A stretch of DNA of 64,000 bases, from sequence record PQ182779.1; one strand, written 5' to 3'. Position 1 is the stretch's first letter. The number at the start of each line of letters is the position of its first letter. The notes beneath the pieces are model-generated. The model ran no database searches. It was not told where the DNA came from and saw nothing but the letters and a program-made list of their open reading frames with translations. Below, piece after piece: positions 1 to 64,000 of the stretch. Both the position numbers and the translations under genes were made by a program.

Positions 1-2
1 TC

Positions 3-683
3 CGTGCTGAATACGTACAACCCTCTCCGGAAGCCGTTGAACGTTGGACAACCCGTGACGGTTTAGATGCCCAGATCACCCGCTATAAAACCCCGGCCTT
101 CAGAAATAAACCAATTTTAATAGACGGTTATTATTTAGGACTGCTCTATTGGGGTGAAGAAGGGTTCCGGTTCTTCGCTGATATCAACGAACTCCCAGCG
201 GGTTTCGATAAGCGGTTTGTTAGCCCGATTAACATGACCTCGCTTTATTACCTGTCCGGGTATCGTGAATGGGGTAAGTTAGCAGGCGTAGTGACTCGTT
301 ACCCTGTTACAGGACAAGGGTCGACTTTCATAGCAAACATTTACTGCAAACCGACTATTGTTTCTAGCGTAAAAGCTGAACTCGGCCACGACTGGCGGAG
401 ACTGGGTGACGATTTCATTTGTTTCGAATTCCCTGATCAAAGCAAATCGGTAGAGTACGTTAACTCTATGGGGATAGGCGTCAGTTATCTCTCTCCATTG
501 GGTGCCGACTTCGATGGCGACCGTTGTACCTTTACAGCGATCTATGCCTCGGATTCTATTGCTGAATACGAAATGCTAAAAGGTCGTAAAGAATGGTTCC
601 TCTCTTCCCGCGGTACTCTCTCTAAGAGCGCGGATGTCGATAACGTACAATTAGTCTTACGTAACATTACTGGTGAAGCTTAA
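3..683 (+). CDS. rpoC: Virion RNA polymerase beta'-like middle subunit (phiKZ gp180 / SPN3US gp240 type), 5'-truncated by the window edge
   Basis: Frame 3 is open from base 3 (RAEYVQPSPEAVERW...) through the listed ATG at 234. It contains the catalytic LSPLGADFDGD motif and lies directly upstream of the beta-like subunit. Confidence 0.93.
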   Translation, partial: RAEYVQPSPEAVERWTTRDGLDAQITRYKTPAFRNKPILIDGYYLGLLYWGEEGFRFFADINELPAGFDKRFVSPINMTSLYYLSGYREWGKLAGVVTRYPVTGQGSTFIANIYCKPTIVSSVKAELGHDWRRLGDDFICFEFPDQSKSVEYVNSMGIGVSYLSPLGADFDGDRCTFTAIYASDSIAEYEMLKGRKEWFLSSRGTLSKSADVDNVQLVLRNITGEA

Positions 684-698
684 AGGAGTTTCTCTGCA

Positions 699-3600
699 AT
701 GAGTAATATTCAATACCAGCAATTTTACATGTCCTACGGGACACGTAATAAAACGCGACTGGCTAACCCAAGAGCGTTCAATGTCGAGAACTTTATTCTC
801 CCTAAGAATAGCATCGTCCATTATCTTCCCAGTAATGCCACTGACTTAGGTCCTGACGAGACGTTCTTCGCAATCCAAAAAGAAAGGCTACGTCCCTACG
901 CCGATAACGTTACGGAAATGACACTCTTTAACGGCAGCCCTCGTCGGAAAGGAGCGTTCAATGTTGCTAACCTAAAACGGACGTGGTTGCAAAAGCGCCG
1001 TGGTTTCCGTCGAGTTACCGATATCGCCAGAGCATTAGACGACCGTAACGCTGCAATTATCGCCAACTATTCGCTCATCCCCATGCAGTGGCGTTACCTG
1101 CCGTTACCGATGGCCCGATTCTGGCGTTTCCAAAACCTGCTCGCTACGTTATACGGACAGGCTAAGTTCTACGCTGAACATTCTGACCGCCATCAGTTTA
1201 TTCTGGTCAATGTCCCGGATGAACTCCCAACGAAGATGCAGTTAAACATTTCAGTTGAGGACGCGGGTATCCCTATCCTCAATGCGTATCAGAATCAGCT
1301 CCGGGCACGTCCCGCTGCTCTCTCGTACGCGGATGTCTTCGATCTCCATATGCCAGGGTTATCGAGTGAGTTACCAGCTGACGTGGCACGAGAGGCGTTT
1401 GATGAATCAGCGCTGGGCTTTGAAAGCGACGACAGTTTCATTGCGGCGTCCGGTGTTTCACTGGAAGAGATGAACCGTATTCGTCTCGGGTATTTCCAGA
1501 ATGACGATGCACTCTTTATTCAAGACCTCTGGCAGTGGCTTGCTGAGAAACGGGAAAACTCGCTGTTGAACATGATCCCGGTTGAGCATTACAGCAAGAT
1601 TAATTTCGTCTTTATGCGAATGGGGAAATTCACGGTTCTGAATCTGGGCCTGCTTCACCAATGGACCAAATCAGAAACTAACCCGAAAGGCGATGCTTAC
1701 GCACAGATCTCCCGATTGATGCTACAGCACATCACTGCGCTGAAATTGTTGACCGGTGTGCAGGAACAGGTCACCATCGAAGAAACTATCCCGGATGAGA
1801 ATACCGGGGAAAGTGAAATCCTCGAGATCACCGGTGACGCGGAAGAAACGGTTGTGGTGGAAACAACGGAAACAGAAACCCAAGAAAACAACCCAGAAGA
1901 ACCCGTCGTTAAAACCACCACAGTCAAAGCGCTCAGGGAAAAGATTAACCAAGGGAAACCCGGTCTTCGTACGCAGTTAGTTGATGCCTTTAAGAGCGTC
2001 ACTGAGGAGATTGAGACCACTGAACCGCCTCGCGCTGTTCGTCTGGTTGCTGCCCCTGATATTGACGCAGAGGTCGTTATCGACCCACCGCAAGAAGCGG
2101 TTCAGGAATCGCCTTTGGTTTCAGGGATTCGAACCCAAGCAGAATCGCTCCTGAGTAAAGGGCTGATTAGCAATGCCGAGTACAAGCGCCATCTTCGTTT
2201 GGCCGAAAGTTACAAGGTTATTCCTTCCCCGTTTAACGAAAGCGTTTCGCTGGAAGACTACCGACAGATCCCGAAAGAAGTCGTCTGGAATTTTGAACCG
2301 AAGGTCATCGAGGATATTACCCACGTCAAAGATAAAAGCATGTTAAAAAGTACCTTGATCGACTTCGATCAAAAGTACGTTAAAGAAGTCATGCAAAAGG
2401 ACGTGATCAATTTAATCCTTAATTTCCAGAAAGCCGGGTTTGCCATTACCGACTTTAAAGTGGAACGCCAAGTCGATGCGTTAAATGACCTTTACGATTA
2501 CACGGTGAAAATCTCGCCGGTTAAAGGCGCGCCTTCTACAGTTCGTTTCCAGTTACCGGTCATCGATAAAAATGGGAAATATAAAATCGGTGGGATTAAA
2601 TACTTCATGCGCAAATTGCGTTTTGATAAACCCATTCGTAAGATCTCTCCATCGACCGTAGCGCTGTCCACGTATTACGGCAAGCTGTTTGTCGACCGCA
2701 GCGATAAACGTCGTTACGATTACGGAGAGTGGCTTAAAGATGCCATGAACCGCGCGGCGTTAACTAACCCACCGATCATGACGGAAATTGTTTACGGTAA
2801 CTCGTTCAAAGATTCCCAACCGGTGCCCAGAACCTATTCGGCTATTGCCAAAGAGGTCATCTCGTTTGAGGCAGTGGGCATACAGTTTATTTTCGACTAC
2901 GAGAACATCAAGAAAAATTTCCCGGATTGGAATGGAACAACGGATATCCCAGTAGGAAAACGCGGGAAAACTACGGTCACTATGGATAAAGAGGGTTACT
3001 TGCGCGCCGGTGCTGACAACCTCGGGCATATCGCAAAACTCCTTGGGGCTAACCCAGATGACCGTCCGAATGAATTGGTGACAATCTCTATCTTAGGACA
3101 AGAGTTCCCGTTAGCCATTGTATTGGCTTATCTGGAAGGCTTCAGTCAGATGGTAGAAGGGTTAGAGATTCAGCCGGAACGGAGAACGAAAGGAGCACGT
3201 GTACAACCTGACCCGAATACCTTCGAGATCGTCTTTGCCGATGAGATCTGGCGTATCCCAAGAAAGACACACCCTGATGTCTTGATCTACGCTTCGTTGC
3301 TTCTGTGGAAAGCTGCCCTGAAAAACTATTCTGTTGCAGAACTGGACAATCGGGACAACTACAACGCACTGCTTTCTGACATGCAGTTATCAGGACGCTA
3401 TCTCTACGAGTTCACTAACCTTAATGCAATCTTTATCGACCCGATCGCAGAAGAGAACCTGGAGATGATGAACGAACCCACCACGTTCATCCCGCTGTTG
3501 AAGAAAGCCGCCTTTTACTTGGCGACCGATGAATACCCGAGTGACCTGAGTTCAGAGGGCTCGTTATTCAAAGGTTACGAACGTATGGCAGGAGCGGTCT

Positions 3601-5186
3601 ACCGTACCTTCTCAGAAGCCGTCCGGAGACAGTCCTCCAGTAACCTCAGTTCAAGGGCGTCTTTGGATTTCCCGCCGTTCGAGGTATTGTCCGCGATACA
3701 GAAAGATCCCTCTGTTTCTCTGGTAGAAGATTCTAACCCTATCCAAAACCTGAAAGAGAAAGAGAACCTGACTTATTCCGGTACCGGTGGACGTGGAAAA
3801 CGCTCCATGACGAGACGTACCCGTGCGTTCCATCCGAGTGATATTGGTATTCGTTCTGAATCCTCGGTGGATAACGGCGACGTTGGGATTAACTGCTTCC
3901 TGTCAGCGAACCCTAACCTCACCAGTTTACGTGGTACAGCACGGACTGAGAAAGACCTGAGTAAAGAGAAAGGGTTTAGTAATATCCTTTCTACTAGCGC
4001 ATTGGTATCACCCTTTGCGACTTATGACGACCCGAAGCGCGTTAACTTTATCGGTATTCAGAGTAGCCACAAAATAAGCAGTGTAGGAGATGACCTCGGT
4101 TATATCCGCACGGGTTACGAGTTAATGATGGCCCACCGTAATGATGATCTTTTCGCTGCCAGCGCAAAAGGTCAGGGCGTGGTAACAGAGAAAGGAAAGA
4201 ATTACGTTGTCGTGAAATACGATGATCCCGCGCTCGGTGAAGACCGTATCGAGATTGGACGTAAGTTCGGTATCGTGACAGGTCATACCGTCCCGCATGA
4301 GATGCGTTGTGATCTGGAAGTCGGTGCGAGCGTGAAGAAGGATACCATTATCGCTTACCATCCGGGGTTCTTTGCGAAAGACTGGCGTGAGCCAGGTCAG
4401 GTCGCGTTCAAGAACGGGATCACCACAAACATCGCGTTGATGGAAAACAACAACACCTTCGAAGACGCCAGTCTGATTTCAGAACGGCTCTCTAAGAAGA
4501 TGGCGACGTTGGTGACGCATACCCGTGTCCTGATGGTGAACTTTAATCAGGCAATCCGTAATTTGGTGAGCGAAGGACAACACGTTGACATCGACGACAC
4601 CCTCGCGTTTATCGAAGACGAAATCTCAGCGAACTTTGATTACTTTGATGCCAGTTCTATGGAAACCTTAGCGCGACTCGGTAACCCAGCCCCTCGTGCA
4701 AAACACGTAGGAACGGTTGAGAAGATTGAGGTGTTCTATTTCGGTGAGAAAGAGGACATGTCGGATTCGGTTCGTAAGGTGGCGGATAAATACGACGCGA
4801 TTCGTGCGAAAAACGTCAAGGTACTCAAGCAAGAAACGAGTCCGACCGGACAGGTCTTCACGCCGAGCCGGATCGACGGTTTGCCGTTAGAGATTGATAT
4901 GATGGCGATTCGTATTTATATCACGCATCAGCGTGGTATGGGGGACGGCGATAAACTGGTGGTGGGTAACCAGAAGAAGTCGGTGGTAAGTGGTGTGTAT
5001 AACGGTATTTGCCGTACACGTAACCCTGTACTGCCTGGCGGAGAACCGTGGGACATCGACCTTCAGTTCTCGTATCGCGCGATCAACGCACGTATCGTAA
5101 ACTCCGCATTACTCCTTGGGATGGGTAACGTTCTTATTGAAAACATTCAGCAGGAGATGCTGAAAGCCTACGATAATGAACAGTAA
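699..5186 (+). CDS. rpoB: Virion RNA polymerase beta-like N-terminal subunit (phiKZ gp178 / SPN3US gp241 type), 1495 aa
   Basis: Beta-subunit motifs DDPKRVNFIGIQSSH (cf. DDANRALMGSNMQRQ), NNTFEDASLISERL and GDGDKLVVGNQKKSVVS (cf. GDKMAGRHGNKGVIS). RBS AAGGAG; size and synteny fit. Confidence 0.93.
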   Translation: MSNIQYQQFYMSYGTRNKTRLANPRAFNVENFILPKNSIVHYLPSNATDLGPDETFFAIQKERLRPYADNVTEMTLFNGSPRRKGAFNVANLKRTWLQKRRGFRRVTDIARALDDRNAAIIANYSLIPMQWRYLPLPMARFWRFQNLLATLYGQAKFYAEHSDRHQFILVNVPDELPTKMQLNISVEDAGIPILNAYQNQLRARPAALSYADVFDLHMPGLSSELPADVAREAFDESALGFESDDSFIAASGVSLEEMNRIRLGYFQNDDALFIQDLWQWLAEKRENSLLNMIPVEHYSKINFVFMRMGKFTVLNLGLLHQWTKSETNPKGDAYAQISRLMLQHITALKLLTGVQEQVTIEETIPDENTGESEILEITGDAEETVVVETTETETQENNPEEPVVKTTTVKALREKINQGKPGLRTQLVDAFKSVTEEIETTEPPRAVRLVAAPDIDAEVVIDPPQEAVQESPLVSGIRTQAESLLSKGLISNAEYKRHLRLAESYKVIPSPFNESVSLEDYRQIPKEVVWNFEPKVIEDITHVKDKSMLKSTLIDFDQKYVKEVMQKDVINLILNFQKAGFAITDFKVERQVDALNDLYDYTVKISPVKGAPSTVRFQLPVIDKNGKYKIGGIKYFMRKLRFDKPIRKISPSTVALSTYYGKLFVDRSDKRRYDYGEWLKDAMNRAALTNPPIMTEIVYGNSFKDSQPVPRTYSAIAKEVISFEAVGIQFIFDYENIKKNFPDWNGTTDIPVGKRGKTTVTMDKEGYLRAGADNLGHIAKLLGANPDDRPNELVTISILGQEFPLAIVLAYLEGFSQMVEGLEIQPERRTKGARVQPDPNTFEIVFADEIWRIPRKTHPDVLIYASLLLWKAALKNYSVAELDNRDNYNALLSDMQLSGRYLYEFTNLNAIFIDPIAEENLEMMNEPTTFIPLLKKAAFYLATDEYPSDLSSEGSLFKGYERMAGAVYRTFSEAVRRQSSSNLSSRASLDFPPFEVLSAIQKDPSVSLVEDSNPIQNLKEKENLTYSGTGGRGKRSMTRRTRAFHPSDIGIRSESSVDNGDVGINCFLSANPNLTSLRGTARTEKDLSKEKGFSNILSTSALVSPFATYDDPKRVNFIGIQSSHKISSVGDDLGYIRTGYELMMAHRNDDLFAASAKGQGVVTEKGKNYVVVKYDDPALGEDRIEIGRKFGIVTGHTVPHEMRCDLEVGASVKKDTIIAYHPGFFAKDWREPGQVAFKNGITTNIALMENNNTFEDASLISERLSKKMATLVTHTRVLMVNFNQAIRNLVSEGQHVDIDDTLAFIEDEISANFDYFDASSMETLARLGNPAPRAKHVGTVEKIEVFYFGEKEDMSDSVRKVADKYDAIRAKNVKVLKQETSPTGQVFTPSRIDGLPLEIDMMAIRIYITHQRGMGDGDKLVVGNQKKSVVSGVYNGICRTRNPVLPGGEPWDIDLQFSYRAINARIVNSALLLGMGNVLIENIQQEMLKAYDNEQ

Positions 5187-5261
5187 CTGACCACAGGGCG
5201 AGAAACGTACTCGCCCTGATTCCCTACTTTTCAAAGCGCTTTGTAAAATAAGGTTAAGAAG

Positions 5262-5453
5262 ATGAATAACGAAGGTTTACAGGAAATTGCGCAGACTAGC
5301 GTCGCCAATATTCTCGAAGTAGGGCGTCGCATTATGCTTGATGCCCGTAGCGAAGACCTCAGAATCCCCGATGGCGCTAACATCGAAGAAGACCTGGCCG
5401 CCGCCATTGGTGCTGCCATCGCCGCGCGTCGTGTTCAAGAGGGGATCGTGTAA
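5262..5453 (+). CDS. Small hypothetical protein (63 aa)
   Basis: Its stop overlaps the next start (TAATG), and it fills the gap in the core operon. Confidence 0.65.
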   Translation: MNNEGLQEIAQTSVANILEVGRRIMLDARSEDLRIPDGANIEEDLAAAIGAAIAARRVQEGIV

Positions 5454-6985
5454 TGTTAAATAAAAAATCTATCGCCTTGGCGAAAACGGTCGTCAGTAAT
5501 GAAGGGCTGTTTCTTTTCCCGCGCACCGGTAGCGTGATGTTTAGTCCGGTGGCCGAATCTTTACCGCTCTTCCAGAGCCATAAGCCGTCCATGGAGAACT
5601 ACGACGCGGTGTTGTTCAACAATGCCCAGCGTACCATTGGGATGGCGGAACCGCACGAAGGAGCGGTGGCCGGTGCAGCAGAGGTAGTCGGCGGAGCGTT
5701 ACTGCGTCAGATCGGGTATGTCCGTAACACCGTTGTTCCGTTGATCAGCGACGTTACCGGGAAGATCCTCGATCGCATGAAGGGTGTGGAACCGAAAGAG
5801 TTCACCATCACTCAATACGACCCGTCGCCGATCATCTACAACCCGTACGTCATCGATACGTTCGGTCAGTACAAACCGAATGCGCCGCTGTTTACCCGAA
5901 TCAAAAATGCCCCGGAAAAAACTGACGTCGATCTGATTGACGGAATGAAGACCGGTGTGAGCGAACTGGACGACGGGTTAGCGGATGCTATTGCGAAATA
6001 CGGCGCCGATACCGTTGTTGCAATCTACAACGTCCTCTTCCGTAACGAGACGGTTGTGCCGGTTTGTCCGGTGACCCGGTTCATTGCTGGTTTAGTACAG
6101 CAGAAAGAAGGCCAGCGTTGTGTTGGTACCTTTACCGATGCGTCAATGACTGATCTGGGTATTATTACCTATTTCCTGATTGACAGCTTTAGCCAAGACC
6201 CGCTGCCGGGTACCGGGTTAACTTTACCGGAATTCAACGCAACGATCAACGCGATGAAACTCCAGTACGGCTACCTGATTCAGAACGGCCTGGGTTGGCT
6301 CAGCGGTTGCAGTCGCCGTGGGCAACTGGTGATTCGCTTCACCGGTAAAAGTCAGATTGCAACGACCTCAGAAGACGCAGAGATCGTTGTATTCGGCCCG
6401 GTCTACCGTCAGGGGCTCAGCCAGGGTTTAACCCCGGAGAGCGTGATTGGTGGCGTTCTAGACCCGAAAGGCGGCCAACGTTTACTGACCCAGTTCCTGT
6501 CCAATAATGAACTGAACCTTAAACGCTGGCAGGCACTCGAAGTGCAACGTCAACGTTATTCGCGCGACACGTTCCTTAAACGCCTATCTAACTGTTTCGT
6601 ACCGGAACTTTCAGCAGCGCTGGGTGAACTGAACGATGACCAACTCCCGGGTGGCTTCAGTAAAGAAGAAGCGATGGCACGGGTGATTGAAGATCTCAAG
6701 TCCGGTAAGTTTTACGTTAACTGGAACATTGACAACGACCCTAACCTGTTCGAGTTAGTCAAACAGAAAGTCTGCCAGCACATCTTCACCTTTATCGATG
6801 CCGAGGACATTATCGACATCGTGGAAACGGAGATGCAAGAGAATCAGGAAGACGGGACTACCGCAGCCTATACCGCCGCGGTACGTTACCTGGCGAAATG
6901 GTTAGTGGCCAACTTTGACGTCCTGAGTTTCAGTGCAGCGGAAAAGATCGGTATCATCGAAGCGGATGATGTTACGGTAGCTTAA
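5453..6985 (+). CDS. Putative virion head structural protein (510 aa)
   Basis: Long ORF with core-gene codon usage between two virion RNAP subunits; function inferred from synteny only. Confidence 0.6.
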   Translation: MLNKKSIALAKTVVSNEGLFLFPRTGSVMFSPVAESLPLFQSHKPSMENYDAVLFNNAQRTIGMAEPHEGAVAGAAEVVGGALLRQIGYVRNTVVPLISDVTGKILDRMKGVEPKEFTITQYDPSPIIYNPYVIDTFGQYKPNAPLFTRIKNAPEKTDVDLIDGMKTGVSELDDGLADAIAKYGADTVVAIYNVLFRNETVVPVCPVTRFIAGLVQQKEGQRCVGTFTDASMTDLGIITYFLIDSFSQDPLPGTGLTLPEFNATINAMKLQYGYLIQNGLGWLSGCSRRGQLVIRFTGKSQIATTSEDAEIVVFGPVYRQGLSQGLTPESVIGGVLDPKGGQRLLTQFLSNNELNLKRWQALEVQRQRYSRDTFLKRLSNCFVPELSAALGELNDDQLPGGFSKEEAMARVIEDLKSGKFYVNWNIDNDPNLFELVKQKVCQHIFTFIDAEDIIDIVETEMQENQEDGTTAAYTAAVRYLAKWLVANFDVLSFSAAEKIGIIEADDVTVA

Positions 6986-6996
6986 AGGAGTCGAGT

Positions 6997-7722
6997 GTGG
7001 ATATCGCTCAGTGGAAACATAAACCTGATGCGATGAAAGCGACGTTACGTGAACTCCCAAACGGCAGTCTGGTCACTACGACCGGCTGCCGGATTGTGAT
7101 CCAAGAGTCCTTTCGCGCAAAACAATTGATCAGTATGGGTAAGCGTATTATGATCATCGGCTTCTTTGCGATCTGTAACGAAGCGGGTGAATACGCAGTT
7201 TCAACCACACCCAGTATGATGGAAATCGCCCCGGCTGAAATTCGTCAGTTAGAGTACCAAGGTCGGAGCTATTACGACTTCCATTTTACTCCTGGTAGTA
7301 CCGTGATCAAAAACTTGAACCTGGTCAAAGACAACACGCTTCTTTATTACCTGTTTGAAGAGATTCTGGCCCGAGGAAGAATTCCGTTCTTCTACAACTA
7401 TATCTCGCTCAGCGGGTTCTTTGAAGAAACGAAAAAATACACCGGAACGCAATTGGTGGCTACCCCGACCATCGGCGAGATGATTATCGCTCAGATTGCG
7501 CGTTTATCGCAAGACCGTAAAGTTCCACTTCGTGAGAAACTCTTCAGCTACAACGAACTCAAAACAACACCGTTCACGTGGATTCCGTTGCGTAACGTAA
7601 TTGATGGTTCGTCCGATACCACGGCGAAGATCTCAGGAAGCTACACTGGCGATGGCTTGGATTCGGCGATTGTGAACCCTAACGAAGTCACGCAGCCGAT
7701 TGAACGACTCTTGAGGGCGTAA
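6997..7722 (+). CDS. rpoC: Virion RNA polymerase beta'-like C-terminal subunit (SPN3US gp244 type)
   Basis: GTG start with AAGGAG RBS. IGEMIIAQIAR resembles HIEVIVRQMLR, and PLRNVIDGSSDTTAKISGSYTGDGLDSAIVN resembles the beta' C-terminal [30 protein letters not shown] block. Confidence 0.72.
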   Translation: MDIAQWKHKPDAMKATLRELPNGSLVTTTGCRIVIQESFRAKQLISMGKRIMIIGFFAICNEAGEYAVSTTPSMMEIAPAEIRQLEYQGRSYYDFHFTPGSTVIKNLNLVKDNTLLYYLFEEILARGRIPFFYNYISLSGFFEETKKYTGTQLVATPTIGEMIIAQIARLSQDRKVPLREKLFSYNELKTTPFTWIPLRNVIDGSSDTTAKISGSYTGDGLDSAIVNPNEVTQPIERLLRA

Positions 7723-7724
7723 GT

Positions 7725-8450
7725 ATGTCACCATTTGAACGGTTAACTGCTTTCGTCCGTAAACAGCAAGAGCACGCCATCGACGCCTTACAGGTCGATA
7801 CGCACCACCGCGTCCTTTATCATATCTCACCTAATCCAAAGATCGACGTTTTCGTTCCGCGTGAAATTCAACGGACGATGGCGGGAGAAGATGAAAGTGT
7901 GAAACGGGTTTGTACCGGAATCACTGTGGTGGATTGTCTGCGAGGATACGGTGTCGCTTTACGGGATTTTCTCGACAGTAAAGCCCACTGCGCGGGTGAT
8001 GACACATGGCTCGGTGGCTATACGATCTACGCCATTGATGTAGAGGGTTCTTTGCGACCAGGGAAATCTATCTGCCCGATGGCAGAGTGGTCAGAAGAAC
8101 GTTGGTTAGTGAACGTCGACCGGGAAGACCAGCCCTACCCAGCGCGGGTCGTCGGGAAGTGTTTTATCGACGAACTTCGTTTGATCAAAGACGACTACCA
8201 GAAAAGTATTGAAACCCGAATCCTCATTGAGGTGACGGGTCCGTCCTTAAAGTTCTCGCCGTTCTTTTCGTTGAAACGCGGGTATTATCAGATGGTGCTC
8301 CCTGCGCTAGAACGGTACAAAGAAGAGCCGTTCGACCAAAGCCAAGTTGAGATGTTCCCGTTATCGAAGACAGAATTCAATGCTGCCAAGGAACGCAAGG
8401 CGGGACTGCTTTCGTATGAGTCGAGTTTCTCTAATATTGTACGATGGTGA
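7725..8450 (+). CDS. Hypothetical protein, candidate ADP-ribosyltransferase-fold virion protein
   Basis: Motif order LYHIS...FVPR...EDESVKRVC...YTIYAID...SEERWLV; C-terminus SYESSFSNIVRW. Confidence 0.45.
   Translation: MSPFERLTAFVRKQQEHAIDALQVDTHHRVLYHISPNPKIDVFVPREIQRTMAGEDESVKRVCTGITVVDCLRGYGVALRDFLDSKAHCAGDDTWLGGYTIYAIDVEGSLRPGKSICPMAEWSEERWLVNVDREDQPYPARVVGKCFIDELRLIKDDYQKSIETRILIEVTGPSLKFSPFFSLKRGYYQMVLPALERYKEEPFDQSQVEMFPLSKTEFNAAKERKAGLLSYESSFSNIVRW
8410..8419 (+). promoter_or_regulatory. Putative late promoter TTTCGTATGA for the prohead protease
   Basis: Same core as the tailspike promoters, about 40 nt before ATG 8455. Confidence 0.55.
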
Positions 8451-8454
8451 AATC

Positions 8455-9201
8455 ATGGGAATGTCATTTGAAGTAACGGCGCTGAAAGGAGTGAACCGGG
8501 TCGGTAACATTAAACGCCTCGATAATAACTACCTGGAAGTTATCCTGGGTGCGTTAGAGTTTGATAACAGCATCGGGGCAGTTTATGACCAGCAGCGTGT
8601 AGAGCGTATCCTCGCTGCAAACGGCTTGTTCCAGAAGCGGATTAACGAAGGGTATTTGCGTGGTGAGTGGGGTCATCCAAAAGAGTATGACTACCCTGAC
8701 TACCGTAAGTTCATTCAGCGTATCCACACGATTGATGAGCGGAACTGGGCGATCCATATCCGTAAAGTTTGGGTAGTACCGAACTTCGTGTTACCGAATG
8801 GTCAGCGCATTTGTGCGATCATGGGTGAAGTCTGTTCCACCGGTGCACGTCGTGATGACTTTGATAAAATCATGGCTAACCCGGACGAGAATCTGGCCTT
8901 CAGTATTCGCAGTATGGCGACCGACAGAGTCGTGGGCGGGAAGGTACGTAAGTACGTTGATAACATCATCACCTGGGATCTCGTTAACGAACCGGGTCTT
9001 TCTGTTGCGAACAAATACATGTCACCGTCTTGCGAATCGGCGTTGGTGGTTCCGGTTCAACCGGCAATCATTCGTAGTATGGCGGAAGATAAAAGTCTGG
9101 TTTCGGTAGAGTCCAGTTTTAAAGGGACGATTGATGCGATTCGTAACTTAGATCGCGCTACCTTACTTTCCGGGAAAAGTGGTCTGGTTGCACGTTGGTA
9201 A
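8455..9201 (+). CDS. Prohead (capsid maturation) serine protease, T4 gp21 / phiKZ gp175 family
   Basis: Motifs LRGEWGHP, AFSIRS and ITWDLVNEPG. The likely start is ATG 8455 (MGMSFEV) after GGTGA, not 8347. Confidence 0.9.
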   Translation: MGMSFEVTALKGVNRVGNIKRLDNNYLEVILGALEFDNSIGAVYDQQRVERILAANGLFQKRINEGYLRGEWGHPKEYDYPDYRKFIQRIHTIDERNWAIHIRKVWVVPNFVLPNGQRICAIMGEVCSTGARRDDFDKIMANPDENLAFSIRSMATDRVVGGKVRKYVDNIITWDLVNEPGLSVANKYMSPSCESALVVPVQPAIIRSMAEDKSLVSVESSFKGTIDAIRNLDRATLLSGKSGLVARW

Positions 9202-9206
9202 ATAGA

Positions 9207-9240
9207 AAAGAGAGGCGTTGGCCTCTCTTTCTTTTATTTT
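9207..9240 (+). terminator. Intrinsic terminator after the protease
   Basis: AAAGAGAGGC-GTTG-GCCTCTCTTT plus a U tract. Confidence 0.8.
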
Positions 9241-9244
9241 CTTA

Positions 9245-9253
9245 GTTTTATGA
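9245..9253 (+). promoter_or_regulatory. Putative late promoter (TTTTATGA)
   Basis: TATG at 9249-9252, just after a terminator. Confidence 0.5.
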
Positions 9254-9310
9254 TAATACTTAAAATCTGATTTAATTTAAGAGACACTTATTACGAAGAG
9301 AGGATTTATC

Positions 9311-9988
9311 ATGCCCACTTCAGTTGGAATTTACGACGACAGTACGCTCCCTGCTATTATCCAGTCGATTGAGTTATTAACTCCTTGGACAAGAACGCCG
9401 AGTGCTTCGGATTTTGCAGGCGAGAATAAACCGTTTAAGCAAGTTCCTATTTTATCTTGGCCAATCAATATGCGAGAAACGGAAGTACGCTCCCGTCTTA
9501 TCAGTCACCTGGGAACTAAATTTTCAGGAATTGACGCCAAGATCAACGCCCTCCCGGATGGATTTGTTCTTAACACGTTGGCAAATCTGGGTTACGGCGT
9601 GACGACTTTGTACCACTATAGTCTCCTTCCCCGACTCGACAACGTTTTTAACCCGAGTATCTACGCGGTGGCACCGCTGTGGGTAGGATACTATTTATTC
9701 GAATCCTTACGTACTGACTACGAAGAGGACACAACCAACGATGGACAATACCGCTATAAGCAGTTGTCTGATCTTATTGATATCGTGGGTTACACGCTTC
9801 GTACTATCATAAGCGAAAATGCACTTGTGAAAGGAAACCATGTCATTGTCTCCGCTACCGTCAATAGCGAAGACCGCAATGTAGTCTACACTGACAACAG
9901 TAATTTGAGTGTTTTCGTCGATCGCGGTGGATCACTCAAAACACTTGCGAGTCAGTGGATAACGAGCAAGAGTAACCCGACTGTCTAA
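9311..9988 (+). CDS. Hypothetical protein (225 aa), probably late
   Basis: RBS GAGAGGA and an upstream TATGA late-promoter motif at 9249. Confidence 0.75.
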   Translation: MPTSVGIYDDSTLPAIIQSIELLTPWTRTPSASDFAGENKPFKQVPILSWPINMRETEVRSRLISHLGTKFSGIDAKINALPDGFVLNTLANLGYGVTTLYHYSLLPRLDNVFNPSIYAVAPLWVGYYLFESLRTDYEEDTTNDGQYRYKQLSDLIDIVGYTLRTIISENALVKGNHVIVSATVNSEDRNVVYTDNSNLSVFVDRGGSLKTLASQWITSKSNPTV

Positions 9989-10026
9989 CGGGCCGGTAAA
10001 GCCCACATGAACAAAAGGTGAACGCT

Positions 10027-10188
10027 ATGGTGAAACGCCCCTGCTATATCGCCAGATTCCCTGGTGACGAACGAATCGAGAAACAACGTGAAGAAGACCG
10101 CCAACGCTTTTTACGGAATGTTTACAAAGAATGCCGGTTTAAAGGAGTAACACTTCCTACGCCGACAAATAAACCGCAGAGACATTAA
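10027..10188 (+). CDS. Small basic hypothetical protein (53 aa, MVKRPCYIARFPGDE...), not in the ORF track
   Basis: ATG 10027 preceded by AAGGTG, TAA at 10186-10188, followed immediately by a hairpin. Confidence 0.55.
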   Translation: MVKRPCYIARFPGDERIEKQREEDRQRFLRNVYKECRFKGVTLPTPTNKPQRH

Positions 10189-10194
10189 CCAAAT

Positions 10195-10220
10195 GAGAGG
10201 AGGGCAGACGCCCTCCTCTC
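10195..10220 (+). terminator. Hairpin / likely terminator
   Basis: GAGAGGAGGGC-AGAC-GCCCTCCTCTC; weak U tract. Confidence 0.55.
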
Positions 10221-10292
10221 TATGCTGTAACATTTCAAACCTTACAGTTACCGTTCCTACTATGTAAACGTAAAACTTATTGAGGTGTAGCC

Positions 10293-11024
10293 ATGCAACC
10301 ATCCAGTCTGCTCAACGGCATCAAGGGTCTCAACGCCAGTGAAACCCAACGCCTAGTTGCTTTAGCACAGGCGGTGAAGGAAACCATCGAAGGAGTGATT
10401 GTCCCGGGTCAAGTCTTCGTGTACGGCGTCCATGCTATCGGTGAAAAGTATCAACTCGAAAATGTGGAAATCGTCATCGACCCGAGCGTTGAAACGTATC
10501 GCGTTGAAGGAAATGTCCTTTACCTGAATGCGCCGATCGATAACCCGGATGCATTGACCTACCTTTCCCTGACCGAAGGGATCGGGTATTACCTGAAACC
10601 GGAAACGAAATTCCGCGAAGAAGCGCGTACTGTCGGCACCAATTGGGTGACCGGTTACAGTAATGAGTTGTATAAAATCTACCTCAGTAATGAAGACAAA
10701 CGGAGTGAATTACTGACGTCGTTGGCGAAAGAGTTTTACTTCCTCCTGAAGAATGCTCACCCGTTACTCGTTGATCAGTATAACGAAGCAGACAGCTTTG
10801 TGAGCGACTTTGTAACGGAAGCGGTAAAAGCTACTGACCTTTACGCTGCGATTCATCAGGGGCTGTTTAAGGTGTTATTTGACGACAGTAACGCCACGAC
10901 GTTTGGTAACATCTACCAAACTATTATCCGTTCCGATAACAGCACCGGCCAATACACGAAGCCTACCTCGGCAGAATTCATGACCGGGTATCTGTTTGAA
11001 TGTCTCGGTGCCATTTCAAACTAA
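10293..11024 (+). CDS. Hypothetical protein (243 aa)
   Basis: RBS GAGGTG and phage-like codon usage. Confidence 0.8.
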   Translation: MQPSSLLNGIKGLNASETQRLVALAQAVKETIEGVIVPGQVFVYGVHAIGEKYQLENVEIVIDPSVETYRVEGNVLYLNAPIDNPDALTYLSLTEGIGYYLKPETKFREEARTVGTNWVTGYSNELYKIYLSNEDKRSELLTSLAKEFYFLLKNAHPLLVDQYNEADSFVSDFVTEAVKATDLYAAIHQGLFKVLFDDSNATTFGNIYQTIIRSDNSTGQYTKPTSAEFMTGYLFECLGAISN

Positions 11025-11030
11025 TTTAAC

Positions 11031-11041
11031 ATCTATATCAC
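11031..11041 (+). promoter_or_regulatory. Putative early (virion RNAP) promoter ATCTATATCAC
   Basis: One of six intergenic copies; similar to the phiKZ early consensus TATATTAC. Confidence 0.7.
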
Positions 11042-11095
11042 TCTATTGAAATAAGGTAGAGAAATCTACCTTTCAATCATTAAAAGGAGTGAGAC

Positions 11096-11494
11096 ATGCT
11101 TGAAGAAAATTCCGTTCAAAATGATTTTATTACAGCTATAAACCAGGTAGCTGATCTCCGTCTTCGGGTAGCTGACTTTATTATTCTGCCCGAAGGACGC
11201 TTTGGCCAGTTCGCGCATCTTAAATTACTTGAACAAGTAATAGCGTCAGTTCGGGTACTTGATAGCAAAATTAACGATTTTGAATTAACTCGAGCTATCT
11301 CGTGTATTATCTCCGAAACAGGGCATCTTATTTCTAATAAAGGTGCTAAAGAGTACAGACGCGTATCGATTGATTGGGTTTATGTTTATCGTAATCTTTT
11401 TTACGTAAACACGGCCCTCGTAGATTATATCGAAGCTTCTACGAACCCTTCAATCCCGCGGTGGAAACTCCAAGGACAGAAAGAAGCTGAGTAA
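11096..11494 (+). CDS. Hypothetical early protein (132 aa)
   Basis: RBS AAGGAG; downstream of the early promoter motif at 11031. Confidence 0.75.
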   Translation: MLEENSVQNDFITAINQVADLRLRVADFIILPEGRFGQFAHLKLLEQVIASVRVLDSKINDFELTRAISCIISETGHLISNKGAKEYRRVSIDWVYVYRNLFYVNTALVDYIEASTNPSIPRWKLQGQKEAE

Positions 11495-11631
11495 GTTGAG
11501 TTAAACTCAAAGATACTCGGCGCTAAAGATAAAATTCCCATCGCGCCGAACTGATCATCGGTCGATAGTGAAGTAGTAGAACTGCAGTTCTCATTAATCT
11601 CATCGAAACACACTCAATTGAGGAAATACAA

Positions 11632-12093
11632 ATGTCAGATGTAAAAGAAAAGAAAGAAACCGTACTGGAAATTTCTAAAGAGGTACTGGACCTTTCCGCT
11701 AAAATCGGCGACAGCATTTTCGTTTCAGAACATGGAACCATCTCGCAGAAAGAAGGCGTAGACTGTTTCATGGATAACGCGCCGGCGGATATCAAAGACA
11801 AGATCGAAGCGGTTCAGGAATACGAAAGCCTGTTCGCTACCGCGCTGCTGCATAACGCCGGCCCTAAAGCCATCGATCACCTGAAAACTCATCGCGACAC
11901 CAAACGCGTTTGGGGTGTTATCCAGACGGGTAAAACAGGCGTTGCGGTTAACTATACTCCGCCGACCGGTAAAAAGGCTGACGGCACCATGAAAGACCCG
12001 TCGGTGACCGTGGCGTATCGCCGTAAAGAGCGCGATGATCACGTCGCAGTTCGCCGTATGATCGAATCCAAAACTTCCGAACTGTCCGATTAA
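11632..12093 (+). CDS. Hypothetical protein (153 aa), probably highly expressed
   Basis: RBS GAGG, strongly biased codons (AAA, GAA, ATC, CTG) and a following terminator. Confidence 0.8.
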   Translation: MSDVKEKKETVLEISKEVLDLSAKIGDSIFVSEHGTISQKEGVDCFMDNAPADIKDKIEAVQEYESLFATALLHNAGPKAIDHLKTHRDTKRVWGVIQTGKTGVAVNYTPPTGKKADGTMKDPSVTVAYRRKERDDHVAVRRMIESKTSELSD

Positions 12094-12116
12094 TTTCGGC
12101 GGCCAGGTAGTTTAAT

Positions 12117-12150
12117 AAAGCGGGGAAATTCCCCGCTTTTTCTTTTCTTT
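12117..12150 (+). terminator. Intrinsic terminator
   Basis: AAAGCGGGGA-AAT-TCCCCGCTTT plus a U tract. Confidence 0.8.
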
Positions 12151-12169
12151 CAATTAGGTTAATTATCAA

Positions 12170-12721
12170 ATGGAAAACACCGTTGTAAACGAAGCAATCT
12201 CTGCCGCCGCAGCTATTGACAGCGAAATGAAACAGGAAGTCCTGAAGGATTTCAAACACGAAGACTTCGTGCTGGTTGATTCCTCTTACCCGGAAATCAT
12301 CAAAGACGGCGAAACCCCGCTGAGCAAAGAAGAGATCATCGCCAAACACGAAGATTACGTTGATCGTATCTCCAAGATGTCTCTGACTCATTCACTGTTC
12401 ATCGGTTTGGGCTTCGATGTCCCTAAAGGTCACGCATTGTCAATCCATGCCGTTAACCGTTATCTGGAATCAACCAGCGGCCAGATCAAATACCGTAACG
12501 TGACGGAAACGGAATCTGATGAAGCGGAATGCTGGGAATTCACTGTCCTGCATCCGGCGTGCGAATACAAATTCCTCGAAACCGATTTCTGGTTAGCCGG
12601 TCTGCGTGCCCTCCATTTCCTGGTGACGCGCCACGACCCAGACCTGACCGAGTACGTTAATCGTAAGACCGCGGCAGTCGCGGGTCTCGACGACGCCTGG
12701 CTGAAACAGGTCAGAGCGTAA
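12170..12721 (+). CDS. Hypothetical protein (183 aa)
   Basis: Clean ORF with biased codons, followed by a terminator. Confidence 0.8.
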   Translation: MENTVVNEAISAAAAIDSEMKQEVLKDFKHEDFVLVDSSYPEIIKDGETPLSKEEIIAKHEDYVDRISKMSLTHSLFIGLGFDVPKGHALSIHAVNRYLESTSGQIKYRNVTETESDEAECWEFTVLHPACEYKFLETDFWLAGLRALHFLVTRHDPDLTEYVNRKTAAVAGLDDAWLKQVRA

Positions 12722-12726
12722 ATACT

Positions 12727-12760
12727 AAGAGAGGCGCTGGCCTCTCTTTCTTTTATTTTT
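12727..12760 (+). terminator. Intrinsic terminator, near-identical to 9208-9240
   Basis: AAGAGAGGC-GCTG-GCCTCTCTT plus a U tract; 32 of 33 nt identical. Confidence 0.8.
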
Positions 12761-12774
12761 CGAAGAGAGAAACT

Positions 12775-13296
12775 ATGCGCCTCAAAGTCAGTAAATTGTC
12801 CTTTCTGAAAGCCGTAGAAGACCTGGCAAAATATCGAATTGACACCACCACCTTCGGTAGACGTGTAGGTGAAACGACGCGTGCGACCACGGATATAACG
12901 TATAAACGCATCGGGTCTAAACTGATCGTCGAATATCTGGGAATGAATGCGAGGGAGTATCGTTGCCGGGGATTCCGGTTATCACTTCAGCTCGGTGTCC
13001 CGGTTCAGATCACTAGTCTTGAAGCACTAAAGATTGATATCACGGAATTTTATCGACTGTTCAAAAAGCTGAGACTGGATACGTTTAAGCACGCATTTCA
13101 ACGTTATGTACTCTGGACCTTCCTGGACGTTTACGGGACTCGGCATTACGTACTCCATTTAATGTACGCCACCGAGAGAGACCCGGAGTTTTATCCGCTG
13201 ACCCTCAACGAAGATTACGCATCAAGATACCCAGTTGAGGGGAACATTGAAAAACGCAGCCGGCGTTTTCTGGAATGGTTAAACTTCTATGCTTAG
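12775..13296 (+). CDS. Hypothetical protein (173 aa)
   Basis: ORF bounded by hairpins, with a GAAGAGAG RBS. Confidence 0.7.
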   Translation: MRLKVSKLSFLKAVEDLAKYRIDTTTFGRRVGETTRATTDITYKRIGSKLIVEYLGMNAREYRCRGFRLSLQLGVPVQITSLEALKIDITEFYRLFKKLRLDTFKHAFQRYVLWTFLDVYGTRHYVLHLMYATERDPEFYPLTLNEDYASRYPVEGNIEKRSRRFLEWLNFYA

Positions 13297-13361
13297 GTCA
13301 TTTGACCTAAGCAGGTTAATCGTCCCATTGTTTTTTTTTGGTTTCATTGAACGGAGGAGAG

Positions 13362-13748
13362 ATGTTTCGTTCATTCAAGCAACTCGAAGTATGGACAGGT
13401 AGAATACCTGATTGGCGAGTTTGGGAAGGACTGGATATTGTCTTTGTCGATACCACGTTAAAAAGCGGAATAAAAGATTTTGCGCCCACTCCAGAACTAC
13501 TTTGGCCATTTAAGCAAGGTATTGTCAGTGAAGAGGAATACGTTGATATCTATTACCGGTTGACTCGTGAACGGTTTATCAAAAATCCGGAACCGTGGCT
13601 GTGGTTGATTAATCAGGAACGGATTTGTTTAGCCTGCTATTGTAAACACGACTGCTTCTGTCATCGCCACCTCTTAAAAGATATCTTAGAGAAACTCTGT
13701 AGAAAAGAAAGAATTCGGTTTATTGATCGTGGCGAGCCGATTTGGTGA
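13362..13748 (+). CDS. DUF488/YeaO-like protein
   Basis: Motifs FAPTPELLWPF...EEEYVDIY and ICLACYCKHDCFCHRHLL (CHR). The likely start is ATG 13362 after GGAGGAG. Confidence 0.7.
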   Translation: MFRSFKQLEVWTGRIPDWRVWEGLDIVFVDTTLKSGIKDFAPTPELLWPFKQGIVSEEEYVDIYYRLTRERFIKNPEPWLWLINQERICLACYCKHDCFCHRHLLKDILEKLCRKERIRFIDRGEPIW

Positions 13749-13797
13749 TAGCACGCATTACTGTGTAAGCTTACAAAATTAAGATGGAGTATACACA

Positions 13798-14364
13798 ATG
13801 TACGTCGATTTATTCGGTCGTCCCAAATACGAGATTCTTGCTGATCTGATCAGTCAGCAGAATAACCTCACTACGCCTCTCAACGCCAGCTACCTGAGCT
13901 TTGGTAACATCACTGGTTCTACGGTACCGGGTACAGAAGATCGTGTCTCCGTGCTCGTTACAGGCCGTTCTCCGGTAACCGGGAGTAAGACCTTTACTTA
14001 CACCCGTATCGAACTGAACAAACTGATGGCGTCGGTTGGCCCTACGTTAGTTCTGCCGGAAACAGCATCGACAATCGCTGATCTTTTACCGTTGATCAAA
14101 GCAAAATACAGTCTCTATATTGATGTTGAAGACATTGCGAATGCGGACGATTACCTGCCGTTCATTCCGTCCGGGGAAACCGCGGTTGTGACCATTCAGA
14201 CCAAAGCCGGTACGACTTATAACAGTCACGTCTGGTCAGGTAACCTTGACGTCACCTGTAGTGGTGGTAGTAAGATTCCTCGTGGTTCTCTGCTTACCGA
14301 ATCCGGTAAAGCGATTAACACCGAAGACAGCAAATTCATTCTGGTTGAACAAACCGAAAGCTAA
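13798..14364 (+). CDS. Short virion/baseplate-anchor protein, candidate tailspike adaptor (188 aa)
   Basis: Its N-terminal domain (YTRIELNKL...DLLPLIKAKYSLYIDVEDI) is paralogous to the N-termini of 41709 and 43768. The C-terminus is LLTESGKAINTEDSKFILVE. Confidence 0.7.
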   Translation: MYVDLFGRPKYEILADLISQQNNLTTPLNASYLSFGNITGSTVPGTEDRVSVLVTGRSPVTGSKTFTYTRIELNKLMASVGPTLVLPETASTIADLLPLIKAKYSLYIDVEDIANADDYLPFIPSGETAVVTIQTKAGTTYNSHVWSGNLDVTCSGGSKIPRGSLLTESGKAINTEDSKFILVEQTES

Positions 14365-14370
14365 TAGAAT

Positions 14371-14402
14371 AGACAGAGAGAGCCCAACGGCTCTCTCTGT
14401 CT
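14371..14402. terminator. Bidirectional terminator between convergent genes
   Basis: AGACAGAGAGAGCC-CAAC-GGCTCTCTCTGTCT. Confidence 0.8.
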
Positions 14403-14417
14403 GTGTTTGTTAATAGT

Positions 14418-17129
14418 TTAACCAACGTAAATTGCTGACATAACGAGTTGCGAATAAATACCCGTAATATAAGCTTGCGCGTCACGCGTCCCTATTTGGA
14501 AGTAGTTAGCGAAAACGTTCATCGGTGTACTAGTCGTACCAGTTCCCGCCGTACCGCCTACAGTAACACTGGCGCTTCCGGATAATGTGTTTTCCGACGA
14601 TGCTGTTGAAGATGATAGTGTTCTTGAGAACCTTCCGCTACCCGGGTAGTTTAAAGTAAAAGTATCGATCAAAGTGTTTGCTCCTTGAGTAGACGCAGTC
14701 GTCACTGTATTCCCTTTCGCGATGTAAAGAGAAACGGTATTAGTACCCGCAGTTGTTGCCCCGGACCAAACCAGTAAGTTAGAAACCACACCACCAGTTG
14801 TTGCATCGAAGAAAGTACAATTCGACATCCTTGCCCATTGCGCAAGAGTAGTGTTACTCTGCGTCACCGTGGACAGAGAGTAGTTACCTACGAATGAAAC
14901 GCGTGTGGCGTTGAAACGATGGATAAAGTTCGAGTTACTGGTCACATATGGGATGTTAGACCCGGAGACAACAGATCCTCCCACCATATTCACCTCAACT
15001 CGTGTACTCGCTTCAGTTCCTCCGTCATTAGTGATTATTTGACTGAATTCACAATCGTCAAAATTGTAAACACCACGTTGACTGATCCTTAACAACGTTG
15101 GGGTAATATTGGTGTTTTTATTCCGGATCCGACGACCACTCACACGAAGATTGTGTGCGTAGCCAGTACCCGCCGCCTGGAAAACCAGGTTAGAAACGCT
15201 GATATTTTCCAAATCAATACGTATATCAACCGGTTCAATATTTGGATCAGCTGTGTTACTGACAGCTTTTGGCGAGTTAAGGAAGTTGATCATGTTAAAT
15301 TTGATCATCCCGCCATCTGCATAAGTGACATTCGCCATTCTCAGATAAGATGGATGATTCACCTGATCTGGTTTATTAGAGAATACGGGGTTAATTAAGA
15401 TGTTTGCTGTAGCAGGATCGGTAATAGTAAAGCCATCGATATCGATTTCTTTAAACGGGGAGGTACCCATAGGAGAGTTAGCAGGTAACGCAGTATATGG
15501 ATCAGCGTAACCTTGAACTATCCCCGCACGACCATCTGTTGCAGAAACATAGTTTGGCCAACGCCCATTGACTTTCACGTCTCGTATAATCAATTTACTA
15601 TCGGTAATACCACCGCTACTGGTTCTTGCTTGCAGCAAAGACGGGAAATAGATTCTGCCTTTGTAGGGTTCCCCCAAACCTTTACCTAGTTCAAATGTGA
15701 CGCGAATCAACTCTACCGTGGAGTTTTTTACTCCAAATGTTACGACTCCTGCATCACCTACGGTACAGTCAATGAGCCGATAATAACCGATAATAGGGTT
15801 ATGGGCGTCGTAGTTGTTTGACGTACAGTTAATAAACGTAGTATCTGTTATATACCCGGCAGCAGAAATAGCGCCCCAACCGTAACCAAAACAGTTCACA
15901 TTTCGTACTGTCAAGTAACAAGTCCAGGCGTGATGAAATGTATAAGATGCCGTAGTCGCAGTCATCCCAACATTACTAAAAGTTGAACTCGGGTACGCAT
16001 CGTAAAAAGAATCGGCCTCGATAAAGATCCCGTACTGAATATCTGAGACATGTCGATTACCTACGTCCGTAATCGGCTTATTAATTACTTTCCCGCCGAC
16101 AATTTTGATGTTAGTGACGTAGAAATGTTGGAACATTATCGGGAATGGTTTATTCCGATAATCTACATTGGGGTGTTTAATAGTACATTTCCGGTCGGCG
16201 ACGGGAAGAACTGTGATTTTGTTTACGGCAGTAGCATTATACGGTAACGAATGGTCCATTCTTCCGTTTGCTGAAACACGTGTTAAGTGCATATACTTTT
16301 GAACTGCAGCACCAGCAGCAGTACCGGACGTGTTGTACGTGTAGAGATCATCAGTAAATTCAATGAGAACCATTGAGCCATTCAACGTAGTATCGGCAGC
16401 TAACGAATCTAATGTATTCGATCCAGCAACTAAATCGCGCGCTGCATTTGCATTGATAGTACTCACCAAAGCCGATGTGGCATCGTAGACCACCGTCGCA
16501 TTCTTTTGGGTAAACCAAAAAGTACCCGTATAACCAGTCCCTAAAATGATAGTCGCCCCGGACAAATCAAAATCGGCATAATCAGTGTAGAATACGAGTT
16601 TGTCGTTTCCGCTGATTAAGTAAGTACCGTTATTCTGTTTTATCGATAGTTTCAATGTTGCAGCCAATAAAAAAACGGCCTTAATTTTATTGGTAACGTC
16701 CACCGTTCCTGTTTTATCGATCCCGAACATGTCGAACGAAAGATAACTTTGAAGATCACCTATAAACCCGCCGTTAGGGAGGGGTATTTTCCCTTCGGCA
16801 ATGTTACTTATAGTTGTCGCTGTCAGGTAAGTAATCTGATTGTTATTTGAATCAAGTAACGGACTGTAACTATCACCGCCTTGATTCACCCAACCTAAAA
16901 CAATTGTCTTAGTCTCATCTTCGTAAGCAAAGAAAGACTCGTTTTTCTCGGTACCGGCTAATCCCGATGCGACATCTGCGTAAGCATTCTCGAACCACAG
17001 CGCGGAACGGAGCGTGGATAGATCGATATTGTTTGTTTCCGTGTTGGAATTAACAACGGGAATCAGTGCATTTTCTTTAATGCGTGTTGCGCTATCTAGT
17101 TCGCTGATTTTAGAAGTTTCATTAGTCAT
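14418..17129 (-). CDS. Tailspike / putative capsule depolymerase A (903 aa, KISEL anchor)
   Basis: N-terminal KISEL...LRSALWFENAY anchor, then SFDMFGIDKTGTVDVT at the beta-helix start and an N/T/G/S-rich body. Confidence 0.85.
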   Translation of the reverse strand: MTNETSKISELDSATRIKENALIPVVNSNTETNNIDLSTLRSALWFENAYADVASGLAGTEKNESFFAYEDETKTIVLGWVNQGGDSYSPLLDSNNNQITYLTATTISNIAEGKIPLPNGGFIGDLQSYLSFDMFGIDKTGTVDVTNKIKAVFLLAATLKLSIKQNNGTYLISGNDKLVFYTDYADFDLSGATIILGTGYTGTFWFTQKNATVVYDATSALVSTINANAARDLVAGSNTLDSLAADTTLNGSMVLIEFTDDLYTYNTSGTAAGAAVQKYMHLTRVSANGRMDHSLPYNATAVNKITVLPVADRKCTIKHPNVDYRNKPFPIMFQHFYVTNIKIVGGKVINKPITDVGNRHVSDIQYGIFIEADSFYDAYPSSTFSNVGMTATTASYTFHHAWTCYLTVRNVNCFGYGWGAISAAGYITDTTFINCTSNNYDAHNPIIGYYRLIDCTVGDAGVVTFGVKNSTVELIRVTFELGKGLGEPYKGRIYFPSLLQARTSSGGITDSKLIIRDVKVNGRWPNYVSATDGRAGIVQGYADPYTALPANSPMGTSPFKEIDIDGFTITDPATANILINPVFSNKPDQVNHPSYLRMANVTYADGGMIKFNMINFLNSPKAVSNTADPNIEPVDIRIDLENISVSNLVFQAAGTGYAHNLRVSGRRIRNKNTNITPTLLRISQRGVYNFDDCEFSQIITNDGGTEASTRVEVNMVGGSVVSGSNIPYVTSNSNFIHRFNATRVSFVGNYSLSTVTQSNTTLAQWARMSNCTFFDATTGGVVSNLLVWSGATTAGTNTVSLYIAKGNTVTTASTQGANTLIDTFTLNYPGSGRFSRTLSSSTASSENTLSGSASVTVGGTAGTGTTSTPMNVFANYFQIGTRDAQAYITGIYSQLVMSAIYVG

Positions 17130-17151
17130 GTCTTTATTCCTGAATGGAGAC

Positions 17152-17165
17152 GGTCATACGAAACA
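17152..17165 (-). promoter_or_regulatory. Putative late promoter TGTTTCGTATGACC for tailspike A
   Basis: This 14-mer is identical to 21037-21050; the phiKZ late consensus is TATG. Confidence 0.65.
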
Positions 17166-17195
17166 AAATGAGTAGGGCAAAAGCCCTACTCATTT
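17166..17195 (-). terminator. Terminator after tailspike B
   Basis: AAATGAGTAGGGC-AAAA-GCCCTACTCATTT. Confidence 0.75.
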
Positions 17196-17204
17196 GTATT
17201 TCAA

Positions 17205-20200
17205 TTACAGCAAAATTTCCCAAGAGAATGCGCTACCATCGGAAGCATTATTACTTTTTACAGTGAATGATGTACCGTTAGCGATCGCACTGATATATAA
17301 ACTATTAACGTTAGTGGCGAAAGTTAATGGACGTAAAATGATTTGTGAATTGTATCGCATTATATTTGCGGAAGTACTCAACTGACTAAAAACTTCAGTG
17401 GTGTTAACCGTCACGGTACCTGCGGTCAGCGTAGCAACCCCTGATATTTTAGACCCATCAGTGCTATTCGCACTCAACCTATTACCACGCGTGATACACG
17501 ATAACGGCTGAACCGTAAACCCTGTCAGCGCAGCCCAGTCTCTACCGTAACCAATGACGTTACAATTTTCAATGGTCACCAACTCTGGTTTATTGGCTAT
17601 ATTCGCGTCGCCTTTGAAACGAATAATTTTATTCTGGGAACCAGAGGAAGGCATATGTACGTTCTCTATTTTCAGGTCATTATAGACAGCATTAAACCCA
17701 GCGGCCAAATCAATGGCGACAGGGTTATTGCCGGTAATGGACCCCCCAGAAATTTTACCCGAATTAATTGCAACCCCGATAAAACCATTGTTGATGATAT
17801 GGCAGTTCTCAAGGTATCCTCCTTCATACCCGAAGTTAACCCCGTAACGAGTGTTTCCCTCCGCCTTACAATCTATCAATCTGGTGTTAGTAGCCCCTAA
17901 AGCACCGCCAAATCCATCCAATGTTGCACCAAAAGCATAGCAGTTAATCAGTGTTGCATTAATCGCTCTTATCTGGAATCCATCGTCACCGGAAGAGAAA
18001 GACTGGCAGCTATCAAACGTAATACCTAAACCAAGATCATGGGTATCGAACCCAGAGAGACGTGCGTTGTGTGAAACAGAGTTTCTTATTTGGGAGAACA
18101 GCGGTCCGCCATAAAGGTCACCTGTAGCTAACCAGTTAAACGAAACGGCATGACGTGAATCTGTCGAATAAAGTTTATTGACGTCTACGTTTTCCGAACA
18201 ACCAATAATTTCAACGCCGTACCAGCCTATAGAGTCCACCGTTAAATTATCCACAGTAACATTACTGCAATTAAATAGCTTAACTGCGGATCTTCCCGCT
18301 ACATCATCGAGTGAAGATTTATCCTTAGTACCGCGGATAGTGATATTCTTGAGTGTCAAATTATAAACATACGCGCAGTTAATACCGAGCGCAAAGGTAT
18401 TCGTAAACCCGTCCTTGTTAAGGTTCGCGCCATCGATGACAATGTTTTCAAGAACTGTTGCTTTCCCCGCTTTCGCTGTATCTGAGGTATTAAAGTCGAA
18501 TAACAGACCAGTGTGGAGACGGTAGACCGTATTTGAACCAGAGGCTGTTTTTGCGGTTATCTTACGTAAGACTGATTGCTTAACCTGGTAGTTATTTGGA
18601 CCAGGAAGAAGTTTTTCAGACCGTATCTCTAACCAATCTCCAACGTTGAAAGATGAGTCGTTTAAGGTAATGGAAACATCTTTGGCTAATGCATTGACAG
18701 CGAGGTTAACAAAAGAAGTCGGGGCCGAACCTTTGATTGAAATCCCTTCTCTTGCTGTGTTATCGGCATTGATTGTTACTCCATTACCAAATGTTATTTT
18801 TGTATTACTCCCCACTGTAAGTGACGAAGTTGCCGTAATATCCCTATCAAAATTTAAAGTTTTACCACCACCGGCGATATACGCGTTGATAGCACTAACC
18901 GAGTTGAATCCGCTCGAGATAACCTTATCAGTTACCAAGACATAAGTTGCCACAACGGTCGGAGAAATAACTGTACCTGTCGTCGTCGGCGTGACTATTG
19001 GATCGGTTATCTCAACACGGTAATAGCCGCCACCTGCATAACCACTACGAAGTACAGTGGTATTTAATGCGGCCCCATCGGTACCGGCGCCAGGGATCGT
19101 TAAACGAAGTCCGGCCGTTTTAGCGCCGAGGGCACTGGACCAATTTAAACTGTTACTTTCAATGTATTTCTGACCAGCAATAGTAGCTCTGATACTATCC
19201 GTACTACTAGGTGCAATGGATCCGCTTCTAGTAATGAGATATTGTGCACCAGTTGCAGTTAAGATTATCAGGGTACCGGCAGAAAATTCCTGCCCAACGG
19301 GTATCGAAGTAACGTTGTCAATGTATTTAACTTCATTAATCGATTGGGTTAAATTCCCCCTACTGTAGCTATTCTCGGCCATTTTGATGGCGTCAAAATT
19401 GCAGTTAGTTACACTAAGATTATCAACGTACAGATTATTTACTGTCCCGATGGGCGTGTTTGATAACGAAAGAAGTTTAACATTATCTAGAATCAGGGTA
19501 ATCGATCTTAAACGCCTAAGAATCCCTACACCCTCTCCAGTGGTGTGCGATACTTGAATAGCGTGATCCGTACCCCGAGCATTAATGTTACTTAATTTGG
19601 CTGTAGTAAAGTACCCTTTGAAAGTAAAGTTTTTAGACGAGACATTTTCTACTAGAACATTACTGTCAACACTATCGTTGGCACCGTTATAAATGGTACA
19701 GTTACCAGTCGTGATGATATTACGAAGATTATAATTCCGACATGGTGAACTATATGCCCCGGAGACAACGCCCCAGCGCAAGGCCAAGCCATCTTCGGTA
19801 CCTTGAACTGGTTTAGAGACCAGGCCGTTGATGCTAAAATCTCGACAACCGTATAGAACTACTCCCGCAGCGGATAAACCTGCATTGGGTGAAAATGATG
19901 CATCCGGGTAGACAAAGTTATTTGTTATTTCAAACGCCCGTGATTTTTCAAAATGAATACATTGCCGACAATTTATTACAAGGTTATTCGTAACAATGAC
20001 ATTCGCCGCCAAATCTGCATCATCCGATTCTAATGCGTAGTTTCCAGCGCCTGCCACACCTATCCCTATTCCCCACGCCGAATTTACCCCTCTTACCCCA
20101 TCAATAAAGTTACCGTCAATTAGAACAAATCCGGGCTGATAGCTTTGAATAAGGTTAAGTTCAATAGGATCGCCTGCATTATTTTTGAATGTGTTATTTT

Positions 20201-21008
20201 GAATAGTGATGTTACTAAAAGGTTTCCCTGTTGTCCCGTCAGCCAAAATACAATAATTGTTATTTTCAAAATGACAGTTTCTTATCGTAATGGATCCAGG
20301 TAAGGGGTTATTACGTAAGGATATTGCAGTTGTAGCTGCGCTATTTATAAAATCGCAGAAAGATAAATCAACACCACCGCCATAATGGCGAACACAGACC
20401 CCTTCGAATGAAACGCCTTCTACGTTAGATTTGGAAATGTATATGTTGTTAGTTCCCGCACCTTTAATTGAGCCGCCAACAAAAACAATACCGTCCATTG
20501 TTAGTCCTTTGGACGGGTTACTTAAAACGTATGTCTTCGAACCAATTACTTTTAATTGTTTTAACTTTGCATCAACAAACAATTGATTAAGGGCATCTTC
20601 AATGTCAGAGTATGAGGGGTTGTTTATATACATTTCCGGTGTAAGATAGTTAACCCCATCCGTTACTTTTTTTACTACAGCTGAAACTCCCCTGGCGGAA
20701 GGATATTTTATTTGATTTCCTTCGGTATCAAGTATCGCGCTAAAAGTTGTTCCTCCTTGATTCATGTAACCAAGAACAGAATTCTTGTTTATATCTTCGA
20801 AAACAAAGAATGGCTCATTAGAAATCGTGTTAGCTATACCTTCCTCTATGCTATCGAAAGCATTTTCAAAATTAATACTTTGCCTCAAAGTGTTTAAGGT
20901 ACTCGCACCGGTGATGATTGAACTTTGATCAGTTAGAGGGATAAGTGTATTCTCGTTCGGTTTATTGTTTCTTGGAAGTTGAGTTATTTTTAAAGATGTA
21001 TCACTCAT
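17205..21008 (-). CDS. Tailspike B (1267 aa): colanidase/WcaM-like domain fused to a Klebsiella K1-lyase-like domain
   Basis: KITQLP...FENAF anchor. WGIGIGVAG...CRQCIHFE...YGCRDF...WGVVSGAY is WcaM-like. GRSAVKLFNC...IGWYGVEIIGCSE...RHAVSFNW...GFDTHDLG...DDGFQIR...SFTVKSNNASDGSAFSWEILL is K1-lyase-like. Confidence 0.85.
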   Translation of the reverse strand: MSDTSLKITQLPRNNKPNENTLIPLTDQSSIITGASTLNTLRQSINFENAFDSIEEGIANTISNEPFFVFEDINKNSVLGYMNQGGTTFSAILDTEGNQIKYPSARGVSAVVKKVTDGVNYLTPEMYINNPSYSDIEDALNQLFVDAKLKQLKVIGSKTYVLSNPSKGLTMDGIVFVGGSIKGAGTNNIYISKSNVEGVSFEGVCVRHYGGGVDLSFCDFINSAATTAISLRNNPLPGSITIRNCHFENNNYCILADGTTGKPFSNITIQNNTFKNNAGDPIELNLIQSYQPGFVLIDGNFIDGVRGVNSAWGIGIGVAGAGNYALESDDADLAANVIVTNNLVINCRQCIHFEKSRAFEITNNFVYPDASFSPNAGLSAAGVVLYGCRDFSINGLVSKPVQGTEDGLALRWGVVSGAYSSPCRNYNLRNIITTGNCTIYNGANDSVDSNVLVENVSSKNFTFKGYFTTAKLSNINARGTDHAIQVSHTTGEGVGILRRLRSITLILDNVKLLSLSNTPIGTVNNLYVDNLSVTNCNFDAIKMAENSYSRGNLTQSINEVKYIDNVTSIPVGQEFSAGTLIILTATGAQYLITRSGSIAPSSTDSIRATIAGQKYIESNSLNWSSALGAKTAGLRLTIPGAGTDGAALNTTVLRSGYAGGGYYRVEITDPIVTPTTTGTVISPTVVATYVLVTDKVISSGFNSVSAINAYIAGGGKTLNFDRDITATSSLTVGSNTKITFGNGVTINADNTAREGISIKGSAPTSFVNLAVNALAKDVSITLNDSSFNVGDWLEIRSEKLLPGPNNYQVKQSVLRKITAKTASGSNTVYRLHTGLLFDFNTSDTAKAGKATVLENIVIDGANLNKDGFTNTFALGINCAYVYNLTLKNITIRGTKDKSSLDDVAGRSAVKLFNCSNVTVDNLTVDSIGWYGVEIIGCSENVDVNKLYSTDSRHAVSFNWLATGDLYGGPLFSQIRNSVSHNARLSGFDTHDLGLGITFDSCQSFSSGDDGFQIRAINATLINCYAFGATLDGFGGALGATNTRLIDCKAEGNTRYGVNFGYEGGYLENCHIINNGFIGVAINSGKISGGSITGNNPVAIDLAAGFNAVYNDLKIENVHMPSSGSQNKIIRFKGDANIANKPELVTIENCNVIGYGRDWAALTGFTVQPLSCITRGNRLSANSTDGSKISGVATLTAGTVTVNTTEVFSQLSTSANIMRYNSQIILRPLTFATNVNSLYISAIANGTSFTVKSNNASDGSAFSWEILL

Positions 21009-21036
21009 GTTATTTTCTCTCTTAACATAGTCTGAT

Positions 21037-21050
21037 GGTCATACGAAACA
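21037..21050 (-). promoter_or_regulatory. Putative late promoter TGTTTCGTATGACC for tailspike B
   Basis: Identical to 17152-17165. Confidence 0.65.
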
Positions 21051-21052
21051 CA

Positions 21053-21084
21053 AAAGAGAAGCGTGGTAAACCACGCTTCTCTTT
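21053..21084 (-). terminator. Terminator after tailspike C
   Basis: AAAGAGAAGCGTGG-TAAA-CCACGCTTCTCTTT. Confidence 0.78.
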
Positions 21085-21087
21085 AAG

Positions 21088-22899
21088 TTAAATTGTGTAT
21101 TGTCTAACGTTTAAAGTCACCGTAGAGGCCGAGGTGACATTAAGCGTAAAGGTTGATCCGTCCGTTGCTAAGTTGGTTATTGAAAGAACGTAGGTTTCCG
21201 TCCCCGTTATCCCGATAGAGGCATCTCCGCGAATTGACAATATCCGGATGTTAGCATTCCCGCCTTCGCGATAGGTTATAGTATCGAGTATACATCCGGC
21301 ATGGCCACCATTGGATGTCCTAACTGTAACCTGATATGTGTTAATATCATTACTGTAAGTCGATACTGTACGCGTAGTAACGGGCATCGGTAATGGGGAT
21401 CCTGAACTAGCCCCATTATAGGCCCCGTAACTGACATAACGTTTACCGTTGACTATTTTAGTTACGCCTTCCGTAACGTTATCCTCAAAGCCGACGCAAC
21501 CAACTATTCTCAAATACGGTCGCGTTGCGCCAGAATATGGACTAGTCACAAAACCACCCAGGTCACAACCGACAGCAGTTAATCTACCGTCGTTGTTAGC
21601 ACCTCCGATTTTGAACATATACTGCGGAGAAGGTGTTGTAATAGACCCGCCAGCATCGTCAATTCCTGCGCTGGTCGTTACACCAATTAATTTTAACTGG
21701 GATGTTTCGTAGTAAATTTGCGCAGAATTAGCTGTTTCCGCTGTCCTTCCGTTACGGCGTATATTGACATTTGTTACCGTAACAGAAGAATTATTGAGCC
21801 AAATTCCATAACCGTGTGACCGGTCAATTATTTCGCCGGTTATTTGAATGGAGCTTACGCCGTAAAGATGATAACCATCCCCTTCGTTCCATTCGACTCT
21901 ACAGTTGGTAAAGTTATTAGAATTCGCGCCGGTATTTAACTGCACGCCATGACTTTTGTTAGCGTTGATAGTAAGGCCAATATGATTACCGTCGATAGTG
22001 TTATAAAGACCGATGTTGTTACCTGACATATTACAGTCTTTAAACCACGCAGAGATATACTCCCCTGACCGTCCCCCTACTTGACTAAAACGATAGAACC
22101 CGCAGTTACTCGCCCCACCACTAAGGTTGGCAGAACTCCTAGGGAACATCGGCGTTGTTCGGTTTCCGCCATCAAAGACAATCCCTTCAACGTAAAATGA
22201 ACCGTTCCAAATAATCAAATCTGTAGCAGTCGAAATTCTACGAATAACGCTCCCTTTGTTAAGGAACACATTGTCATTGGAAGCGGTGTACGGTTTACCG
22301 GATACCCCGTATAATCGTGCTCCGGCAGGCGCTTGTAAATCACCAACGAGATAATACCCTTTAACCGGAGGAACATATACTCGAGTACTATCCGCCCAAG
22401 CAGCTAAGAAAACGCTATTGAGGTTAATTTTTGGTGAACTACTATTTACATCGTCTATCTGCTCTTGCGTCATGTAGTCCCAAAGACTCACCGTCCTTTG
22501 GAATAAATTGTTTAAGGTGGATTTACCCCACTTAAGGTCAGCGGGTCCAACGTTGATAAGTTTTTCATTGAACTCCGGGGTAACTATAGAAATTTGTTTT
22601 GAATCTGAATCTACGATGGCTTCAGCTACACCGTTACGGTTATAGTACGGGTTAACCGTCAGTTTTTCAGCATCGGCGTAGACGTAGAAAATCTGATTTG
22701 GAGCAGTACCCGCCAGGCCCGCTACCGTCGTAGTGAATGCATTCTCAAAATTCAGTAATGAACGTAAATCAGAGAGCGCCATTCCTTTAGATTCTATAAC
22801 TCCATTTTCATTCTGTGCGATTAAAACCAGATCGGTATCATTCACAGGTTTCGATGGTCTATCCATTTCACTGAGTTTTACATAAATTTCGTTTGCCAT
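21088..22899 (-). CDS. Tailspike / putative capsule depolymerase C (603 aa, KLSE anchor)
   Basis: KLSEM...LRSLLNFENAF anchor and beta-helix repeats (GANSNNFTNCRVEWNEG). Confidence 0.85.
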   Translation of the reverse strand: MANEIYVKLSEMDRPSKPVNDTDLVLIAQNENGVIESKGMALSDLRSLLNFENAFTTTVAGLAGTAPNQIFYVYADAEKLTVNPYYNRNGVAEAIVDSDSKQISIVTPEFNEKLINVGPADLKWGKSTLNNLFQRTVSLWDYMTQEQIDDVNSSSPKINLNSVFLAAWADSTRVYVPPVKGYYLVGDLQAPAGARLYGVSGKPYTASNDNVFLNKGSVIRRISTATDLIIWNGSFYVEGIVFDGGNRTTPMFPRSSANLSGGASNCGFYRFSQVGGRSGEYISAWFKDCNMSGNNIGLYNTIDGNHIGLTINANKSHGVQLNTGANSNNFTNCRVEWNEGDGYHLYGVSSIQITGEIIDRSHGYGIWLNNSSVTVTNVNIRRNGRTAETANSAQIYYETSQLKLIGVTTSAGIDDAGGSITTPSPQYMFKIGGANNDGRLTAVGCDLGGFVTSPYSGATRPYLRIVGCVGFEDNVTEGVTKIVNGKRYVSYGAYNGASSGSPLPMPVTTRTVSTYSNDINTYQVTVRTSNGGHAGCILDTITYREGGNANIRILSIRGDASIGITGTETYVLSITNLATDGSTFTLNVTSASTVTLNVRQYTI

Positions 22900-22928
22900 T
22901 GTAGTACCTTGTTTATCTGTTGAATTAG

Positions 22929-22972
22929 ATCATACGATTAAAAATACTTAAACGTTCTTTTGTTTCGTATGA
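22929..22972. promoter_or_regulatory. Back-to-back late promoters: ATCGTATGA (minus strand, TATG 22931-22934) for C and TGTTTCGTATGA (plus strand, 22961-22972) for D
   Basis: Both motifs lie in the 98-bp divergent gap. Confidence 0.62.
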
Positions 22973-22997
22973 GATTCTTTCACTAGAGGGTAGTATA

Positions 22998-25280
22998 ATG
23001 CCTAAGACTTCAGATTCTATCGGAATCAAAATTTCTGAACTCGGTGACGCAGGGGTCATCAAAGAGAATGACGTCGTCCCGATTAACGCCAAAACCAGTG
23101 AGGGAGTTCCTTTCACTAAATCTACTAAAATTAACGACCTTCGTCAAACGCTGGGTTTCGAGAATGCTTTCCTGTCTGTGGATGCGGGCCTGAACGGAAC
23201 CGTGTCAGGGGACGTGTTTTTCGTCTATGAAAGCGCAGCGAAACTCTGGGTGCTGCAATACCAAAATAATGACGGAGTGGCTAACCCTATTCTTGGTTAT
23301 GATAATAACCAAGTCAGGCTGCCGACAAATCGTCAATTGAAAGCGGTCAGTGGGATAGCAGACCCCACCGGTTACAGTCAGATCGGGAAGGTTGAGTCCT
23401 TCGATACCCTGAGAAAACTGACTCCTGCTTATGAAGGACAACGTGTCCTACTCAAATCTTATTACAAAGACGGTCTGGAAGGCGGCGGGGAATTTATTGG
23501 ACGTTTGTCATCGGCAGTGGACGACAGCGGAGTTATTGCGGCCGGAGAAGGATTTTACTGGGAACGCCTGTTCGATAAAACCAAAAAGGAAATCAACGTA
23601 CTCTGGTTTGGTGCTGACCCTACCGGAACTAGTAGCTCAACCACCGCCTTCCAGGCGGCCCTGAACTTCCTAACCACCGGCGGTCGAATTATTGTACCAG
23701 CAGGGAAATATTCTATCCGTACATTAACGTACACGTACGACTATACTGAAATTGTCGGTGCGGGTGTTAATAAAACCGTCCTATTCTCCCCAGCGCCGTC
23801 TGGGCGCGGCTGGATGATCAGGATGAATGATTTAACGGAATGCGCCCTGAGAAACCTCACTATGGATTCTCTCTATACTTCAGTAGAGGGTTCATTCTGG
23901 ATGGGCGGTGGCATCAGATGCGTCGTTGATTCCTGCTCGTTCCTAAATGGCCATTACTGTACCGTTTCAATTAATGGTGCTACAGGGATTTCTGGCGGTA
24001 GACGTTATGCGTACGATAACAGAGTGACGAATTGTTACGCTAAAGGACAACGAAACTACCACCCTACTGGGACTTCACCTTTTATCGCAGGGAACGGTGC
24101 CGCTTATACTGTTTTTGAGAACTGTATCGTTGAAGACTGTAACGCCGATGCATATGACGCTGACTCCGCCCCTTACACTATCTTCAGAAATTGTATTGCT
24201 CGACAAAACGGCGAGACACGCAGTACTTTTGCTGGTTTCTGGTCGGAAGGTTTAGTCTCTGAATTCAGTGCGCAAACCGGTTTTAGTGAATACGTGGTCT
24301 TCTGGGAAAACTGTCGCGCTGAGGGTTATCAGATAGGTATCGGTTCTTCCGAGGATGTCAAAGCGGTAGTGACCAATCCCATGATGAATAAATGTAACCG
24401 TGGTCTATGGTTACGTACAGACGCTACTGTTGACGGTGGCTTAATTTCAAACTGCGGCGTCGCTTCTTCACAAACTGAAGTACCGCTCTATTTTGAAAGT
24501 AGTGTGAAGATCACCGGTACGAAATGCACAGGTACGGTTTCAAGCGGTTGTGTTTATGTCTATAACGCCACGTATTCGACCACTACGCCCTCGGTTTACG
24601 ACAACGTAACGTTCGATGGTCGTGTTTATATCTACACAGGTAACAGTTCCCGGTTTATTGATTTCACCAACTGTGTATTCCTTAAGGGCGGTATCTCCTG
24701 GTATAATACGGGTAGTAATACGTATTTAATCTCTAATTGTCTTTTCATTGACTCTGTGATAACCGGGGCGCGTTGTAAACACGCTCGTGTTGCAAATTGT
24801 ATCTTCATTGATAATAACAACACATTGACCGCGATCACCAACACACTCGATACGTATAACACCTATGTGTACGATTGCCATTTCGACGGATTCTCTGTCG
24901 TTTCAACAACCGCAACGCTAGGTAAAAATACCTATTTGAATTGTACTACTAACCCTTCAATAACTCGCGACTATGTTATTAAAACACAGCTGACACTGAC
25001 TAACGCAGGAGAAGCTGTCAATATACCGATGGGCGCAGGTTTTGCCAGAGGAACGGCGATTATTATTGCACAAGGTTCCTCTAACGATACCGCTTCTGGT
25101 GTCTATGCAATTTCGGCGACAAGTAATACATCCACTAGAACTATCACACCTTTAGTGGAAACTGCCGAAGCAAACGGTGGTAATAAGTTCGTTATTACAT
25201 GGCCGAGTGGTGCCGGTCCAGCGATCTCTCATCCGGTTGCGGGAAGGGTTGTAAACATTACTGTTTTAAACTATAACTAA
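22998..25280 (+). CDS. Tailspike / putative capsule depolymerase D (760 aa, KISEL anchor)
   Basis: KISELG...LGFENAF anchor, neck module SFDTLRKLTP...GGGEF...YWER, and pectate-lyase-like NVLWFGADPTG...AFQAAL. Confidence 0.87.
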   Translation: MPKTSDSIGIKISELGDAGVIKENDVVPINAKTSEGVPFTKSTKINDLRQTLGFENAFLSVDAGLNGTVSGDVFFVYESAAKLWVLQYQNNDGVANPILGYDNNQVRLPTNRQLKAVSGIADPTGYSQIGKVESFDTLRKLTPAYEGQRVLLKSYYKDGLEGGGEFIGRLSSAVDDSGVIAAGEGFYWERLFDKTKKEINVLWFGADPTGTSSSTTAFQAALNFLTTGGRIIVPAGKYSIRTLTYTYDYTEIVGAGVNKTVLFSPAPSGRGWMIRMNDLTECALRNLTMDSLYTSVEGSFWMGGGIRCVVDSCSFLNGHYCTVSINGATGISGGRRYAYDNRVTNCYAKGQRNYHPTGTSPFIAGNGAAYTVFENCIVEDCNADAYDADSAPYTIFRNCIARQNGETRSTFAGFWSEGLVSEFSAQTGFSEYVVFWENCRAEGYQIGIGSSEDVKAVVTNPMMNKCNRGLWLRTDATVDGGLISNCGVASSQTEVPLYFESSVKITGTKCTGTVSSGCVYVYNATYSTTTPSVYDNVTFDGRVYIYTGNSSRFIDFTNCVFLKGGISWYNTGSNTYLISNCLFIDSVITGARCKHARVANCIFIDNNNTLTAITNTLDTYNTYVYDCHFDGFSVVSTTATLGKNTYLNCTTNPSITRDYVIKTQLTLTNAGEAVNIPMGAGFARGTAIIIAQGSSNDTASGVYAISATSNTSTRTITPLVETAEANGGNKFVITWPSGAGPAISHPVAGRVVNITVLNYN

Positions 25281-25318
25281 AATAGAGAGGGGCTGAAATG
25301 CCCCTCTCTATTTGTTTT
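25281..25318 (+). terminator. Terminator after tailspike D
   Basis: AATAGAGAGGGGC-TGAAAT-GCCCCTCTCTATT plus a U tract. Confidence 0.78.
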
Positions 25319-25326
25319 CCTATGAC
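25313..25326 (+). promoter_or_regulatory. Putative late promoter TGTTTTCCTATGAC for tailspike E
   Basis: TATG at 25321, right after a terminator. Confidence 0.58.
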
Positions 25327-25365
25327 TATTTTCCTCCCCCATTGCCTAAGACGAGGTTTCTTGCA

Positions 25366-28300
25366 ATGAGCAATTACAGCAAAAAGATTTCTGAATTAGT
25401 CAGTACAGGGAAAGTCCCTGAATCCGCGGTTTTACCCGTCGCGTTAGCGGGACAAACGAACGAAACCTATCGCGTTTCTCTTAACGACGTTCGTGCTAAT
25501 CTTCTGTTTGAAAACGCTTACTCGTCATTAGCGGACGGTATTTCTAATACCGTTAAAGACGAGATTTTCTACGTCTACACAGATGACTCCCGGCACTACG
25601 TAGCAGCCTTCGTTAACGTCAATGGAGCTTCTGCTACCTCTTTATACAAAAACGGTACCGCGGTCATCTACGGTACCGGAAAATTGACCGCGGGCGGTCA
25701 ATTCGGCGCTTATACTTCATACGTCTCTTACGTGTACAATAACGGCTCTGCCGTCGGCGGTGAAACTGAGATCGGGATCCCTTTCGATTGTTTCGATATA
25801 GGCGAAATGTTCCTTAACGGAAGTCATCAGATTAAAGGGACTAACTATACTTTTGATAATGAAACCAACAAAGTCAAACTAGCAGGGCCATTGACAGCAG
25901 GTGCAACTGTTGTATTATACACGCGCCCTTATCCGGGTACGCCTGTTACACCTGTAGAACCGGGTATCACTGATTATGTTAATGTTTCCTGGTTGTATAA
26001 CGACGGTGCAGCAGTAGGCGGTGAAACGACGTTAACGCCGCCGTGGTCGTTTAAGACCGTCACTGCTATCTACATTAACGGTAGCCGCCAGATCTTGAAC
26101 AAACACTTTGAGGTAGTGAACAGCACTACTATTTCGCTGGCGAAGGCACTCAGTACGAATGACATTGTCGAAGTCATTCTTGGCGGTTCCCGTGCGGAGA
26201 TTACTGTCAGTGTATCGGGTACGCCGGCGGAAGTGTTGGCAACGTTAGCACTCAGCACTGGCGCGACCAAAGTTAACACTAGTTACGGAGTAAGCCTTGA
26301 ACAGCTCGCGCAAGGGTTTTACGGTGTAGAATCATTCGCAGCATTACAAGAACGTAAGCCAGCTTTTGAAGGTGAACGCGTCCAATTGAAAGGTTATTAC
26401 TCTTCTGATACATCCGGTTCAGGTACATTCATCGGTCACCTGGGAACCGGTATCGATGACGGCGGTATTATTGCGGCAGGTCCTAATTTTTACTGGGAGC
26501 GTGTTATTCACGATAATACGGTAACAGCCGAGATGTTTGGCTGTAAGACCACCGAAACAGTTTCATCAAATTTCAACGTGTGGCCCACAGTTCGGTTTGA
26601 TAATACCGAAAGAATGCAAGCGGCTTTTGATGCAGCTATTTCCCGTAAGTTAAAGCTAACTCTGAGTACAAATACCTACTATTTTGAATCAGCGAATACG
26701 CTGAAAATATCGGGAACTATTCAGTTAGAAGGTCGCCCGGGTACTACGTTCTATTGTAACCCGTCACTTAAAGCGAATCCGAAGACCGATCCGTTTATTG
26801 TAATTAGTGGTTGCTCGCGCGGAAGAATATCCAGTATTCTTTGCATGTCTAATTCTTATCTCGGGAAAGGAATTCAGATTGACCGTAGTGTGGGCGATAA
26901 CCAAAAGATGCTGTTAGATAACGTATTCGTTGAAACTTTCCGTTGGGGCTTCTACGTTCCTGCCGCCGAGTGTCTCAATCAAGCCGAATTTCGTAGTTGC
27001 CGGGCGCAGTCTAACTATTTCGCCGGAACCTGGATCGAGTCGTTCAAAGATGGCGAGGCTTATGCCCATAGTGCCCCTGTTCATTTCATGAACATGATCA
27101 ATAATGGTAACGGCCCGACGTCTTTCGCGATGGGATCGACTTATGTGACGACGACCGGCGCGAGAATCGCGGTAATGGATGCGGCCACTGATGTTGGCGT
27201 TCAAGTCTACATGAAAGGGCTAAGTAATGTTCAGTACATTGGCGGTCAAGTATCTGGTCACGGCAGTCCCCGTAATACAGCATTGTTCGTAGCGTCTCAG
27301 TGTAACTCAGTTCAGTTGTATGGCACTGACATCGAAGATATCACAGGTTATACTACAACTGGTGTAGCAATCACCGCCGATAACGTAGCTACGATCGAAT
27401 CGACGTTTGCCAATGACCTTTCTGGTGCTGCGATCGTTATTTCTGCTGTCCCTGATTTCAGTATTGATAGCCCGCACATTTTCAATATTAAAACTCTGGC
27501 GACGGTCAAGGTAACGAACAATACGTATAACTACAACATCGGTGGATTCACTCCTGGTGCTCCATATTTGTACGATGTCTGGGACACCAATGGTGGTTCT
27601 AATTCGCGGGTTTCAGGGATCATTCATCCGCGTTTAGTTAACTCCTCTCGCGGTATTAATGGTATTGCGTTTGATAACATGGCGAATAAGTCGACGGTTA
27701 GTTCTCTAATCCATAATGAAATCACCTCGGTGAAAGGAATCGCTCCTAATACCGGGGTCAACGTGCCACATTCTACCGTGATGTGGCAGAATGGAACGAT
27801 GCAAAGTTCCACTGACCTTAACACGGGCTATCGCTTGAGTTATCTAAGTAGTCACAACCAGCCGTTGACTTCGTTGCACTTATACAACGAAGTGACTGTC
27901 TCGAATTTCGGCGCGTCAACCACCTTAGCTGCCGCATTAGACGAACTGAAGTACATCTACATCCAAGCCCCCTATGCCAACTATGGCGACGGACGTGTCA
28001 TTGTACAAGCCATCGGGGATGCGGATGCGATTCTAAATTCTAACTGGTTCTCTCCGATGCAGTTCTCGTCGTCATTCCCTCTCGGTGGTTTTGTACGTTT
28101 CGAAGTTCCTACCGGAACTAAGAAAATCCGTTATGGGATTGTCAACAGCGCAGACTATATTGGTTCGTTAAAAAGTCACTTTATGGCTAACTTCGCCTAT
28201 TCAATACGATTCTTCCTGAAGGTTTTTGCTGTCTATAATGACATTGGTCGTTATGGTCAGTACGATCCGCCGTATTCGGTTGGAATCGATAAGTTCCGAG

Positions 28301-28425
28301 TAGGGGAACCAACCTCTCAGATGTCAGCTATAGCAGATAGTACCGCAACGGACGTGGCAGGAGTTAACCTTAAGTTAAACGCGTTGTTGGCGGAACTTCG
28401 TTCTAAAAAGTACATGGGTACGTAA
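25366..28425 (+). CDS. Tailspike E with two T4 gp10-like branch modules and a K2-type capsule depolymerase body
   Basis: The likely start is ATG 25366 (RBS GAGG). KISEL anchor and two YNxGxAVGGET repeats. The body (DRSVGDN...FRWGFY...RAQSNYF...HSAPVHF...GHGSPRNT...PPYSV) matches the remembered Webervirus K2 depolymerase (RAD2/B1 type). Confidence 0.88.
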
Positions 28426-28544
28426 TTCTTGAATAGCATTTTCTCTGACATTACAGGTACAGTAAACGTATCTAGATTGTCAATGTTCCGTTTTGAGACA
28501 GCGTAAAAAGGAGGGGAAATCCCCTCCTTAAAAGGAAAAAATAA

Positions 28545-30764
28545 ATGCAAACAAATTTCATCCAACCATCCGGAACGACGTCTGTTCAGTCAAGTGCAGA
28601 AGTGTTCTCTAAGTTATTAAACATCCCGCAATCGTCTATTGGGTCGATTGAACTGGGCGTGGATTTAACAAATCTTTCGTTTGCGATTGATCCCGCGACT
28701 AAAGAGATTTACAACGTTACAGGTGTACTGGGTTCAGTAACGGGAATGGTAGCTTCAGGGGCCACCGCAGTAGTGAACACGGAAAAAGGAAGTTTCTCCG
28801 TTAATGCCTTTCCAACCGCTTTAACCATGATATCGATAGCGACAGTAAACGACCTTCGAAATTTCGAACCTTGGTACAACGGCCAAAAAGTTCTCTTATT
28901 AACCGCAGTCACTGGCGGGCCCTACGTCAATGAAATTCTAACTTACGACGCTAACTCAACGAAAACCGATAACGGCTACAGCGTCTTCAAAACTCCCAAA
29001 GGAGCTTGCTGGTTACTCGACACTTCTAAACCTATAAATGTTTGGATGGCCGGCTTCTCTGTATCTCAAAATAACATGGCGCAGTGCATCAATAAAATCA
29101 CCAGCGACATTGTAAATACCGTTATCGCTAGGGGGTTTATCGCAAATGGCACAAACCGACTTTATGTGCCGCCGTTAGATAACGCTACTGGCGAAACAGT
29201 TTATAAAATGACAGCGACAGTGCGTATTCCGCCGTTTGTTTCTGTTATTGTTGACACTAACCAGACTTGGGATTTTAGTGCCTTTACTACCGGGAATGGC
29301 GTAGAAATAACTGGCGAGTTTACTGGACTTACTCGATCCGCAGCAAACCCCTTCACTAATAACGCAGGGAGTTCTGCTAGCTACACCGAAGTGTTGGACA
29401 CTAATGCACTTTTCATTTTAGGTCCTGGATACGACAAAACGACCTTCCACGGTATTTCTCTTGGGAACACCAGTTACCCGTCTGGTGGTTATGTTCATGT
29501 AAGGGAAGTAAAAATTACAGGTGTAAAAGTCGCGCAATTTTACGGCGGAATTAGAATCGGTTCTACCGATACGTATTTGGATGTGGTGGAGAATTGTGAC
29601 TTTTATCGAAATGCGTACGGTGTAGTAACTGACGCCGGCGCAAACTGCATTAACTCCGGCGAGAACATGCGTTTTGTTAACTGTCTCATCGGCGATAACT
29701 ATTTGGGCGGAGTTTACCGAAACGATACTGTCCACATGTTTAAATATTTTGGTTGTAGCTTCGACTACAATACAAACGATGTTATCTTTTATTCGCCAGT
29801 GAACATCGGTCAAGATACATTGATTGAATGTCACGTCGAGGGTTTCCGTTATTTAGCCAATTGCCCATCTCGTACTACTGGCGCCGGCGAAAATAACTTT
29901 AAAATGATCGGCGGCAACATCTTCATGTACGCATTTGTTAACGATCCTTACCGTGGCGTCAGAACGATCGGTTTTGCGACCACTACACGCACCGCTATCG
30001 ACCTTGACAATGTAAACATTTTCTGTTACGGTCCACACGTTAATAGTGCTTATGGGAGTTATAAGGCGTACGATCCCACTAACCTGATCAAAATCAGAAT
30101 ACGTTACCCGTTACGTGGACAAACCTATCGTTTTCTGCCATCCTACGATACTACTGACGGTTATATTTTGAATAGCTCGGGGTTATTATTTAATGGCACA
30201 GCTGGGGCGGCCTTACCGACAGCCAGGGCGCTTGGCCAGTGGTTTGTTGTCGCAAACGGCTCGACTATTGTTTATGGGTCCGCGGCAGACGCAGACGCAG
30301 ACGGTTTGATCCCGGTGACTATCACCGCTACGAGTACAACTAACTCGGTTAACCTTCTCTGGGGAACGCCAATTAATAACAGTAACAGTCAACAGAAATT
30401 CCATGTTTCTTGTTCCGTAAAAGCTGGATCTGCAACTACTGGAAATGTTTATGTACGCGGAGTTTGTCGTTTGGTTTCAGCGCAAACTTACACCAATAAC
30501 TCTACAACTAACGTTGTATCCATGAGCGAAACTTATAGCGGATATGCTTTAGGTCCGCAGCAGGATATTTTAAATTCGCTGACAAAAACAGGGATTACTT
30601 TAACCGCAGATAACTACATGGGAACGTACATGCTTTCTTGCGATACGGGTACTTCTCAATACGGGTACGCTGGACTTAACTTCACTGGTTTTGTTGGGAC
30701 AATCCAGGTTAAACTTCCAGCAGTGTGGTTTTCTGACCAACATCCTACATTAGGTTACTTGTAA
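28545..30764 (+). CDS. Tailspike / putative capsule depolymerase F (739 aa, QPxG peptide), KP32gp37-like body
   Basis: N-terminus MQTNFIQPSG; motifs STDTYL...NSGENMRF...CSFDY...ECHVEGF. Confidence 0.82.
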   Translation: MQTNFIQPSGTTSVQSSAEVFSKLLNIPQSSIGSIELGVDLTNLSFAIDPATKEIYNVTGVLGSVTGMVASGATAVVNTEKGSFSVNAFPTALTMISIATVNDLRNFEPWYNGQKVLLLTAVTGGPYVNEILTYDANSTKTDNGYSVFKTPKGACWLLDTSKPINVWMAGFSVSQNNMAQCINKITSDIVNTVIARGFIANGTNRLYVPPLDNATGETVYKMTATVRIPPFVSVIVDTNQTWDFSAFTTGNGVEITGEFTGLTRSAANPFTNNAGSSASYTEVLDTNALFILGPGYDKTTFHGISLGNTSYPSGGYVHVREVKITGVKVAQFYGGIRIGSTDTYLDVVENCDFYRNAYGVVTDAGANCINSGENMRFVNCLIGDNYLGGVYRNDTVHMFKYFGCSFDYNTNDVIFYSPVNIGQDTLIECHVEGFRYLANCPSRTTGAGENNFKMIGGNIFMYAFVNDPYRGVRTIGFATTTRTAIDLDNVNIFCYGPHVNSAYGSYKAYDPTNLIKIRIRYPLRGQTYRFLPSYDTTDGYILNSSGLLFNGTAGAALPTARALGQWFVVANGSTIVYGSAADADADGLIPVTITATSTTNSVNLLWGTPINNSNSQQKFHVSCSVKAGSATTGNVYVRGVCRLVSAQTYTNNSTTNVVSMSETYSGYALGPQQDILNSLTKTGITLTADNYMGTYMLSCDTGTSQYGYAGLNFTGFVGTIQVKLPAVWFSDQHPTLGYL

Positions 30765-30771
30765 GGAATGA

Positions 30772-30969
30772 ATGATGATCTACATCTATAAGGATGAAAA
30801 TCAAGAAAATGTGTACTATCTCTCAACGTTAAGTGCGGATGGTGCATTAACATCTTTTGAATATGTTGATAATTACCAAGAGGCGGCTTTGGGGTATTTA
30901 TCCGAATTAGGGGTCTGTAATTCATTCATATTAGAAGATCGTAAAGACACTGAAGAAACAGGTAGTTAA
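30772..30969 (+). CDS. Small acidic protein (65 aa) downstream of tailspike F, possible assembly chaperone
   Basis: RBS AAGGA, directly after the F stop and before a hairpin. Confidence 0.55.
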   Translation: MMIYIYKDENQENVYYLSTLSADGALTSFEYVDNYQEAALGYLSELGVCNSFILEDRKDTEETGS

Positions 30970-30977
30970 ACAAAATT

Positions 30978-31012
30978 AATCAGAGGAGGTACATGTACCT
31001 CCTCTGATTTTT
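30978..31012 (+). terminator. Perfect 32-bp palindrome / terminator
   Basis: AATCAGAGGAGGTACA|TGTACCTCCTCTGATT followed by T residues. Confidence 0.7.
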
Positions 31013-31019
31013 CTATGAC
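31008..31019 (+). promoter_or_regulatory. Putative late promoter TTTTTCTATGAC for tailspike G
   Basis: TATG at 31014, after a palindrome. Confidence 0.55.
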
Positions 31020-31044
31020 TTCGTCTTATTCACATAGAGGTGTA

Positions 31045-32904
31045 ATGATGTTAACTGATTTTAATAAACCGCGAGGGAGTAACGGTGAATACAACAGATT
31101 AGTTATCGAGTCTGTTGCCGATCTCCGTGCAACCAAACCCTGGTTCGATAACCAAGTGATCTATCTAAAAAGCTACTACGCTGGAACTTATACCGGTGGA
31201 GGAGAATTTATTGGCCACTACGGTACCGCGGTAGACGATGGAGGGATGACTATCTCTGGTACTGGGTTCTATTGGTCAAGAGTAAAAGGTGCTGCCGCAG
31301 CAATCGATATTTTATCTTTTGGCGCGAAAGATAATAGCATCGCAGAGAACAGTACATTTGACAACCAGTCGGCTATTCAAAGTGCGGTCGATTATGCCAA
31401 TGCTCGCTACGTAGCAACAGGCGCAGTTCATAGCGTGTTCGTTCCTACAGGCATCTTCAAAACAAAGTCAAAAACGTTTACTCCCACTGGCGCCAGTTCG
31501 GCAGCGGGTATCATCTCAATTGTGATGAAAGATGGTGTGAGGCTTTATGGCGACGGGACGTTACAAGCCTATGAAAACCATTATGGTACCGGTGCTTTTT
31601 ATAGACTGATAGGTTCTGACTCAGGTTCCCCGGTAAAGAATGTCACTATTGAAGGAATAACTCTGGACGGTCAGTCGTCTAAACAGACTGCCAGCACCCA
31701 ATGCTCTAACATTGTTCTGGAAGCAGCAAATAATATCAGTATTATCCGTGTTAAATCATTAAATGCTAACGGTAACGGAATAATGGTGAGAGGTAATGTT
31801 ACCACTCCCGTTACTAATGTTGTCATCAATAGTTGTATTGTCGACACAGTTACAATGATTGGTATTCAAGCTTCTCAGTTTAACGGCCTCGTTATTAGTG
31901 CCAACAATGTTTCCAATACGGCTAATAACGGGATTGATATCTACGGTGACACTGGGGTATCTGCATCCGCTAGCAACGGTAACAATTTCACTATTACTGG
32001 CAACACACTTAGGAATATCGGTATCGGCGGTATATTCCCGGAAACTGTGGCCAATGGGACAATTTCTGGAAACACAATTTATATCTGTCAAGAAGGCATA
32101 CATTGCAACCGAATTAGATCCGTCCCTAAAAATATTGTTATTACTGGTAATACCATTACTAAATCTTCGGTCGGCGGGATAATTATTACAGGCGATCATG
32201 AAGGGGTCACAATCACGAGCAACACTATTAGTGATTGGACGGGTGCCGGTTTCTGTTTCGGTACGGGTACGGGAGGAAACGTTTCTAACATCTTCGCGAC
32301 CAACAACACCTTTATTCCTACTTCGGCGGACGTTACTATTGTCTCCGTCATTGCGGCTATCGCCTCAAGGATCGAGATGAATAATAACTACATCCGAAAT
32401 AACGTAGGTGTTCCAGTTACTAACTTCGATGTTCGCAATGTTACAACTGTCTCTGGTGTCAATATTGGCAGTTGGGCGATTAGCGCAGGAACGCCATCCA
32501 CGGGTACTCAGATGTATCGGCAAGGTACTTTCACTCCAACTGTGAAAGGAGCTACAACTGCCGGCACTTATACCTACACGACCCAGTCTGGGAGTTATGT
32601 CAGGATAGGTAATATTATTCATTTCCAAGCCAAAGTTGTTTGGACGGCAGGAACAGGTGTAGGTCAATTGGTTCTTGCTGGCCTCCCGTTCACACCATCT
32701 ACAGTAATTCCGCAACCAACAGTAGACGGTTATTTCTCGGGGTTAGCCCTGACCAATGCAGGTCAGTTTATCACTTCAAATATCTCTGGTGGTAATCTTT
32801 CCTTTGTTGTGCTTCAACAGGGAACCAGTACTTCAACAAACGTTTTGGCTGATTCTGTATCTGCCGCAACGCTTACTGTAAAAGGTTTCTATTTCGCAGA
32901 TTAA
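31045..32904 (+). CDS. Tailspike / capsule depolymerase G (QPxG-type peptide), KP34p57/K63-like body
   Basis: The likely start is 31045 or 31048 (MMLTDFNKPRGS, RBS GAGGTG). IGIQASQ...NNGIDIYG...GIFPET...GIHCNRI resembles the remembered K63 depolymerase family. Confidence 0.82.
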   Translation: MMLTDFNKPRGSNGEYNRLVIESVADLRATKPWFDNQVIYLKSYYAGTYTGGGEFIGHYGTAVDDGGMTISGTGFYWSRVKGAAAAIDILSFGAKDNSIAENSTFDNQSAIQSAVDYANARYVATGAVHSVFVPTGIFKTKSKTFTPTGASSAAGIISIVMKDGVRLYGDGTLQAYENHYGTGAFYRLIGSDSGSPVKNVTIEGITLDGQSSKQTASTQCSNIVLEAANNISIIRVKSLNANGNGIMVRGNVTTPVTNVVINSCIVDTVTMIGIQASQFNGLVISANNVSNTANNGIDIYGDTGVSASASNGNNFTITGNTLRNIGIGGIFPETVANGTISGNTIYICQEGIHCNRIRSVPKNIVITGNTITKSSVGGIIITGDHEGVTITSNTISDWTGAGFCFGTGTGGNVSNIFATNNTFIPTSADVTIVSVIAAIASRIEMNNNYIRNNVGVPVTNFDVRNVTTVSGVNIGSWAISAGTPSTGTQMYRQGTFTPTVKGATTAGTYTYTTQSGSYVRIGNIIHFQAKVVWTAGTGVGQLVLAGLPFTPSTVIPQPTVDGYFSGLALTNAGQFITSNISGGNLSFVVLQQGTSTSTNVLADSVSAATLTVKGFYFAD

Positions 32905-32909
32905 GATAT

Positions 32910-32945
32910 AGAGCAGGGGCTTAAAGCCCCTGCTCTTGTGTTTTT
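32910..32945 (+). terminator. Terminator after tailspike G
   Basis: AGAGCAGGGGC-TTAAA-GCCCCTGCTCT plus a U tract. Confidence 0.75.
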
Positions 32946-32950
32946 ATGAC
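32940..32950 (+). promoter_or_regulatory. Putative late promoter GTTTTTATGAC for tailspike H
   Basis: TATG at 32945, after a terminator. Confidence 0.55.
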
Positions 32951-32994
32951 GATCTAGATACCCTCTTATTTACCCAGACTATACAGGTACCAAA

Positions 32995-35733
32995 ATGGAT
33001 AAGTCTAGCTTAAAGATTACCGAATTACCGGCTTTGTCGGTAGCCTCTGAGAATGGGTTTATCCCCATTGCTCAAGTTAAAGAAGAAAACGACACGTATA
33101 AAACAACACTCCGTGCGTTACGTGAAAGTATCATGTTTGAGAACGCCTACTCGAGTACTGCGGCAGGTGTTTCGGCAACGGTTCCTGGCGATGTGTTCTT
33201 TGTTTACACTGACGAGACCAAAGAGCATGTTCAAGGCTGGGTTAACAGTGCCGCTGGCGCAACGCCGTTATTGAATGCTAATAGCGAACAAGTCACTTAC
33301 GGTACTTACGCGCTGTTGAATAAAGCTCTGAAGGATAAAGGGGCGATTGTACAATGGGTTTATAATGGCGGGTTAAGTAACGGCGGGGAACAAACCTTTA
33401 CAGTTCCTTTAACGGGGAATATCAGTGTACAAGAAGTCTACGTGGACGGTTTGCGTCAGTTTAAAGACGTAGGTTTTGAAAGTTCGGACCTCACTTTCAC
33501 GCTTGCCACGCCAGTTAAAGCTAATCAAACAGTGGTAGCAATTTGTTCTGGGTCCGATGACATTGAGAAGGTCAACGAAGCTTTCTTGGCGACGTATACC
33601 GGTCCAAATGGGGCCAGTAATATCGGGACGCTTTCTGGTAAGACGATTGAAGTGGAATTGGGCGCTCGATTCACGAAAAATGAGATGGCTGACCCGGCTA
33701 TTACTAAAGCGCTTGCATTTGGTAGAGGGACACCTCTGACCAAAAAGATTCAAACGCTAAGTGATTTTTTCAGTGCCCAAGTCAAGAACATATGGGAATA
33801 TGCCGGGTTAATTACTAGTAAAACTGATCCTGATGATCCGGAGACTTGGGATTGGTCGCCGGCCATTCAGGCAGCTATTAATGACGCAGTTAAATTTCGC
33901 CCCGTAAAATCCATCACGTCGTCGTCTTACTTCGTAGGTATCACATTGTATTTTCCTGGTGGGGTTTATCCGATTAAAACGGGTTTAACTGTGACCATGC
34001 AGGGAACAGGTACAGGTACTACTTTCCAAACCTGCTTACGAATTATCGGCGACGGGATGTCGGCATCTATTATCCAAACCTCCGCTGACGATATTGATGC
34101 ACTGAAAGTCACCCGTTGCAGGGTCATCATGGAGAACATCGGTTTTCGAGCCAACTCGAAATATAACCGCGGGATTGTACTTGGTGATGCGACAACTTGG
34201 CTGCCTGCGCAACGATGCTTATTGACTAACGTAGGCACATACGGGTTTGCGAAAGGGGTGGTTTCCGAACTGACATTTGATAGTATCTTCATCGGACTGA
34301 ATATCCAGAATACCACCGACATGAGAGACACTGCACAAGCGTCCGCCGGTATCGAAATCTCCGTCTATTCTGGAGCGGGTAACAATGGTGCGACCGCTGA
34401 CGACTCTAACCAACTGACCTTCATTAACTGCGCCGTAGAAACTGCAGCGGCAAACAACTGTACAATGGTGAGAATCATTGGACTGAGTAAGTCCTATCCT
34501 CACCATGCAATTAACTGGTTCGGCGGTCACGTTGAGACACATAACCGAAATGCAAAATGTCTCAGTATGATTTACGCAGCACACTGTGCCTTCTATGGCG
34601 TCGTGTTCAGTCAAAACGGAAATGAGACAGTAGTCCCGGTTCCTGTTGCGTATCTGGAAAATACCTTTAATGTACTCTTTTCTTCTTGTCGGCTAGTTAC
34701 CAACAACGCACAAGGGACATACAGCGACACAAATGGAAAATTGGTACAGATCACGCAGGGAACAATGAACATTGGTTTTGACCGGTGTTACTTCAATACA
34801 GCGTACGCTGCCTTAAGTAGCTATAACCGCAACGTAGATATCATTGTTGATTACAGTGCAGCTACGGCCCGTATTCGTTCCTTCCAGTTTAACCAGTGTA
34901 TTCTGAATGATTTTACGTTCAAAGCTTTCAGTACCCGGTCTACTATCAGTAACACTACATTACTGTCTCGTGAATGGACTAATCGAGTCGATGATAACGG
35001 TGTGTTGATTTTCTCGTACATCAACGATATTACGGGCGCTACCGCACCTACGGACTACATTACCTTTTCTAACGTTGGCGACATCGCCACCTTAGGGAAA
35101 CTTTCGTCCGGTAGTACAATCAGTAGCGGCGGGAGTGTCACTACGGCGAGCAATATCAACATCGGTATCAACTCAACTGACACCGCTACAAAAGGGGTTT
35201 ATTTCTACACCGCAGGTGACCAAGCTACCGTAATGGCCAGTATGACGGCAGATTCTGCCGGTAGGCTGTATCTGAATGCCATTTCTAACACGATTGGTTT
35301 TGTCATCAACTCGACAGGGATGCAGCCGAAAGTAGATAACACCCACGCCATGGGCGCCAGCAGTTTCCGGTTTACCACGGTCTACGCTACCAACGGGGTT
35401 TCTTCCACATCGGATGCTACGTTGAAAGACGGTATTCGTTCCCGGTCCCTTGAGGAAACCCATGCATTTGCTGAAATCGCGCAACTTCCGTCAGTGTGGA
35501 AATGGAAAGAAGCAGCCTGTCCGACCGGTGACGAAGGTAAGTTACACTCCGGACCTACCGTACAAGCCGCCATTGAGATCATGGAGAAGTACGGGCTTGA
35601 TTGGAAGGCATACAGCTGCTTTATTGCCGATCAAACGGAAGAGGGTGAAACCCGTTATGGGTTAAATAAAGAAGAACTGAACTGGTGGTGCTTCACGTCC
35701 ATCATGGATCTTCTGATTGGCGGTAACAGCTAA
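32995..35733 (+). CDS. Tailspike H (912 aa): KITEL anchor, one gp10-like branch module, beta-helix and C-terminal intramolecular chaperone (peptidase S74-like)
   Basis: KITELP...MFENAY; WVYNGGLSNGGEQ; TSDATLK autocleavage motif followed by WKWK...HSGPTVQ...YGLNKEEL. Confidence 0.87.
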   Translation: MDKSSLKITELPALSVASENGFIPIAQVKEENDTYKTTLRALRESIMFENAYSSTAAGVSATVPGDVFFVYTDETKEHVQGWVNSAAGATPLLNANSEQVTYGTYALLNKALKDKGAIVQWVYNGGLSNGGEQTFTVPLTGNISVQEVYVDGLRQFKDVGFESSDLTFTLATPVKANQTVVAICSGSDDIEKVNEAFLATYTGPNGASNIGTLSGKTIEVELGARFTKNEMADPAITKALAFGRGTPLTKKIQTLSDFFSAQVKNIWEYAGLITSKTDPDDPETWDWSPAIQAAINDAVKFRPVKSITSSSYFVGITLYFPGGVYPIKTGLTVTMQGTGTGTTFQTCLRIIGDGMSASIIQTSADDIDALKVTRCRVIMENIGFRANSKYNRGIVLGDATTWLPAQRCLLTNVGTYGFAKGVVSELTFDSIFIGLNIQNTTDMRDTAQASAGIEISVYSGAGNNGATADDSNQLTFINCAVETAAANNCTMVRIIGLSKSYPHHAINWFGGHVETHNRNAKCLSMIYAAHCAFYGVVFSQNGNETVVPVPVAYLENTFNVLFSSCRLVTNNAQGTYSDTNGKLVQITQGTMNIGFDRCYFNTAYAALSSYNRNVDIIVDYSAATARIRSFQFNQCILNDFTFKAFSTRSTISNTTLLSREWTNRVDDNGVLIFSYINDITGATAPTDYITFSNVGDIATLGKLSSGSTISSGGSVTTASNINIGINSTDTATKGVYFYTAGDQATVMASMTADSAGRLYLNAISNTIGFVINSTGMQPKVDNTHAMGASSFRFTTVYATNGVSSTSDATLKDGIRSRSLEETHAFAEIAQLPSVWKWKEAACPTGDEGKLHSGPTVQAAIEIMEKYGLDWKAYSCFIADQTEEGETRYGLNKEELNWWCFTSIMDLLIGGNS

Positions 35734-35788
35734 GTCAGTAACGGAGAAGGGATGAAAAATCCCTCCTCTTTTATTCTGAGGTAATTAC

Positions 35789-37594
35789 ATGTTAAACAAA
35801 CTTGTTCAACCAACCGGCACCAGCTCTGATCTCGCTACGGCTCAAACAATCGCACGAATCTATAACGAAGACGAGAGTAATGTTGTCTACCTAGCGACGA
35901 ACGCGATTGTCTCGCCCGGTAATTTGATTTACGATACAGTTAACCAAAGCCTGTGGGCGGCAGGAAATGCCACGGGGAAAATTATTAACTTTTCCCTTAA
36001 TACCGATAATACCCTTCAACTCGGTACTACCAGCGGGAATTACGTGTTAAACCCGTACCTCCGATCGCAATTCAATCTGCTAGATTTTATTCCTCGGACG
36101 TACCATAAAACCATTCGTAATTCAACGGAGAAAACTGATCTCTCTGTCTACGTCCAGCGCGCCATTGACACGGTCTCCTCTTCTGGCGGTGGGGCTCTGA
36201 TTCTTCCCGCTGGAACAATCTATTGTAACGTCTACGCGAAAAGCTTCGTAGTTCTCCTTGGTACACGTGGCGCGACAACAAGACGAAGCGCGGCAATTAG
36301 TAATCAAGCGGTAGTGACTAACGGCTCTATGCTTATCAATAGTGACGCCAGTAAGTGGGTAATTGATGTCACTGATCCCACTCAATCAGTTCAGGTTACT
36401 GGGTTCGGCGTTATTGGGGTTGACTTCAAAGCGAACCTTACCGGTTCCCAAGGCGGTCTTCGTATTCGTGGACCAGAAACCGTAGTGAAGTCCTGCCTCT
36501 TTTCTGGATTCCAGCAACAAGGGATGGATGTCCTCGGAAATATCAACACTGTCGAAGATTTGTTAGCCGTAAACTGCTGTATGGATAGAACAGGTACTAC
36601 GATCCGCGGTACGCTTCAGATCGATGGCGCGGATTGTCAGATTCATCGCTTGGAAGGAAACGCGGGAATAACGGGATCGCTGGCTTCTCCTAACGGGTCG
36701 ATTTGCGGGATTTACATTAAAGGCAACAACCACTACGTTTCGGGTTTGATGGGCGAGATCTCTGAGATTGGGATTTGTATTGATTCTGCTAATGCCATCA
36801 GTAAAGTGAGTGACTGTCGCGCTGACAACAATGTTGCACACGGGTATCAGTTGAACGGGGTGATGGCAATTAATTGCCATTCCTACAACAACTCTCGTGC
36901 TGGAGACGGGCTCTATGATGGATTTTACTTACCAGACCAAGCCACTCGTATTTTCCTGATGAACTGTTATGCTTTATGCGATAACCAACCGGTAGATAAA
37001 GCAGGCCAGAAAGGACACCGTTATGGGTTCAATCTGGCTGGTTCTGATTTCTTATCCCTTCGTTTAAAACCTTGGATTAGCCAGTGTTTTTCTTATGGGC
37101 ATGTTACCGCATGGAAAAATTCACCCCCGGGGTTTGGTGAACAGCAGGTATTAAGTTTAGGCCGATTGAGCATCTCTACTAACCTGAATCCGACACCAAC
37201 GGTAGACGGCGTAAATATCATTGACGTGAGTACAACGTCCACGGTAAGTATCACCGGGTTTGTAGGCGGGGAAATCGGTCAAGAAGTTGATATTTACTTG
37301 AATGCCCAAACGACAGCAACTTTAGTCAATAGCGCAACCTTCTTGGTGAATAACTACTCGAAGAATGCCGATAAAGTGATGGTAGTGGGCAGGGTCTATA
37401 AGTTCGTCAAAACATCAGCAACAATCTGGCGAGAGGTTGGTGACGCACCACGTCAGTTTACGGGAACGACGGCGCAGCGGCCAAATAGCTTTGCTTACGC
37501 AGGTATGCCTTATTTTGATTTGGATTTAGGATTGCCTATTTGGCGTAATAAAGACAACAATGGCTGGATCAATGCGACAGGTACCGCGGTCTAA
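35789..37594 (+). CDS. Tailspike / putative capsule depolymerase I (601 aa, QPxG peptide)
   Basis: N-terminus MLNKLVQPTG; NLLDFIP...QRAIDTVSSSGGGALILPAG beta-helix cap; C-terminal GTTAQRP...YFDLDLGLPIW. Confidence 0.85.
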   Translation: MLNKLVQPTGTSSDLATAQTIARIYNEDESNVVYLATNAIVSPGNLIYDTVNQSLWAAGNATGKIINFSLNTDNTLQLGTTSGNYVLNPYLRSQFNLLDFIPRTYHKTIRNSTEKTDLSVYVQRAIDTVSSSGGGALILPAGTIYCNVYAKSFVVLLGTRGATTRRSAAISNQAVVTNGSMLINSDASKWVIDVTDPTQSVQVTGFGVIGVDFKANLTGSQGGLRIRGPETVVKSCLFSGFQQQGMDVLGNINTVEDLLAVNCCMDRTGTTIRGTLQIDGADCQIHRLEGNAGITGSLASPNGSICGIYIKGNNHYVSGLMGEISEIGICIDSANAISKVSDCRADNNVAHGYQLNGVMAINCHSYNNSRAGDGLYDGFYLPDQATRIFLMNCYALCDNQPVDKAGQKGHRYGFNLAGSDFLSLRLKPWISQCFSYGHVTAWKNSPPGFGEQQVLSLGRLSISTNLNPTPTVDGVNIIDVSTTSTVSITGFVGGEIGQEVDIYLNAQTTATLVNSATFLVNNYSKNADKVMVVGRVYKFVKTSATIWREVGDAPRQFTGTTAQRPNSFAYAGMPYFDLDLGLPIWRNKDNNGWINATGTAV

Positions 37595-37647
37595 TTGAAT
37601 ACGAGGAAGGGTAAAATATCCTTCCTTTTTATTTTCGAGGAATAATC

Positions 37648-40059
37648 ATGTTAAATCGTTTAGTCCAACCGGCAGGTTCCACCGGGGAACTTTTAAGTAA
37701 AAAGATAAGAAACCAAATATATGGTTTTTCTGACGAAGATATTTTTATACTTAAGATTGGTGAAACAATCCCCTCAATTAAAAATATTGTATTTTATCAC
37801 GAGGAAAGTGATCAGTACTTTCAATCCTCTGACGCAACGGGTATTATATCAAGTTTTTCTCTTTCGACAGATAACATTTTACAACTGGCGACTAGCGTAG
37901 GAAGTTTTGCGATACCTGCATTGAGGACCTTACAGGAAATAGACGGTCAACTTCTTATTTCGCCATTAGCACTAACTTATGGTATCTCGACTTCCGAAAT
38001 CGCAATTCTACGTCGTGATATTTCTTTAGACGGAATAACCGTTGCAGCTAGCGACGAGACCTTTAGAAGCTATTACGTCGGTTCAGTCAGCGGTAATATA
38101 CTGGACTTTACTGAGACTAATGACGGTTTAAGTTTAATAACTTCAAATGGCAGTTATTTGTTACCGGATGCAAAAACAATTTTAAGTTTTAGCGGCGTAT
38201 CATTAAATGCCGCATTGTTCGGTGTACACGCTACCACAGAGACGGGTTTTAGCAATTTCGATTCCACTGTTCAGTTAAACCGTGCGTTTGAATTTGCAAA
38301 GGCTAATGGGATAACGAAGGTAATTTCCCCGTCCCCTATTTATTTATCTTCTGAATACGGTCGTTTTCAGGGACCTGGGGACGACGGTACTGTTTATCCA
38401 GGGTGGGTAAGCGCAGGAACAGACACAATTATTAATGCTGAAACCGTTCAGACGATCCCGTATTGTGTTAAAATTCCTGGCGGGATCTCATTTTCCGCGG
38501 CGGACAATCAACCGGTTGCAATAAACGGACCATGGTTAGTTGGTTCATCTCCCGTGAATAAAGACCAGTTGGTTTGTATTTTCCAAACATCTGGCAATAA
38601 ATATAACGGTACAGTTTCAAGTAAGATTAACGTCAAGATCACTGGTTTTATGGTAGGAAGGATAGTTGAAGGGACATTAGTCAACGGTGAAGATTCAGTA
38701 AGTTATTGGAGTTGTGGTATAGCAGAAATTATAGAGGGCGTAGAAAGAATTCATTATCTTTACGTCAACTTAAATAACTGCATAGCCGGAATTATCCACG
38801 GCGGGTGGTGGACTATGCGCTCACGTACCCAAAGCTGGGCTTATATGCCGGGGTCCTACGGGGATTACCCTAATAACTATACCTATAACGGAACGACCGG
38901 TGGCGCGCGAGACGTTTTCCCTTTAGGTTGGACGGATTTCTGTAAAATTGATTGGATAATAGGTGAGCAATACAGAGCTGCTTATGCCACCAGAGCTTTG
39001 TTAATAGACCAATTCTTCGATTCATTCTTTTATAAAGATTCAAACTCAGCATTAACAAGTGCTGGCGGGAGGGCATCGAACACCACTGCTGGAACAGCGG
39101 CGGTCTTCCCTAGTTATCGCGGTGTAGCCGGAAGAATGCTTTCTGTTCTTTCTCGATATGGTCGCCCAGGTTCAGGGTATCAAATTGACTTTGCAAAAAC
39201 CTTTTATCAACACCGCACGCCCTTTTATTCTTCAGAAGGTATAGGGTCTGTAGGTTACTACATCGGCAACATTGTAGCCGAAGGGATCGGTTGCACCGAT
39301 CCTAATTTAGGTTTGGTTACGGGTAATTACTTTGGTAAAGACTATCAGGATCCTTATCGCACCGCAAACTATGGTATTGGGTATATGTGCGCCCAAGGTT
39401 TTTATATTCGGGGATGGTCAGGTGGGTCAAACTGCCAAAAAGTAAGGATCACAAGTACTGATTTGAACCAACCAGGATCATTTAACCTTAACCCTATTTA
39501 TCATGGACAAGGTGCGGGAGGAAGTAACCCGATTTTGTTCCGTATTTCAATGTTTGATGAAGCGGTCAATGGTGGTTATCGGGTTCCTTACACCTTCCAA
39601 GAAACAGGGGTACTCTTACCAACGGGCGGTACCGGGAATACAGAAATGTTCAATATTTCTGTTGGGAATACTAAGAGTGCAACTGTAACAATTGGATCTA
39701 CAACTATTACAGGATTAGGGACAAATAAAATTAACTACCGTCAATACGGTAAGCTAATTAAATTCCGATTGATTCTCTTCATAAACGGCGAATACACCTA
39801 TCCTGCTGGAAATATTAACATTACAGGTCTACCGTCGCCATTAGCAGGTACTGAAAGTTACTATCAATTATCTGTAAATCAAATAGTATCAATCCCAAAC
39901 ACCAAAGTACCTACTGCCCGTTTTGTCGATGTTAATACTATCTCGTTTTATGATGGTGTTGGGTCGACTAGATTGGACGGGTCAGTAATGAACAGTAACG
40001 CTAACGGTAAAGCGAATTATTTCTACATTGACATCAGTGGTGAATATGAAACTGCTTGA
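37648..40059 (+). CDS. Tailspike / putative capsule depolymerase J (803 aa, QPxG peptide, duplicated head domain)
   Basis: N-terminus MLNRLVQPAG, two tandem copies of the head domain, then NAALFGV...DSTVQLNRAF. Confidence 0.83.
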   Translation: MLNRLVQPAGSTGELLSKKIRNQIYGFSDEDIFILKIGETIPSIKNIVFYHEESDQYFQSSDATGIISSFSLSTDNILQLATSVGSFAIPALRTLQEIDGQLLISPLALTYGISTSEIAILRRDISLDGITVAASDETFRSYYVGSVSGNILDFTETNDGLSLITSNGSYLLPDAKTILSFSGVSLNAALFGVHATTETGFSNFDSTVQLNRAFEFAKANGITKVISPSPIYLSSEYGRFQGPGDDGTVYPGWVSAGTDTIINAETVQTIPYCVKIPGGISFSAADNQPVAINGPWLVGSSPVNKDQLVCIFQTSGNKYNGTVSSKINVKITGFMVGRIVEGTLVNGEDSVSYWSCGIAEIIEGVERIHYLYVNLNNCIAGIIHGGWWTMRSRTQSWAYMPGSYGDYPNNYTYNGTTGGARDVFPLGWTDFCKIDWIIGEQYRAAYATRALLIDQFFDSFFYKDSNSALTSAGGRASNTTAGTAAVFPSYRGVAGRMLSVLSRYGRPGSGYQIDFAKTFYQHRTPFYSSEGIGSVGYYIGNIVAEGIGCTDPNLGLVTGNYFGKDYQDPYRTANYGIGYMCAQGFYIRGWSGGSNCQKVRITSTDLNQPGSFNLNPIYHGQGAGGSNPILFRISMFDEAVNGGYRVPYTFQETGVLLPTGGTGNTEMFNISVGNTKSATVTIGSTTITGLGTNKINYRQYGKLIKFRLILFINGEYTYPAGNINITGLPSPLAGTESYYQLSVNQIVSIPNTKVPTARFVDVNTISFYDGVGSTRLDGSVMNSNANGKANYFYIDISGEYETA

Positions 40060-40076
40060 TTCCCATTCTTTTTCAC

Positions 40077-40087
40077 ATCTATATTAC
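40077..40087 (+). promoter_or_regulatory. Putative early promoter ATCTATATTAC
   Basis: Contains an exact TATATTAC; lies after tailspike J. Confidence 0.7.
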
Positions 40088-40229
40088 AATTGTGAAGAGG
40101 AAATAAGACCCCCTCCGATTACTCCTATTTAACCGTTTCTCACAGTGCCGGTTAATAACGAGACATTCATTTTAATTTATAAGTTCGGGGACTTCGGTCC
40201 CTGTCTTATTTCACCTTTAAGGGTCAACT

Positions 40230-40475
40230 ATGTTTACTCCCCGTTTAGCGCTCTTAGAGAGCCTACAAGAGACAATCTTATTCGTCCCTGACGAGAACCT
40301 ACCTTTATTAAACGAAGCCGCTCTGTTGCTCTCAGAGCTTCTCCCGCCGTGGGACAATAAAGCCGCTTACATCACCCCCGTAGAAAACGCACTCACTGAC
40401 GCCCATCAATTCGGTAAAATCGTAGAAGATTATTTCTACCCTGCCGAAGACATCCTGAAAAACAATATAGACTAG
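40230..40475 (+). CDS. Hypothetical early protein (81 aa)
   Basis: Downstream of the early promoter at 40077, RBS AAGGG, followed by a terminator. Confidence 0.7.
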   Translation: MFTPRLALLESLQETILFVPDENLPLLNEAALLLSELLPPWDNKAAYITPVENALTDAHQFGKIVEDYFYPAEDILKNNID

Positions 40476-40506
40476 AAAGGAAAGGGGACTAACCCCTTTC
40501 CTTTCT
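40474..40506. terminator. Bidirectional terminator
   Basis: AGAAAGGAAAGGGG-ACTAA-CCCCTTTCCTTTCT between convergent ORFs. Confidence 0.78.
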
Positions 40507-40514
40507 GTGTTCTT

Positions 40515-40727
40515 TTATGCGTCGATCGTGTCTACTACGTGCAGGAAACCGTCGGTGTCCTTGGCCAGAAAACGACCGATTGCTGGTTTATGTTTCTGGA
40601 CAAACCAATCCAGAAATGTTTCATTTGCCCCATCTTCGAAAATGAGCGTGACCGCATTCGGGTCAATTTTACTGCGGGTAATCTCAACAATCTTTTGCGC
40701 TGTGGTGGGAATGATTGAATAGTTCAT
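40515..40727 (-). CDS. Hypothetical protein (70 aa)
   Basis: Convergent with 40230..40475 at a bidirectional hairpin. Confidence 0.6.
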   Translation of the reverse strand: MNYSIIPTTAQKIVEITRSKIDPNAVTLIFEDGANETFLDWFVQKHKPAIGRFLAKDTDGFLHVVDTIDA

Positions 40728-40815
40728 CGCTACTTATGCCTTGTTCATTTTAGGTGTTAACATAGCAATATACCGCCTGTTTTTCTTGACTACCCCAAAT
40801 CTATTTTTAAGTAAA

Positions 40816-40825
40816 CTTTCTATGA
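40816..40825 (+). promoter_or_regulatory. Putative late promoter CTTTCTATGA
   Basis: TATG at 40821. Confidence 0.45.
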
Positions 40826-40848
40826 TAACGACCAATAAGGAAGACAAG

Positions 40849-41178
40849 ATGCAGGTTATTACAAGAGAAACAATTCTCAATGTGTTAATGAAAGAATGGC
40901 AAGAAAAGGTGGGTCGAGTACTCTTTAAACTCCGCGACAGTTACCCTGGTAACAATTGCGATTTACTGGGCCGACAACTCATTATCGCACTCAATCTGAA
41001 AACCGGCACATCCGGAATGTACAACGGTGTTCTTTATAATGTAGTTGGGAAACTTACCAACGACACAACCCTGACGCTTTACTTTATGCAACCCTATGCG
41101 GCGACTGAGCTGATCCCTGTCGATCTGACTGTCGTTGACGCACTCTTTATTAAACGCACCCAGGAGGACTGGAAATGA
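40849..41178 (+). CDS. Hypothetical protein (MQVITRE...)
   Basis: The likely start is ATG 40849 after AAGGAAG; TATGA motif at 40821. Confidence 0.7.
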   Translation: MQVITRETILNVLMKEWQEKVGRVLFKLRDSYPGNNCDLLGRQLIIALNLKTGTSGMYNGVLYNVVGKLTNDTTLTLYFMQPYAATELIPVDLTVVDALFIKRTQEDWK

Positions 41179-41582
41179 CAAATCGCACTATCCTGAAATT
41201 CAGTACCGACGAAGAGACTTTCGAAGTCATCGACAACGACGGCCGTCCGGTAGACCCACTCGACCTTTCTGAAACATTAGAAAGTGTCAACGAACAATTA
41301 GGGTTTGAACTCTATAAAACGGATGTCAACGATAAGACCGCTGACGGAGAAGAACTCACGGTGGTTGCCGTTACTGAGAATGACTCAGGGGCGGTGACCG
41401 AAACGCTGATCGAAGAAGGGAACAACGTCTTTGCTGCTACACTGGCTGAGAAAGGCTGGTTCATGGAAGAAGCTGACAACAAGATCATCGATGAACTTGA
41501 CGACAGCGAGGAAGAGGATTGGGACGACTACGACGATGACGATTACCAATCTGTGCCGGAAGACTTCGAAGACGATGAATAA
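41175..41582 (+). CDS. Highly acidic hypothetical protein (135 aa)
   Basis: ATGA overlap with the previous gene, RBS GGAGG and a D/E-rich tail. Confidence 0.75.
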   Translation: MTNRTILKFSTDEETFEVIDNDGRPVDPLDLSETLESVNEQLGFELYKTDVNDKTADGEELTVVAVTENDSGAVTETLIEEGNNVFAATLAEKGWFMEEADNKIIDELDDSEEEDWDDYDDDDYQSVPEDFEDDE

Positions 41583-41586
41583 TTCC

Positions 41587-41618
41587 CAGGAGAAGAGAGC
41601 AGACGCTCTCTTCTCCTG
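41587..41618 (+). terminator. Hairpin / terminator
   Basis: CAGGAGAAGAGAGC-AGAC-GCTCTCTTCTCCTG. Confidence 0.7.
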
Positions 41619-41656
41619 TTGTCTCCTTCTCGCGCTTTTCTTTTTTATCCCAAAAC

Positions 41657-41667
41657 CTTTCTATGAC
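41657..41667 (+). promoter_or_regulatory. Putative late promoter CTTTCTATGAC for the fibre pair
   Basis: TATG at 41662, after a terminator. Confidence 0.55.
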
Positions 41668-41708
41668 TCGTACTTTAACCGCCCCGTATAATGAGGGATG
41701 AATTGAAA

Positions 41709-43751
41709 ATGGTTGATTTAAAACAGACCCCAAAACAGATTGCCGTTGACCTGATTAACGAAGCAAACGGGACATTGTACACGACTTCGTCAATCTCGTT
41801 AGGTACACCCGCTGTTAACACCACCGTCGTTAACGGATTGAATACGACGATTAACGTCACTAACGGCTCGTCCCTGCAATCACTCGGTGTAACATTACAG
41901 TATAATCGCCTGAGCTTTAAAACGCTATTGGCCCGACCCTACTGTCAACTGGAAGACTATAACCTTTCTCGTATCGTTGATTTAATCCCGTACCTGAACG
42001 AGAAATACCAACTCGCTCTAACTACTACTGATCTTGTAGATGGCCCGTATCGCCCCGACGACATTGCCACTGGCGTCAGAAAGATCACAGTCAGTGTGGT
42101 AGATAACCACCTTGTGTATACCGGTAGCGTAACTATCTATCTCGGCAAACAAGAGGCGGTTTACCAGTATTTCAATGCGTTACAATTTACCGTAGGAAGT
42201 GACTATAACACCCTCAGCTTTTTAGGCGGTCACTGGAAACTGGCTGGGAAAGACATCGTTGACGTCAGTCGTACCCTTTCGCAACGTTCCGGATTAACTG
42301 CGCTTTATCTTTCCCCCACTGGGAAAATTATCCCGGCAATCGACTATCACCCAAACAGCAAGAACACGTTGATAGGACGTTTCCGCAACGGTCGTCTGCT
42401 GGAGACCTTAGGGGTCAACGGCGAAACGTCTTACGATGCCTCGGGTAACTTACTTCCTAAAGTACCAACATTACCGTCTCAACTTGCAGTGATCCCTGAA
42501 ACGTTAGGGTTAACAGCGTCGTTGAATGCGGGGACATTGACCTACTCTCTGGGCTTCGACGTCACCAGTAAACGTGCCGGTACAGGTACAGTGGTCTTCG
42601 TTGATGTCAAAGACGGTTCCGACACCAATGACGGTTCGACCGCAGCGACTGCGTTCAAAACCTTCCGTCGAGCGATAAACAGACTACCTGCTGCCAGGGT
42701 TATTCGCGTAAAAGGTTACGCGGATCTTTACTACGACGCTGATTCTGGCTGGACACAAACCATTCGCCAACGTACGGTCGATATTATCGGTTACGGGGAC
42801 GTTAACCCTACCTTTACCTCCACCCGTCAAAGTACTGATTGGTCAGGGTACGATGCCAACACCTGGTACAGTAAAATCAGTGACATTGCTGCCGTGGTAG
42901 ACAAAACGGTATACAGTGATGCCGGGTACGGGAGAATGACTGCTAAGACCTCGATTGCTGACTGTGCGAACACCCCGCACTCGTATTACATCGACAACAC
43001 CAATAATCGGGTCTACGTTCGATTAACCGATAGCCGCAAGCCTGACAATAACGTTTACCTGATTGCAAAAACGCTCTCAGGGTCAGTCGCCGATGCGGGT
43101 AACGTGTTCATGGAGAAATGTAATTTTGATCTCTCCTACAATGGCTTTATCGCGGACATGACCACACCGAGAACTTACGGGTATCTGTACATGAACGCCT
43201 GTCGGTTCGGGTGGACGTTCAAGGGCCCATCCTTCGGAAGCTACGGTTACAACGTTGCACACCAAGACTGTATTGCACAATTTGGTTTCAGTGGCGGATT
43301 CAGTTACAACAGTGACCGTGTATTACCTGCGATGAACAGTAAGTATTGGATCGTGGAGAATAGAGCAACAGTCAGTTACTGCGGCTTTGATAGTAACCAT
43401 ACCTCTGCGGCTTCCGGTCTCTCTGCGTACGGAACAATTCTGCGTCTGAACTCCGTATACAGCCATTGTGACGGTTCTCACGTCAAAGACTCCGGTGAAG
43501 GAACGTTCTCAGTGAATATCGCTTGCCAGTCCAATAACGTGACGAACACGTTGAGTAATCTGGCGCACTTTACCACCGGTGCGAATGCGACGACCGTTGC
43601 ATCTGCTCAGTACTGGAGTTGTAAAGGGGATAACTCGGCGTTCTCGTTCATTCCAAACGGAGTAGGGAAAATCGCCCTGTTCGATACCGACATTGGCACT
43701 AAACCGGCCACGCAGCTTCTGACCCCGTATCAATTCATTTATACCGCTTAA
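41709..43751 (+). CDS. Baseplate-anchored tail fibre/structural protein with a pectin-lyase-like C-terminal part
   Basis: N-terminal YNRL...DLIPYLNEKYQLAL domain, then VFVDVKDGSDTNDGS...FKTFRRAI (DUF1565-like). The start is 41709 or 41691. Confidence 0.75.
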   Translation: MVDLKQTPKQIAVDLINEANGTLYTTSSISLGTPAVNTTVVNGLNTTINVTNGSSLQSLGVTLQYNRLSFKTLLARPYCQLEDYNLSRIVDLIPYLNEKYQLALTTTDLVDGPYRPDDIATGVRKITVSVVDNHLVYTGSVTIYLGKQEAVYQYFNALQFTVGSDYNTLSFLGGHWKLAGKDIVDVSRTLSQRSGLTALYLSPTGKIIPAIDYHPNSKNTLIGRFRNGRLLETLGVNGETSYDASGNLLPKVPTLPSQLAVIPETLGLTASLNAGTLTYSLGFDVTSKRAGTGTVVFVDVKDGSDTNDGSTAATAFKTFRRAINRLPAARVIRVKGYADLYYDADSGWTQTIRQRTVDIIGYGDVNPTFTSTRQSTDWSGYDANTWYSKISDIAAVVDKTVYSDAGYGRMTAKTSIADCANTPHSYYIDNTNNRVYVRLTDSRKPDNNVYLIAKTLSGSVADAGNVFMEKCNFDLSYNGFIADMTTPRTYGYLYMNACRFGWTFKGPSFGSYGYNVAHQDCIAQFGFSGGFSYNSDRVLPAMNSKYWIVENRATVSYCGFDSNHTSAASGLSAYGTILRLNSVYSHCDGSHVKDSGEGTFSVNIACQSNNVTNTLSNLAHFTTGANATTVASAQYWSCKGDNSAFSFIPNGVGKIALFDTDIGTKPATQLLTPYQFIYTA

Positions 43752-43767
43752 CTGGGGCGAATTTAAA

Positions 43768-45837
43768 ATGACAGATTTCTCGTTAAAAAGTAAAGCGCTT
43801 CTGGTTCGTCAGCTGAACACGCAGTACGACGCCTTTTTTAAAGAAAGCGATTTGGATTTCATCAACCTCACTGCCCTGACGACCGGGAATTTTAACACGC
43901 GTATCACCGCGGTAGCGACCGATGCAGGTGACTATCGTGATTCAGCAGTCTTTGATTACAACCGGGTCAATCTCAATAAAGTCCTGACCGAGCCCGTGGT
44001 GTTCATGTCTACTGCCGGAATATTCACGGCCGAAGATATCGTTGCCCGTCTGAATACGTTGTACGGTCTACAGCTGGACATGACCGATATCAAACAGGAA
44101 GTCTTCATCCCCACTGCGTTGACAACCACGATCGGTGTCTTTACACTGAAAACCGTTGCCAGTTCATTGATGTACATCGGGACACTCGAAGTTTATTTCG
44201 GTCAGGAAACCACGATTCGTGATTGGCTCCGTACCCCGTACCAACTTTATCAGTCAGACGGTAAAACCTTTACGCTCTCCGGGAAAAGCCGAGTTAACGG
44301 CGAAAACTTTGTGGTTGGGAAGCAAGGGAGTTTCTCACCGACTACCTCGAATGCTGGGGTTATTTTAGGGAATGACGGGTCGTTGTCAATGACTCAAAGT
44401 TCGCTACAATCGGGTAATACAGTGGCTCGTTTCCGCGCTGGGCAATTACTGGAACTGACCGGCCCTTCTTACGAGACCAGTTACGACAGTGCAAATAACT
44501 GTTTGCCGGTAGTTCCTAAACTCCCTGCGGTTTTTGATCCACTCGCTGCGGTCTTCCCTTACGAGGGGGCGTTGGCCCAGGGACTGATGCGGTTCTCAAC
44601 CGACTTTGATCTGAGTGAATGGTACTTCCCCTACGGGATGGTCTACTACGTTGACTCTGATCTCGGCGCAGACGGGAATGATGGAAGTGAAGCTAACCCA
44701 CTGAAAACCCTTAACGCTGCAATTGATAAATCGCCTATTGCCACCAGTATCGTCGTGAAGGGCTCTAAACCGTTCTTCGTTCAACGTACAGTGAATGACC
44801 GTAAGATCGGTATCTATGGCACAGGTGGCACCGTACCAACCTTTACGGGCGATCTGGGGATCACTAACTGGTCGCTTTACTCCGACTCTAACGTTGTCTA
44901 TCAATATTTAGCAACGGGTCTAAGTATCGCCGGTGTCTTTGATTACGGTACGTTAGACAGTAACGGGTTACCTAAACGCTTAGTGGAAGTAGACGGTCCT
45001 GCTGCGGTAGTGGCCACAGTAGGAAGCTACTGCGTGACGTCCACTGCGATTATTGTTCAGACGTCGAATAGCCGTAAACCTGACAGTAACGTTAAAGTCG
45101 TTGTGAGGAACACGGGACTGAATTTCACTGGGAACAGTACAATTTACGTCTCCAATGTGAAAGTCTCTGATACCGACATTGGTTTGGGTGCTGAGTCTGT
45201 GGCGATCAACGCGAAGCCGTCTTTATGGTTGAAGGGCGTGGAGGTTACCGGAACCTGTTCAACGGCGTGTCTGAACAACTACGGGGCTGAGGTCTTCTCT
45301 CAAGATTGCAATTTCAGCAACGGCGGGACTTACGGTACCTATCACGGCAGTGACCGTCAGACAATTCCGTTGGGGGTACAAGGCACGTTCCTCGAAGTCA
45401 GTTGCGTATCCGAGAATCACTTCGGTTCGGGTAATGGACAAAAACGTGGGTCGTTAGTAGGGCCGGGTGTAATTGGGATTCGATTCAAATCGACTTACCG
45501 AAATGTAGACGGTTACCCTATCGAAGAGTACGGACTGAATACCTTCGTGGCTCACCTCGAAACGATCGCTAACGGCAACCAAAGCACCGACAGCATTAAA
45601 GGTGCATTGTATGTCGTCGGGAAAGATACGGTAGGTTCTAACGTTTACGGTAGAGGGGCGTCTTATTTCTACAGCTGTAGTTACGACAACGGCGTGAAGT
45701 CCAGCTTCCAAACGTACGGTAGCGGCGAGATTCATCTCTACAATACGCCGATCGGTGCGGTAGCACAGTACAGCAAACCTAACCCTTACCGGTTCATTTA
45801 CACCAGTCGTCAGATTACTGATTACGAAACCGCTTAA
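43768..45837 (+). CDS. Baseplate-anchored tail fibre/structural protein, paralog of 41709..43751
   Basis: Same architecture: YNRV...LNTLYGLQL; ETSYDS...LPVVPKLP; YYVDSDLGADGNDGSEANPLKTLNAAI. Confidence 0.75.
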   Translation: MTDFSLKSKALLVRQLNTQYDAFFKESDLDFINLTALTTGNFNTRITAVATDAGDYRDSAVFDYNRVNLNKVLTEPVVFMSTAGIFTAEDIVARLNTLYGLQLDMTDIKQEVFIPTALTTTIGVFTLKTVASSLMYIGTLEVYFGQETTIRDWLRTPYQLYQSDGKTFTLSGKSRVNGENFVVGKQGSFSPTTSNAGVILGNDGSLSMTQSSLQSGNTVARFRAGQLLELTGPSYETSYDSANNCLPVVPKLPAVFDPLAAVFPYEGALAQGLMRFSTDFDLSEWYFPYGMVYYVDSDLGADGNDGSEANPLKTLNAAIDKSPIATSIVVKGSKPFFVQRTVNDRKIGIYGTGGTVPTFTGDLGITNWSLYSDSNVVYQYLATGLSIAGVFDYGTLDSNGLPKRLVEVDGPAAVVATVGSYCVTSTAIIVQTSNSRKPDSNVKVVVRNTGLNFTGNSTIYVSNVKVSDTDIGLGAESVAINAKPSLWLKGVEVTGTCSTACLNNYGAEVFSQDCNFSNGGTYGTYHGSDRQTIPLGVQGTFLEVSCVSENHFGSGNGQKRGSLVGPGVIGIRFKSTYRNVDGYPIEEYGLNTFVAHLETIANGNQSTDSIKGALYVVGKDTVGSNVYGRGASYFYSCSYDNGVKSSFQTYGSGEIHLYNTPIGAVAQYSKPNPYRFIYTSRQITDYETA

Positions 45838-45844
45838 TAGTTTA

Positions 45845-45880
45845 GGGAGAGGGCTACGGCTCTCTCCCGGCTATATTTTT
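45845..45880 (+). terminator. Terminator after the fibre pair
   Basis: GGGAGAGGGC-TACG-GCTCTCTCCC. Confidence 0.68.
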
Positions 45881-45937
45881 CAACGGCACACCGACTTTGT
45901 TTGATTAATCACCGTAATAACCTAAGAGAGTTTAAAA

Positions 45938-46525
45938 ATGTCTGAGCCAAAAGAAATCCTGAATTATTTTAAGACCGAAACAGGGGCTATCGTACACCAC
46001 TCCCAGCTGGGATCTACCGTTGATACCGTTCAGCGTTTTCGTATCGCGGACCCGGATCCGCGTCAGTTCATCCCGGCAGAAATTATCTACCATGACTCAC
46101 GCTACGAGACCGAATGGGGTAAACTGGACTACGCGACCCCGGGTTCTGCTGCGGTCGATCTGCGAGCGGCAATCGATGAGCCTCTTGTACTGAATCCGGG
46201 AGAATGCAAGATGATTTCCTCCGGTGTTGCTATTCACCTGAATAACCCGAACTTCATGCTGAATACTCATCCGCGCTCCGGGTTAGGGTACAAGAACGGA
46301 ATTGTTTTGGGTAACCTGACAGGTATTATCGACAGCGACTACCAAAATATCATCGGTATTCCCGCCTGGAACCGTTCTGACGTTCCGTTCACTATCAACC
46401 CCGGTGACCGTATCGCGCAACTGATCGTGGTACCGATCTGGCACCTGGACTTGAAAGAGGTGACCGAGTTCAGCGCATCGTCAGAACGCGGAACTAACGG
46501 CTTTGGTTCCTCCGGCGTTAAATAA
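45938..46525 (+). CDS. dut: Trimeric dUTPase with an N-terminal extension
   Basis: All five motifs are present: GSAAVDL, PRSGLG, GIIDSDY, GDRIAQL, RGTNGFGSSG. Confidence 0.96.
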   Translation: MSEPKEILNYFKTETGAIVHHSQLGSTVDTVQRFRIADPDPRQFIPAEIIYHDSRYETEWGKLDYATPGSAAVDLRAAIDEPLVLNPGECKMISSGVAIHLNNPNFMLNTHPRSGLGYKNGIVLGNLTGIIDSDYQNIIGIPAWNRSDVPFTINPGDRIAQLIVVPIWHLDLKEVTEFSASSERGTNGFGSSGVK

Positions 46526-46546
46526 GTTCTAAAGAGGACATTCCTT

Positions 46547-46975
46547 TTGGAAAAAAATAAAAGAGGGCCTTCGGGCCCTCAATTTTATTACATCGAAAGA
46601 AAATTCTTTCGAGCGATTGAACACCCTGACGCAAAGGGGAGTTGGGTTGTCGTGAATATCAACGGCGCAGTCATTTCTTCTAATGAACTTCCGTTGTGTT
46701 ACCCAGGGCCGAACGGAAACCTAGTCGATGCATTAGGTTGTCAGGAATTATTCGCTTATCGTTTTAAAGAAGGTGCAGAAAAAGAAGCAGAGCGTTTAAA
46801 CAATCGTGTTATTACGGGTTTTGAAATAGGTTTTGGTAACACTCGATGGAACCAAGCAAAAGCCGTTTTCAATCAAAGTCCAGTATTACAAATGACGGCG
46901 GGAATGATATTAGCAGGATTTCTTTTTTCTGTTGGTTTTCTCATTCATCAGGGGATAACGGTATGGTGGAAATAA
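46547..46975 (+). CDS. Membrane-anchored hypothetical protein (paralog 1)
   Basis: TTG start with GAGG RBS, C-terminal hydrophobic helix, and similarity to the next gene. Confidence 0.7.
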   Translation: MEKNKRGPSGPQFYYIERKFFRAIEHPDAKGSWVVVNINGAVISSNELPLCYPGPNGNLVDALGCQELFAYRFKEGAEKEAERLNNRVITGFEIGFGNTRWNQAKAVFNQSPVLQMTAGMILAGFLFSVGFLIHQGITVWWK

Positions 46976-47367
46976 TAGGTGGGGATATAAAGATAGAAGA
47001 GAGTAAGGAACCTAAGTTTTTTGTTCTCGAAGCAAAACGAAGTCCCGATATTAGACTCTTTCCGCGTACTAGTTCTTCCATTGAACCGAAATGGGCAGTG
47101 ATAAAAAACAGTGACGGTTATATTCTATCGCGTAACCTCCTGCCATTAAGATATAAAATGGATGGTTCACTTTACGATGAGAAGGGTATTTCTGACCGGT
47201 ATGAAAATTACTATTACGAAGTAGAGACGATCGTAAGACGACTCAATGATGGCAAACCACCCTTTTCAGCGGGAAAAACAAAAGGAAATTTTCTACACGA
47301 TAAATGGGTATTAACCTTCATTATTGCTACATTAGTGATATTGGGGTCCATCCTTTACTGGTGCTAG
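46963..47367 (+). CDS. Membrane-anchored hypothetical protein (paralog 2)
   Basis: The likely start is ATG 46963 after GGGGA; C-terminal hydrophobic helix. Confidence 0.7.
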   Translation: MVEIIGGDIKIEESKEPKFFVLEAKRSPDIRLFPRTSSSIEPKWAVIKNSDGYILSRNLLPLRYKMDGSLYDEKGISDRYENYYYEVETIVRRLNDGKPPFSAGKTKGNFLHDKWVLTFIIATLVILGSILYWC

Positions 47368-47377
47368 GGGTAAGAAA

Positions 47378-47605
47378 ATGAACCTTTATCCAACCACTGT
47401 TGTCGGGGAGTGGATGTTGCTTTTTGCTGCTTTACTATTCGCCCTTATGGTAGTGTCTTTTATTTTTGATCTCTTTCGAAGATTACCCCTAAAGAAAAAA
47501 ATAAACAATTTCGCATTTGTTTTGGGAACGACCCTACTGCTGTGGCCGACATTTTTTCGTATCTACGAAGAAGTTTGGTTTTGGATAACTACGCCGGGGT
47601 TCTAA
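47378..47605 (+). CDS. Small membrane protein (75 aa)
   Basis: Two hydrophobic segments; RBS GGGG. Confidence 0.7.
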   Translation: MNLYPTTVVGEWMLLFAALLFALMVVSFIFDLFRRLPLKKKINNFAFVLGTTLLLWPTFFRIYEEVWFWITTPGF

Positions 47606-47635
47606 AATACCCCCATTGCAAGAAGGTGACATTAG

Positions 47636-48130
47636 ATGACGTTGAACCCAAACAATGACGGTATTGACCACATCAACATTTACTCTAAGTCCAAGAACCG
47701 TCTCGGGTTCTTTCTCTCTCACTTTCCAAAGACACCTTTCATTCACCCTGAGTACGGAAACTTTGAAAGTATGGAAGGGTTTTGGTATTACGCAAAAACC
47801 GGTTTTAAACACCAATACCTCAGAGGCTTGTACGGTAACGAGGCGAAAGCATTTGGGAAGAAATTGGAAGTGGTTCATCATCCTGATTTCCTCTCGATTA
47901 TCAAAGCTGCTAATCTGGCGAAACTGAATACTTACAAACACCAATACCAAGCGTTAGTCAATTCAACCCTACCTTTTACCCATTACTACGTCTTCGGTAA
48001 TTGGCGAATGGAGAAAGGGGCGCGTGTCTGGGAAGACGACGTTAAAGTTGTTACGCCTAAAAGCGGAGAATGGTTAGTGGAGTTTTGGGAAGAAACTCGA
48101 CGGCTTTTAAAATCTATATCACCTGAGTGA
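47636..48130 (+). CDS. NADAR/YbiA-like protein
   Basis: LSHFPKTPF...GNFESMEGFWYYAKTG...EAKAFGKK resembles the NADAR LSNF...F.SVEHYY...K...AK..GR pattern. Confidence 0.55.
   Translation: MTLNPNNDGIDHINIYSKSKNRLGFFLSHFPKTPFIHPEYGNFESMEGFWYYAKTGFKHQYLRGLYGNEAKAFGKKLEVVHHPDFLSIIKAANLAKLNTYKHQYQALVNSTLPFTHYYVFGNWRMEKGARVWEDDVKVVTPKSGEWLVEFWEETRRLLKSISPE
48112..48122 (+). promoter_or_regulatory. Putative early promoter ATCTATATCAC upstream of sspB
   Basis: Motif match about 40 nt before the sspB ATG. Confidence 0.68.
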
Positions 48131-48160
48131 AGGTAATTAAATAACAATCGGGAGTAACAC

Positions 48161-48589
48161 ATGTCTTCTTTAAATAAAGCGTTGTTTGATGCAGGTTATA
48201 GCTGGCTTATCGATAATGGCAGCCGTATTTACATCACGGTATTTGGTACCGAAATCACCGTGAATCCCATTCTTCGTCAATATGTCAAACCGGTCCCTAA
48301 CATGCAGGGCTATCACGTATTGACACTGAATGTTTCTCCGCATTCCTGTCAGCTTTCTTCACTGGACGAAGGGTTGTTCTTCGAAGGGCGTTTCGGGGGT
48401 AAACTCGCCTCAGACACTTTCCCGTGGGGGTCCGTCATTCAGATGTTTAACCCTGATAACCCGGAACAGATGATTCAACTCCCGCAAAAACTCATCACTG
48501 CTGACGGGCGTTCTGACGAACCCGCTGAACCGGTAAAAGAAACTAAGAAACCAAACCCATTTTCGGTTATCTCCGGAGGGAAGGAATAA
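48161..48589 (+). CDS. sspB: SspB-like ClpXP protease adaptor
   Basis: YSWLIDN, LTLNVSP and FEGRFGG match E. coli SspB YEWLLDN, IVLNIAP and FNARFGG; flexible tail ending FSVISGGKE. Confidence 0.8.
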   Translation: MSSLNKALFDAGYSWLIDNGSRIYITVFGTEITVNPILRQYVKPVPNMQGYHVLTLNVSPHSCQLSSLDEGLFFEGRFGGKLASDTFPWGSVIQMFNPDNPEQMIQLPQKLITADGRSDEPAEPVKETKKPNPFSVISGGKE

Positions 48590-48879
48590 TGTCGGCAAAG
48601 AAAGTCAAGCAGTCTCCAACTGTCGCCTATGACCGCAATCCAAATTATCCTTACATCGGCGACATCGTAAGTGAAGCTGATTTACATCTGCTCGCGCGCG
48701 ATGAAAATCTGTTCTCCGCCAGCATCGGGTTGATTGAGAAACATCCCGATGAATTCACCGCGGTGGTCGGAACACCGACAGGAACCATTATCGCCAATGC
48801 GTGTGGGTCAATCGAACTTCCGATCCGCACCCTCAAACTGGGTCAAAAACTTTCCTTGAGGAAGAATCTTAATGGCTAA
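48589..48879 (+). CDS. Hypothetical protein (96 aa)
   Basis: TAATG coupling to sspB. Confidence 0.7.
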   Translation: MSAKKVKQSPTVAYDRNPNYPYIGDIVSEADLHLLARDENLFSASIGLIEKHPDEFTAVVGTPTGTIIANACGSIELPIRTLKLGQKLSLRKNLNG

Positions 48880-49498
48880 AATGATTCATGAAGGTGACTA
48901 CAGTCGAGTAGATATCCGCGATTACGACATTCGCGATGATAAGGTTATTCTGTTAAAGAGCGGGCAGTACGAGTTTGATATCGACTCTGCTCGCAAATTG
49001 GCCATGGATATCCTCGCGTCGTGTCAATTAGCCGAATCTCATTTCCGTAAAGAGGAAGGCTACGCTGATGACGAAGTACTCACTGAAGAACAAAGAGCGA
49101 CCCTCCCGGCTATTTGCGTACACGAGCCGTCACCGGGTATCTTTGTTCAGGTTCGTATCGTTTCAGCGGCGAATATCTGGGGAACGGTGAAACCGAACGA
49201 AAGACTCAGAGAAGCGCTGGAATTAAAAGAGGAAGAGCCCTTGGTCATTCCTTCTTCGCGCCATGGTTCGCTTCTTCAGCATATCCTCGGCGATGAGATC
49301 AAACGCCTCCGGGCAAAGGCAGGTGAAGAACCCGTTAGTTTCCCGCACGGTAGCGGACAAGGGTTTATCGACCAATGGGATCGTTATTGGAATCGAGAAG
49401 ACGCATTTGTCATTGCGAAACACGCCGGGCAAATTAACGCCACACGGCCCAACGTTGTGATCATTAACAACGAACTTTATTCCGAAAACTTATATTGA
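48872..49498 (+). CDS. Conserved phage hypothetical protein (208 aa)
   Basis: C-terminal QGFIDQWDRYWNREDAFVIA...ELYSENLY domain typical of phage hypotheticals; followed by a terminator. Confidence 0.75.
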   Translation: MAKMIHEGDYSRVDIRDYDIRDDKVILLKSGQYEFDIDSARKLAMDILASCQLAESHFRKEEGYADDEVLTEEQRATLPAICVHEPSPGIFVQVRIVSAANIWGTVKPNERLREALELKEEEPLVIPSSRHGSLLQHILGDEIKRLRAKAGEEPVSFPHGSGQGFIDQWDRYWNREDAFVIAKHAGQINATRPNVVIINNELYSENLY

Positions 49499-49501
49499 CC
49501 G

Positions 49502-49540
49502 ACTGAGAGAGGGCGTTACCCCTCTCTCAGTTATTATTTC
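49502..49540 (+). terminator. Terminator
   Basis: ACTGAGAGAGGG...CCCTCTCTCAGT followed by TATTATTT. Confidence 0.7.
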
Positions 49541-49560
49541 TTAAATACCGGAGGTGTACT

Positions 49561-49686
49561 ATGTCAGTAGAATGGAAAATCGTTATTTTCGTAATCTTCT
49601 GTTACGGTGGTGCTTGGTACATCTCCGGTGCGATACTTAAGATACTGTTTGCTATTGGTAAGAAGCTCTATGATTCACTAGAATAA
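49561..49686 (+). CDS. Small membrane peptide (41 aa, MSVEWKIVIFVIFCYGG...), not in the ORF track
   Basis: Strong RBS GGAGGTG; TAA at 49684-49686 overlaps the next RBS; single hydrophobic helix. Confidence 0.65.
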   Translation: MSVEWKIVIFVIFCYGGAWYISGAILKILFAIGKKLYDSLE

Positions 49687-49695
49687 GGAGACGCT

Positions 49696-49956
49696 ATGGC
49701 CTTGAAAAAATGTTTGAAAATACAGAGAAGGAAACTGAAAAGGAGTTCCGTCACCGCCAACCATATTTTCCTCATTAAAGTATCCAAACCCTATTTTGAT
49801 GGTTTAGACAGTAATCTCACAATTTCAGCGCCACGCCGGATGGGGAAAACGTTACTTGCGACCAGGCTGAAAAAATGTGCTGAGATGGGTCATCTATTGA
49901 AAAACCGCGTTCACTATCGGCACGGGTTAAAAATGTTCTCAACCGAGGGGCTCTAA
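49696..49956 (+). CDS. Basic hypothetical protein (86 aa)
   Basis: RBS AAGGAG; TAATG coupling to the next gene. Confidence 0.65.
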   Translation: MALKKCLKIQRRKLKRSSVTANHIFLIKVSKPYFDGLDSNLTISAPRRMGKTLLATRLKKCAEMGHLLKNRVHYRHGLKMFSTEGL

Positions 49957-50450
49957 TGCTTATTAAATTTTTTGGTAAAGTCTTTGCGACGGGTGTGGAT
50001 AAGGTAACGATGGAAAATCAGAAACAATTTAGCGGCATTGGTAACGGAACAGCGCTGAGTAATCTTGCTCCTGAAAACGCGACCTATGAAGAGTCGGACC
50101 CTTTCGTTCTCTGGTTAAATTCGCTTCACCCGTTAACCAGGGCCATCAACTGGCCCTCGGCGGGCAATGACCCGTTTAAAGAAATCGGCCTAAGAAAACT
50201 AATCATGGACTTTGACACCTACGCAAAGCAAGGTTGGTTTTCTCTTTGCCCTGTTACAAACACCTGTGATCTCCTCGGCATTACGCGTTCACTTAAAGGT
50301 GATCTCGCTTATGAAAAACTCCGGGCTATCCACTGTGCCGATTTCAAGATTATGGATATCCTAGTTATCAGACAAATACCAAAGCTCTGTAACGACATTC
50401 TCGACGGGGTTAAACACGGCAACGAATTCTTTCGATCCTTTAATAACTAA
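49956..50450 (+). CDS. Hypothetical protein (164 aa)
   Basis: In-operon ORF with an RBS. Confidence 0.7.
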   Translation: MLIKFFGKVFATGVDKVTMENQKQFSGIGNGTALSNLAPENATYEESDPFVLWLNSLHPLTRAINWPSAGNDPFKEIGLRKLIMDFDTYAKQGWFSLCPVTNTCDLLGITRSLKGDLAYEKLRAIHCADFKIMDILVIRQIPKLCNDILDGVKHGNEFFRSFNN

Positions 50451-50467
50451 CGATAAAGAGGTGAATC

Positions 50468-50782
50468 ATGTTAACGCACGTGATTGAACTGAAATATGTG
50501 GAACTCCCTATTGTTCCGACTGAGTACAACGGGTTCTTACGTATCCTGGCAGGCGACCCCGCCGCCGATATCCTGAATGAACCACCCGTCACGCCACGGC
50601 TTCCTGAACAAGACGCGTTAGATTACGCGACCTTGAATTTCGTGTACGACGGAAATCACACCGCAGTTCTTTATCCCGGTGATTTGATTCTGATTCACGA
50701 CAACAGTCGGTTCAGTGTTGTACTCAACCCGGATGCGGATTACCTGCGAAGCCTCCTTTTAACGGTAGGTGTGAAGTCATGA
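50468..50782 (+). CDS. Hypothetical protein (104 aa)
   Basis: RBS GAGGTG. Confidence 0.72.
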   Translation: MLTHVIELKYVELPIVPTEYNGFLRILAGDPAADILNEPPVTPRLPEQDALDYATLNFVYDGNHTAVLYPGDLILIHDNSRFSVVLNPDADYLRSLLLTVGVKS

Positions 50783-51021
50783 GTACAGCGGGAATGTTGA
50801 TATCTGCCGGCGGGGCGCTCTGGGCGGTTGTGTTTCTGATGATCGTGTGGAAACCTATCGTTAACCCCAAGTATCGCCGCGTCGTCCTCCGTATGGAGAT
50901 CTGGAAGGTTTTGACAATTGGTATTGCATGGCCTTTTATCTGCATCGGAATATTCGTCGGGTTGGTTTGGTACCTGAACATCTATAACCCGTTCAAGAAA
51001 GACAACAACGATATACGATAG
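50779..51021 (+). CDS. Small membrane protein (80 aa)
   Basis: ATGA overlap and two hydrophobic segments. Confidence 0.7.
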   Translation: MSTAGMLISAGGALWAVVFLMIVWKPIVNPKYRRVVLRMEIWKVLTIGIAWPFICIGIFVGLVWYLNIYNPFKKDNNDIR

Positions 51022-51034
51022 GAGAAGAAAATTA

Positions 51035-51427
51035 ATGGCGTTAATGAAAACACTATCAGCAATATTGTTTTCTGGGGCAGGGATCAGTTTGAGCTATTAC
51101 CTCCCATGGGCGGAGAAGCGTTTGTTTCTGATGAAGCTAAACGCTAATCGGAAAAGTCTCCGTCACGCCAGTTACCACGACCAGGTGTTCGCTAAACGCG
51201 CAGTGAAACTGCTCTATCGGAATCTCCGTTCCGCTGAAAAGAAAAGTCTGCCGTTCTCGGCGTTTGTTTCTTTAGCAGAGGTGTACCAGTACGAACCCGC
51301 GCACCTGGTTGTTTTTCTCACCCCAACGGCAACAAGTTTAACTGTAGAGGTTTATATCCGTAGCCGTCGTTTTGATAACCGTAAATACAAAGTCCGTACA
51401 TGGACTTTCCGTCCCTGGACCGAATAA
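51035..51427 (+). CDS. Hypothetical protein (130 aa) with an N-terminal hydrophobic segment
   Basis: RBS AGGAG. Confidence 0.7.
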   Translation: MALMKTLSAILFSGAGISLSYYLPWAEKRLFLMKLNANRKSLRHASYHDQVFAKRAVKLLYRNLRSAEKKSLPFSAFVSLAEVYQYEPAHLVVFLTPTATSLTVEVYIRSRRFDNRKYKVRTWTFRPWTE

Positions 51428-51440
51428 AGGAAACTAAAGC

Positions 51441-51755
51441 ATGTTGAATCAAATTATTGAGATTTGTGGTTTAGATGTCGATGAAGAAGCAGATATGGCG
51501 TACGCTGCTGAGTTAGAGAAAACCGTGACGATGTTACTCGAGCGGAACGACGTTGGTCATGTTATCGGTACCATGAACCAGCTGATTGTAGATGGTCCGG
51601 TCTACGATGGCGATATTCATTCTAAGTCAGGACGGGATTTCCTTCTGATGGAAGACTACGCCGTCAAGGTGGTGGTCAAGAATGAGCAGGGCTTCAATGC
51701 GATGAATCATAAGGGCTGGGACTTGCATCGTCTTTATCACCATTTCGTAGGCTAA
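51441..51755 (+). CDS. Hypothetical protein (104 aa)
   Basis: RBS AAGGA. Confidence 0.72.
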   Translation: MLNQIIEICGLDVDEEADMAYAAELEKTVTMLLERNDVGHVIGTMNQLIVDGPVYDGDIHSKSGRDFLLMEDYAVKVVVKNEQGFNAMNHKGWDLHRLYHHFVG

Positions 51756-51773
51756 TAAGGAAGGGTATATCAG

Positions 51774-52985
51774 ATGTTTGACTTAGGCGTAGTAATCGGT
51801 AAATTCGCGCCCCTTACGTTGGGGCACATCAACTTAATCACAGAGGCTGCTGTGCAGTCTAAGCATGTCCTCGTTATTCTTTCCCACGACCAACGTTGGC
51901 TGGATAAACAATCGCCACGAGACCAAAAGGTACTCAACTTCAAAAATCGTCTGCGCTGGCTGCAACAGACTTACGCGGATACAGAGCACGTCACGATCGA
52001 TTTCATTGACGAGGCTTCTGTACCGGAATACCCGAACGGTTGGAAAGAATACGCTGCTCTGCTCGGCGCTAAGATTTTCAACGAGGCGGGTAGACTGGCA
52101 GCTAACCACAGCCAGGCGCAGAGCATTGCTATTTTCAGTAGCGAGCTAGATTACGATGAAAAATACAAAACGCACCTCGGTTTTGTAGAACATGTCATTG
52201 TTGACAGTAACCGTACCCGCGTCCCCATCTCTGCGACCATGATCCGTGAAAACCTTTACGACCATTGGGAATATCTCCCGAGCATTGTCCGTAAAGATTA
52301 TTGTTTGCGGGTGGTGGTATTAGGTGTTGAGAGTTCTGGGAAAAGTTCCCTCGTCAAGAACCTTGCGAAACTCTACAATACCAGCTGGGTTGAAGAGTAC
52401 GGGCGTACGTACTGTGAAACGGTCTTGGCTGGTTCGGAAGCGACTCTCCGTAGTTCTGACTACCCGTTGATTGCGTATCGTCACAAAGAGCTGGAGGAAG
52501 AAGCATTACGTACTTCTAATCGACTCTGTTTCATCGATACGAACGCCTTCATTACGGAATATTACCATCGACTGTACGAGGGTAAACCTAACCCTATTGT
52601 TTCTGCTATCGCGGCTGAAGAGCATTACGATCTCGTATTAGTTCTTTCGCCGGAAGTACCATGGGTTGATGACGGTCTGCGGTTGAACCCTGACCGCGAG
52701 AAAACAGAGAGTCTTTTCCAGCAAATGCTTCGGGAATTTAAAAACCAAATTCCTCGTTATCGTACAGTCTACATTACAGGAGACTCGTACAAAAGACGGT
52801 TAGATCAAGCTCGAGCAGCTGTAGATCAATTGTTGGCGTTTAACGAAGGGTTTAAAGGATGGGATCCACTAAGGGAAGGTGTACCCGGCAAACTTCAACC
52901 TGCACCGGCCGGTGAGTCCTTTGAATCTGACCCTGCATGGATGGCGGTGGAAAGTGTTGAAGCTAAATACTCCATCAATAATTGA
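51774..52985 (+). CDS. nadR: NadR-type bifunctional NMN adenylyltransferase / ribosylnicotinamide kinase (no HTH domain)
   Basis: VVIGKFAPLTLGHINLI (nucleotidyltransferase signature), then VVLGVESSGKSSLVKNLA (P-loop), EYGRTY and DTNAFIT. Confidence 0.93.
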   Translation: MFDLGVVIGKFAPLTLGHINLITEAAVQSKHVLVILSHDQRWLDKQSPRDQKVLNFKNRLRWLQQTYADTEHVTIDFIDEASVPEYPNGWKEYAALLGAKIFNEAGRLAANHSQAQSIAIFSSELDYDEKYKTHLGFVEHVIVDSNRTRVPISATMIRENLYDHWEYLPSIVRKDYCLRVVVLGVESSGKSSLVKNLAKLYNTSWVEEYGRTYCETVLAGSEATLRSSDYPLIAYRHKELEEEALRTSNRLCFIDTNAFITEYYHRLYEGKPNPIVSAIAAEEHYDLVLVLSPEVPWVDDGLRLNPDREKTESLFQQMLREFKNQIPRYRTVYITGDSYKRRLDQARAAVDQLLAFNEGFKGWDPLREGVPGKLQPAPAGESFESDPAWMAVESVEAKYSINN

Positions 52986-52993
52986 GATCTTAA

Positions 52994-53395
52994 ATGAAAC
53001 CTATCGAACTAGACCGGATTGAATTCACATTACCGCAATCTGGTAATGTCGAACTTATTTTTTCATTATTGAAGGACCGTGATGATACCGCTCCATACTT
53101 TCATCTTTCGTACTTCTTAAATAAAGAAAAATCTTTTCTGAATACCGATATTCGGTTTACTAAAGAGGAACTAAAATATATAGATACTGGCATTCTAACG
53201 TGCTTCGATATTGTAGTGGGTGAGATTTCAAGAAAGGAAAAAGAGAACAGTATTTCTTACGAAAACCAACCATTCTTTACAATTTCTCAGCTGTTTGAAA
53301 AACACATGTTAGGGATGGGTGGTTCGATCAATAAAAAGAAATTTGACGAAGTCATCAAATACTGGATAAGTAAAAACCCCGGCTCGATTGAGTAA
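52994..53395 (+). CDS. Hypothetical protein (133 aa)
   Basis: In-operon ORF between nadR and pnuC. Confidence 0.7.
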   Translation: MKPIELDRIEFTLPQSGNVELIFSLLKDRDDTAPYFHLSYFLNKEKSFLNTDIRFTKEELKYIDTGILTCFDIVVGEISRKEKENSISYENQPFFTISQLFEKHMLGMGGSINKKKFDEVIKYWISKNPGSIE

Positions 53396-53407
53396 GAGAG
53401 GATATAA

Positions 53408-53878
53408 ATGAAAATTTCTGAATTAAATACTTTTTTCCGTAAAACTGGACTTTTCCAAAGCGGTGGGCTAGTGATCATCAAAACGATCAATGAAACCGGC
53501 CAGGCCGGCGTTGCACAAAAGATAGCCGGACTATTCTGCAAAGATGGGGAAGCACCAGAAGATATTCATTTTACCCTGAGCCCTACCTGCGATAACAAAG
53601 AAGCTGTGATGAAAACACTCCGCGAAATTCGAGATATCGCCAGAAATAGCGGGGCCATTATGTTTTATCATGAGTCGATGAACAAGAATCGTTTCCCTGA
53701 TGACGTCGATGGGTATTTCAGCAGATACCATACATCGCTGCGCATCGACAACGAAGCTGATATGTCTGTTTTCGTTTATGAGGACGTAGACGGAATCAGT
53801 ATCTTCATTGATAAGTTCCGCACCCTGAATCCTTACATCGGCGCATATACCCTTCGCCGTATTAAAATTGAGGAATAA
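53408..53878 (+). CDS. Hypothetical protein (156 aa)
   Basis: RBS GAGAGGA. Confidence 0.72.
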   Translation: MKISELNTFFRKTGLFQSGGLVIIKTINETGQAGVAQKIAGLFCKDGEAPEDIHFTLSPTCDNKEAVMKTLREIRDIARNSGAIMFYHESMNKNRFPDDVDGYFSRYHTSLRIDNEADMSVFVYEDVDGISIFIDKFRTLNPYIGAYTLRRIKIEE

Positions 53879-53881
53879 TAA

Positions 53882-54571
53882 ATGAACTCATTGGTAATGA
53901 AAACTTTCACTGACTTTGCGCACTGGAAGAAAGTCGAATACTTTTGGCTGATCGTAGCGTTAATCGTCGTCGGATTGGGGAGCTGGCAAGCCAGTCCGTT
54001 AGAATTCACGGCAGCGCTAACCAACGTTGTCTGCGTGATTCTGGTGGCGAAGGGTCGCGTCTCTAATTATTACTGGGGGACGATTGGTGTAATTACCTAC
54101 GGTATTGTTTCGTACAATACCGGCCTTTATGCCAATGCGGCGTTGAACGCTATTTACCTTCCAATGCAGTTTATCGGTATTTATTACTGGACGAAAGACC
54201 TGGGCAAAACTCCAGCCAAAGCTGACGTAGCGGTTAAAACGATCACTTTACGTGACGTGATAACTTATCTGGTTGTTGGGGTTATCTTCTGGTATGGCCT
54301 GACCGAATACCTGAAAACGACGCAGGATCCGTTTCCTGCCTTAGACGCATTCTGCTTAGTCGCATCGCTCATCGCCATGTGGATGATGATCAAGCAGCAG
54401 CCAGAGCAATGGATTCTCTGGATCATTATCAACTGCGTCACAATTTATCTGTGGGTGATCCCGGCACTTAATCAACCAGGTTCATGGGCGCAGGTGGCAC
54501 AGTGGGCAGTATTCTTGATGAACGCGTTCTACGGTCTTTGGAAATGGTATATCACCAAAACCAATAAATGA
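53882..54571 (+). CDS. pnuC: Nicotinamide riboside transporter PnuC
   Basis: Multi-TM protein with CVILVAKGRVSNYYWG, MQFIGIYYW, PALDAF and EQWILWIIIN motifs; near nadR. Confidence 0.92.
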   Translation: MNSLVMKTFTDFAHWKKVEYFWLIVALIVVGLGSWQASPLEFTAALTNVVCVILVAKGRVSNYYWGTIGVITYGIVSYNTGLYANAALNAIYLPMQFIGIYYWTKDLGKTPAKADVAVKTITLRDVITYLVVGVIFWYGLTEYLKTTQDPFPALDAFCLVASLIAMWMMIKQQPEQWILWIIINCVTIYLWVIPALNQPGSWAQVAQWAVFLMNAFYGLWKWYITKTNK

Positions 54572-54598
54572 TTTAGTTTAACTTAACAGGAAAAAATA

Positions 54599-55033
54599 AT
54601 GCGCTATTACGACAATAACGACGCCAACAATGAGACAGTGAAAGCATTGTTGAAGAAAGTAGGTAAATGGGTAGCGATAGGGACTGTGGCCTTTATTGTA
54701 CTGCTCATGGCAGGGTGCCCCTACTATAACGTATGGCAACAGGGTATGGCGGGAAAAGCGGCGCTGATGAAGGCCACCCAAGACCGTCAGATCGCTGTAC
54801 AGGAAGCAGAAGCTAAGAAAGAATCTGCTAAAAGTCTGGCCGAGGCAGAAGTTATTCGTGCAGGTGGGGTAGCGCGGGCTAACAAGATCATCGGTGACAG
54901 TCTCAAGAATAACGAAGCCTACCTTCGTTACCTTTGGGTGGACAGTTTACAGCAAACCAAGAATCAGGTTATCTACGTCCCAACTGAAGCGAACCTTCCG
55001 GTGATGGAAGCAACACGACTTAAAGGAGAGTAA
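54599..55033 (+). CDS. SPFH/band-7-related phage membrane protein
   Basis: TM helix, then PYYNVWQQ...QIAVQEAEAKKESA coiled coil and YLRYLWV...VIYVPTEANLPVMEATR. Confidence 0.7.
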   Translation: MRYYDNNDANNETVKALLKKVGKWVAIGTVAFIVLLMAGCPYYNVWQQGMAGKAALMKATQDRQIAVQEAEAKKESAKSLAEAEVIRAGGVARANKIIGDSLKNNEAYLRYLWVDSLQQTKNQVIYVPTEANLPVMEATRLKGE

Positions 55034-55036
55034 GTC

Positions 55037-55549
55037 ATGGGTAAAATAAAAGAAATGACTGTCTCAGAGATTCACGCACTATTGAAAACTAGTAGTCTTT
55101 CTGAGACAGGAGGGATTGTACTTAACAAAACGTTTTTGTTACCGAAAGGCGTCGAGTTAGTGAACGAAGATCTGTACAAGGGAATGTTTTCGTGCGACGT
55201 CGCCACGTATACACAATTCACTCACCAGCCACAAAGCCATCTTTTTGATCAAATCCGTTATGTCGCTGAAATGAATCAGGAAGCTGTAGAAGGTGTGAAA
55301 TGTGTGACAGTAGTAAAGGCGATAGGCGGTTACGATACGCTAATGCCAATGGCATTGCGCACCGACCAAGTTCCTACTGGAATTACACAGGGTTGGTTTT
55401 ATACTGGTTTGGAGGATATCGCCGCCATTTCATTTACTGTTATCCCGGACGACAAAGGTAACGAATACGTTTACTTCTACGGTAACAATTTATTAGATGA
55501 TCCTGTCTTAGTCTCTGTTAACCAGCGACTAATTAAGATTTTAGGGTAG
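55037..55549 (+). CDS. Hypothetical protein (170 aa)
   Basis: RBS AAGGAG; followed by a terminator. Confidence 0.72.
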   Translation: MGKIKEMTVSEIHALLKTSSLSETGGIVLNKTFLLPKGVELVNEDLYKGMFSCDVATYTQFTHQPQSHLFDQIRYVAEMNQEAVEGVKCVTVVKAIGGYDTLMPMALRTDQVPTGITQGWFYTGLEDIAAISFTVIPDDKGNEYVYFYGNNLLDDPVLVSVNQRLIKILG

Positions 55550-55582
55550 TCTTCACAAAGAGAATGTTCTCTTATTACCATG

Positions 55583-55615
55583 AGGAGAGGCTTCGGTCTC
55601 TCCTTTTTTATTTTC
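55583..55615 (+). terminator. Terminator with a UUCG loop
   Basis: AGGAGAGGC-TTCG-GTCTCTCCT plus a U tract. Confidence 0.78.
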
Positions 55616-55651
55616 TCGTCAATTGGTCTGAATGAAAGGAGGGTTTGATTT

Positions 55652-56008
55652 ATGCGCGAAGCAATTATGGTGTTAAAGTCCAACGTTGGCGATGTCAACT
55701 TTTACCCCGTTGAAGGCGGTCCATCCGGAATGGAAGTAGGGAAAGTTTACCTGTTATCCCGTTTAAACGAACCTCTCTCGATAGGAGTTTACGTCAATCC
55801 AATGTTTTGTGACGAAGACCTTGAGATGCCCTTTATGGCGCGGGTGTTAAAGTATATCAACGAGTCTGATTCGGAATATATTTTCACATGGGTTCGGGTC
55901 ACGGATAAAGACGAAACAACGGTGACGCTAGACGCCTTATTCAATAATGACCCACCTATCAAGATGCGGTATAAGTTGACCGAAGACGATAAACGAAAAC
56001 TGCACTGA
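55652..56008 (+). CDS. Hypothetical protein (118 aa)
   Basis: RBS AAGGAGG. Confidence 0.72.
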   Translation: MREAIMVLKSNVGDVNFYPVEGGPSGMEVGKVYLLSRLNEPLSIGVYVNPMFCDEDLEMPFMARVLKYINESDSEYIFTWVRVTDKDETTVTLDALFNNDPPIKMRYKLTEDDKRKLH

Positions 56009-56017
56009 GGAAAAAAG

Positions 56018-56935
56018 ATGGAAAGTATTGAAATTAAATATGGTAATATCCGTGGCAAAAATCCAATTATTCCATTGCTGGAAACGCCAACTTTCGAACT
56101 AAAAGAGGATTGGGGAGATAATTCCCCCATTATTCTTAACGGAGCGGAAACAGTTTTAGACGATGCTAAGCAGTACTTCCTTTACGACGTTCTCGGCTTT
56201 TGCGGCTGCGGTATGCCTTTCGAGGCACAGGTATTTTGGTTAGCTCAGATTAATGCTGTTGTGTCAGGGACAAAAATGGATTACATGGGGTACCCTGGTG
56301 GCGTGGAGTTTTTCACGGAAACAGCGATTCGTCAGGGTATTATTACCCCCGAAGGGAGCTTAACAAAATTGGGTAAACTCACGATACTTTTTGTCGAAAA
56401 ACATATTGAGATCTGTCCGGACGGCGACGACGAAGTCCCCGGGGATTTCACCCCGACTCTCAGTATCCCAGACGCCGCTAAACGTAATAGTAAGTGGTTC
56501 TTATTCAAATTCATGACCCATCTCGCTTTGCGTAAACGTGTTGTCCCCCCTACTAAAACGGATACAATAGACTTTTATGAAAAACAAGGGGAGATCTGGG
56601 CGAGATTACCCCAGCCGGTGTATTTTTGGGTGGCTTATCAGCTCGGTGATTTAGATTGGGAGGAACATGGCGGGTCAGCGGGCGGATGGTTATCTGTAAA
56701 AGGCTATGAGGTATTCTGGGCTTTGGTCGATGAATTCGGCGTAGGTGAAATAGAAGTCTTTGATCTCTTAGAGAAGGGATACCTTTTTAAAGATGACGAT
56801 CTTTTAAAAGTAGAGCTACAGAAACGCCGTAGTGCGTTCATTGCCGTACGACCCGATTTAAATTGGGATGTAATCATTCCTCTCCCAACTATTGATGTTC
56901 GTACTGCCATACAACAATCTTTTGGGGGAGAATAA
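56018..56935 (+). CDS. Hypothetical protein (305 aa) with FCGCG and EHGGS motifs
   Basis: RBS GAGG; motifs LGFCGCGMP and EEHGGSAGGWLSVKG. Confidence 0.75.
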   Translation: MESIEIKYGNIRGKNPIIPLLETPTFELKEDWGDNSPIILNGAETVLDDAKQYFLYDVLGFCGCGMPFEAQVFWLAQINAVVSGTKMDYMGYPGGVEFFTETAIRQGIITPEGSLTKLGKLTILFVEKHIEICPDGDDEVPGDFTPTLSIPDAAKRNSKWFLFKFMTHLALRKRVVPPTKTDTIDFYEKQGEIWARLPQPVYFWVAYQLGDLDWEEHGGSAGGWLSVKGYEVFWALVDEFGVGEIEVFDLLEKGYLFKDDDLLKVELQKRRSAFIAVRPDLNWDVIIPLPTIDVRTAIQQSFGGE

Positions 56936-56936
56936 A

Positions 56937-57341
56937 ATGGAACTGAACCCTAACGAAGTCCCCCTCAATGACAAAGGCGAGCAGGCCAATCTTGTCTTGA
57001 AATTTGGTAATGTACTCATCCCCTTCTGGATTGCCAGCGATCGTTTCACTCACTTAGTTCCAGGTGAACGTTACTTGGCTGTTTTCACGGACACAAAGGA
57101 CAACGTAGGCGATAACGTTTGGTTTATGTCGTCTAACCGTGAGTTGGATATCGTTGAATGGGAAAGTATTGATTTAACGATCAAAAGTCAGAACGAGAAA
57201 AGTGGTGTGGTAGATATCACCCAAAATGACGCAACAACGACAATCCTGAACTACGCCTTCCGTGAAGAGCTGGGAAACATTTCTTTGGCGCACGACACAG
57301 ACCCCGAGAAAGCCTCGGTGGTAGTGAACAATAAACACTAA
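56937..57341 (+). CDS. Hypothetical protein
   Basis: The likely start is ATG 56937 after GGGGGAG. Confidence 0.7.
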   Translation: MELNPNEVPLNDKGEQANLVLKFGNVLIPFWIASDRFTHLVPGERYLAVFTDTKDNVGDNVWFMSSNRELDIVEWESIDLTIKSQNEKSGVVDITQNDATTTILNYAFREELGNISLAHDTDPEKASVVVNNKH

Positions 57342-57361
57342 CAATACTGGAGAAGTTTAAC

Positions 57362-57553
57362 ATGTCTAAAGTCTATCTGCCCGATAACGATCCTGCTGAT
57401 GTTTTTCATCAGCGTCAGTTATTAGCCGAGGCATTATACGATGTCCTCGTCGCAGCCGGTATGTTAAATACCGATACTCAACCGAACGGTGCTGAGCTGA
57501 TTCAGTTCGCGGGTGAATTCGTTGAATTCTCAAAAGGTAAAGTAAATGACTGA
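57362..57553 (+). CDS. Small hypothetical protein (63 aa)
   Basis: RBS GGAG; overlaps the next start. Confidence 0.68.
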   Translation: MSKVYLPDNDPADVFHQRQLLAEALYDVLVAAGMLNTDTQPNGAELIQFAGEFVEFSKGKVND

Positions 57554-58751
57554 TATTCTTTTTGCGTTAGGGGTCTTGGCATTAATTGGCGCCGGCGTGA
57601 CTTCGATCTATTTTGTTTTAGTAAAAAATAAAGGGAAATCTTCTCTTTCTTACTCGGTGATCGATGACAATTTGGTCAAGGAGAAAGTAAACGAAATTCA
57701 AGAAGAAATGGCTAAGCAACTTTATCCCGGTGAAGAGTCTTTAACTTTGTTGCGTGAGCTATTATCGGGTAGTCAAAATATGCTTGTTCAAACGACGAAG
57801 GAGGGAATCTTACTGAGAAATAAAGCGGACTCAATATTCCCAGAAAACAGTGTAAAGTTTTCATTGACGCGGGATTTCATGGGTCTGTGGCGTATTACGG
57901 TAGAAATCCCTATGTTTGGATGGGAATGGGAAGATGCGATTAGGTTTCAGGTTACTCAGTCTTTCCCGGGTCTGAATGGTTCGGATATCCGAACCATTAT
58001 TCGATCGTCTATTAACGATCAGAATAGCTCCGCCATTGAATGGCATTGGAAAAAGTGGATAACAGATACGCTTTCCAACGATCTTGGGTATGTTACCCTT
58101 AATTCCCCTTGGGACATTTTTTCCAGTAGAGATGAAAAGTCCGAGGAAATCATCTTTTGTTTACCTGATGCTGACGTAAATAAATTCTCGGCAAAAGGAA
58201 AACCGGTAGAGGTTTATCATCAACTTTTGTCATTCACCAACGAAATGAAGAGGAAGTTGGAAAAAGAGTACGTCGATAGCATCGGCTTTTTCTCGCGGAA
58301 AATCTCGGACTACCTTTCTGAGACAACGTTACAGAACATTTCCGTTATGGAGTTAAAAGGTCAATCGATTATCGATTTAACAATGGATCAATCTTTTGTA
58401 CTCGATGCTTCTTTAACCTTGGACAAGAATGACTTTGTTCTTAACCTTAGATTAACGATACCCGAAGTTGAACTAGACATATCTCGTTTGATCGAGCGTC
58501 TCGAAGTCAATCTCCGTGGTTTCTTTTCTGATTACGGTAAAGACGTAGAAATTTTTGACGAAAGTTTCTTGTCCACGGGTTTGATTCCTAACGTGACTGA
58601 CTCTTTAGACCGTGATCATCTCCGGAGATTTGGCAGAAAGATCAGTTATTGCTACTCGTTTATCATGAGGATAAAGGAAAAAGATGGGAACGTTCATTTT
58701 GGGGATTCCGGAGAGACTCTCGATGGGTCTGCGGAAGATCAAGGATCCTGA
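57546..58751 (+). CDS. N-terminally membrane-anchored hypothetical protein (401 aa)
   Basis: Hydrophobic residues 4-26 followed by a basic stretch. Confidence 0.75.
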   Translation: MTDILFALGVLALIGAGVTSIYFVLVKNKGKSSLSYSVIDDNLVKEKVNEIQEEMAKQLYPGEESLTLLRELLSGSQNMLVQTTKEGILLRNKADSIFPENSVKFSLTRDFMGLWRITVEIPMFGWEWEDAIRFQVTQSFPGLNGSDIRTIIRSSINDQNSSAIEWHWKKWITDTLSNDLGYVTLNSPWDIFSSRDEKSEEIIFCLPDADVNKFSAKGKPVEVYHQLLSFTNEMKRKLEKEYVDSIGFFSRKISDYLSETTLQNISVMELKGQSIIDLTMDQSFVLDASLTLDKNDFVLNLRLTIPEVELDISRLIERLEVNLRGFFSDYGKDVEIFDESFLSTGLIPNVTDSLDRDHLRRFGRKISYCYSFIMRIKEKDGNVHFGDSGETLDGSAEDQGS

Positions 58752-59112
58752 TGACCGCATTTACGTCATGACAGCCCTTTTCTGGGCTGTCATTCTTACC
58801 GCTGAAAACGCAGATTCAAAGTATGCGGGGAAAATTTTACATCAGGCGTTTTCAGAGCAAGCCTACCACCAATTTATCGAGCCCTGTTACCCAGACAGCG
58901 CTGAGGATCCCCCGCCCACTGACAATCCAGATAGGTTATACGAGGTCTTTGAGAAGTTCTCTCAGCATATCGATGTTTATTGCGGGTGGCCAACGATCTA
59001 TCGATTTTTCTTTGAGAAAATTGATCTTGGAAGTTACATCTCAGATGACGATGTTCAGTTTGAACTAGAAGTCAATCCCCATCAAAACTTTTTGCAAATA
59101 GAGGTATTTTAA
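58684..59112 (+). CDS. Hypothetical protein (142 aa; start uncertain)
   Basis: Overlaps the previous gene's 3' end, so the true start may be downstream. Confidence 0.62.
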   Translation: MGTFILGIPERLSMGLRKIKDPDDRIYVMTALFWAVILTAENADSKYAGKILHQAFSEQAYHQFIEPCYPDSAEDPPPTDNPDRLYEVFEKFSQHIDVYCGWPTIYRFFFEKIDLGSYISDDDVQFELEVNPHQNFLQIEVF

Positions 59113-59128
59113 CTGGAAGAAAATTAAG

Positions 59129-59139
59129 ATCTATATCTC
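59129..59139 (+). promoter_or_regulatory. Putative early promoter ATCTATATCTC
   Basis: One-mismatch copy in an intergenic AT-rich gap. Confidence 0.55.
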
Positions 59140-59210
59140 TTTAATGAATGAATGACAGAAAAGTCCTGATCACATTGCTGTTATGATCTTTTAATCAAGG
59201 GGAACGTAAA

Positions 59211-59849
59211 ATGACGTTAGTGGAAGAATTTGATATGGCGCTGACATTGTGCGATAAGTCTATATTGACGCCGCGTGTCAATGATGAAAATAACGAATTG
59301 TGTTTTAAAGTGGTGGGAAACGACATTTGGCCAGCGACGTCGTTAGTGGAGGATTTGGTGGATTTCTCGATCCCTGACTTTTTCCACTTTTACCAACGTT
59401 TTGGTTGGGACGGTTTACAAGCCTTCTTCTCTCGGTTGTATGGACAAAAGCCATACTTTATTGAGGACGGTAATAACTTTAATGAAGCGATGAATTTTTT
59501 GAATACGCGCACCCCTTCTGGCTCTATTGAATACTCGCCTACATCCAATGCAGACGCAATAAAAGAAAAGGAATTGCGTTGTTTCTTTTGGTTAAAAGCA
59601 AAAGGGGTCATTGATTTTTGTTTCATCGATGAAGACGAAGAACAAACCGAAACCGACTACAGCGTTTATCAGAATCTATCAGGAAAACCCGCCTATATTC
59701 TTTTCGTGAAAGAAATGTTGGCACAAACATCGTCCCGTAAACGGCATCAATTCCGCAACCTAAAAGAGATTTATTTAGCGGGTGGGTACTCTGCATTGGT
59801 CAAAGACGAATGCGCAGTTAAAACATATCCTTTCCCGAACTTCGTTTGA
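59211..59849 (+). CDS. Hypothetical early protein (212 aa)
   Basis: RBS AAGGGGA; early promoter motif at 59129. Confidence 0.72.
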   Translation: MTLVEEFDMALTLCDKSILTPRVNDENNELCFKVVGNDIWPATSLVEDLVDFSIPDFFHFYQRFGWDGLQAFFSRLYGQKPYFIEDGNNFNEAMNFLNTRTPSGSIEYSPTSNADAIKEKELRCFFWLKAKGVIDFCFIDEDEEQTETDYSVYQNLSGKPAYILFVKEMLAQTSSRKRHQFRNLKEIYLAGGYSALVKDECAVKTYPFPNFV

Positions 59850-59861
59850 AAATAATTTAAC

Positions 59862-59872
59862 ATCTATATCAC
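59862..59872 (+). promoter_or_regulatory. Putative early promoter ATCTATATCAC
   Basis: 59853-59873 (TAATTTAACATCTATATCACT) is identical to 11022-11042. Confidence 0.72.
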
Positions 59873-59943
59873 TTGATTGCATATACGACAGATAAGTCTT
59901 GTAAAATCATTTAACAACAACCTTTAACTAAGCGAGTAATAAA

Positions 59944-60348
59944 ATGTCCCAGAACACTATTGAAACAGAAATCCAATACCAAAACGCGAACGGTTACACT
60001 TTCTTCAAGAAAGGCACTAAGCCTCAGCTGATGACGCCGTTCTTCATGCTTTTCATCATTTTCTCACAGCCGATCTTCACTGCGATTCAGGTCGCCTTAC
60101 CAACCATTGGCTGGCTGATCTCACTGATGCTGTTTACGGGTTGGTTCATCACCGACCGTGAAATGCTGAAGAAAGAAGGGGCCTTTGTCCCATCGGGTTG
60201 GTGGTGGCTGCTCTCTCCGGTTTATGTCTATAAACGCCAAAACCGCAACGGTAACTCCCGCCTGTGGTTTGTCTGGTATATTCTTTCCGGTGTTGTTTCG
60301 ATCTTCGTTGCAGTGATTGTAGCGGCGGCCATGGGTCAGCAACTATAG
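59944..60348 (+). CDS. Early membrane protein (134 aa)
   Basis: Hydrophobic segments; early promoter at 59862; followed by a UUCG hairpin. Confidence 0.75.
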   Translation: MSQNTIETEIQYQNANGYTFFKKGTKPQLMTPFFMLFIIFSQPIFTAIQVALPTIGWLISLMLFTGWFITDREMLKKEGAFVPSGWWWLLSPVYVYKRQNRNGNSRLWFVWYILSGVVSIFVAVIVAAAMGQQL

Positions 60349-60355
60349 TTTGACG

Positions 60356-60383
60356 CTTCCTCTCTCCTTCGGGAGAGAGGAAG
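60356..60383 (+). terminator. UUCG hairpin / terminator
   Basis: CTTCCTCTCTCC-TTCG-GGAGAGAGGAAG. Confidence 0.68.
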
Positions 60384-60422
60384 GTTCTATGTTCTCTTTT
60401 TTTCTTTTGGATTTGTTTTCAA

Positions 60423-60433
60423 GTCTATATCAC
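60423..60433 (+). promoter_or_regulatory. Putative early promoter GTCTATATCAC
   Basis: Motif after a terminator, 35 nt before the GTG of 60468. Confidence 0.62.
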
Positions 60434-60467
60434 CAGTATGTAACAATTATTACTAAAGGAGACTAAC

Positions 60468-60974
60468 GTGTTAATTGACGATATCAAACGCGTATTAGGG
60501 AGTATGGCTTCCGACACTGTTAAAGTCAAAGAGATTCAGCGACTGGTCGAAAAACAAACTGAAACAGCCGATTACCCGTTCTTCGATCTGATTATTACTG
60601 ACGATCGAATTAAGAAGTTCAAACACCTTATCCCCGAAAATAAAGTGTTGACCAAAGTCGATCTGCTCTCAGTTAAACGCCTTGTGGATTCATCCGATCA
60701 AAAAGAACCTGTCGAAAGAGAATTTGAGATATTGGTCAATGATACGATTTACCCGGACAATTCTAATACCGTATTAAAGACCGATTTTACGGCCACCTTT
60801 ATTAATGCCTTAGTGGACTTTAAAGTGTTAATCGGGTTTAATCTGAAAGCAGTAAGGATCGAAATCATTGATTCGTTACCGCTCATTCACTCAGATGAAC
60901 CTGCACCGTTCCCTACCTTTAAACTGCGTTTTCATCTCGAGGACAAACCATGCAACTCATCGAACGTTTCCTGA
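60468..60974 (+). CDS. Hypothetical early protein (168 aa)
   Basis: GTG start with AAGGAG RBS; early promoter at 60423. Confidence 0.72.
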   Translation: MLIDDIKRVLGSMASDTVKVKEIQRLVEKQTETADYPFFDLIITDDRIKKFKHLIPENKVLTKVDLLSVKRLVDSSDQKEPVEREFEILVNDTIYPDNSNTVLKTDFTATFINALVDFKVLIGFNLKAVRIEIIDSLPLIHSDEPAPFPTFKLRFHLEDKPCNSSNVS

Positions 60975-61666
60975 ACCAGAAACCGGAGTTCACTTTCTTT
61001 ATTCAACGTTTAAAAAGGGATGAGGTTCATCTCCGTGACTTTTGGTCTGATGAAGAATGGGCTCCTCCGGGTACCTTTAAGCCCTACGGCTGGGTAGCGG
61101 GGATCGCTACCACTGAATTCGTTTCTTACCTCGTTAATCACGGCGTAGACCCCCGTTTCTTCTGTCTGCTGAATAAATGGTTTCCGATGTCCATGGTCCG
61201 GTCAGATGAAGCCGATACCGCGGTACTGATTGATAAACTCACCGAGAAACTCTCGGCAGTACCTGAAGCGTTGATTGCGACGTATTGCGATCGGGTAGAA
61301 GAGTATTGTCAGGATGCCGTTAAACTGTATCGCGGACCGACGGATTCCTCTAACGGCGAAATGAATATTCTCCCGTTTAAAGGGACAGTTGAGTCCTTCT
61401 TAAACAACCCATTAATCAACCCAGACAAACTAAAATCAATTGGGGAGAAAGCAGGGTGTCGGGTTCATTACAATATCGCCATTAATCGGCTTTCTGCGGA
61501 AGTGAACGTTGATCATAAATTCTTTATTGACTTCGCTCCTGGCGAGAACGAATATTACATCAACATGCATCCTAGCTGGCCGCTTACCCTCCGAGACAAT
61601 GAAGCGGTAAGCAAAACGTTGGTGGCGGTAAACAACGCGTATAACGAGGTTAAAAATGCACACTGA
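60950..61666 (+). CDS. Hypothetical protein (238 aa)
   Basis: RBS GAGG; in-operon. Confidence 0.72.
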   Translation: MQLIERFLNQKPEFTFFIQRLKRDEVHLRDFWSDEEWAPPGTFKPYGWVAGIATTEFVSYLVNHGVDPRFFCLLNKWFPMSMVRSDEADTAVLIDKLTEKLSAVPEALIATYCDRVEEYCQDAVKLYRGPTDSSNGEMNILPFKGTVESFLNNPLINPDKLKSIGEKAGCRVHYNIAINRLSAEVNVDHKFFIDFAPGENEYYINMHPSWPLTLRDNEAVSKTLVAVNNAYNEVKNAH

Positions 61667-62384
61667 CTTTTCAAGCTTCTGGGCCACGTATGCGTTAGAG
61701 GATTTCAGCCCGATCTGGGGACGTCAATTCTTTAACCAGTACGGTAAAATCATGCAATGGGTAGAGGAGCAGAATATTAGCCGTCCGTACCACTCTACAC
61801 GCCATTTAATTGGCGTAGGGGTACTGGTGAGTCACTTACTTTCAAATGTCAGCTTGACCTATTATAGGCTCACTGAGAAGGATCGTGAATCCGCTGTTAT
61901 TGCTGGACTTCTTCATGACTTCTGTCATCAAGGAGAAAAGAACGACTGGAAGAATATTGAACACGCGTTTCAACGCCTTGAGCAACTCGGGTTCTGGCGT
62001 CAATTTCCGACAGTAGACAAAACGTTAGTCACGCTTTTGATCGGGTTCACGCATTACGACTTCGATGACCCATTCCCACAGTACCCTGGCGGGTCCGTAT
62101 TGCGCTATTTGTTTGGCATCATTCGTGATGCTGACCAACTGTACGCAATGACCTATTTGGACGAAGAGATTTTCGATGGACTCTATCAGGAAATCGGGGT
62201 TCGTTTCGGACAGACCAGAGAAGAGTTTACAGAGCGAAACGTTCGATACATTAAAGGTCTTAACTTTTATACGGCAGTCGGCGCTGAGCACGTAGAAAAG
62301 TATAAAGAGACGGCTATCAATAAGTGTCAACAATTTCTTTTGAATAAACAGGGGGATGAACATGAAACTGTTTCTGGCCAGTGA
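61656..62384 (+). CDS. HD-domain metal-dependent phosphohydrolase
   Basis: Motifs PYHSTRH, AGLLHDFCH and IIRDAD. Confidence 0.85.
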   Translation: MHTDFSSFWATYALEDFSPIWGRQFFNQYGKIMQWVEEQNISRPYHSTRHLIGVGVLVSHLLSNVSLTYYRLTEKDRESAVIAGLLHDFCHQGEKNDWKNIEHAFQRLEQLGFWRQFPTVDKTLVTLLIGFTHYDFDDPFPQYPGGSVLRYLFGIIRDADQLYAMTYLDEEIFDGLYQEIGVRFGQTREEFTERNVRYIKGLNFYTAVGAEHVEKYKETAINKCQQFLLNKQGDEHETVSGQ

Positions 62385-62880
62385 GAAGTTTTACGATGTT
62401 CCCGATTCTCAGGAAGCAACTGTTCTTTTAATCATGGCACCGGACAAAGACGCTGCAATGAGAAACGCGACTTACAGTTGCTGCCCGGATGAACCGCGCT
62501 CTGTCTTGACGCCGATGTTTGACATCTGGGAATTGGGGGACTTCGTTCCTCTTCCTGCCGTATGGGAAGGGCTGAAATATTATCCCGAAAATGAAACAGG
62601 CGGGGTGACAATTCTTACCGGTTATGAGCCGGTTGAGTACAACGAGCTCGAGTCCGATTATCGTAGTATGCTTTATGCGAAATACAAAGCTGAAGCGACT
62701 GACCATAAAATGTTTGGGTACTACGACGACCTAAAAAAGAGCAGGGATCGTTTCTTTTCATTTACCGAGAAAGAGGACTGGGGTTATCGAGAAGAAGAAC
62801 ATCTCGGTTTTAAAGTACCGGTTTGGGTGAGCCCTGCATGGAATATTTACATCAACAAGAGTGTTCATGTCAGTGAATAA
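62356..62880 (+). CDS. Hypothetical protein (174 aa)
   Basis: In-operon ORF overlapping both neighbours. Confidence 0.7.
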   Translation: MNMKLFLASEKFYDVPDSQEATVLLIMAPDKDAAMRNATYSCCPDEPRSVLTPMFDIWELGDFVPLPAVWEGLKYYPENETGGVTILTGYEPVEYNELESDYRSMLYAKYKAEATDHKMFGYYDDLKKSRDRFFSFTEKEDWGYREEEHLGFKVPVWVSPAWNIYINKSVHVSE

Positions 62881-63436
62881 TCCGATTAAACTTTCTAAAA
62901 CGTTGTGTTTCATTCTACGTCATCGTCCTCAGGCTTTGAAATTAACGCCTGATGAACTTGGCTATGTCAGACTCGACGACCTGATTGCAGCATTCTCTGA
63001 ACAGAATAAGTCAGTTACGTTACAGGAAATTATGCACGTTGTAGAGACGGACGATAAGAAACGATTTGGGTTATCCGATGATCTTTCTTCTATCCGTGCT
63101 GTACAGGGACATTCATTCCCAGTAAGTGAAATGGCCTTCAATGAAGAGGTACCGCCTGAGGTACTTTACCACGGCACTGCATCGGGGAATTTAGAGAGCA
63201 TTTTTCAGGAAGGGTTAACGCCGGGGTCGCGTCAGTTCGTTCATTTAACTGACCACATTGAGACCGCGCGTTTAGTGGGTATACGGTACGCTAAGAAAGG
63301 GTCGCTCGTAGTCTTGAGTATTGATACCCAGAAACTATTGGAACGCGGCTACGTGTTCTACAAAGCGTTGAACGGGGTTTGGCTGGTCGAACATGTTCCG
63401 GTAGGTTGTTTCAAAATAGAGGAGAAAAAAGAATGA
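62861..63436 (+). CDS. kptA: NAD-dependent RNA 2'-phosphotransferase, KptA/Tpt1 family
   Basis: Motifs LSKTLCFILRH, DKKRF, IRAVQGHS, LYHGT, RQFVHLT and NGVWLV. Confidence 0.93.
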   Translation: MFMSVNNPIKLSKTLCFILRHRPQALKLTPDELGYVRLDDLIAAFSEQNKSVTLQEIMHVVETDDKKRFGLSDDLSSIRAVQGHSFPVSEMAFNEEVPPEVLYHGTASGNLESIFQEGLTPGSRQFVHLTDHIETARLVGIRYAKKGSLVVLSIDTQKLLERGYVFYKALNGVWLVEHVPVGCFKIEEKKE

Positions 63437-63978
63437 AATTTAAGTTTGAACGTGGCGCTTATGCGGCTGACGTCTACGGTTTAGTGGAAGGAGAGAAGGT
63501 CGCTCTTGGTAAAAATGCCGCAGGGGAAACTGTTCTCATACCGGCCCTTGCAGAAATGATTCATGAAGCCATAGCAGGGAAAGAATTGGAGATCCTTGAT
63601 CACGGCTCTATGTACCAACCGGGGTATCTCAAATGGGAGCAATATCAAATTCCTTATCGTTTTCGAGGGGAGGCGATAGTAGCCGCAGACGGAATTATCT
63701 GGCAGTGGCCGCTGCGTGGTCACGACGGGGAAACGTATAAAGATTATCTCGAACGGTTAGCGGATAAACCGCGCAAACTGGTCAGCCATTTCAGATGTCA
63801 AAAGGCGATTACCTTCGAAATTCCGCTTGGTGCGGTGGCGTATAACCTCAAGCGATTATTATCCACCGGGTTAGTTGTCAATTTACTCGATATGAAAGAT
63901 ATCGAAGAGATCGACAATCTCCCCTCGGGAATCCATGCTATTCCATTTTACGACGTTTATTGGGTTTTTACAAAATGA
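63433..63978 (+). CDS. Hypothetical protein
   Basis: The likely start is ATG 63433 (ATGA overlap with the kptA stop) after GAGGAG. Confidence 0.7.
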   Translation: MKFKFERGAYAADVYGLVEGEKVALGKNAAGETVLIPALAEMIHEAIAGKELEILDHGSMYQPGYLKWEQYQIPYRFRGEAIVAADGIIWQWPLRGHDGETYKDYLERLADKPRKLVSHFRCQKAITFEIPLGAVAYNLKRLLSTGLVVNLLDMKDIEEIDNLPSGIHAIPFYDVYWVFTK

Positions 63979-64000
63979 AACGAATCCAGTCTATTAAAGT

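What the first reader, a model, noticed from the sequence alone, without database searches (positions are those of the whole stretch)
17205..21008. One tailspike appears to fuse two complete depolymerases: colanidase (WcaM-like) plus K1 capsule lyase
Seen in sequence: after the ~110-aa KITQL/FENAF anchor there are two beta-helix bodies in series, joined at ...TVVATY|VLVTDKVISSGFNS (about nt 18940, aa ~690). The first body has WGIGIGVAG...CRQCIHFE...YGCRDF...WGVVSGAYSSPCRNY. It ends in IRATIAGQKYIESN...YRVEITDPIVTPT, which I recall as the natural C-terminus of phage colanic-acid-degrading spikes (phi92 gp150 type, WcaM family). The second body follows the remembered K1 lyase of NTUH-K2044-K1-1 (K1-ORF34) from SAPTSFV and RSEKLLPGPNNY through GRSAVK, IGWYGVE, RHAVSFNW, GFDTHD and DDGFQ to its native C-terminus (SNNASD...SWEILL). 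Established: tailspikes normally carry one catalytic beta-helix per chain. Inference: this is a natural bifunctional trimer that cuts both a colanic-acid-like exopolysaccharide and the K1 capsule. It would be an evolutionary domain-stacking route and a ready-made scaffold for engineering dual depolymerases.
Basis: partly seen in the sequence, partly recalled or inferred. Interest (0 to 1): 0.78.

Follow-up and report, generated by a model that had tools for sequence, protein, structure and literature searches.

The report
Two capsule enzymes in one tailspike
A giant Klebsiella phage encodes one 1,267-residue tail spike that joins a complete colanic-acid-type sugar-cutting enzyme end to end with a complete K1-capsule lyase, an arrangement found only once more among the billions of proteins searched.

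Summary
ORF 17205-21008 (minus strand) is intact and 1267 aa long. The window is 100% identical to Klebsiella phage vB_kp_MJ359, a phiKp24-like jumbo phage.

- **First 690 residues:** a shared ~110-aa anchor plus a colanidase/WcaM-type body (Phi92 gp150, E 1e-75). They align with a stand-alone 705-aa spike to within two residues of its stop.
- **Residues 691-1267:** a K1-lyase-type body that runs to the family's native C-terminus (7w1c E 3e-87; phiK64-1 S2-4 E 9e-115).
- **Junction:** there is no linker. On the lyase side it falls at the N-domain/central-domain boundary of the crystal structure.
- **Active sites:** the proven lyase residues (Tyr311/His373/Arg397) are present as Y930/H990/R1014. 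The first body keeps all 35 columns that are at least 85% conserved in its family.
- **Structure:** an AlphaFold2 model (pLDDT 94) shows two folded bodies.
- **Distribution:** no other protein among 1.84 billion representatives or 50,697 phage genomes carries both bodies. One metagenomic protein (P0001) joins a different complete depolymerase body to the same lyase body at the same lyase residue.

Dual activity and the substrates are inferred, not shown. Rating: a new variant of known kinds.

The parts
17205..21008 (-). Whole tailspike gene, 1267 codons plus stop. One uninterrupted reading frame.
   Evidence: 100% identical to kpMJ359_226 of PQ182779.1.
20679..21008 (-). N-terminal anchor, aa 1-110. 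It is paralogous to the anchors of the sibling spikes and presumably docks the spike on the branched fibre complex.
   Evidence: 30-36% identical to the first ~100-180 aa of the window's 903-, 912-, 760-, 603- and 1037-aa spikes. 45% identical to a phiKp24 spike, YP_010298949.
18939..20678 (-). Body 1, aa 111-690: colanidase/WcaM-type right-handed beta-helix plus its own C-terminal domain (about aa 540-690).
   Evidence: gp150 6e0v E 1e-75. PHROG 6117. 51% identical to the stand-alone P0002 to within 2 aa of its stop. Foldseek: 6e0v TM 0.69, and the KB57 model TM 0.83 with rmsd 2.4.
20154..20174 (-). aa 279-285 of body 1. Holds the family-invariant D280, E283 and N285, which are candidate catalytic or substrate residues.
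   Evidence: D280 34/34, E283 32/34 and N285 34/34 in stand-alone family representatives.
19947..19967 (-). aa 348-354 of body 1. Holds the invariant R348, Q349, H352 and E354.
   Evidence: 31-34 of 34 representatives.
18936..18941 (-). Junction codons, aa 690|691. There is no linker, stop, hairpin or start signal.
   Evidence: No terminator-like site here. Model pLDDT about 81 at aa 690-699.
17208..18938 (-). Body 2, aa 691-1267: K1-lyase-type beta-helix with rider and C-terminal domains, running to the family's native C-terminus.
   Evidence: 7w1c E 3e-87 and 9k4a E 9e-115. Foldseek 7w1c TM 0.87, rmsd 2.9 A. 58% identical to P0003 and 84-86% to P0001.
18456..18713 (-). Rider domain, aa 766-851.
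   Evidence: Pfam PF24149, E 4.4e-25.
17967..18221 (-). Stretch holding the lyase catalytic residues Y930, H990 and R1014, which correspond to Tyr311, His373 and Arg397 of K1-ORF34.
   Evidence: Alignments. Each is 52/52 in family representatives. Mutagenesis is reported in PMC8822698.
17211..17447 (-). K1-lyase C-terminal domain, aa 1188-1266.
   Evidence: Pfam PF24146, E 1.1e-16.
21053..21084 (-). Terminator-like hairpin (14-bp stem) between the upstream 603-aa spike gene and this gene.
21037..21049 (-). Conserved 13-mer 29 nt before the start codon. A candidate promoter or 5'-UTR element shared with the next spike gene.
17166..17195 (-). Terminator-like hairpin (13-bp stem) directly after the stop codon.

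Best explanation
The gene encodes one tailspike chain with three parts in series. First comes a ~110-aa anchor of the type shared by the phage's other spikes. Second is a complete colanidase/WcaM-type glycoside-hydrolase body, including its own C-terminal domain. Third, joined without a linker, is a complete K1-lyase-type body.

Shown here:
- The frame is intact.
- Both bodies are complete to their families' natural ends.
- Both fold confidently.
- Both keep every strongly conserved family residue, including the experimentally proven lyase triad.

Inferred:
- The chain trimerises like its two parents into one long spike. The lyase would be the distal body and the hydrolase the proximal one.
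- In the solved K1 lyase (PMC8822698), and in tailspikes generally, the active site lies in a groove on the side of the beta-helix. Stacking therefore need not block either site.
- The distal body would cut K1 capsule by beta-elimination.
- The proximal body would hydrolyse a fucose-containing, colanic-acid-like polysaccharide. Its relatives cut the beta-Glc-(1->4)-alpha-Fuc linkage, and a KL108-like Klebsiella capsule is the most plausible target.
- The benefit is that a single docking slot on the hyperbranched fibre carries two capsule specificities.
- The architecture arose by recombination at domain boundaries. The lyase's own N-terminal domain was replaced by a whole spike.
For: - **Intact ORF:**
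- **Body 1:** gp150 E 1e-75 through residue 624 of 626. The stand-alone P0002 ends 2 aa after aa 690.
- **Body 2:** matches 7w1c, 9k4a and P0003 to their last residues.
- **Lyase-side boundary:** aa 698 corresponds to K1-ORF34 residue 73, just after the N-terminal domain Glu10-Pro70 of the crystal structure (PMC8822698).
- **Lyase residues:** Y930/H990/R1014 are conserved and 52/52 in the family. Of the 10 residues that hydrogen-bond the K1 trisaccharide in the catalytic groove, 8 are identical, as are Gly286 and Arg287 of the pyruvyl pocket (roles).
- **Conserved columns:** body 1 keeps 35/35 columns conserved at >=85% in 34 stand-alone representatives, which themselves keep 94% on average. 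Body 2 keeps 28/30.
- **Selection:** dN/dS is 0.05 for the lyase body against P0001. dS is about 2, near saturation, so the ratio is rough.
- **Model:** AF2 mean pLDDT 94.3. The only dip between the bodies is at aa 690-699.
- **Fold matches:** Foldseek recovers both solved parents.
- **Gene boundaries:** terminator-like hairpins flank the gene and none lies inside at the junction.
- **Second example:** P0001 joins a different complete body to the same lyase body from the equivalent lyase residue. Its aa 184-677 match a Webervirus spike at aa 304-801 of 808.
- **Relatives' chemistry:** gp150 hydrolyses the Glc-Fuc beta-1,4 bond of colanic acid (PMC13450770). [quoted passage not shown]
Against: - No activity, trimer or virion data exist for this protein.
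- Only a monomer was modelled. pTM is 0.60, so the relative position of the two bodies is undefined.
- Body 1 is only 31-40% identical to characterised colanidases, and its catalytic residues are not defined in any source I could read. 'Active' rests on conservation alone.
- The lyase body is 37% identical to K1-ORF34 and 42% to S2-4. It lacks Arg472 of the second carbohydrate site (Ser1090) and Glu285 (Ala904), so K1 specificity is likely but not certain.
- The exact protein occurs in no other data set. The sequence therefore rests on a single genome record.
Confidence: 0.62

Rival explanations
1. Only the distal K1-lyase body works as an enzyme. The colanidase-type body has become a rigid stalk or a non-catalytic binding or branching module that merely holds the lyase further out.
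For: [quoted passage not shown] No activity data exist for body 1. Its catalytic residues are undefined (the DepoCatalog table leaves them blank).
Against: Body 1 keeps 35/35 strongly conserved family columns, more than the average stand-alone member at 94%. These include every invariant acidic or histidine residue. A spacer freed from catalytic constraint should have lost some of them.
Confidence: 0.2
2. Both bodies act on the same K1 capsule at different bonds. The lyase would cut Glc-(1->4)-GlcA. The colanidase-type hydrolase would act on the GlcA-(1->4)-Fuc bond, which resembles the Glc-(1->4)-Fuc bond cut by its relatives.
For: K1 capsule is a Glc / pyruvylated GlcA / O-acetyl-Fuc trisaccharide with a beta-(1->4) link to alpha-L-Fuc (PMC8822698). 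gp150 and Dep108 cut beta-Glc-(1->4)-alpha-Fuc.
Against: This rests purely on chemical analogy. No colanidase-family member is reported as active on K1. P0001 pairs the same lyase with an unrelated first body, which argues for independent specificities.
Confidence: 0.1
3. The fusion is an assembly or annotation artefact. The phage would really have two neighbouring spike genes.
For: The exact protein is found in no other data set. The window and the only matching record are the same sequence.
Against: - The join is in frame and lies exactly at domain boundaries on both sides.
- No repeat that could collapse an assembly was noted in the junction stretch I read; no repeat search was run.
- The lyase half has no anchor of its own, which a separate gene would need.
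- Hairpins flank the gene but none lies within it at the junction.
- An independent assembly (Logan ERR7015321) carries a second double-body gene with the same lyase-side boundary.
Confidence: 0.04
4. The chain is cleaved after assembly at the junction, giving two separate proteins.
For: Some phage spikes and fibres self-cleave a C-terminal chaperone. A Peptidase_S74 domain is present in the window's 912-aa spike.
Against: No S74 or other protease domain is found in this protein. A released lyase body would have no anchor.
Confidence: 0.04

Closest known systems
Phi92 gp150 colanidase tailspike (PDB 6e0v/6e0w) and the 'colanic acid degradation' phage family (PHROG 6117; Pfam WcaM PF27800). The family includes Klebsiella Dep108.1/.2 (KL108) and KP24gp307 (KL114).
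   Same: Body 1 aligns over the whole gp150 body to its last residues, has the same fold and keeps all family-conserved residues.
   Different: Identity is only about 31-40%, so the substrate is unknown. In all 34 stand-alone representatives the chain ends after this body; here it continues for 577 more residues. KP24gp307 itself is distant, at 25% over the N-terminal 290 aa.
K1 capsule lyase K1-ORF34 of phage NTUH-K2044-K1-1 (PDB 7w1c) and depolymerase S2-4 of phiK64-1 (PDB 9k4a)
   Same: Beta-helix with rider domain and C-terminal domain. The catalytic Tyr/His/Arg and most groove residues are identical.
   Different: Identity is 37% and 42%. The lyase's own N-terminal domain (Glu10-Pro70), or the ~360-aa N-terminal part of S2-4, is replaced by a whole second spike. 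The second-site Arg472 is Ser.
P0001, a 1254-aa protein from a Logan assembly of run ERR7015321 (locus L002)
   Same: This is the only other double-body spike found: a related anchor, a complete depolymerase body, then a K1-lyase body that is 84-86% identical and starts at the equivalent residue (678 = 691).
   Different: Its first body is unrelated. It is 46% identical to KP24gp309, which is KL158-active, and 49% identical to a Webervirus spike through residue 801 of 808. Nucleotide identity of the lyase parts is only 76.5%.
Branched multi-spike systems (KP32 two-RBP system; phiK64-1; hyperbranched phiKp24 with 14 fibres)
   Same: Same outcome: several capsule specificities on one virion. The anchor family is that of phiKp24-like spikes.
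   Different: In those systems each specificity sits on its own chain with its own docking site (PMC8262889, PMC9700779, PMC13385381). Here two sit in series on one chain.
Cellular two-beta-helix enzymes such as PL6 alginate lyases (PDB 7dmk, 8bwk)
   Same: Foldseek aligns them with this model over more than 1100 columns, so they appear to span both bodies.
   Different: The fold match is poor (TM 0.12-0.23). They are not phage spikes.

Membership tests
K1 capsule lyase family (K1-ORF34 / S2-4; PDB 7w1c, 9k4a) | Rider domain inserted in the beta-helix (Pfam PF24149) | tested here: met
   aa 766-851, E 4.4e-25, 88 bits against a cut-off of 27.
K1 capsule lyase family (K1-ORF34 / S2-4; PDB 7w1c, 9k4a) | K1-lyase C-terminal domain at the end of the chain (PF24146) | tested here: met
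   aa 1188-1266, E 1.1e-16. Alignments reach the last residue of 7w1c, S2-4 and P0003.
K1 capsule lyase family (K1-ORF34 / S2-4; PDB 7w1c, 9k4a) | Fold superposes on the solved lyase | tested here: met
   Foldseek 7w1c_D: E 6e-48, target TM 0.87, rmsd 2.9 A over 606 columns. 9k4a TM 0.80.
K1 capsule lyase family (K1-ORF34 / S2-4; PDB 7w1c, 9k4a) | Catalytic Tyr311, His373 and Arg397 (mutagenesis in PMC8822698) | tested here: met
   Y930, H990 and R1014. Each is 52/52 in family representatives.
K1 capsule lyase family (K1-ORF34 / S2-4; PDB 7w1c, 9k4a) | Residues that bind the K1 trisaccharide in the catalytic groove (the specificity determinants) | tested here: inconclusive
   8 of the 10 direct hydrogen-bond residues are identical. 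Gln130 is Glu and Glu285 is Ala. Pyruvyl-pocket Gly286 and Arg287 are kept. This fits K1 specificity but does not prove it.
K1 capsule lyase family (K1-ORF34 / S2-4; PDB 7w1c, 9k4a) | Second, non-catalytic carbohydrate site with Arg472 | tested here: not met
   Arg472 is Ser1090 and Arg378 is Gly995. This column is variable in the family, with Arg in 19 of 52.
K1 capsule lyase family (K1-ORF34 / S2-4; PDB 7w1c, 9k4a) | Own N-terminal trimerisation/attachment domain (Glu10-Pro70 in K1-ORF34) | tested here: not met
   Homology begins at K1-ORF34 residue 73, which corresponds to aa 698. The preceding 690 aa are a different spike.
K1 capsule lyase family (K1-ORF34 / S2-4; PDB 7w1c, 9k4a) | Beta-eliminative cleavage of K1 capsule | not testable with these tools
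   No biochemical data are available.
Colanidase / WcaM-type tailspikes (Phi92 gp150; PHROG 6117; Pfam PF27800) | Sequence match over the whole body, including the C-terminal domain | tested here: met
   gp150 residues 53-624 of 626, E 1.6e-75. PHROG 6117 positions 131-707 of 711, E 1.6e-160. The stand-alone homologues carry PF27800, named WcaM.
Colanidase / WcaM-type tailspikes (Phi92 gp150; PHROG 6117; Pfam PF27800) | Fold superposes on gp150 or close family models | tested here: met
   6e0v: E 3.8e-34, target TM 0.69. BFVD model of the KB57 protein: TM 0.83, rmsd 2.4 A.
Colanidase / WcaM-type tailspikes (Phi92 gp150; PHROG 6117; Pfam PF27800) | Family-invariant residues retained | tested here: met
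   35/35 columns conserved at >=85%, including D280, E283, N285, R348, Q349, H352, E354 and W623.
Colanidase / WcaM-type tailspikes (Phi92 gp150; PHROG 6117; Pfam PF27800) | Hydrolysis of the beta-Glc-(1->4)-alpha-Fuc bond of colanic acid or KL108-type capsule | not testable with these tools
   This activity is known for gp150 and Dep108 only. Identity to them is 31-35%.
Colanidase / WcaM-type tailspikes (Phi92 gp150; PHROG 6117; Pfam PF27800) | Chain ends after the body's C-terminal domain | tested here: not met
   All colanidase-type hits among the best 150 are single-body. Here 577 more residues follow.
phiKp24-type (Maaswegvirus/Siatvirus-like) spike set | Shared ~100-aa N-terminal anchor, with the gene lying in the spike cluster | tested here: met
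   Anchor similarity to five sibling spikes and to spikes of phiKp24, KpLz-2_45 and LPKP23. Synteny is shown.
phiKp24-type (Maaswegvirus/Siatvirus-like) spike set | One enzymatic beta-helix per chain, as drawn for the 14 phiKp24 fibres | tested here: not met
   Two bodies are present. The papers read describe a single beta-helix module per fibre.

The most novel reading that the evidence does not exclude
The K1-lyase body is a portable add-on. phiKp24-like phages append it seamlessly, always at the same lyase residue, to the C-terminus of spikes that are already complete. One docking slot then carries two capsule specificities. On this reading, stacking of whole depolymerase bodies is a natural and so far undescribed route by which receptor-binding proteins gain range, alongside module swapping and branching.
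Probability: 0.45. Interest if true: 0.75.

Novelty: new variant of a known kind. Interest (0 to 1): 0.62.

Why it matters
Phage capsule depolymerases are described as one anchor plus one enzymatic body. Multi-capsule phages are thought to add specificities by adding chains and docking sites. This gene and one metagenomic relative show a third natural solution: two complete enzymatic bodies in series on one chain, joined exactly at domain boundaries.

If the trimer forms as inferred, three consequences follow.
- It would show how two unrelated trimeric beta-helices can share one axis.
- Counting spike genes would undercount a phage's capsule repertoire.
- Annotation pipelines can miss a K1-specific enzyme. 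The public record names only the colanidase half.

It also marks the boundary after the K1 lyase's N-terminal domain as a natural recombination joint.

Tried and rejected
- **Junction peptide scan:** a degenerate DNA pattern for the junction peptide found 0 matches in IMG/VR.
- **Related loci:** The search for related loci with the lyase half found no confirmed relative in viral contigs or in JGI metagenome contigs.
- **Exact look-ups:** the 1267-aa protein is absent from the 15-billion-protein collection and from the contig index.
- **Word-indexed protein searches:** these scored only 8000 candidates each and returned 3-6 hits. The exhaustive HMMER search was the informative one.
- **Long hits:** eight proteins of 878-1511 aa were checked for a second body. 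Pfam showed only anchors or extensions.
- **P0001's first body:** a profile search against PDB matched only the ~100-aa pre-body module. Completeness was shown instead by alignment to a Webervirus spike.
- **Literature:** phrase searches for two-beta-helix, tandem or bifunctional tailspikes found nothing relevant. No paper on MJ359 is held. DepoCatalog, the 2024 depolymerase review, the phiKp24 paper and SpikeHunter do not mention such spikes.
- **Internal start for the lyase half:** rejected. I saw no plausible ATG or Shine-Dalgarno-like sequence in the junction DNA, and there is no promoter- or terminator-like site there.
- **Second structure job:** not used.
- **Trimer modelling:** not available.

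Full report
**What is there.** The window holds an unbroken ORF at 17205..21008 on the minus strand. It starts with ATG and encodes 1267 aa. The DNA is 100% identical to gene kpMJ359_226 of Klebsiella phage vB_kp_MJ359 (PQ182779.1, 300.8 kb). That record annotates the gene only as 'colanic acid degradation protein / colonidase tail spike'. The phage belongs to the phiKp24 (FBKp24) / KpLz-2_45 / LPKP23 group of ~300-kb jumbo phages. The gene lies in their cluster of a dozen spike genes. GC content is even across the gene.

**Two bodies, both complete.** A sequence search of the PDB returns three hits that split the protein cleanly.
- aa 121-693 match Phi92 gp150 (6e0v) residues 53-624 of 626, E 1.6e-75.
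- aa 678-1267 match K1 lyase 7w1c residues 73-671 of 671, E 3e-87.
- aa 658-1266 match 9k4a (E 9e-115), the cryo-EM structure of phiK64-1 depolymerase S2-4.

Other libraries agree. Pfam finds K1-lyase_Rider (766-851) and K1-lyase_C (1188-1266), plus a generic Beta_helix hit at 184-366. PHROGs assigns the first half to 'colanic acid degradation' (E 1.6e-160) and the second to a tail fibre family (E 1.1e-137).

Stand-alone relatives fix the boundary.
- P0002 (705 aa, from a 144-kb phage contig) is 51% identical over aa 6-690. It stops two residues after the position equal to aa 690.
- P0003 (712 aa, from ~250-kb phages KPN8 and phiKp_32) is 58% identical from its residue 136 to its end with aa 691-1267.

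The first 690 residues are therefore an entire spike: anchor, beta-helix and C-terminal domain. The lyase body follows with no linker. On the lyase side, aa 698 corresponds to K1-ORF34 residue 73. This is just past the N-terminal domain Glu10-Pro70 defined in the crystal structure (PMC8822698). A whole spike has replaced the lyase's own N-terminal domain.

**Fold.** I modelled aa 100-1267 with AlphaFold2, using 86 homologues that each align with the correct half. Mean pLDDT is 94.3. Between the bodies, the only dip is at aa 690-699, at about 81. pTM is 0.60, as expected when the relative position of two bodies is not fixed in a monomer.

Foldseek against the PDB returns the following.
- K1 lyase 7w1c: target TM 0.87, rmsd 2.9 A.
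- S2-4, 9k4a: TM 0.80.
- gp150, 6e0v: TM 0.69, E 3.8e-34.

Against viral models, no target covers more than half of the query (query TM <= 0.47).

**Are both bodies still enzymes?** For the lyase, the residues shown by mutagenesis to be essential are Tyr311, His373 and Arg397 (PMC8822698). They are present as Y930, H990 and R1014. Each is invariant in 52 family representatives.
- Eight of the ten residues that hydrogen-bond the K1 trisaccharide in the catalytic groove are identical.
- Gly286 and Arg287 of the pyruvyl pocket are also identical.
- Gln130 is Glu and Glu285 is Ala.
- Arg472 of the second, non-catalytic site is Ser1090, at a column that varies in the family.
- Against P0001, the lyase body has dN/dS 0.05. 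dS is near saturation, so the value is rough.

For the colanidase-type body, no catalytic residues are defined in the sources I could read. The DepoCatalog table leaves them blank. I used conservation instead. Of 35 columns at least 85% conserved in 34 stand-alone representatives, the window protein keeps all 35. Stand-alone members keep 94% on average. The kept residues include D280, E283, N285, R348, Q349, H352 and E354. Nothing suggests that the first body has decayed into a spacer.

**What might the first body cut?** Two relatives have defined chemistry.
- gp150 hydrolyses the beta-1,4 Glc-Fuc bond of colanic acid (PMC13450770 citing Xu et al. 2025).
- phiKp24 gp307, also placed in the colanidase-like class, is active on KL114. 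These data come from the DepoCatalog supplement and references.

The window's body 1 is 39.5% identical to the KB57 protein, about 34% to Dep108.1/.2 and 31-33% to the E. coli, Salmonella and Cronobacter phage proteins. A fucose-containing, colanic-acid-like Klebsiella capsule is the reasonable inference. The K type cannot be named.

**How rare is the arrangement?** An exhaustive HMMER search of 1.84 billion representative proteins with aa 100-1267 gave 243 hits. Every one of the best 150 matches one half only. The longer hits carry anchors or extensions, not a second body. By tblastn against 50,697 phage genomes, only MJ359 itself covers 80% or more of the protein.

The one exception in kind is P0001 (1254 aa), from an independent assembly of run ERR7015321.
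- Its anchor is 38% identical to the window's anchor.
- Its first body is unrelated to colanidase. aa 1-500 are 46% identical to phiKp24 gp309, which DepoCatalog lists as KL158-active. aa 184-677 are 49% identical to a Webervirus spike at aa 304-801 of 808.
- From aa 678, which corresponds to aa 691 of the window protein, it carries a K1-lyase body that is 84-86% identical.

So two different complete spikes carry the same lyase body from the same lyase residue. Nucleotide identity of the two lyase parts is only 76.5%, so they are not recent copies of each other. I cannot decide between two histories: one ancestral fusion followed by a swap of the first body, or two fusions at a favoured joint.

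**Gene context.** Terminator-like hairpins with 13-14-bp stems lie directly before and after the gene (21084-21053 and 17195-17166). None lies at the junction. I saw no start codon with a ribosome-binding site in the junction DNA. The gene therefore reads as a single unit. Relatives carry a different number of spike genes in this minus-strand slot.
- KpLz-2_45 and LPKP23: two genes.
- phiKp24: five genes.
- This window: three genes.

phiKp24 has no ortholog. Only the ~100-aa anchor is similar, at 45% or less, and gp307 matches at 25% over the N-terminal third.

**Most likely mechanism.** The steps below are inferred unless marked as shown.
1. The chain trimerises like both parents into one long spike anchored by aa 1-110.
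2. The lyase is the distal body and the hydrolase the proximal one.
3. In the K1 lyase the catalytic groove runs along the solvent-exposed side of each subunit (PMC8822698). Lateral grooves are also usual in tailspikes. Stacking should therefore leave both sites open.
4. The spike then offers two capsule specificities, K1 and a colanic-acid-like type, from one docking site on the hyperbranched fibre.

Shown: an intact frame, completeness of both bodies, confident folds and retention of catalytic and conserved residues. Not shown: the trimer, incorporation in the virion, either activity and the substrates.

**Rivals.** The rival readings, with my estimated probabilities, are as follows.
- The proximal body is only a stalk (0.2).
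- Both bodies act on K1 capsule at different bonds (0.1). K1 also has a beta-(1->4) link to alpha-L-Fuc.
- The fusion is an assembly artefact (0.04). Against this stand the in-frame join at domain boundaries, the missing anchor for the lyase half, and P0001.
- The chain is cleaved at the junction after assembly (0.04). No protease domain is present.

**Literature.** I found no description of a tailspike with two enzymatic beta-helix bodies in the papers held. The DepoCatalog of 129 Klebsiella depolymerases has five structural classes and none is stacked. The phiKp24 structure paper, the 2024 review and SpikeHunter also do not mention one. Phrase searches found nothing relevant, and no paper on MJ359 is held. 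Subscription journals are not covered, so absence from the literature is not proven.

**Verdict.** Both modules belong to known families, and the series arrangement is a new variant. Interest is moderate to high (0.62). It is a clean natural case that makes 'stacking' of depolymerases testable by structure and proteomics, but function remains inferred.

**Limits.**
- The sequence rests on a single genome record.
- Only a monomer was modelled.
- No read-level data were available.

Noticed in passing
window 14371-14402, 17152-17195, 21037-21084 (minus strand); 22963-22972 (plus strand): Each of the three minus-strand spike genes is followed by a strong hairpin (13-16-bp stem). An exact 13-mer, GTTTCGTATGACC, sits 23-29 nt before the start codons of the 1267-aa and 903-aa genes. 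Its 10-mer core also lies 26 nt before the 760-aa spike gene. Three of the four exact 10-mer hits in 64 kb are in this position, against 0.27 expected. This is a candidate phage promoter or leader element.
   Followed up: partly
window 25312-28425 (+), 1037-aa ORF: This protein carries several anchor or pre-body modules in series: aa 19-201 and 225-330 resemble the start of the 912-aa spike, and aa 339-419 resemble aa 132-214 of the 760-aa spike. It has no Pfam hit. It may be a branching hub of the fibre complex.
   Followed up: no
window 14418-22899 compared with L003, L004 and L005: The minus-strand spike slot between the conserved virion structural gene and the divergent promoter region is a variable cassette site. 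KpLz-2_45 and LPKP23 have two spike genes there, this phage has three and phiKp24 has five. The anchor type of the 603-aa gene sits on the opposite strand in KpLz-2_45 and LPKP23.
   Followed up: partly
PQ182779.1 gene kpMJ359_226 (window 17205-21008): The public annotation names only the colanidase half. The K1-lyase half, 577 aa, is not mentioned.
   Followed up: yes
L006 (NC_025418.1 ORF34), residue 256: The RefSeq K1-ORF34 translation has Ser at residue 256. The crystallised chain and the paper have Ile256 in the pyruvyl pocket. The window protein has Leu874 there.
   Followed up: partly
window protein aa 658-680 (nt 18969-19037): The last strands of body 1 carry a short G-G-Y-Y...T-D-P motif. 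It resembles the end of the ~70-aa pre-body module that precedes the beta-helix in other spikes, for example P0001 aa 169-192 and the start of the HMMER alignment to S2-4. The similarity is weak. It may be chance or a shared neck element that eases joining.
   Followed up: no
window 41691-43751 and 43768-45837 (+): Two neighbouring paralogous ORFs of 686 and 689 aa are 27% identical over ~630 aa. Their counterparts in phiKp24 are annotated 'bifunctional tail protein'.
   Followed up: no
window 17655-17900 and 18646-18945 (+): Two mechanical ORFs of 81 and 99 aa lie antisense inside the spike gene. I found no evidence that they are genes.
   Followed up: no
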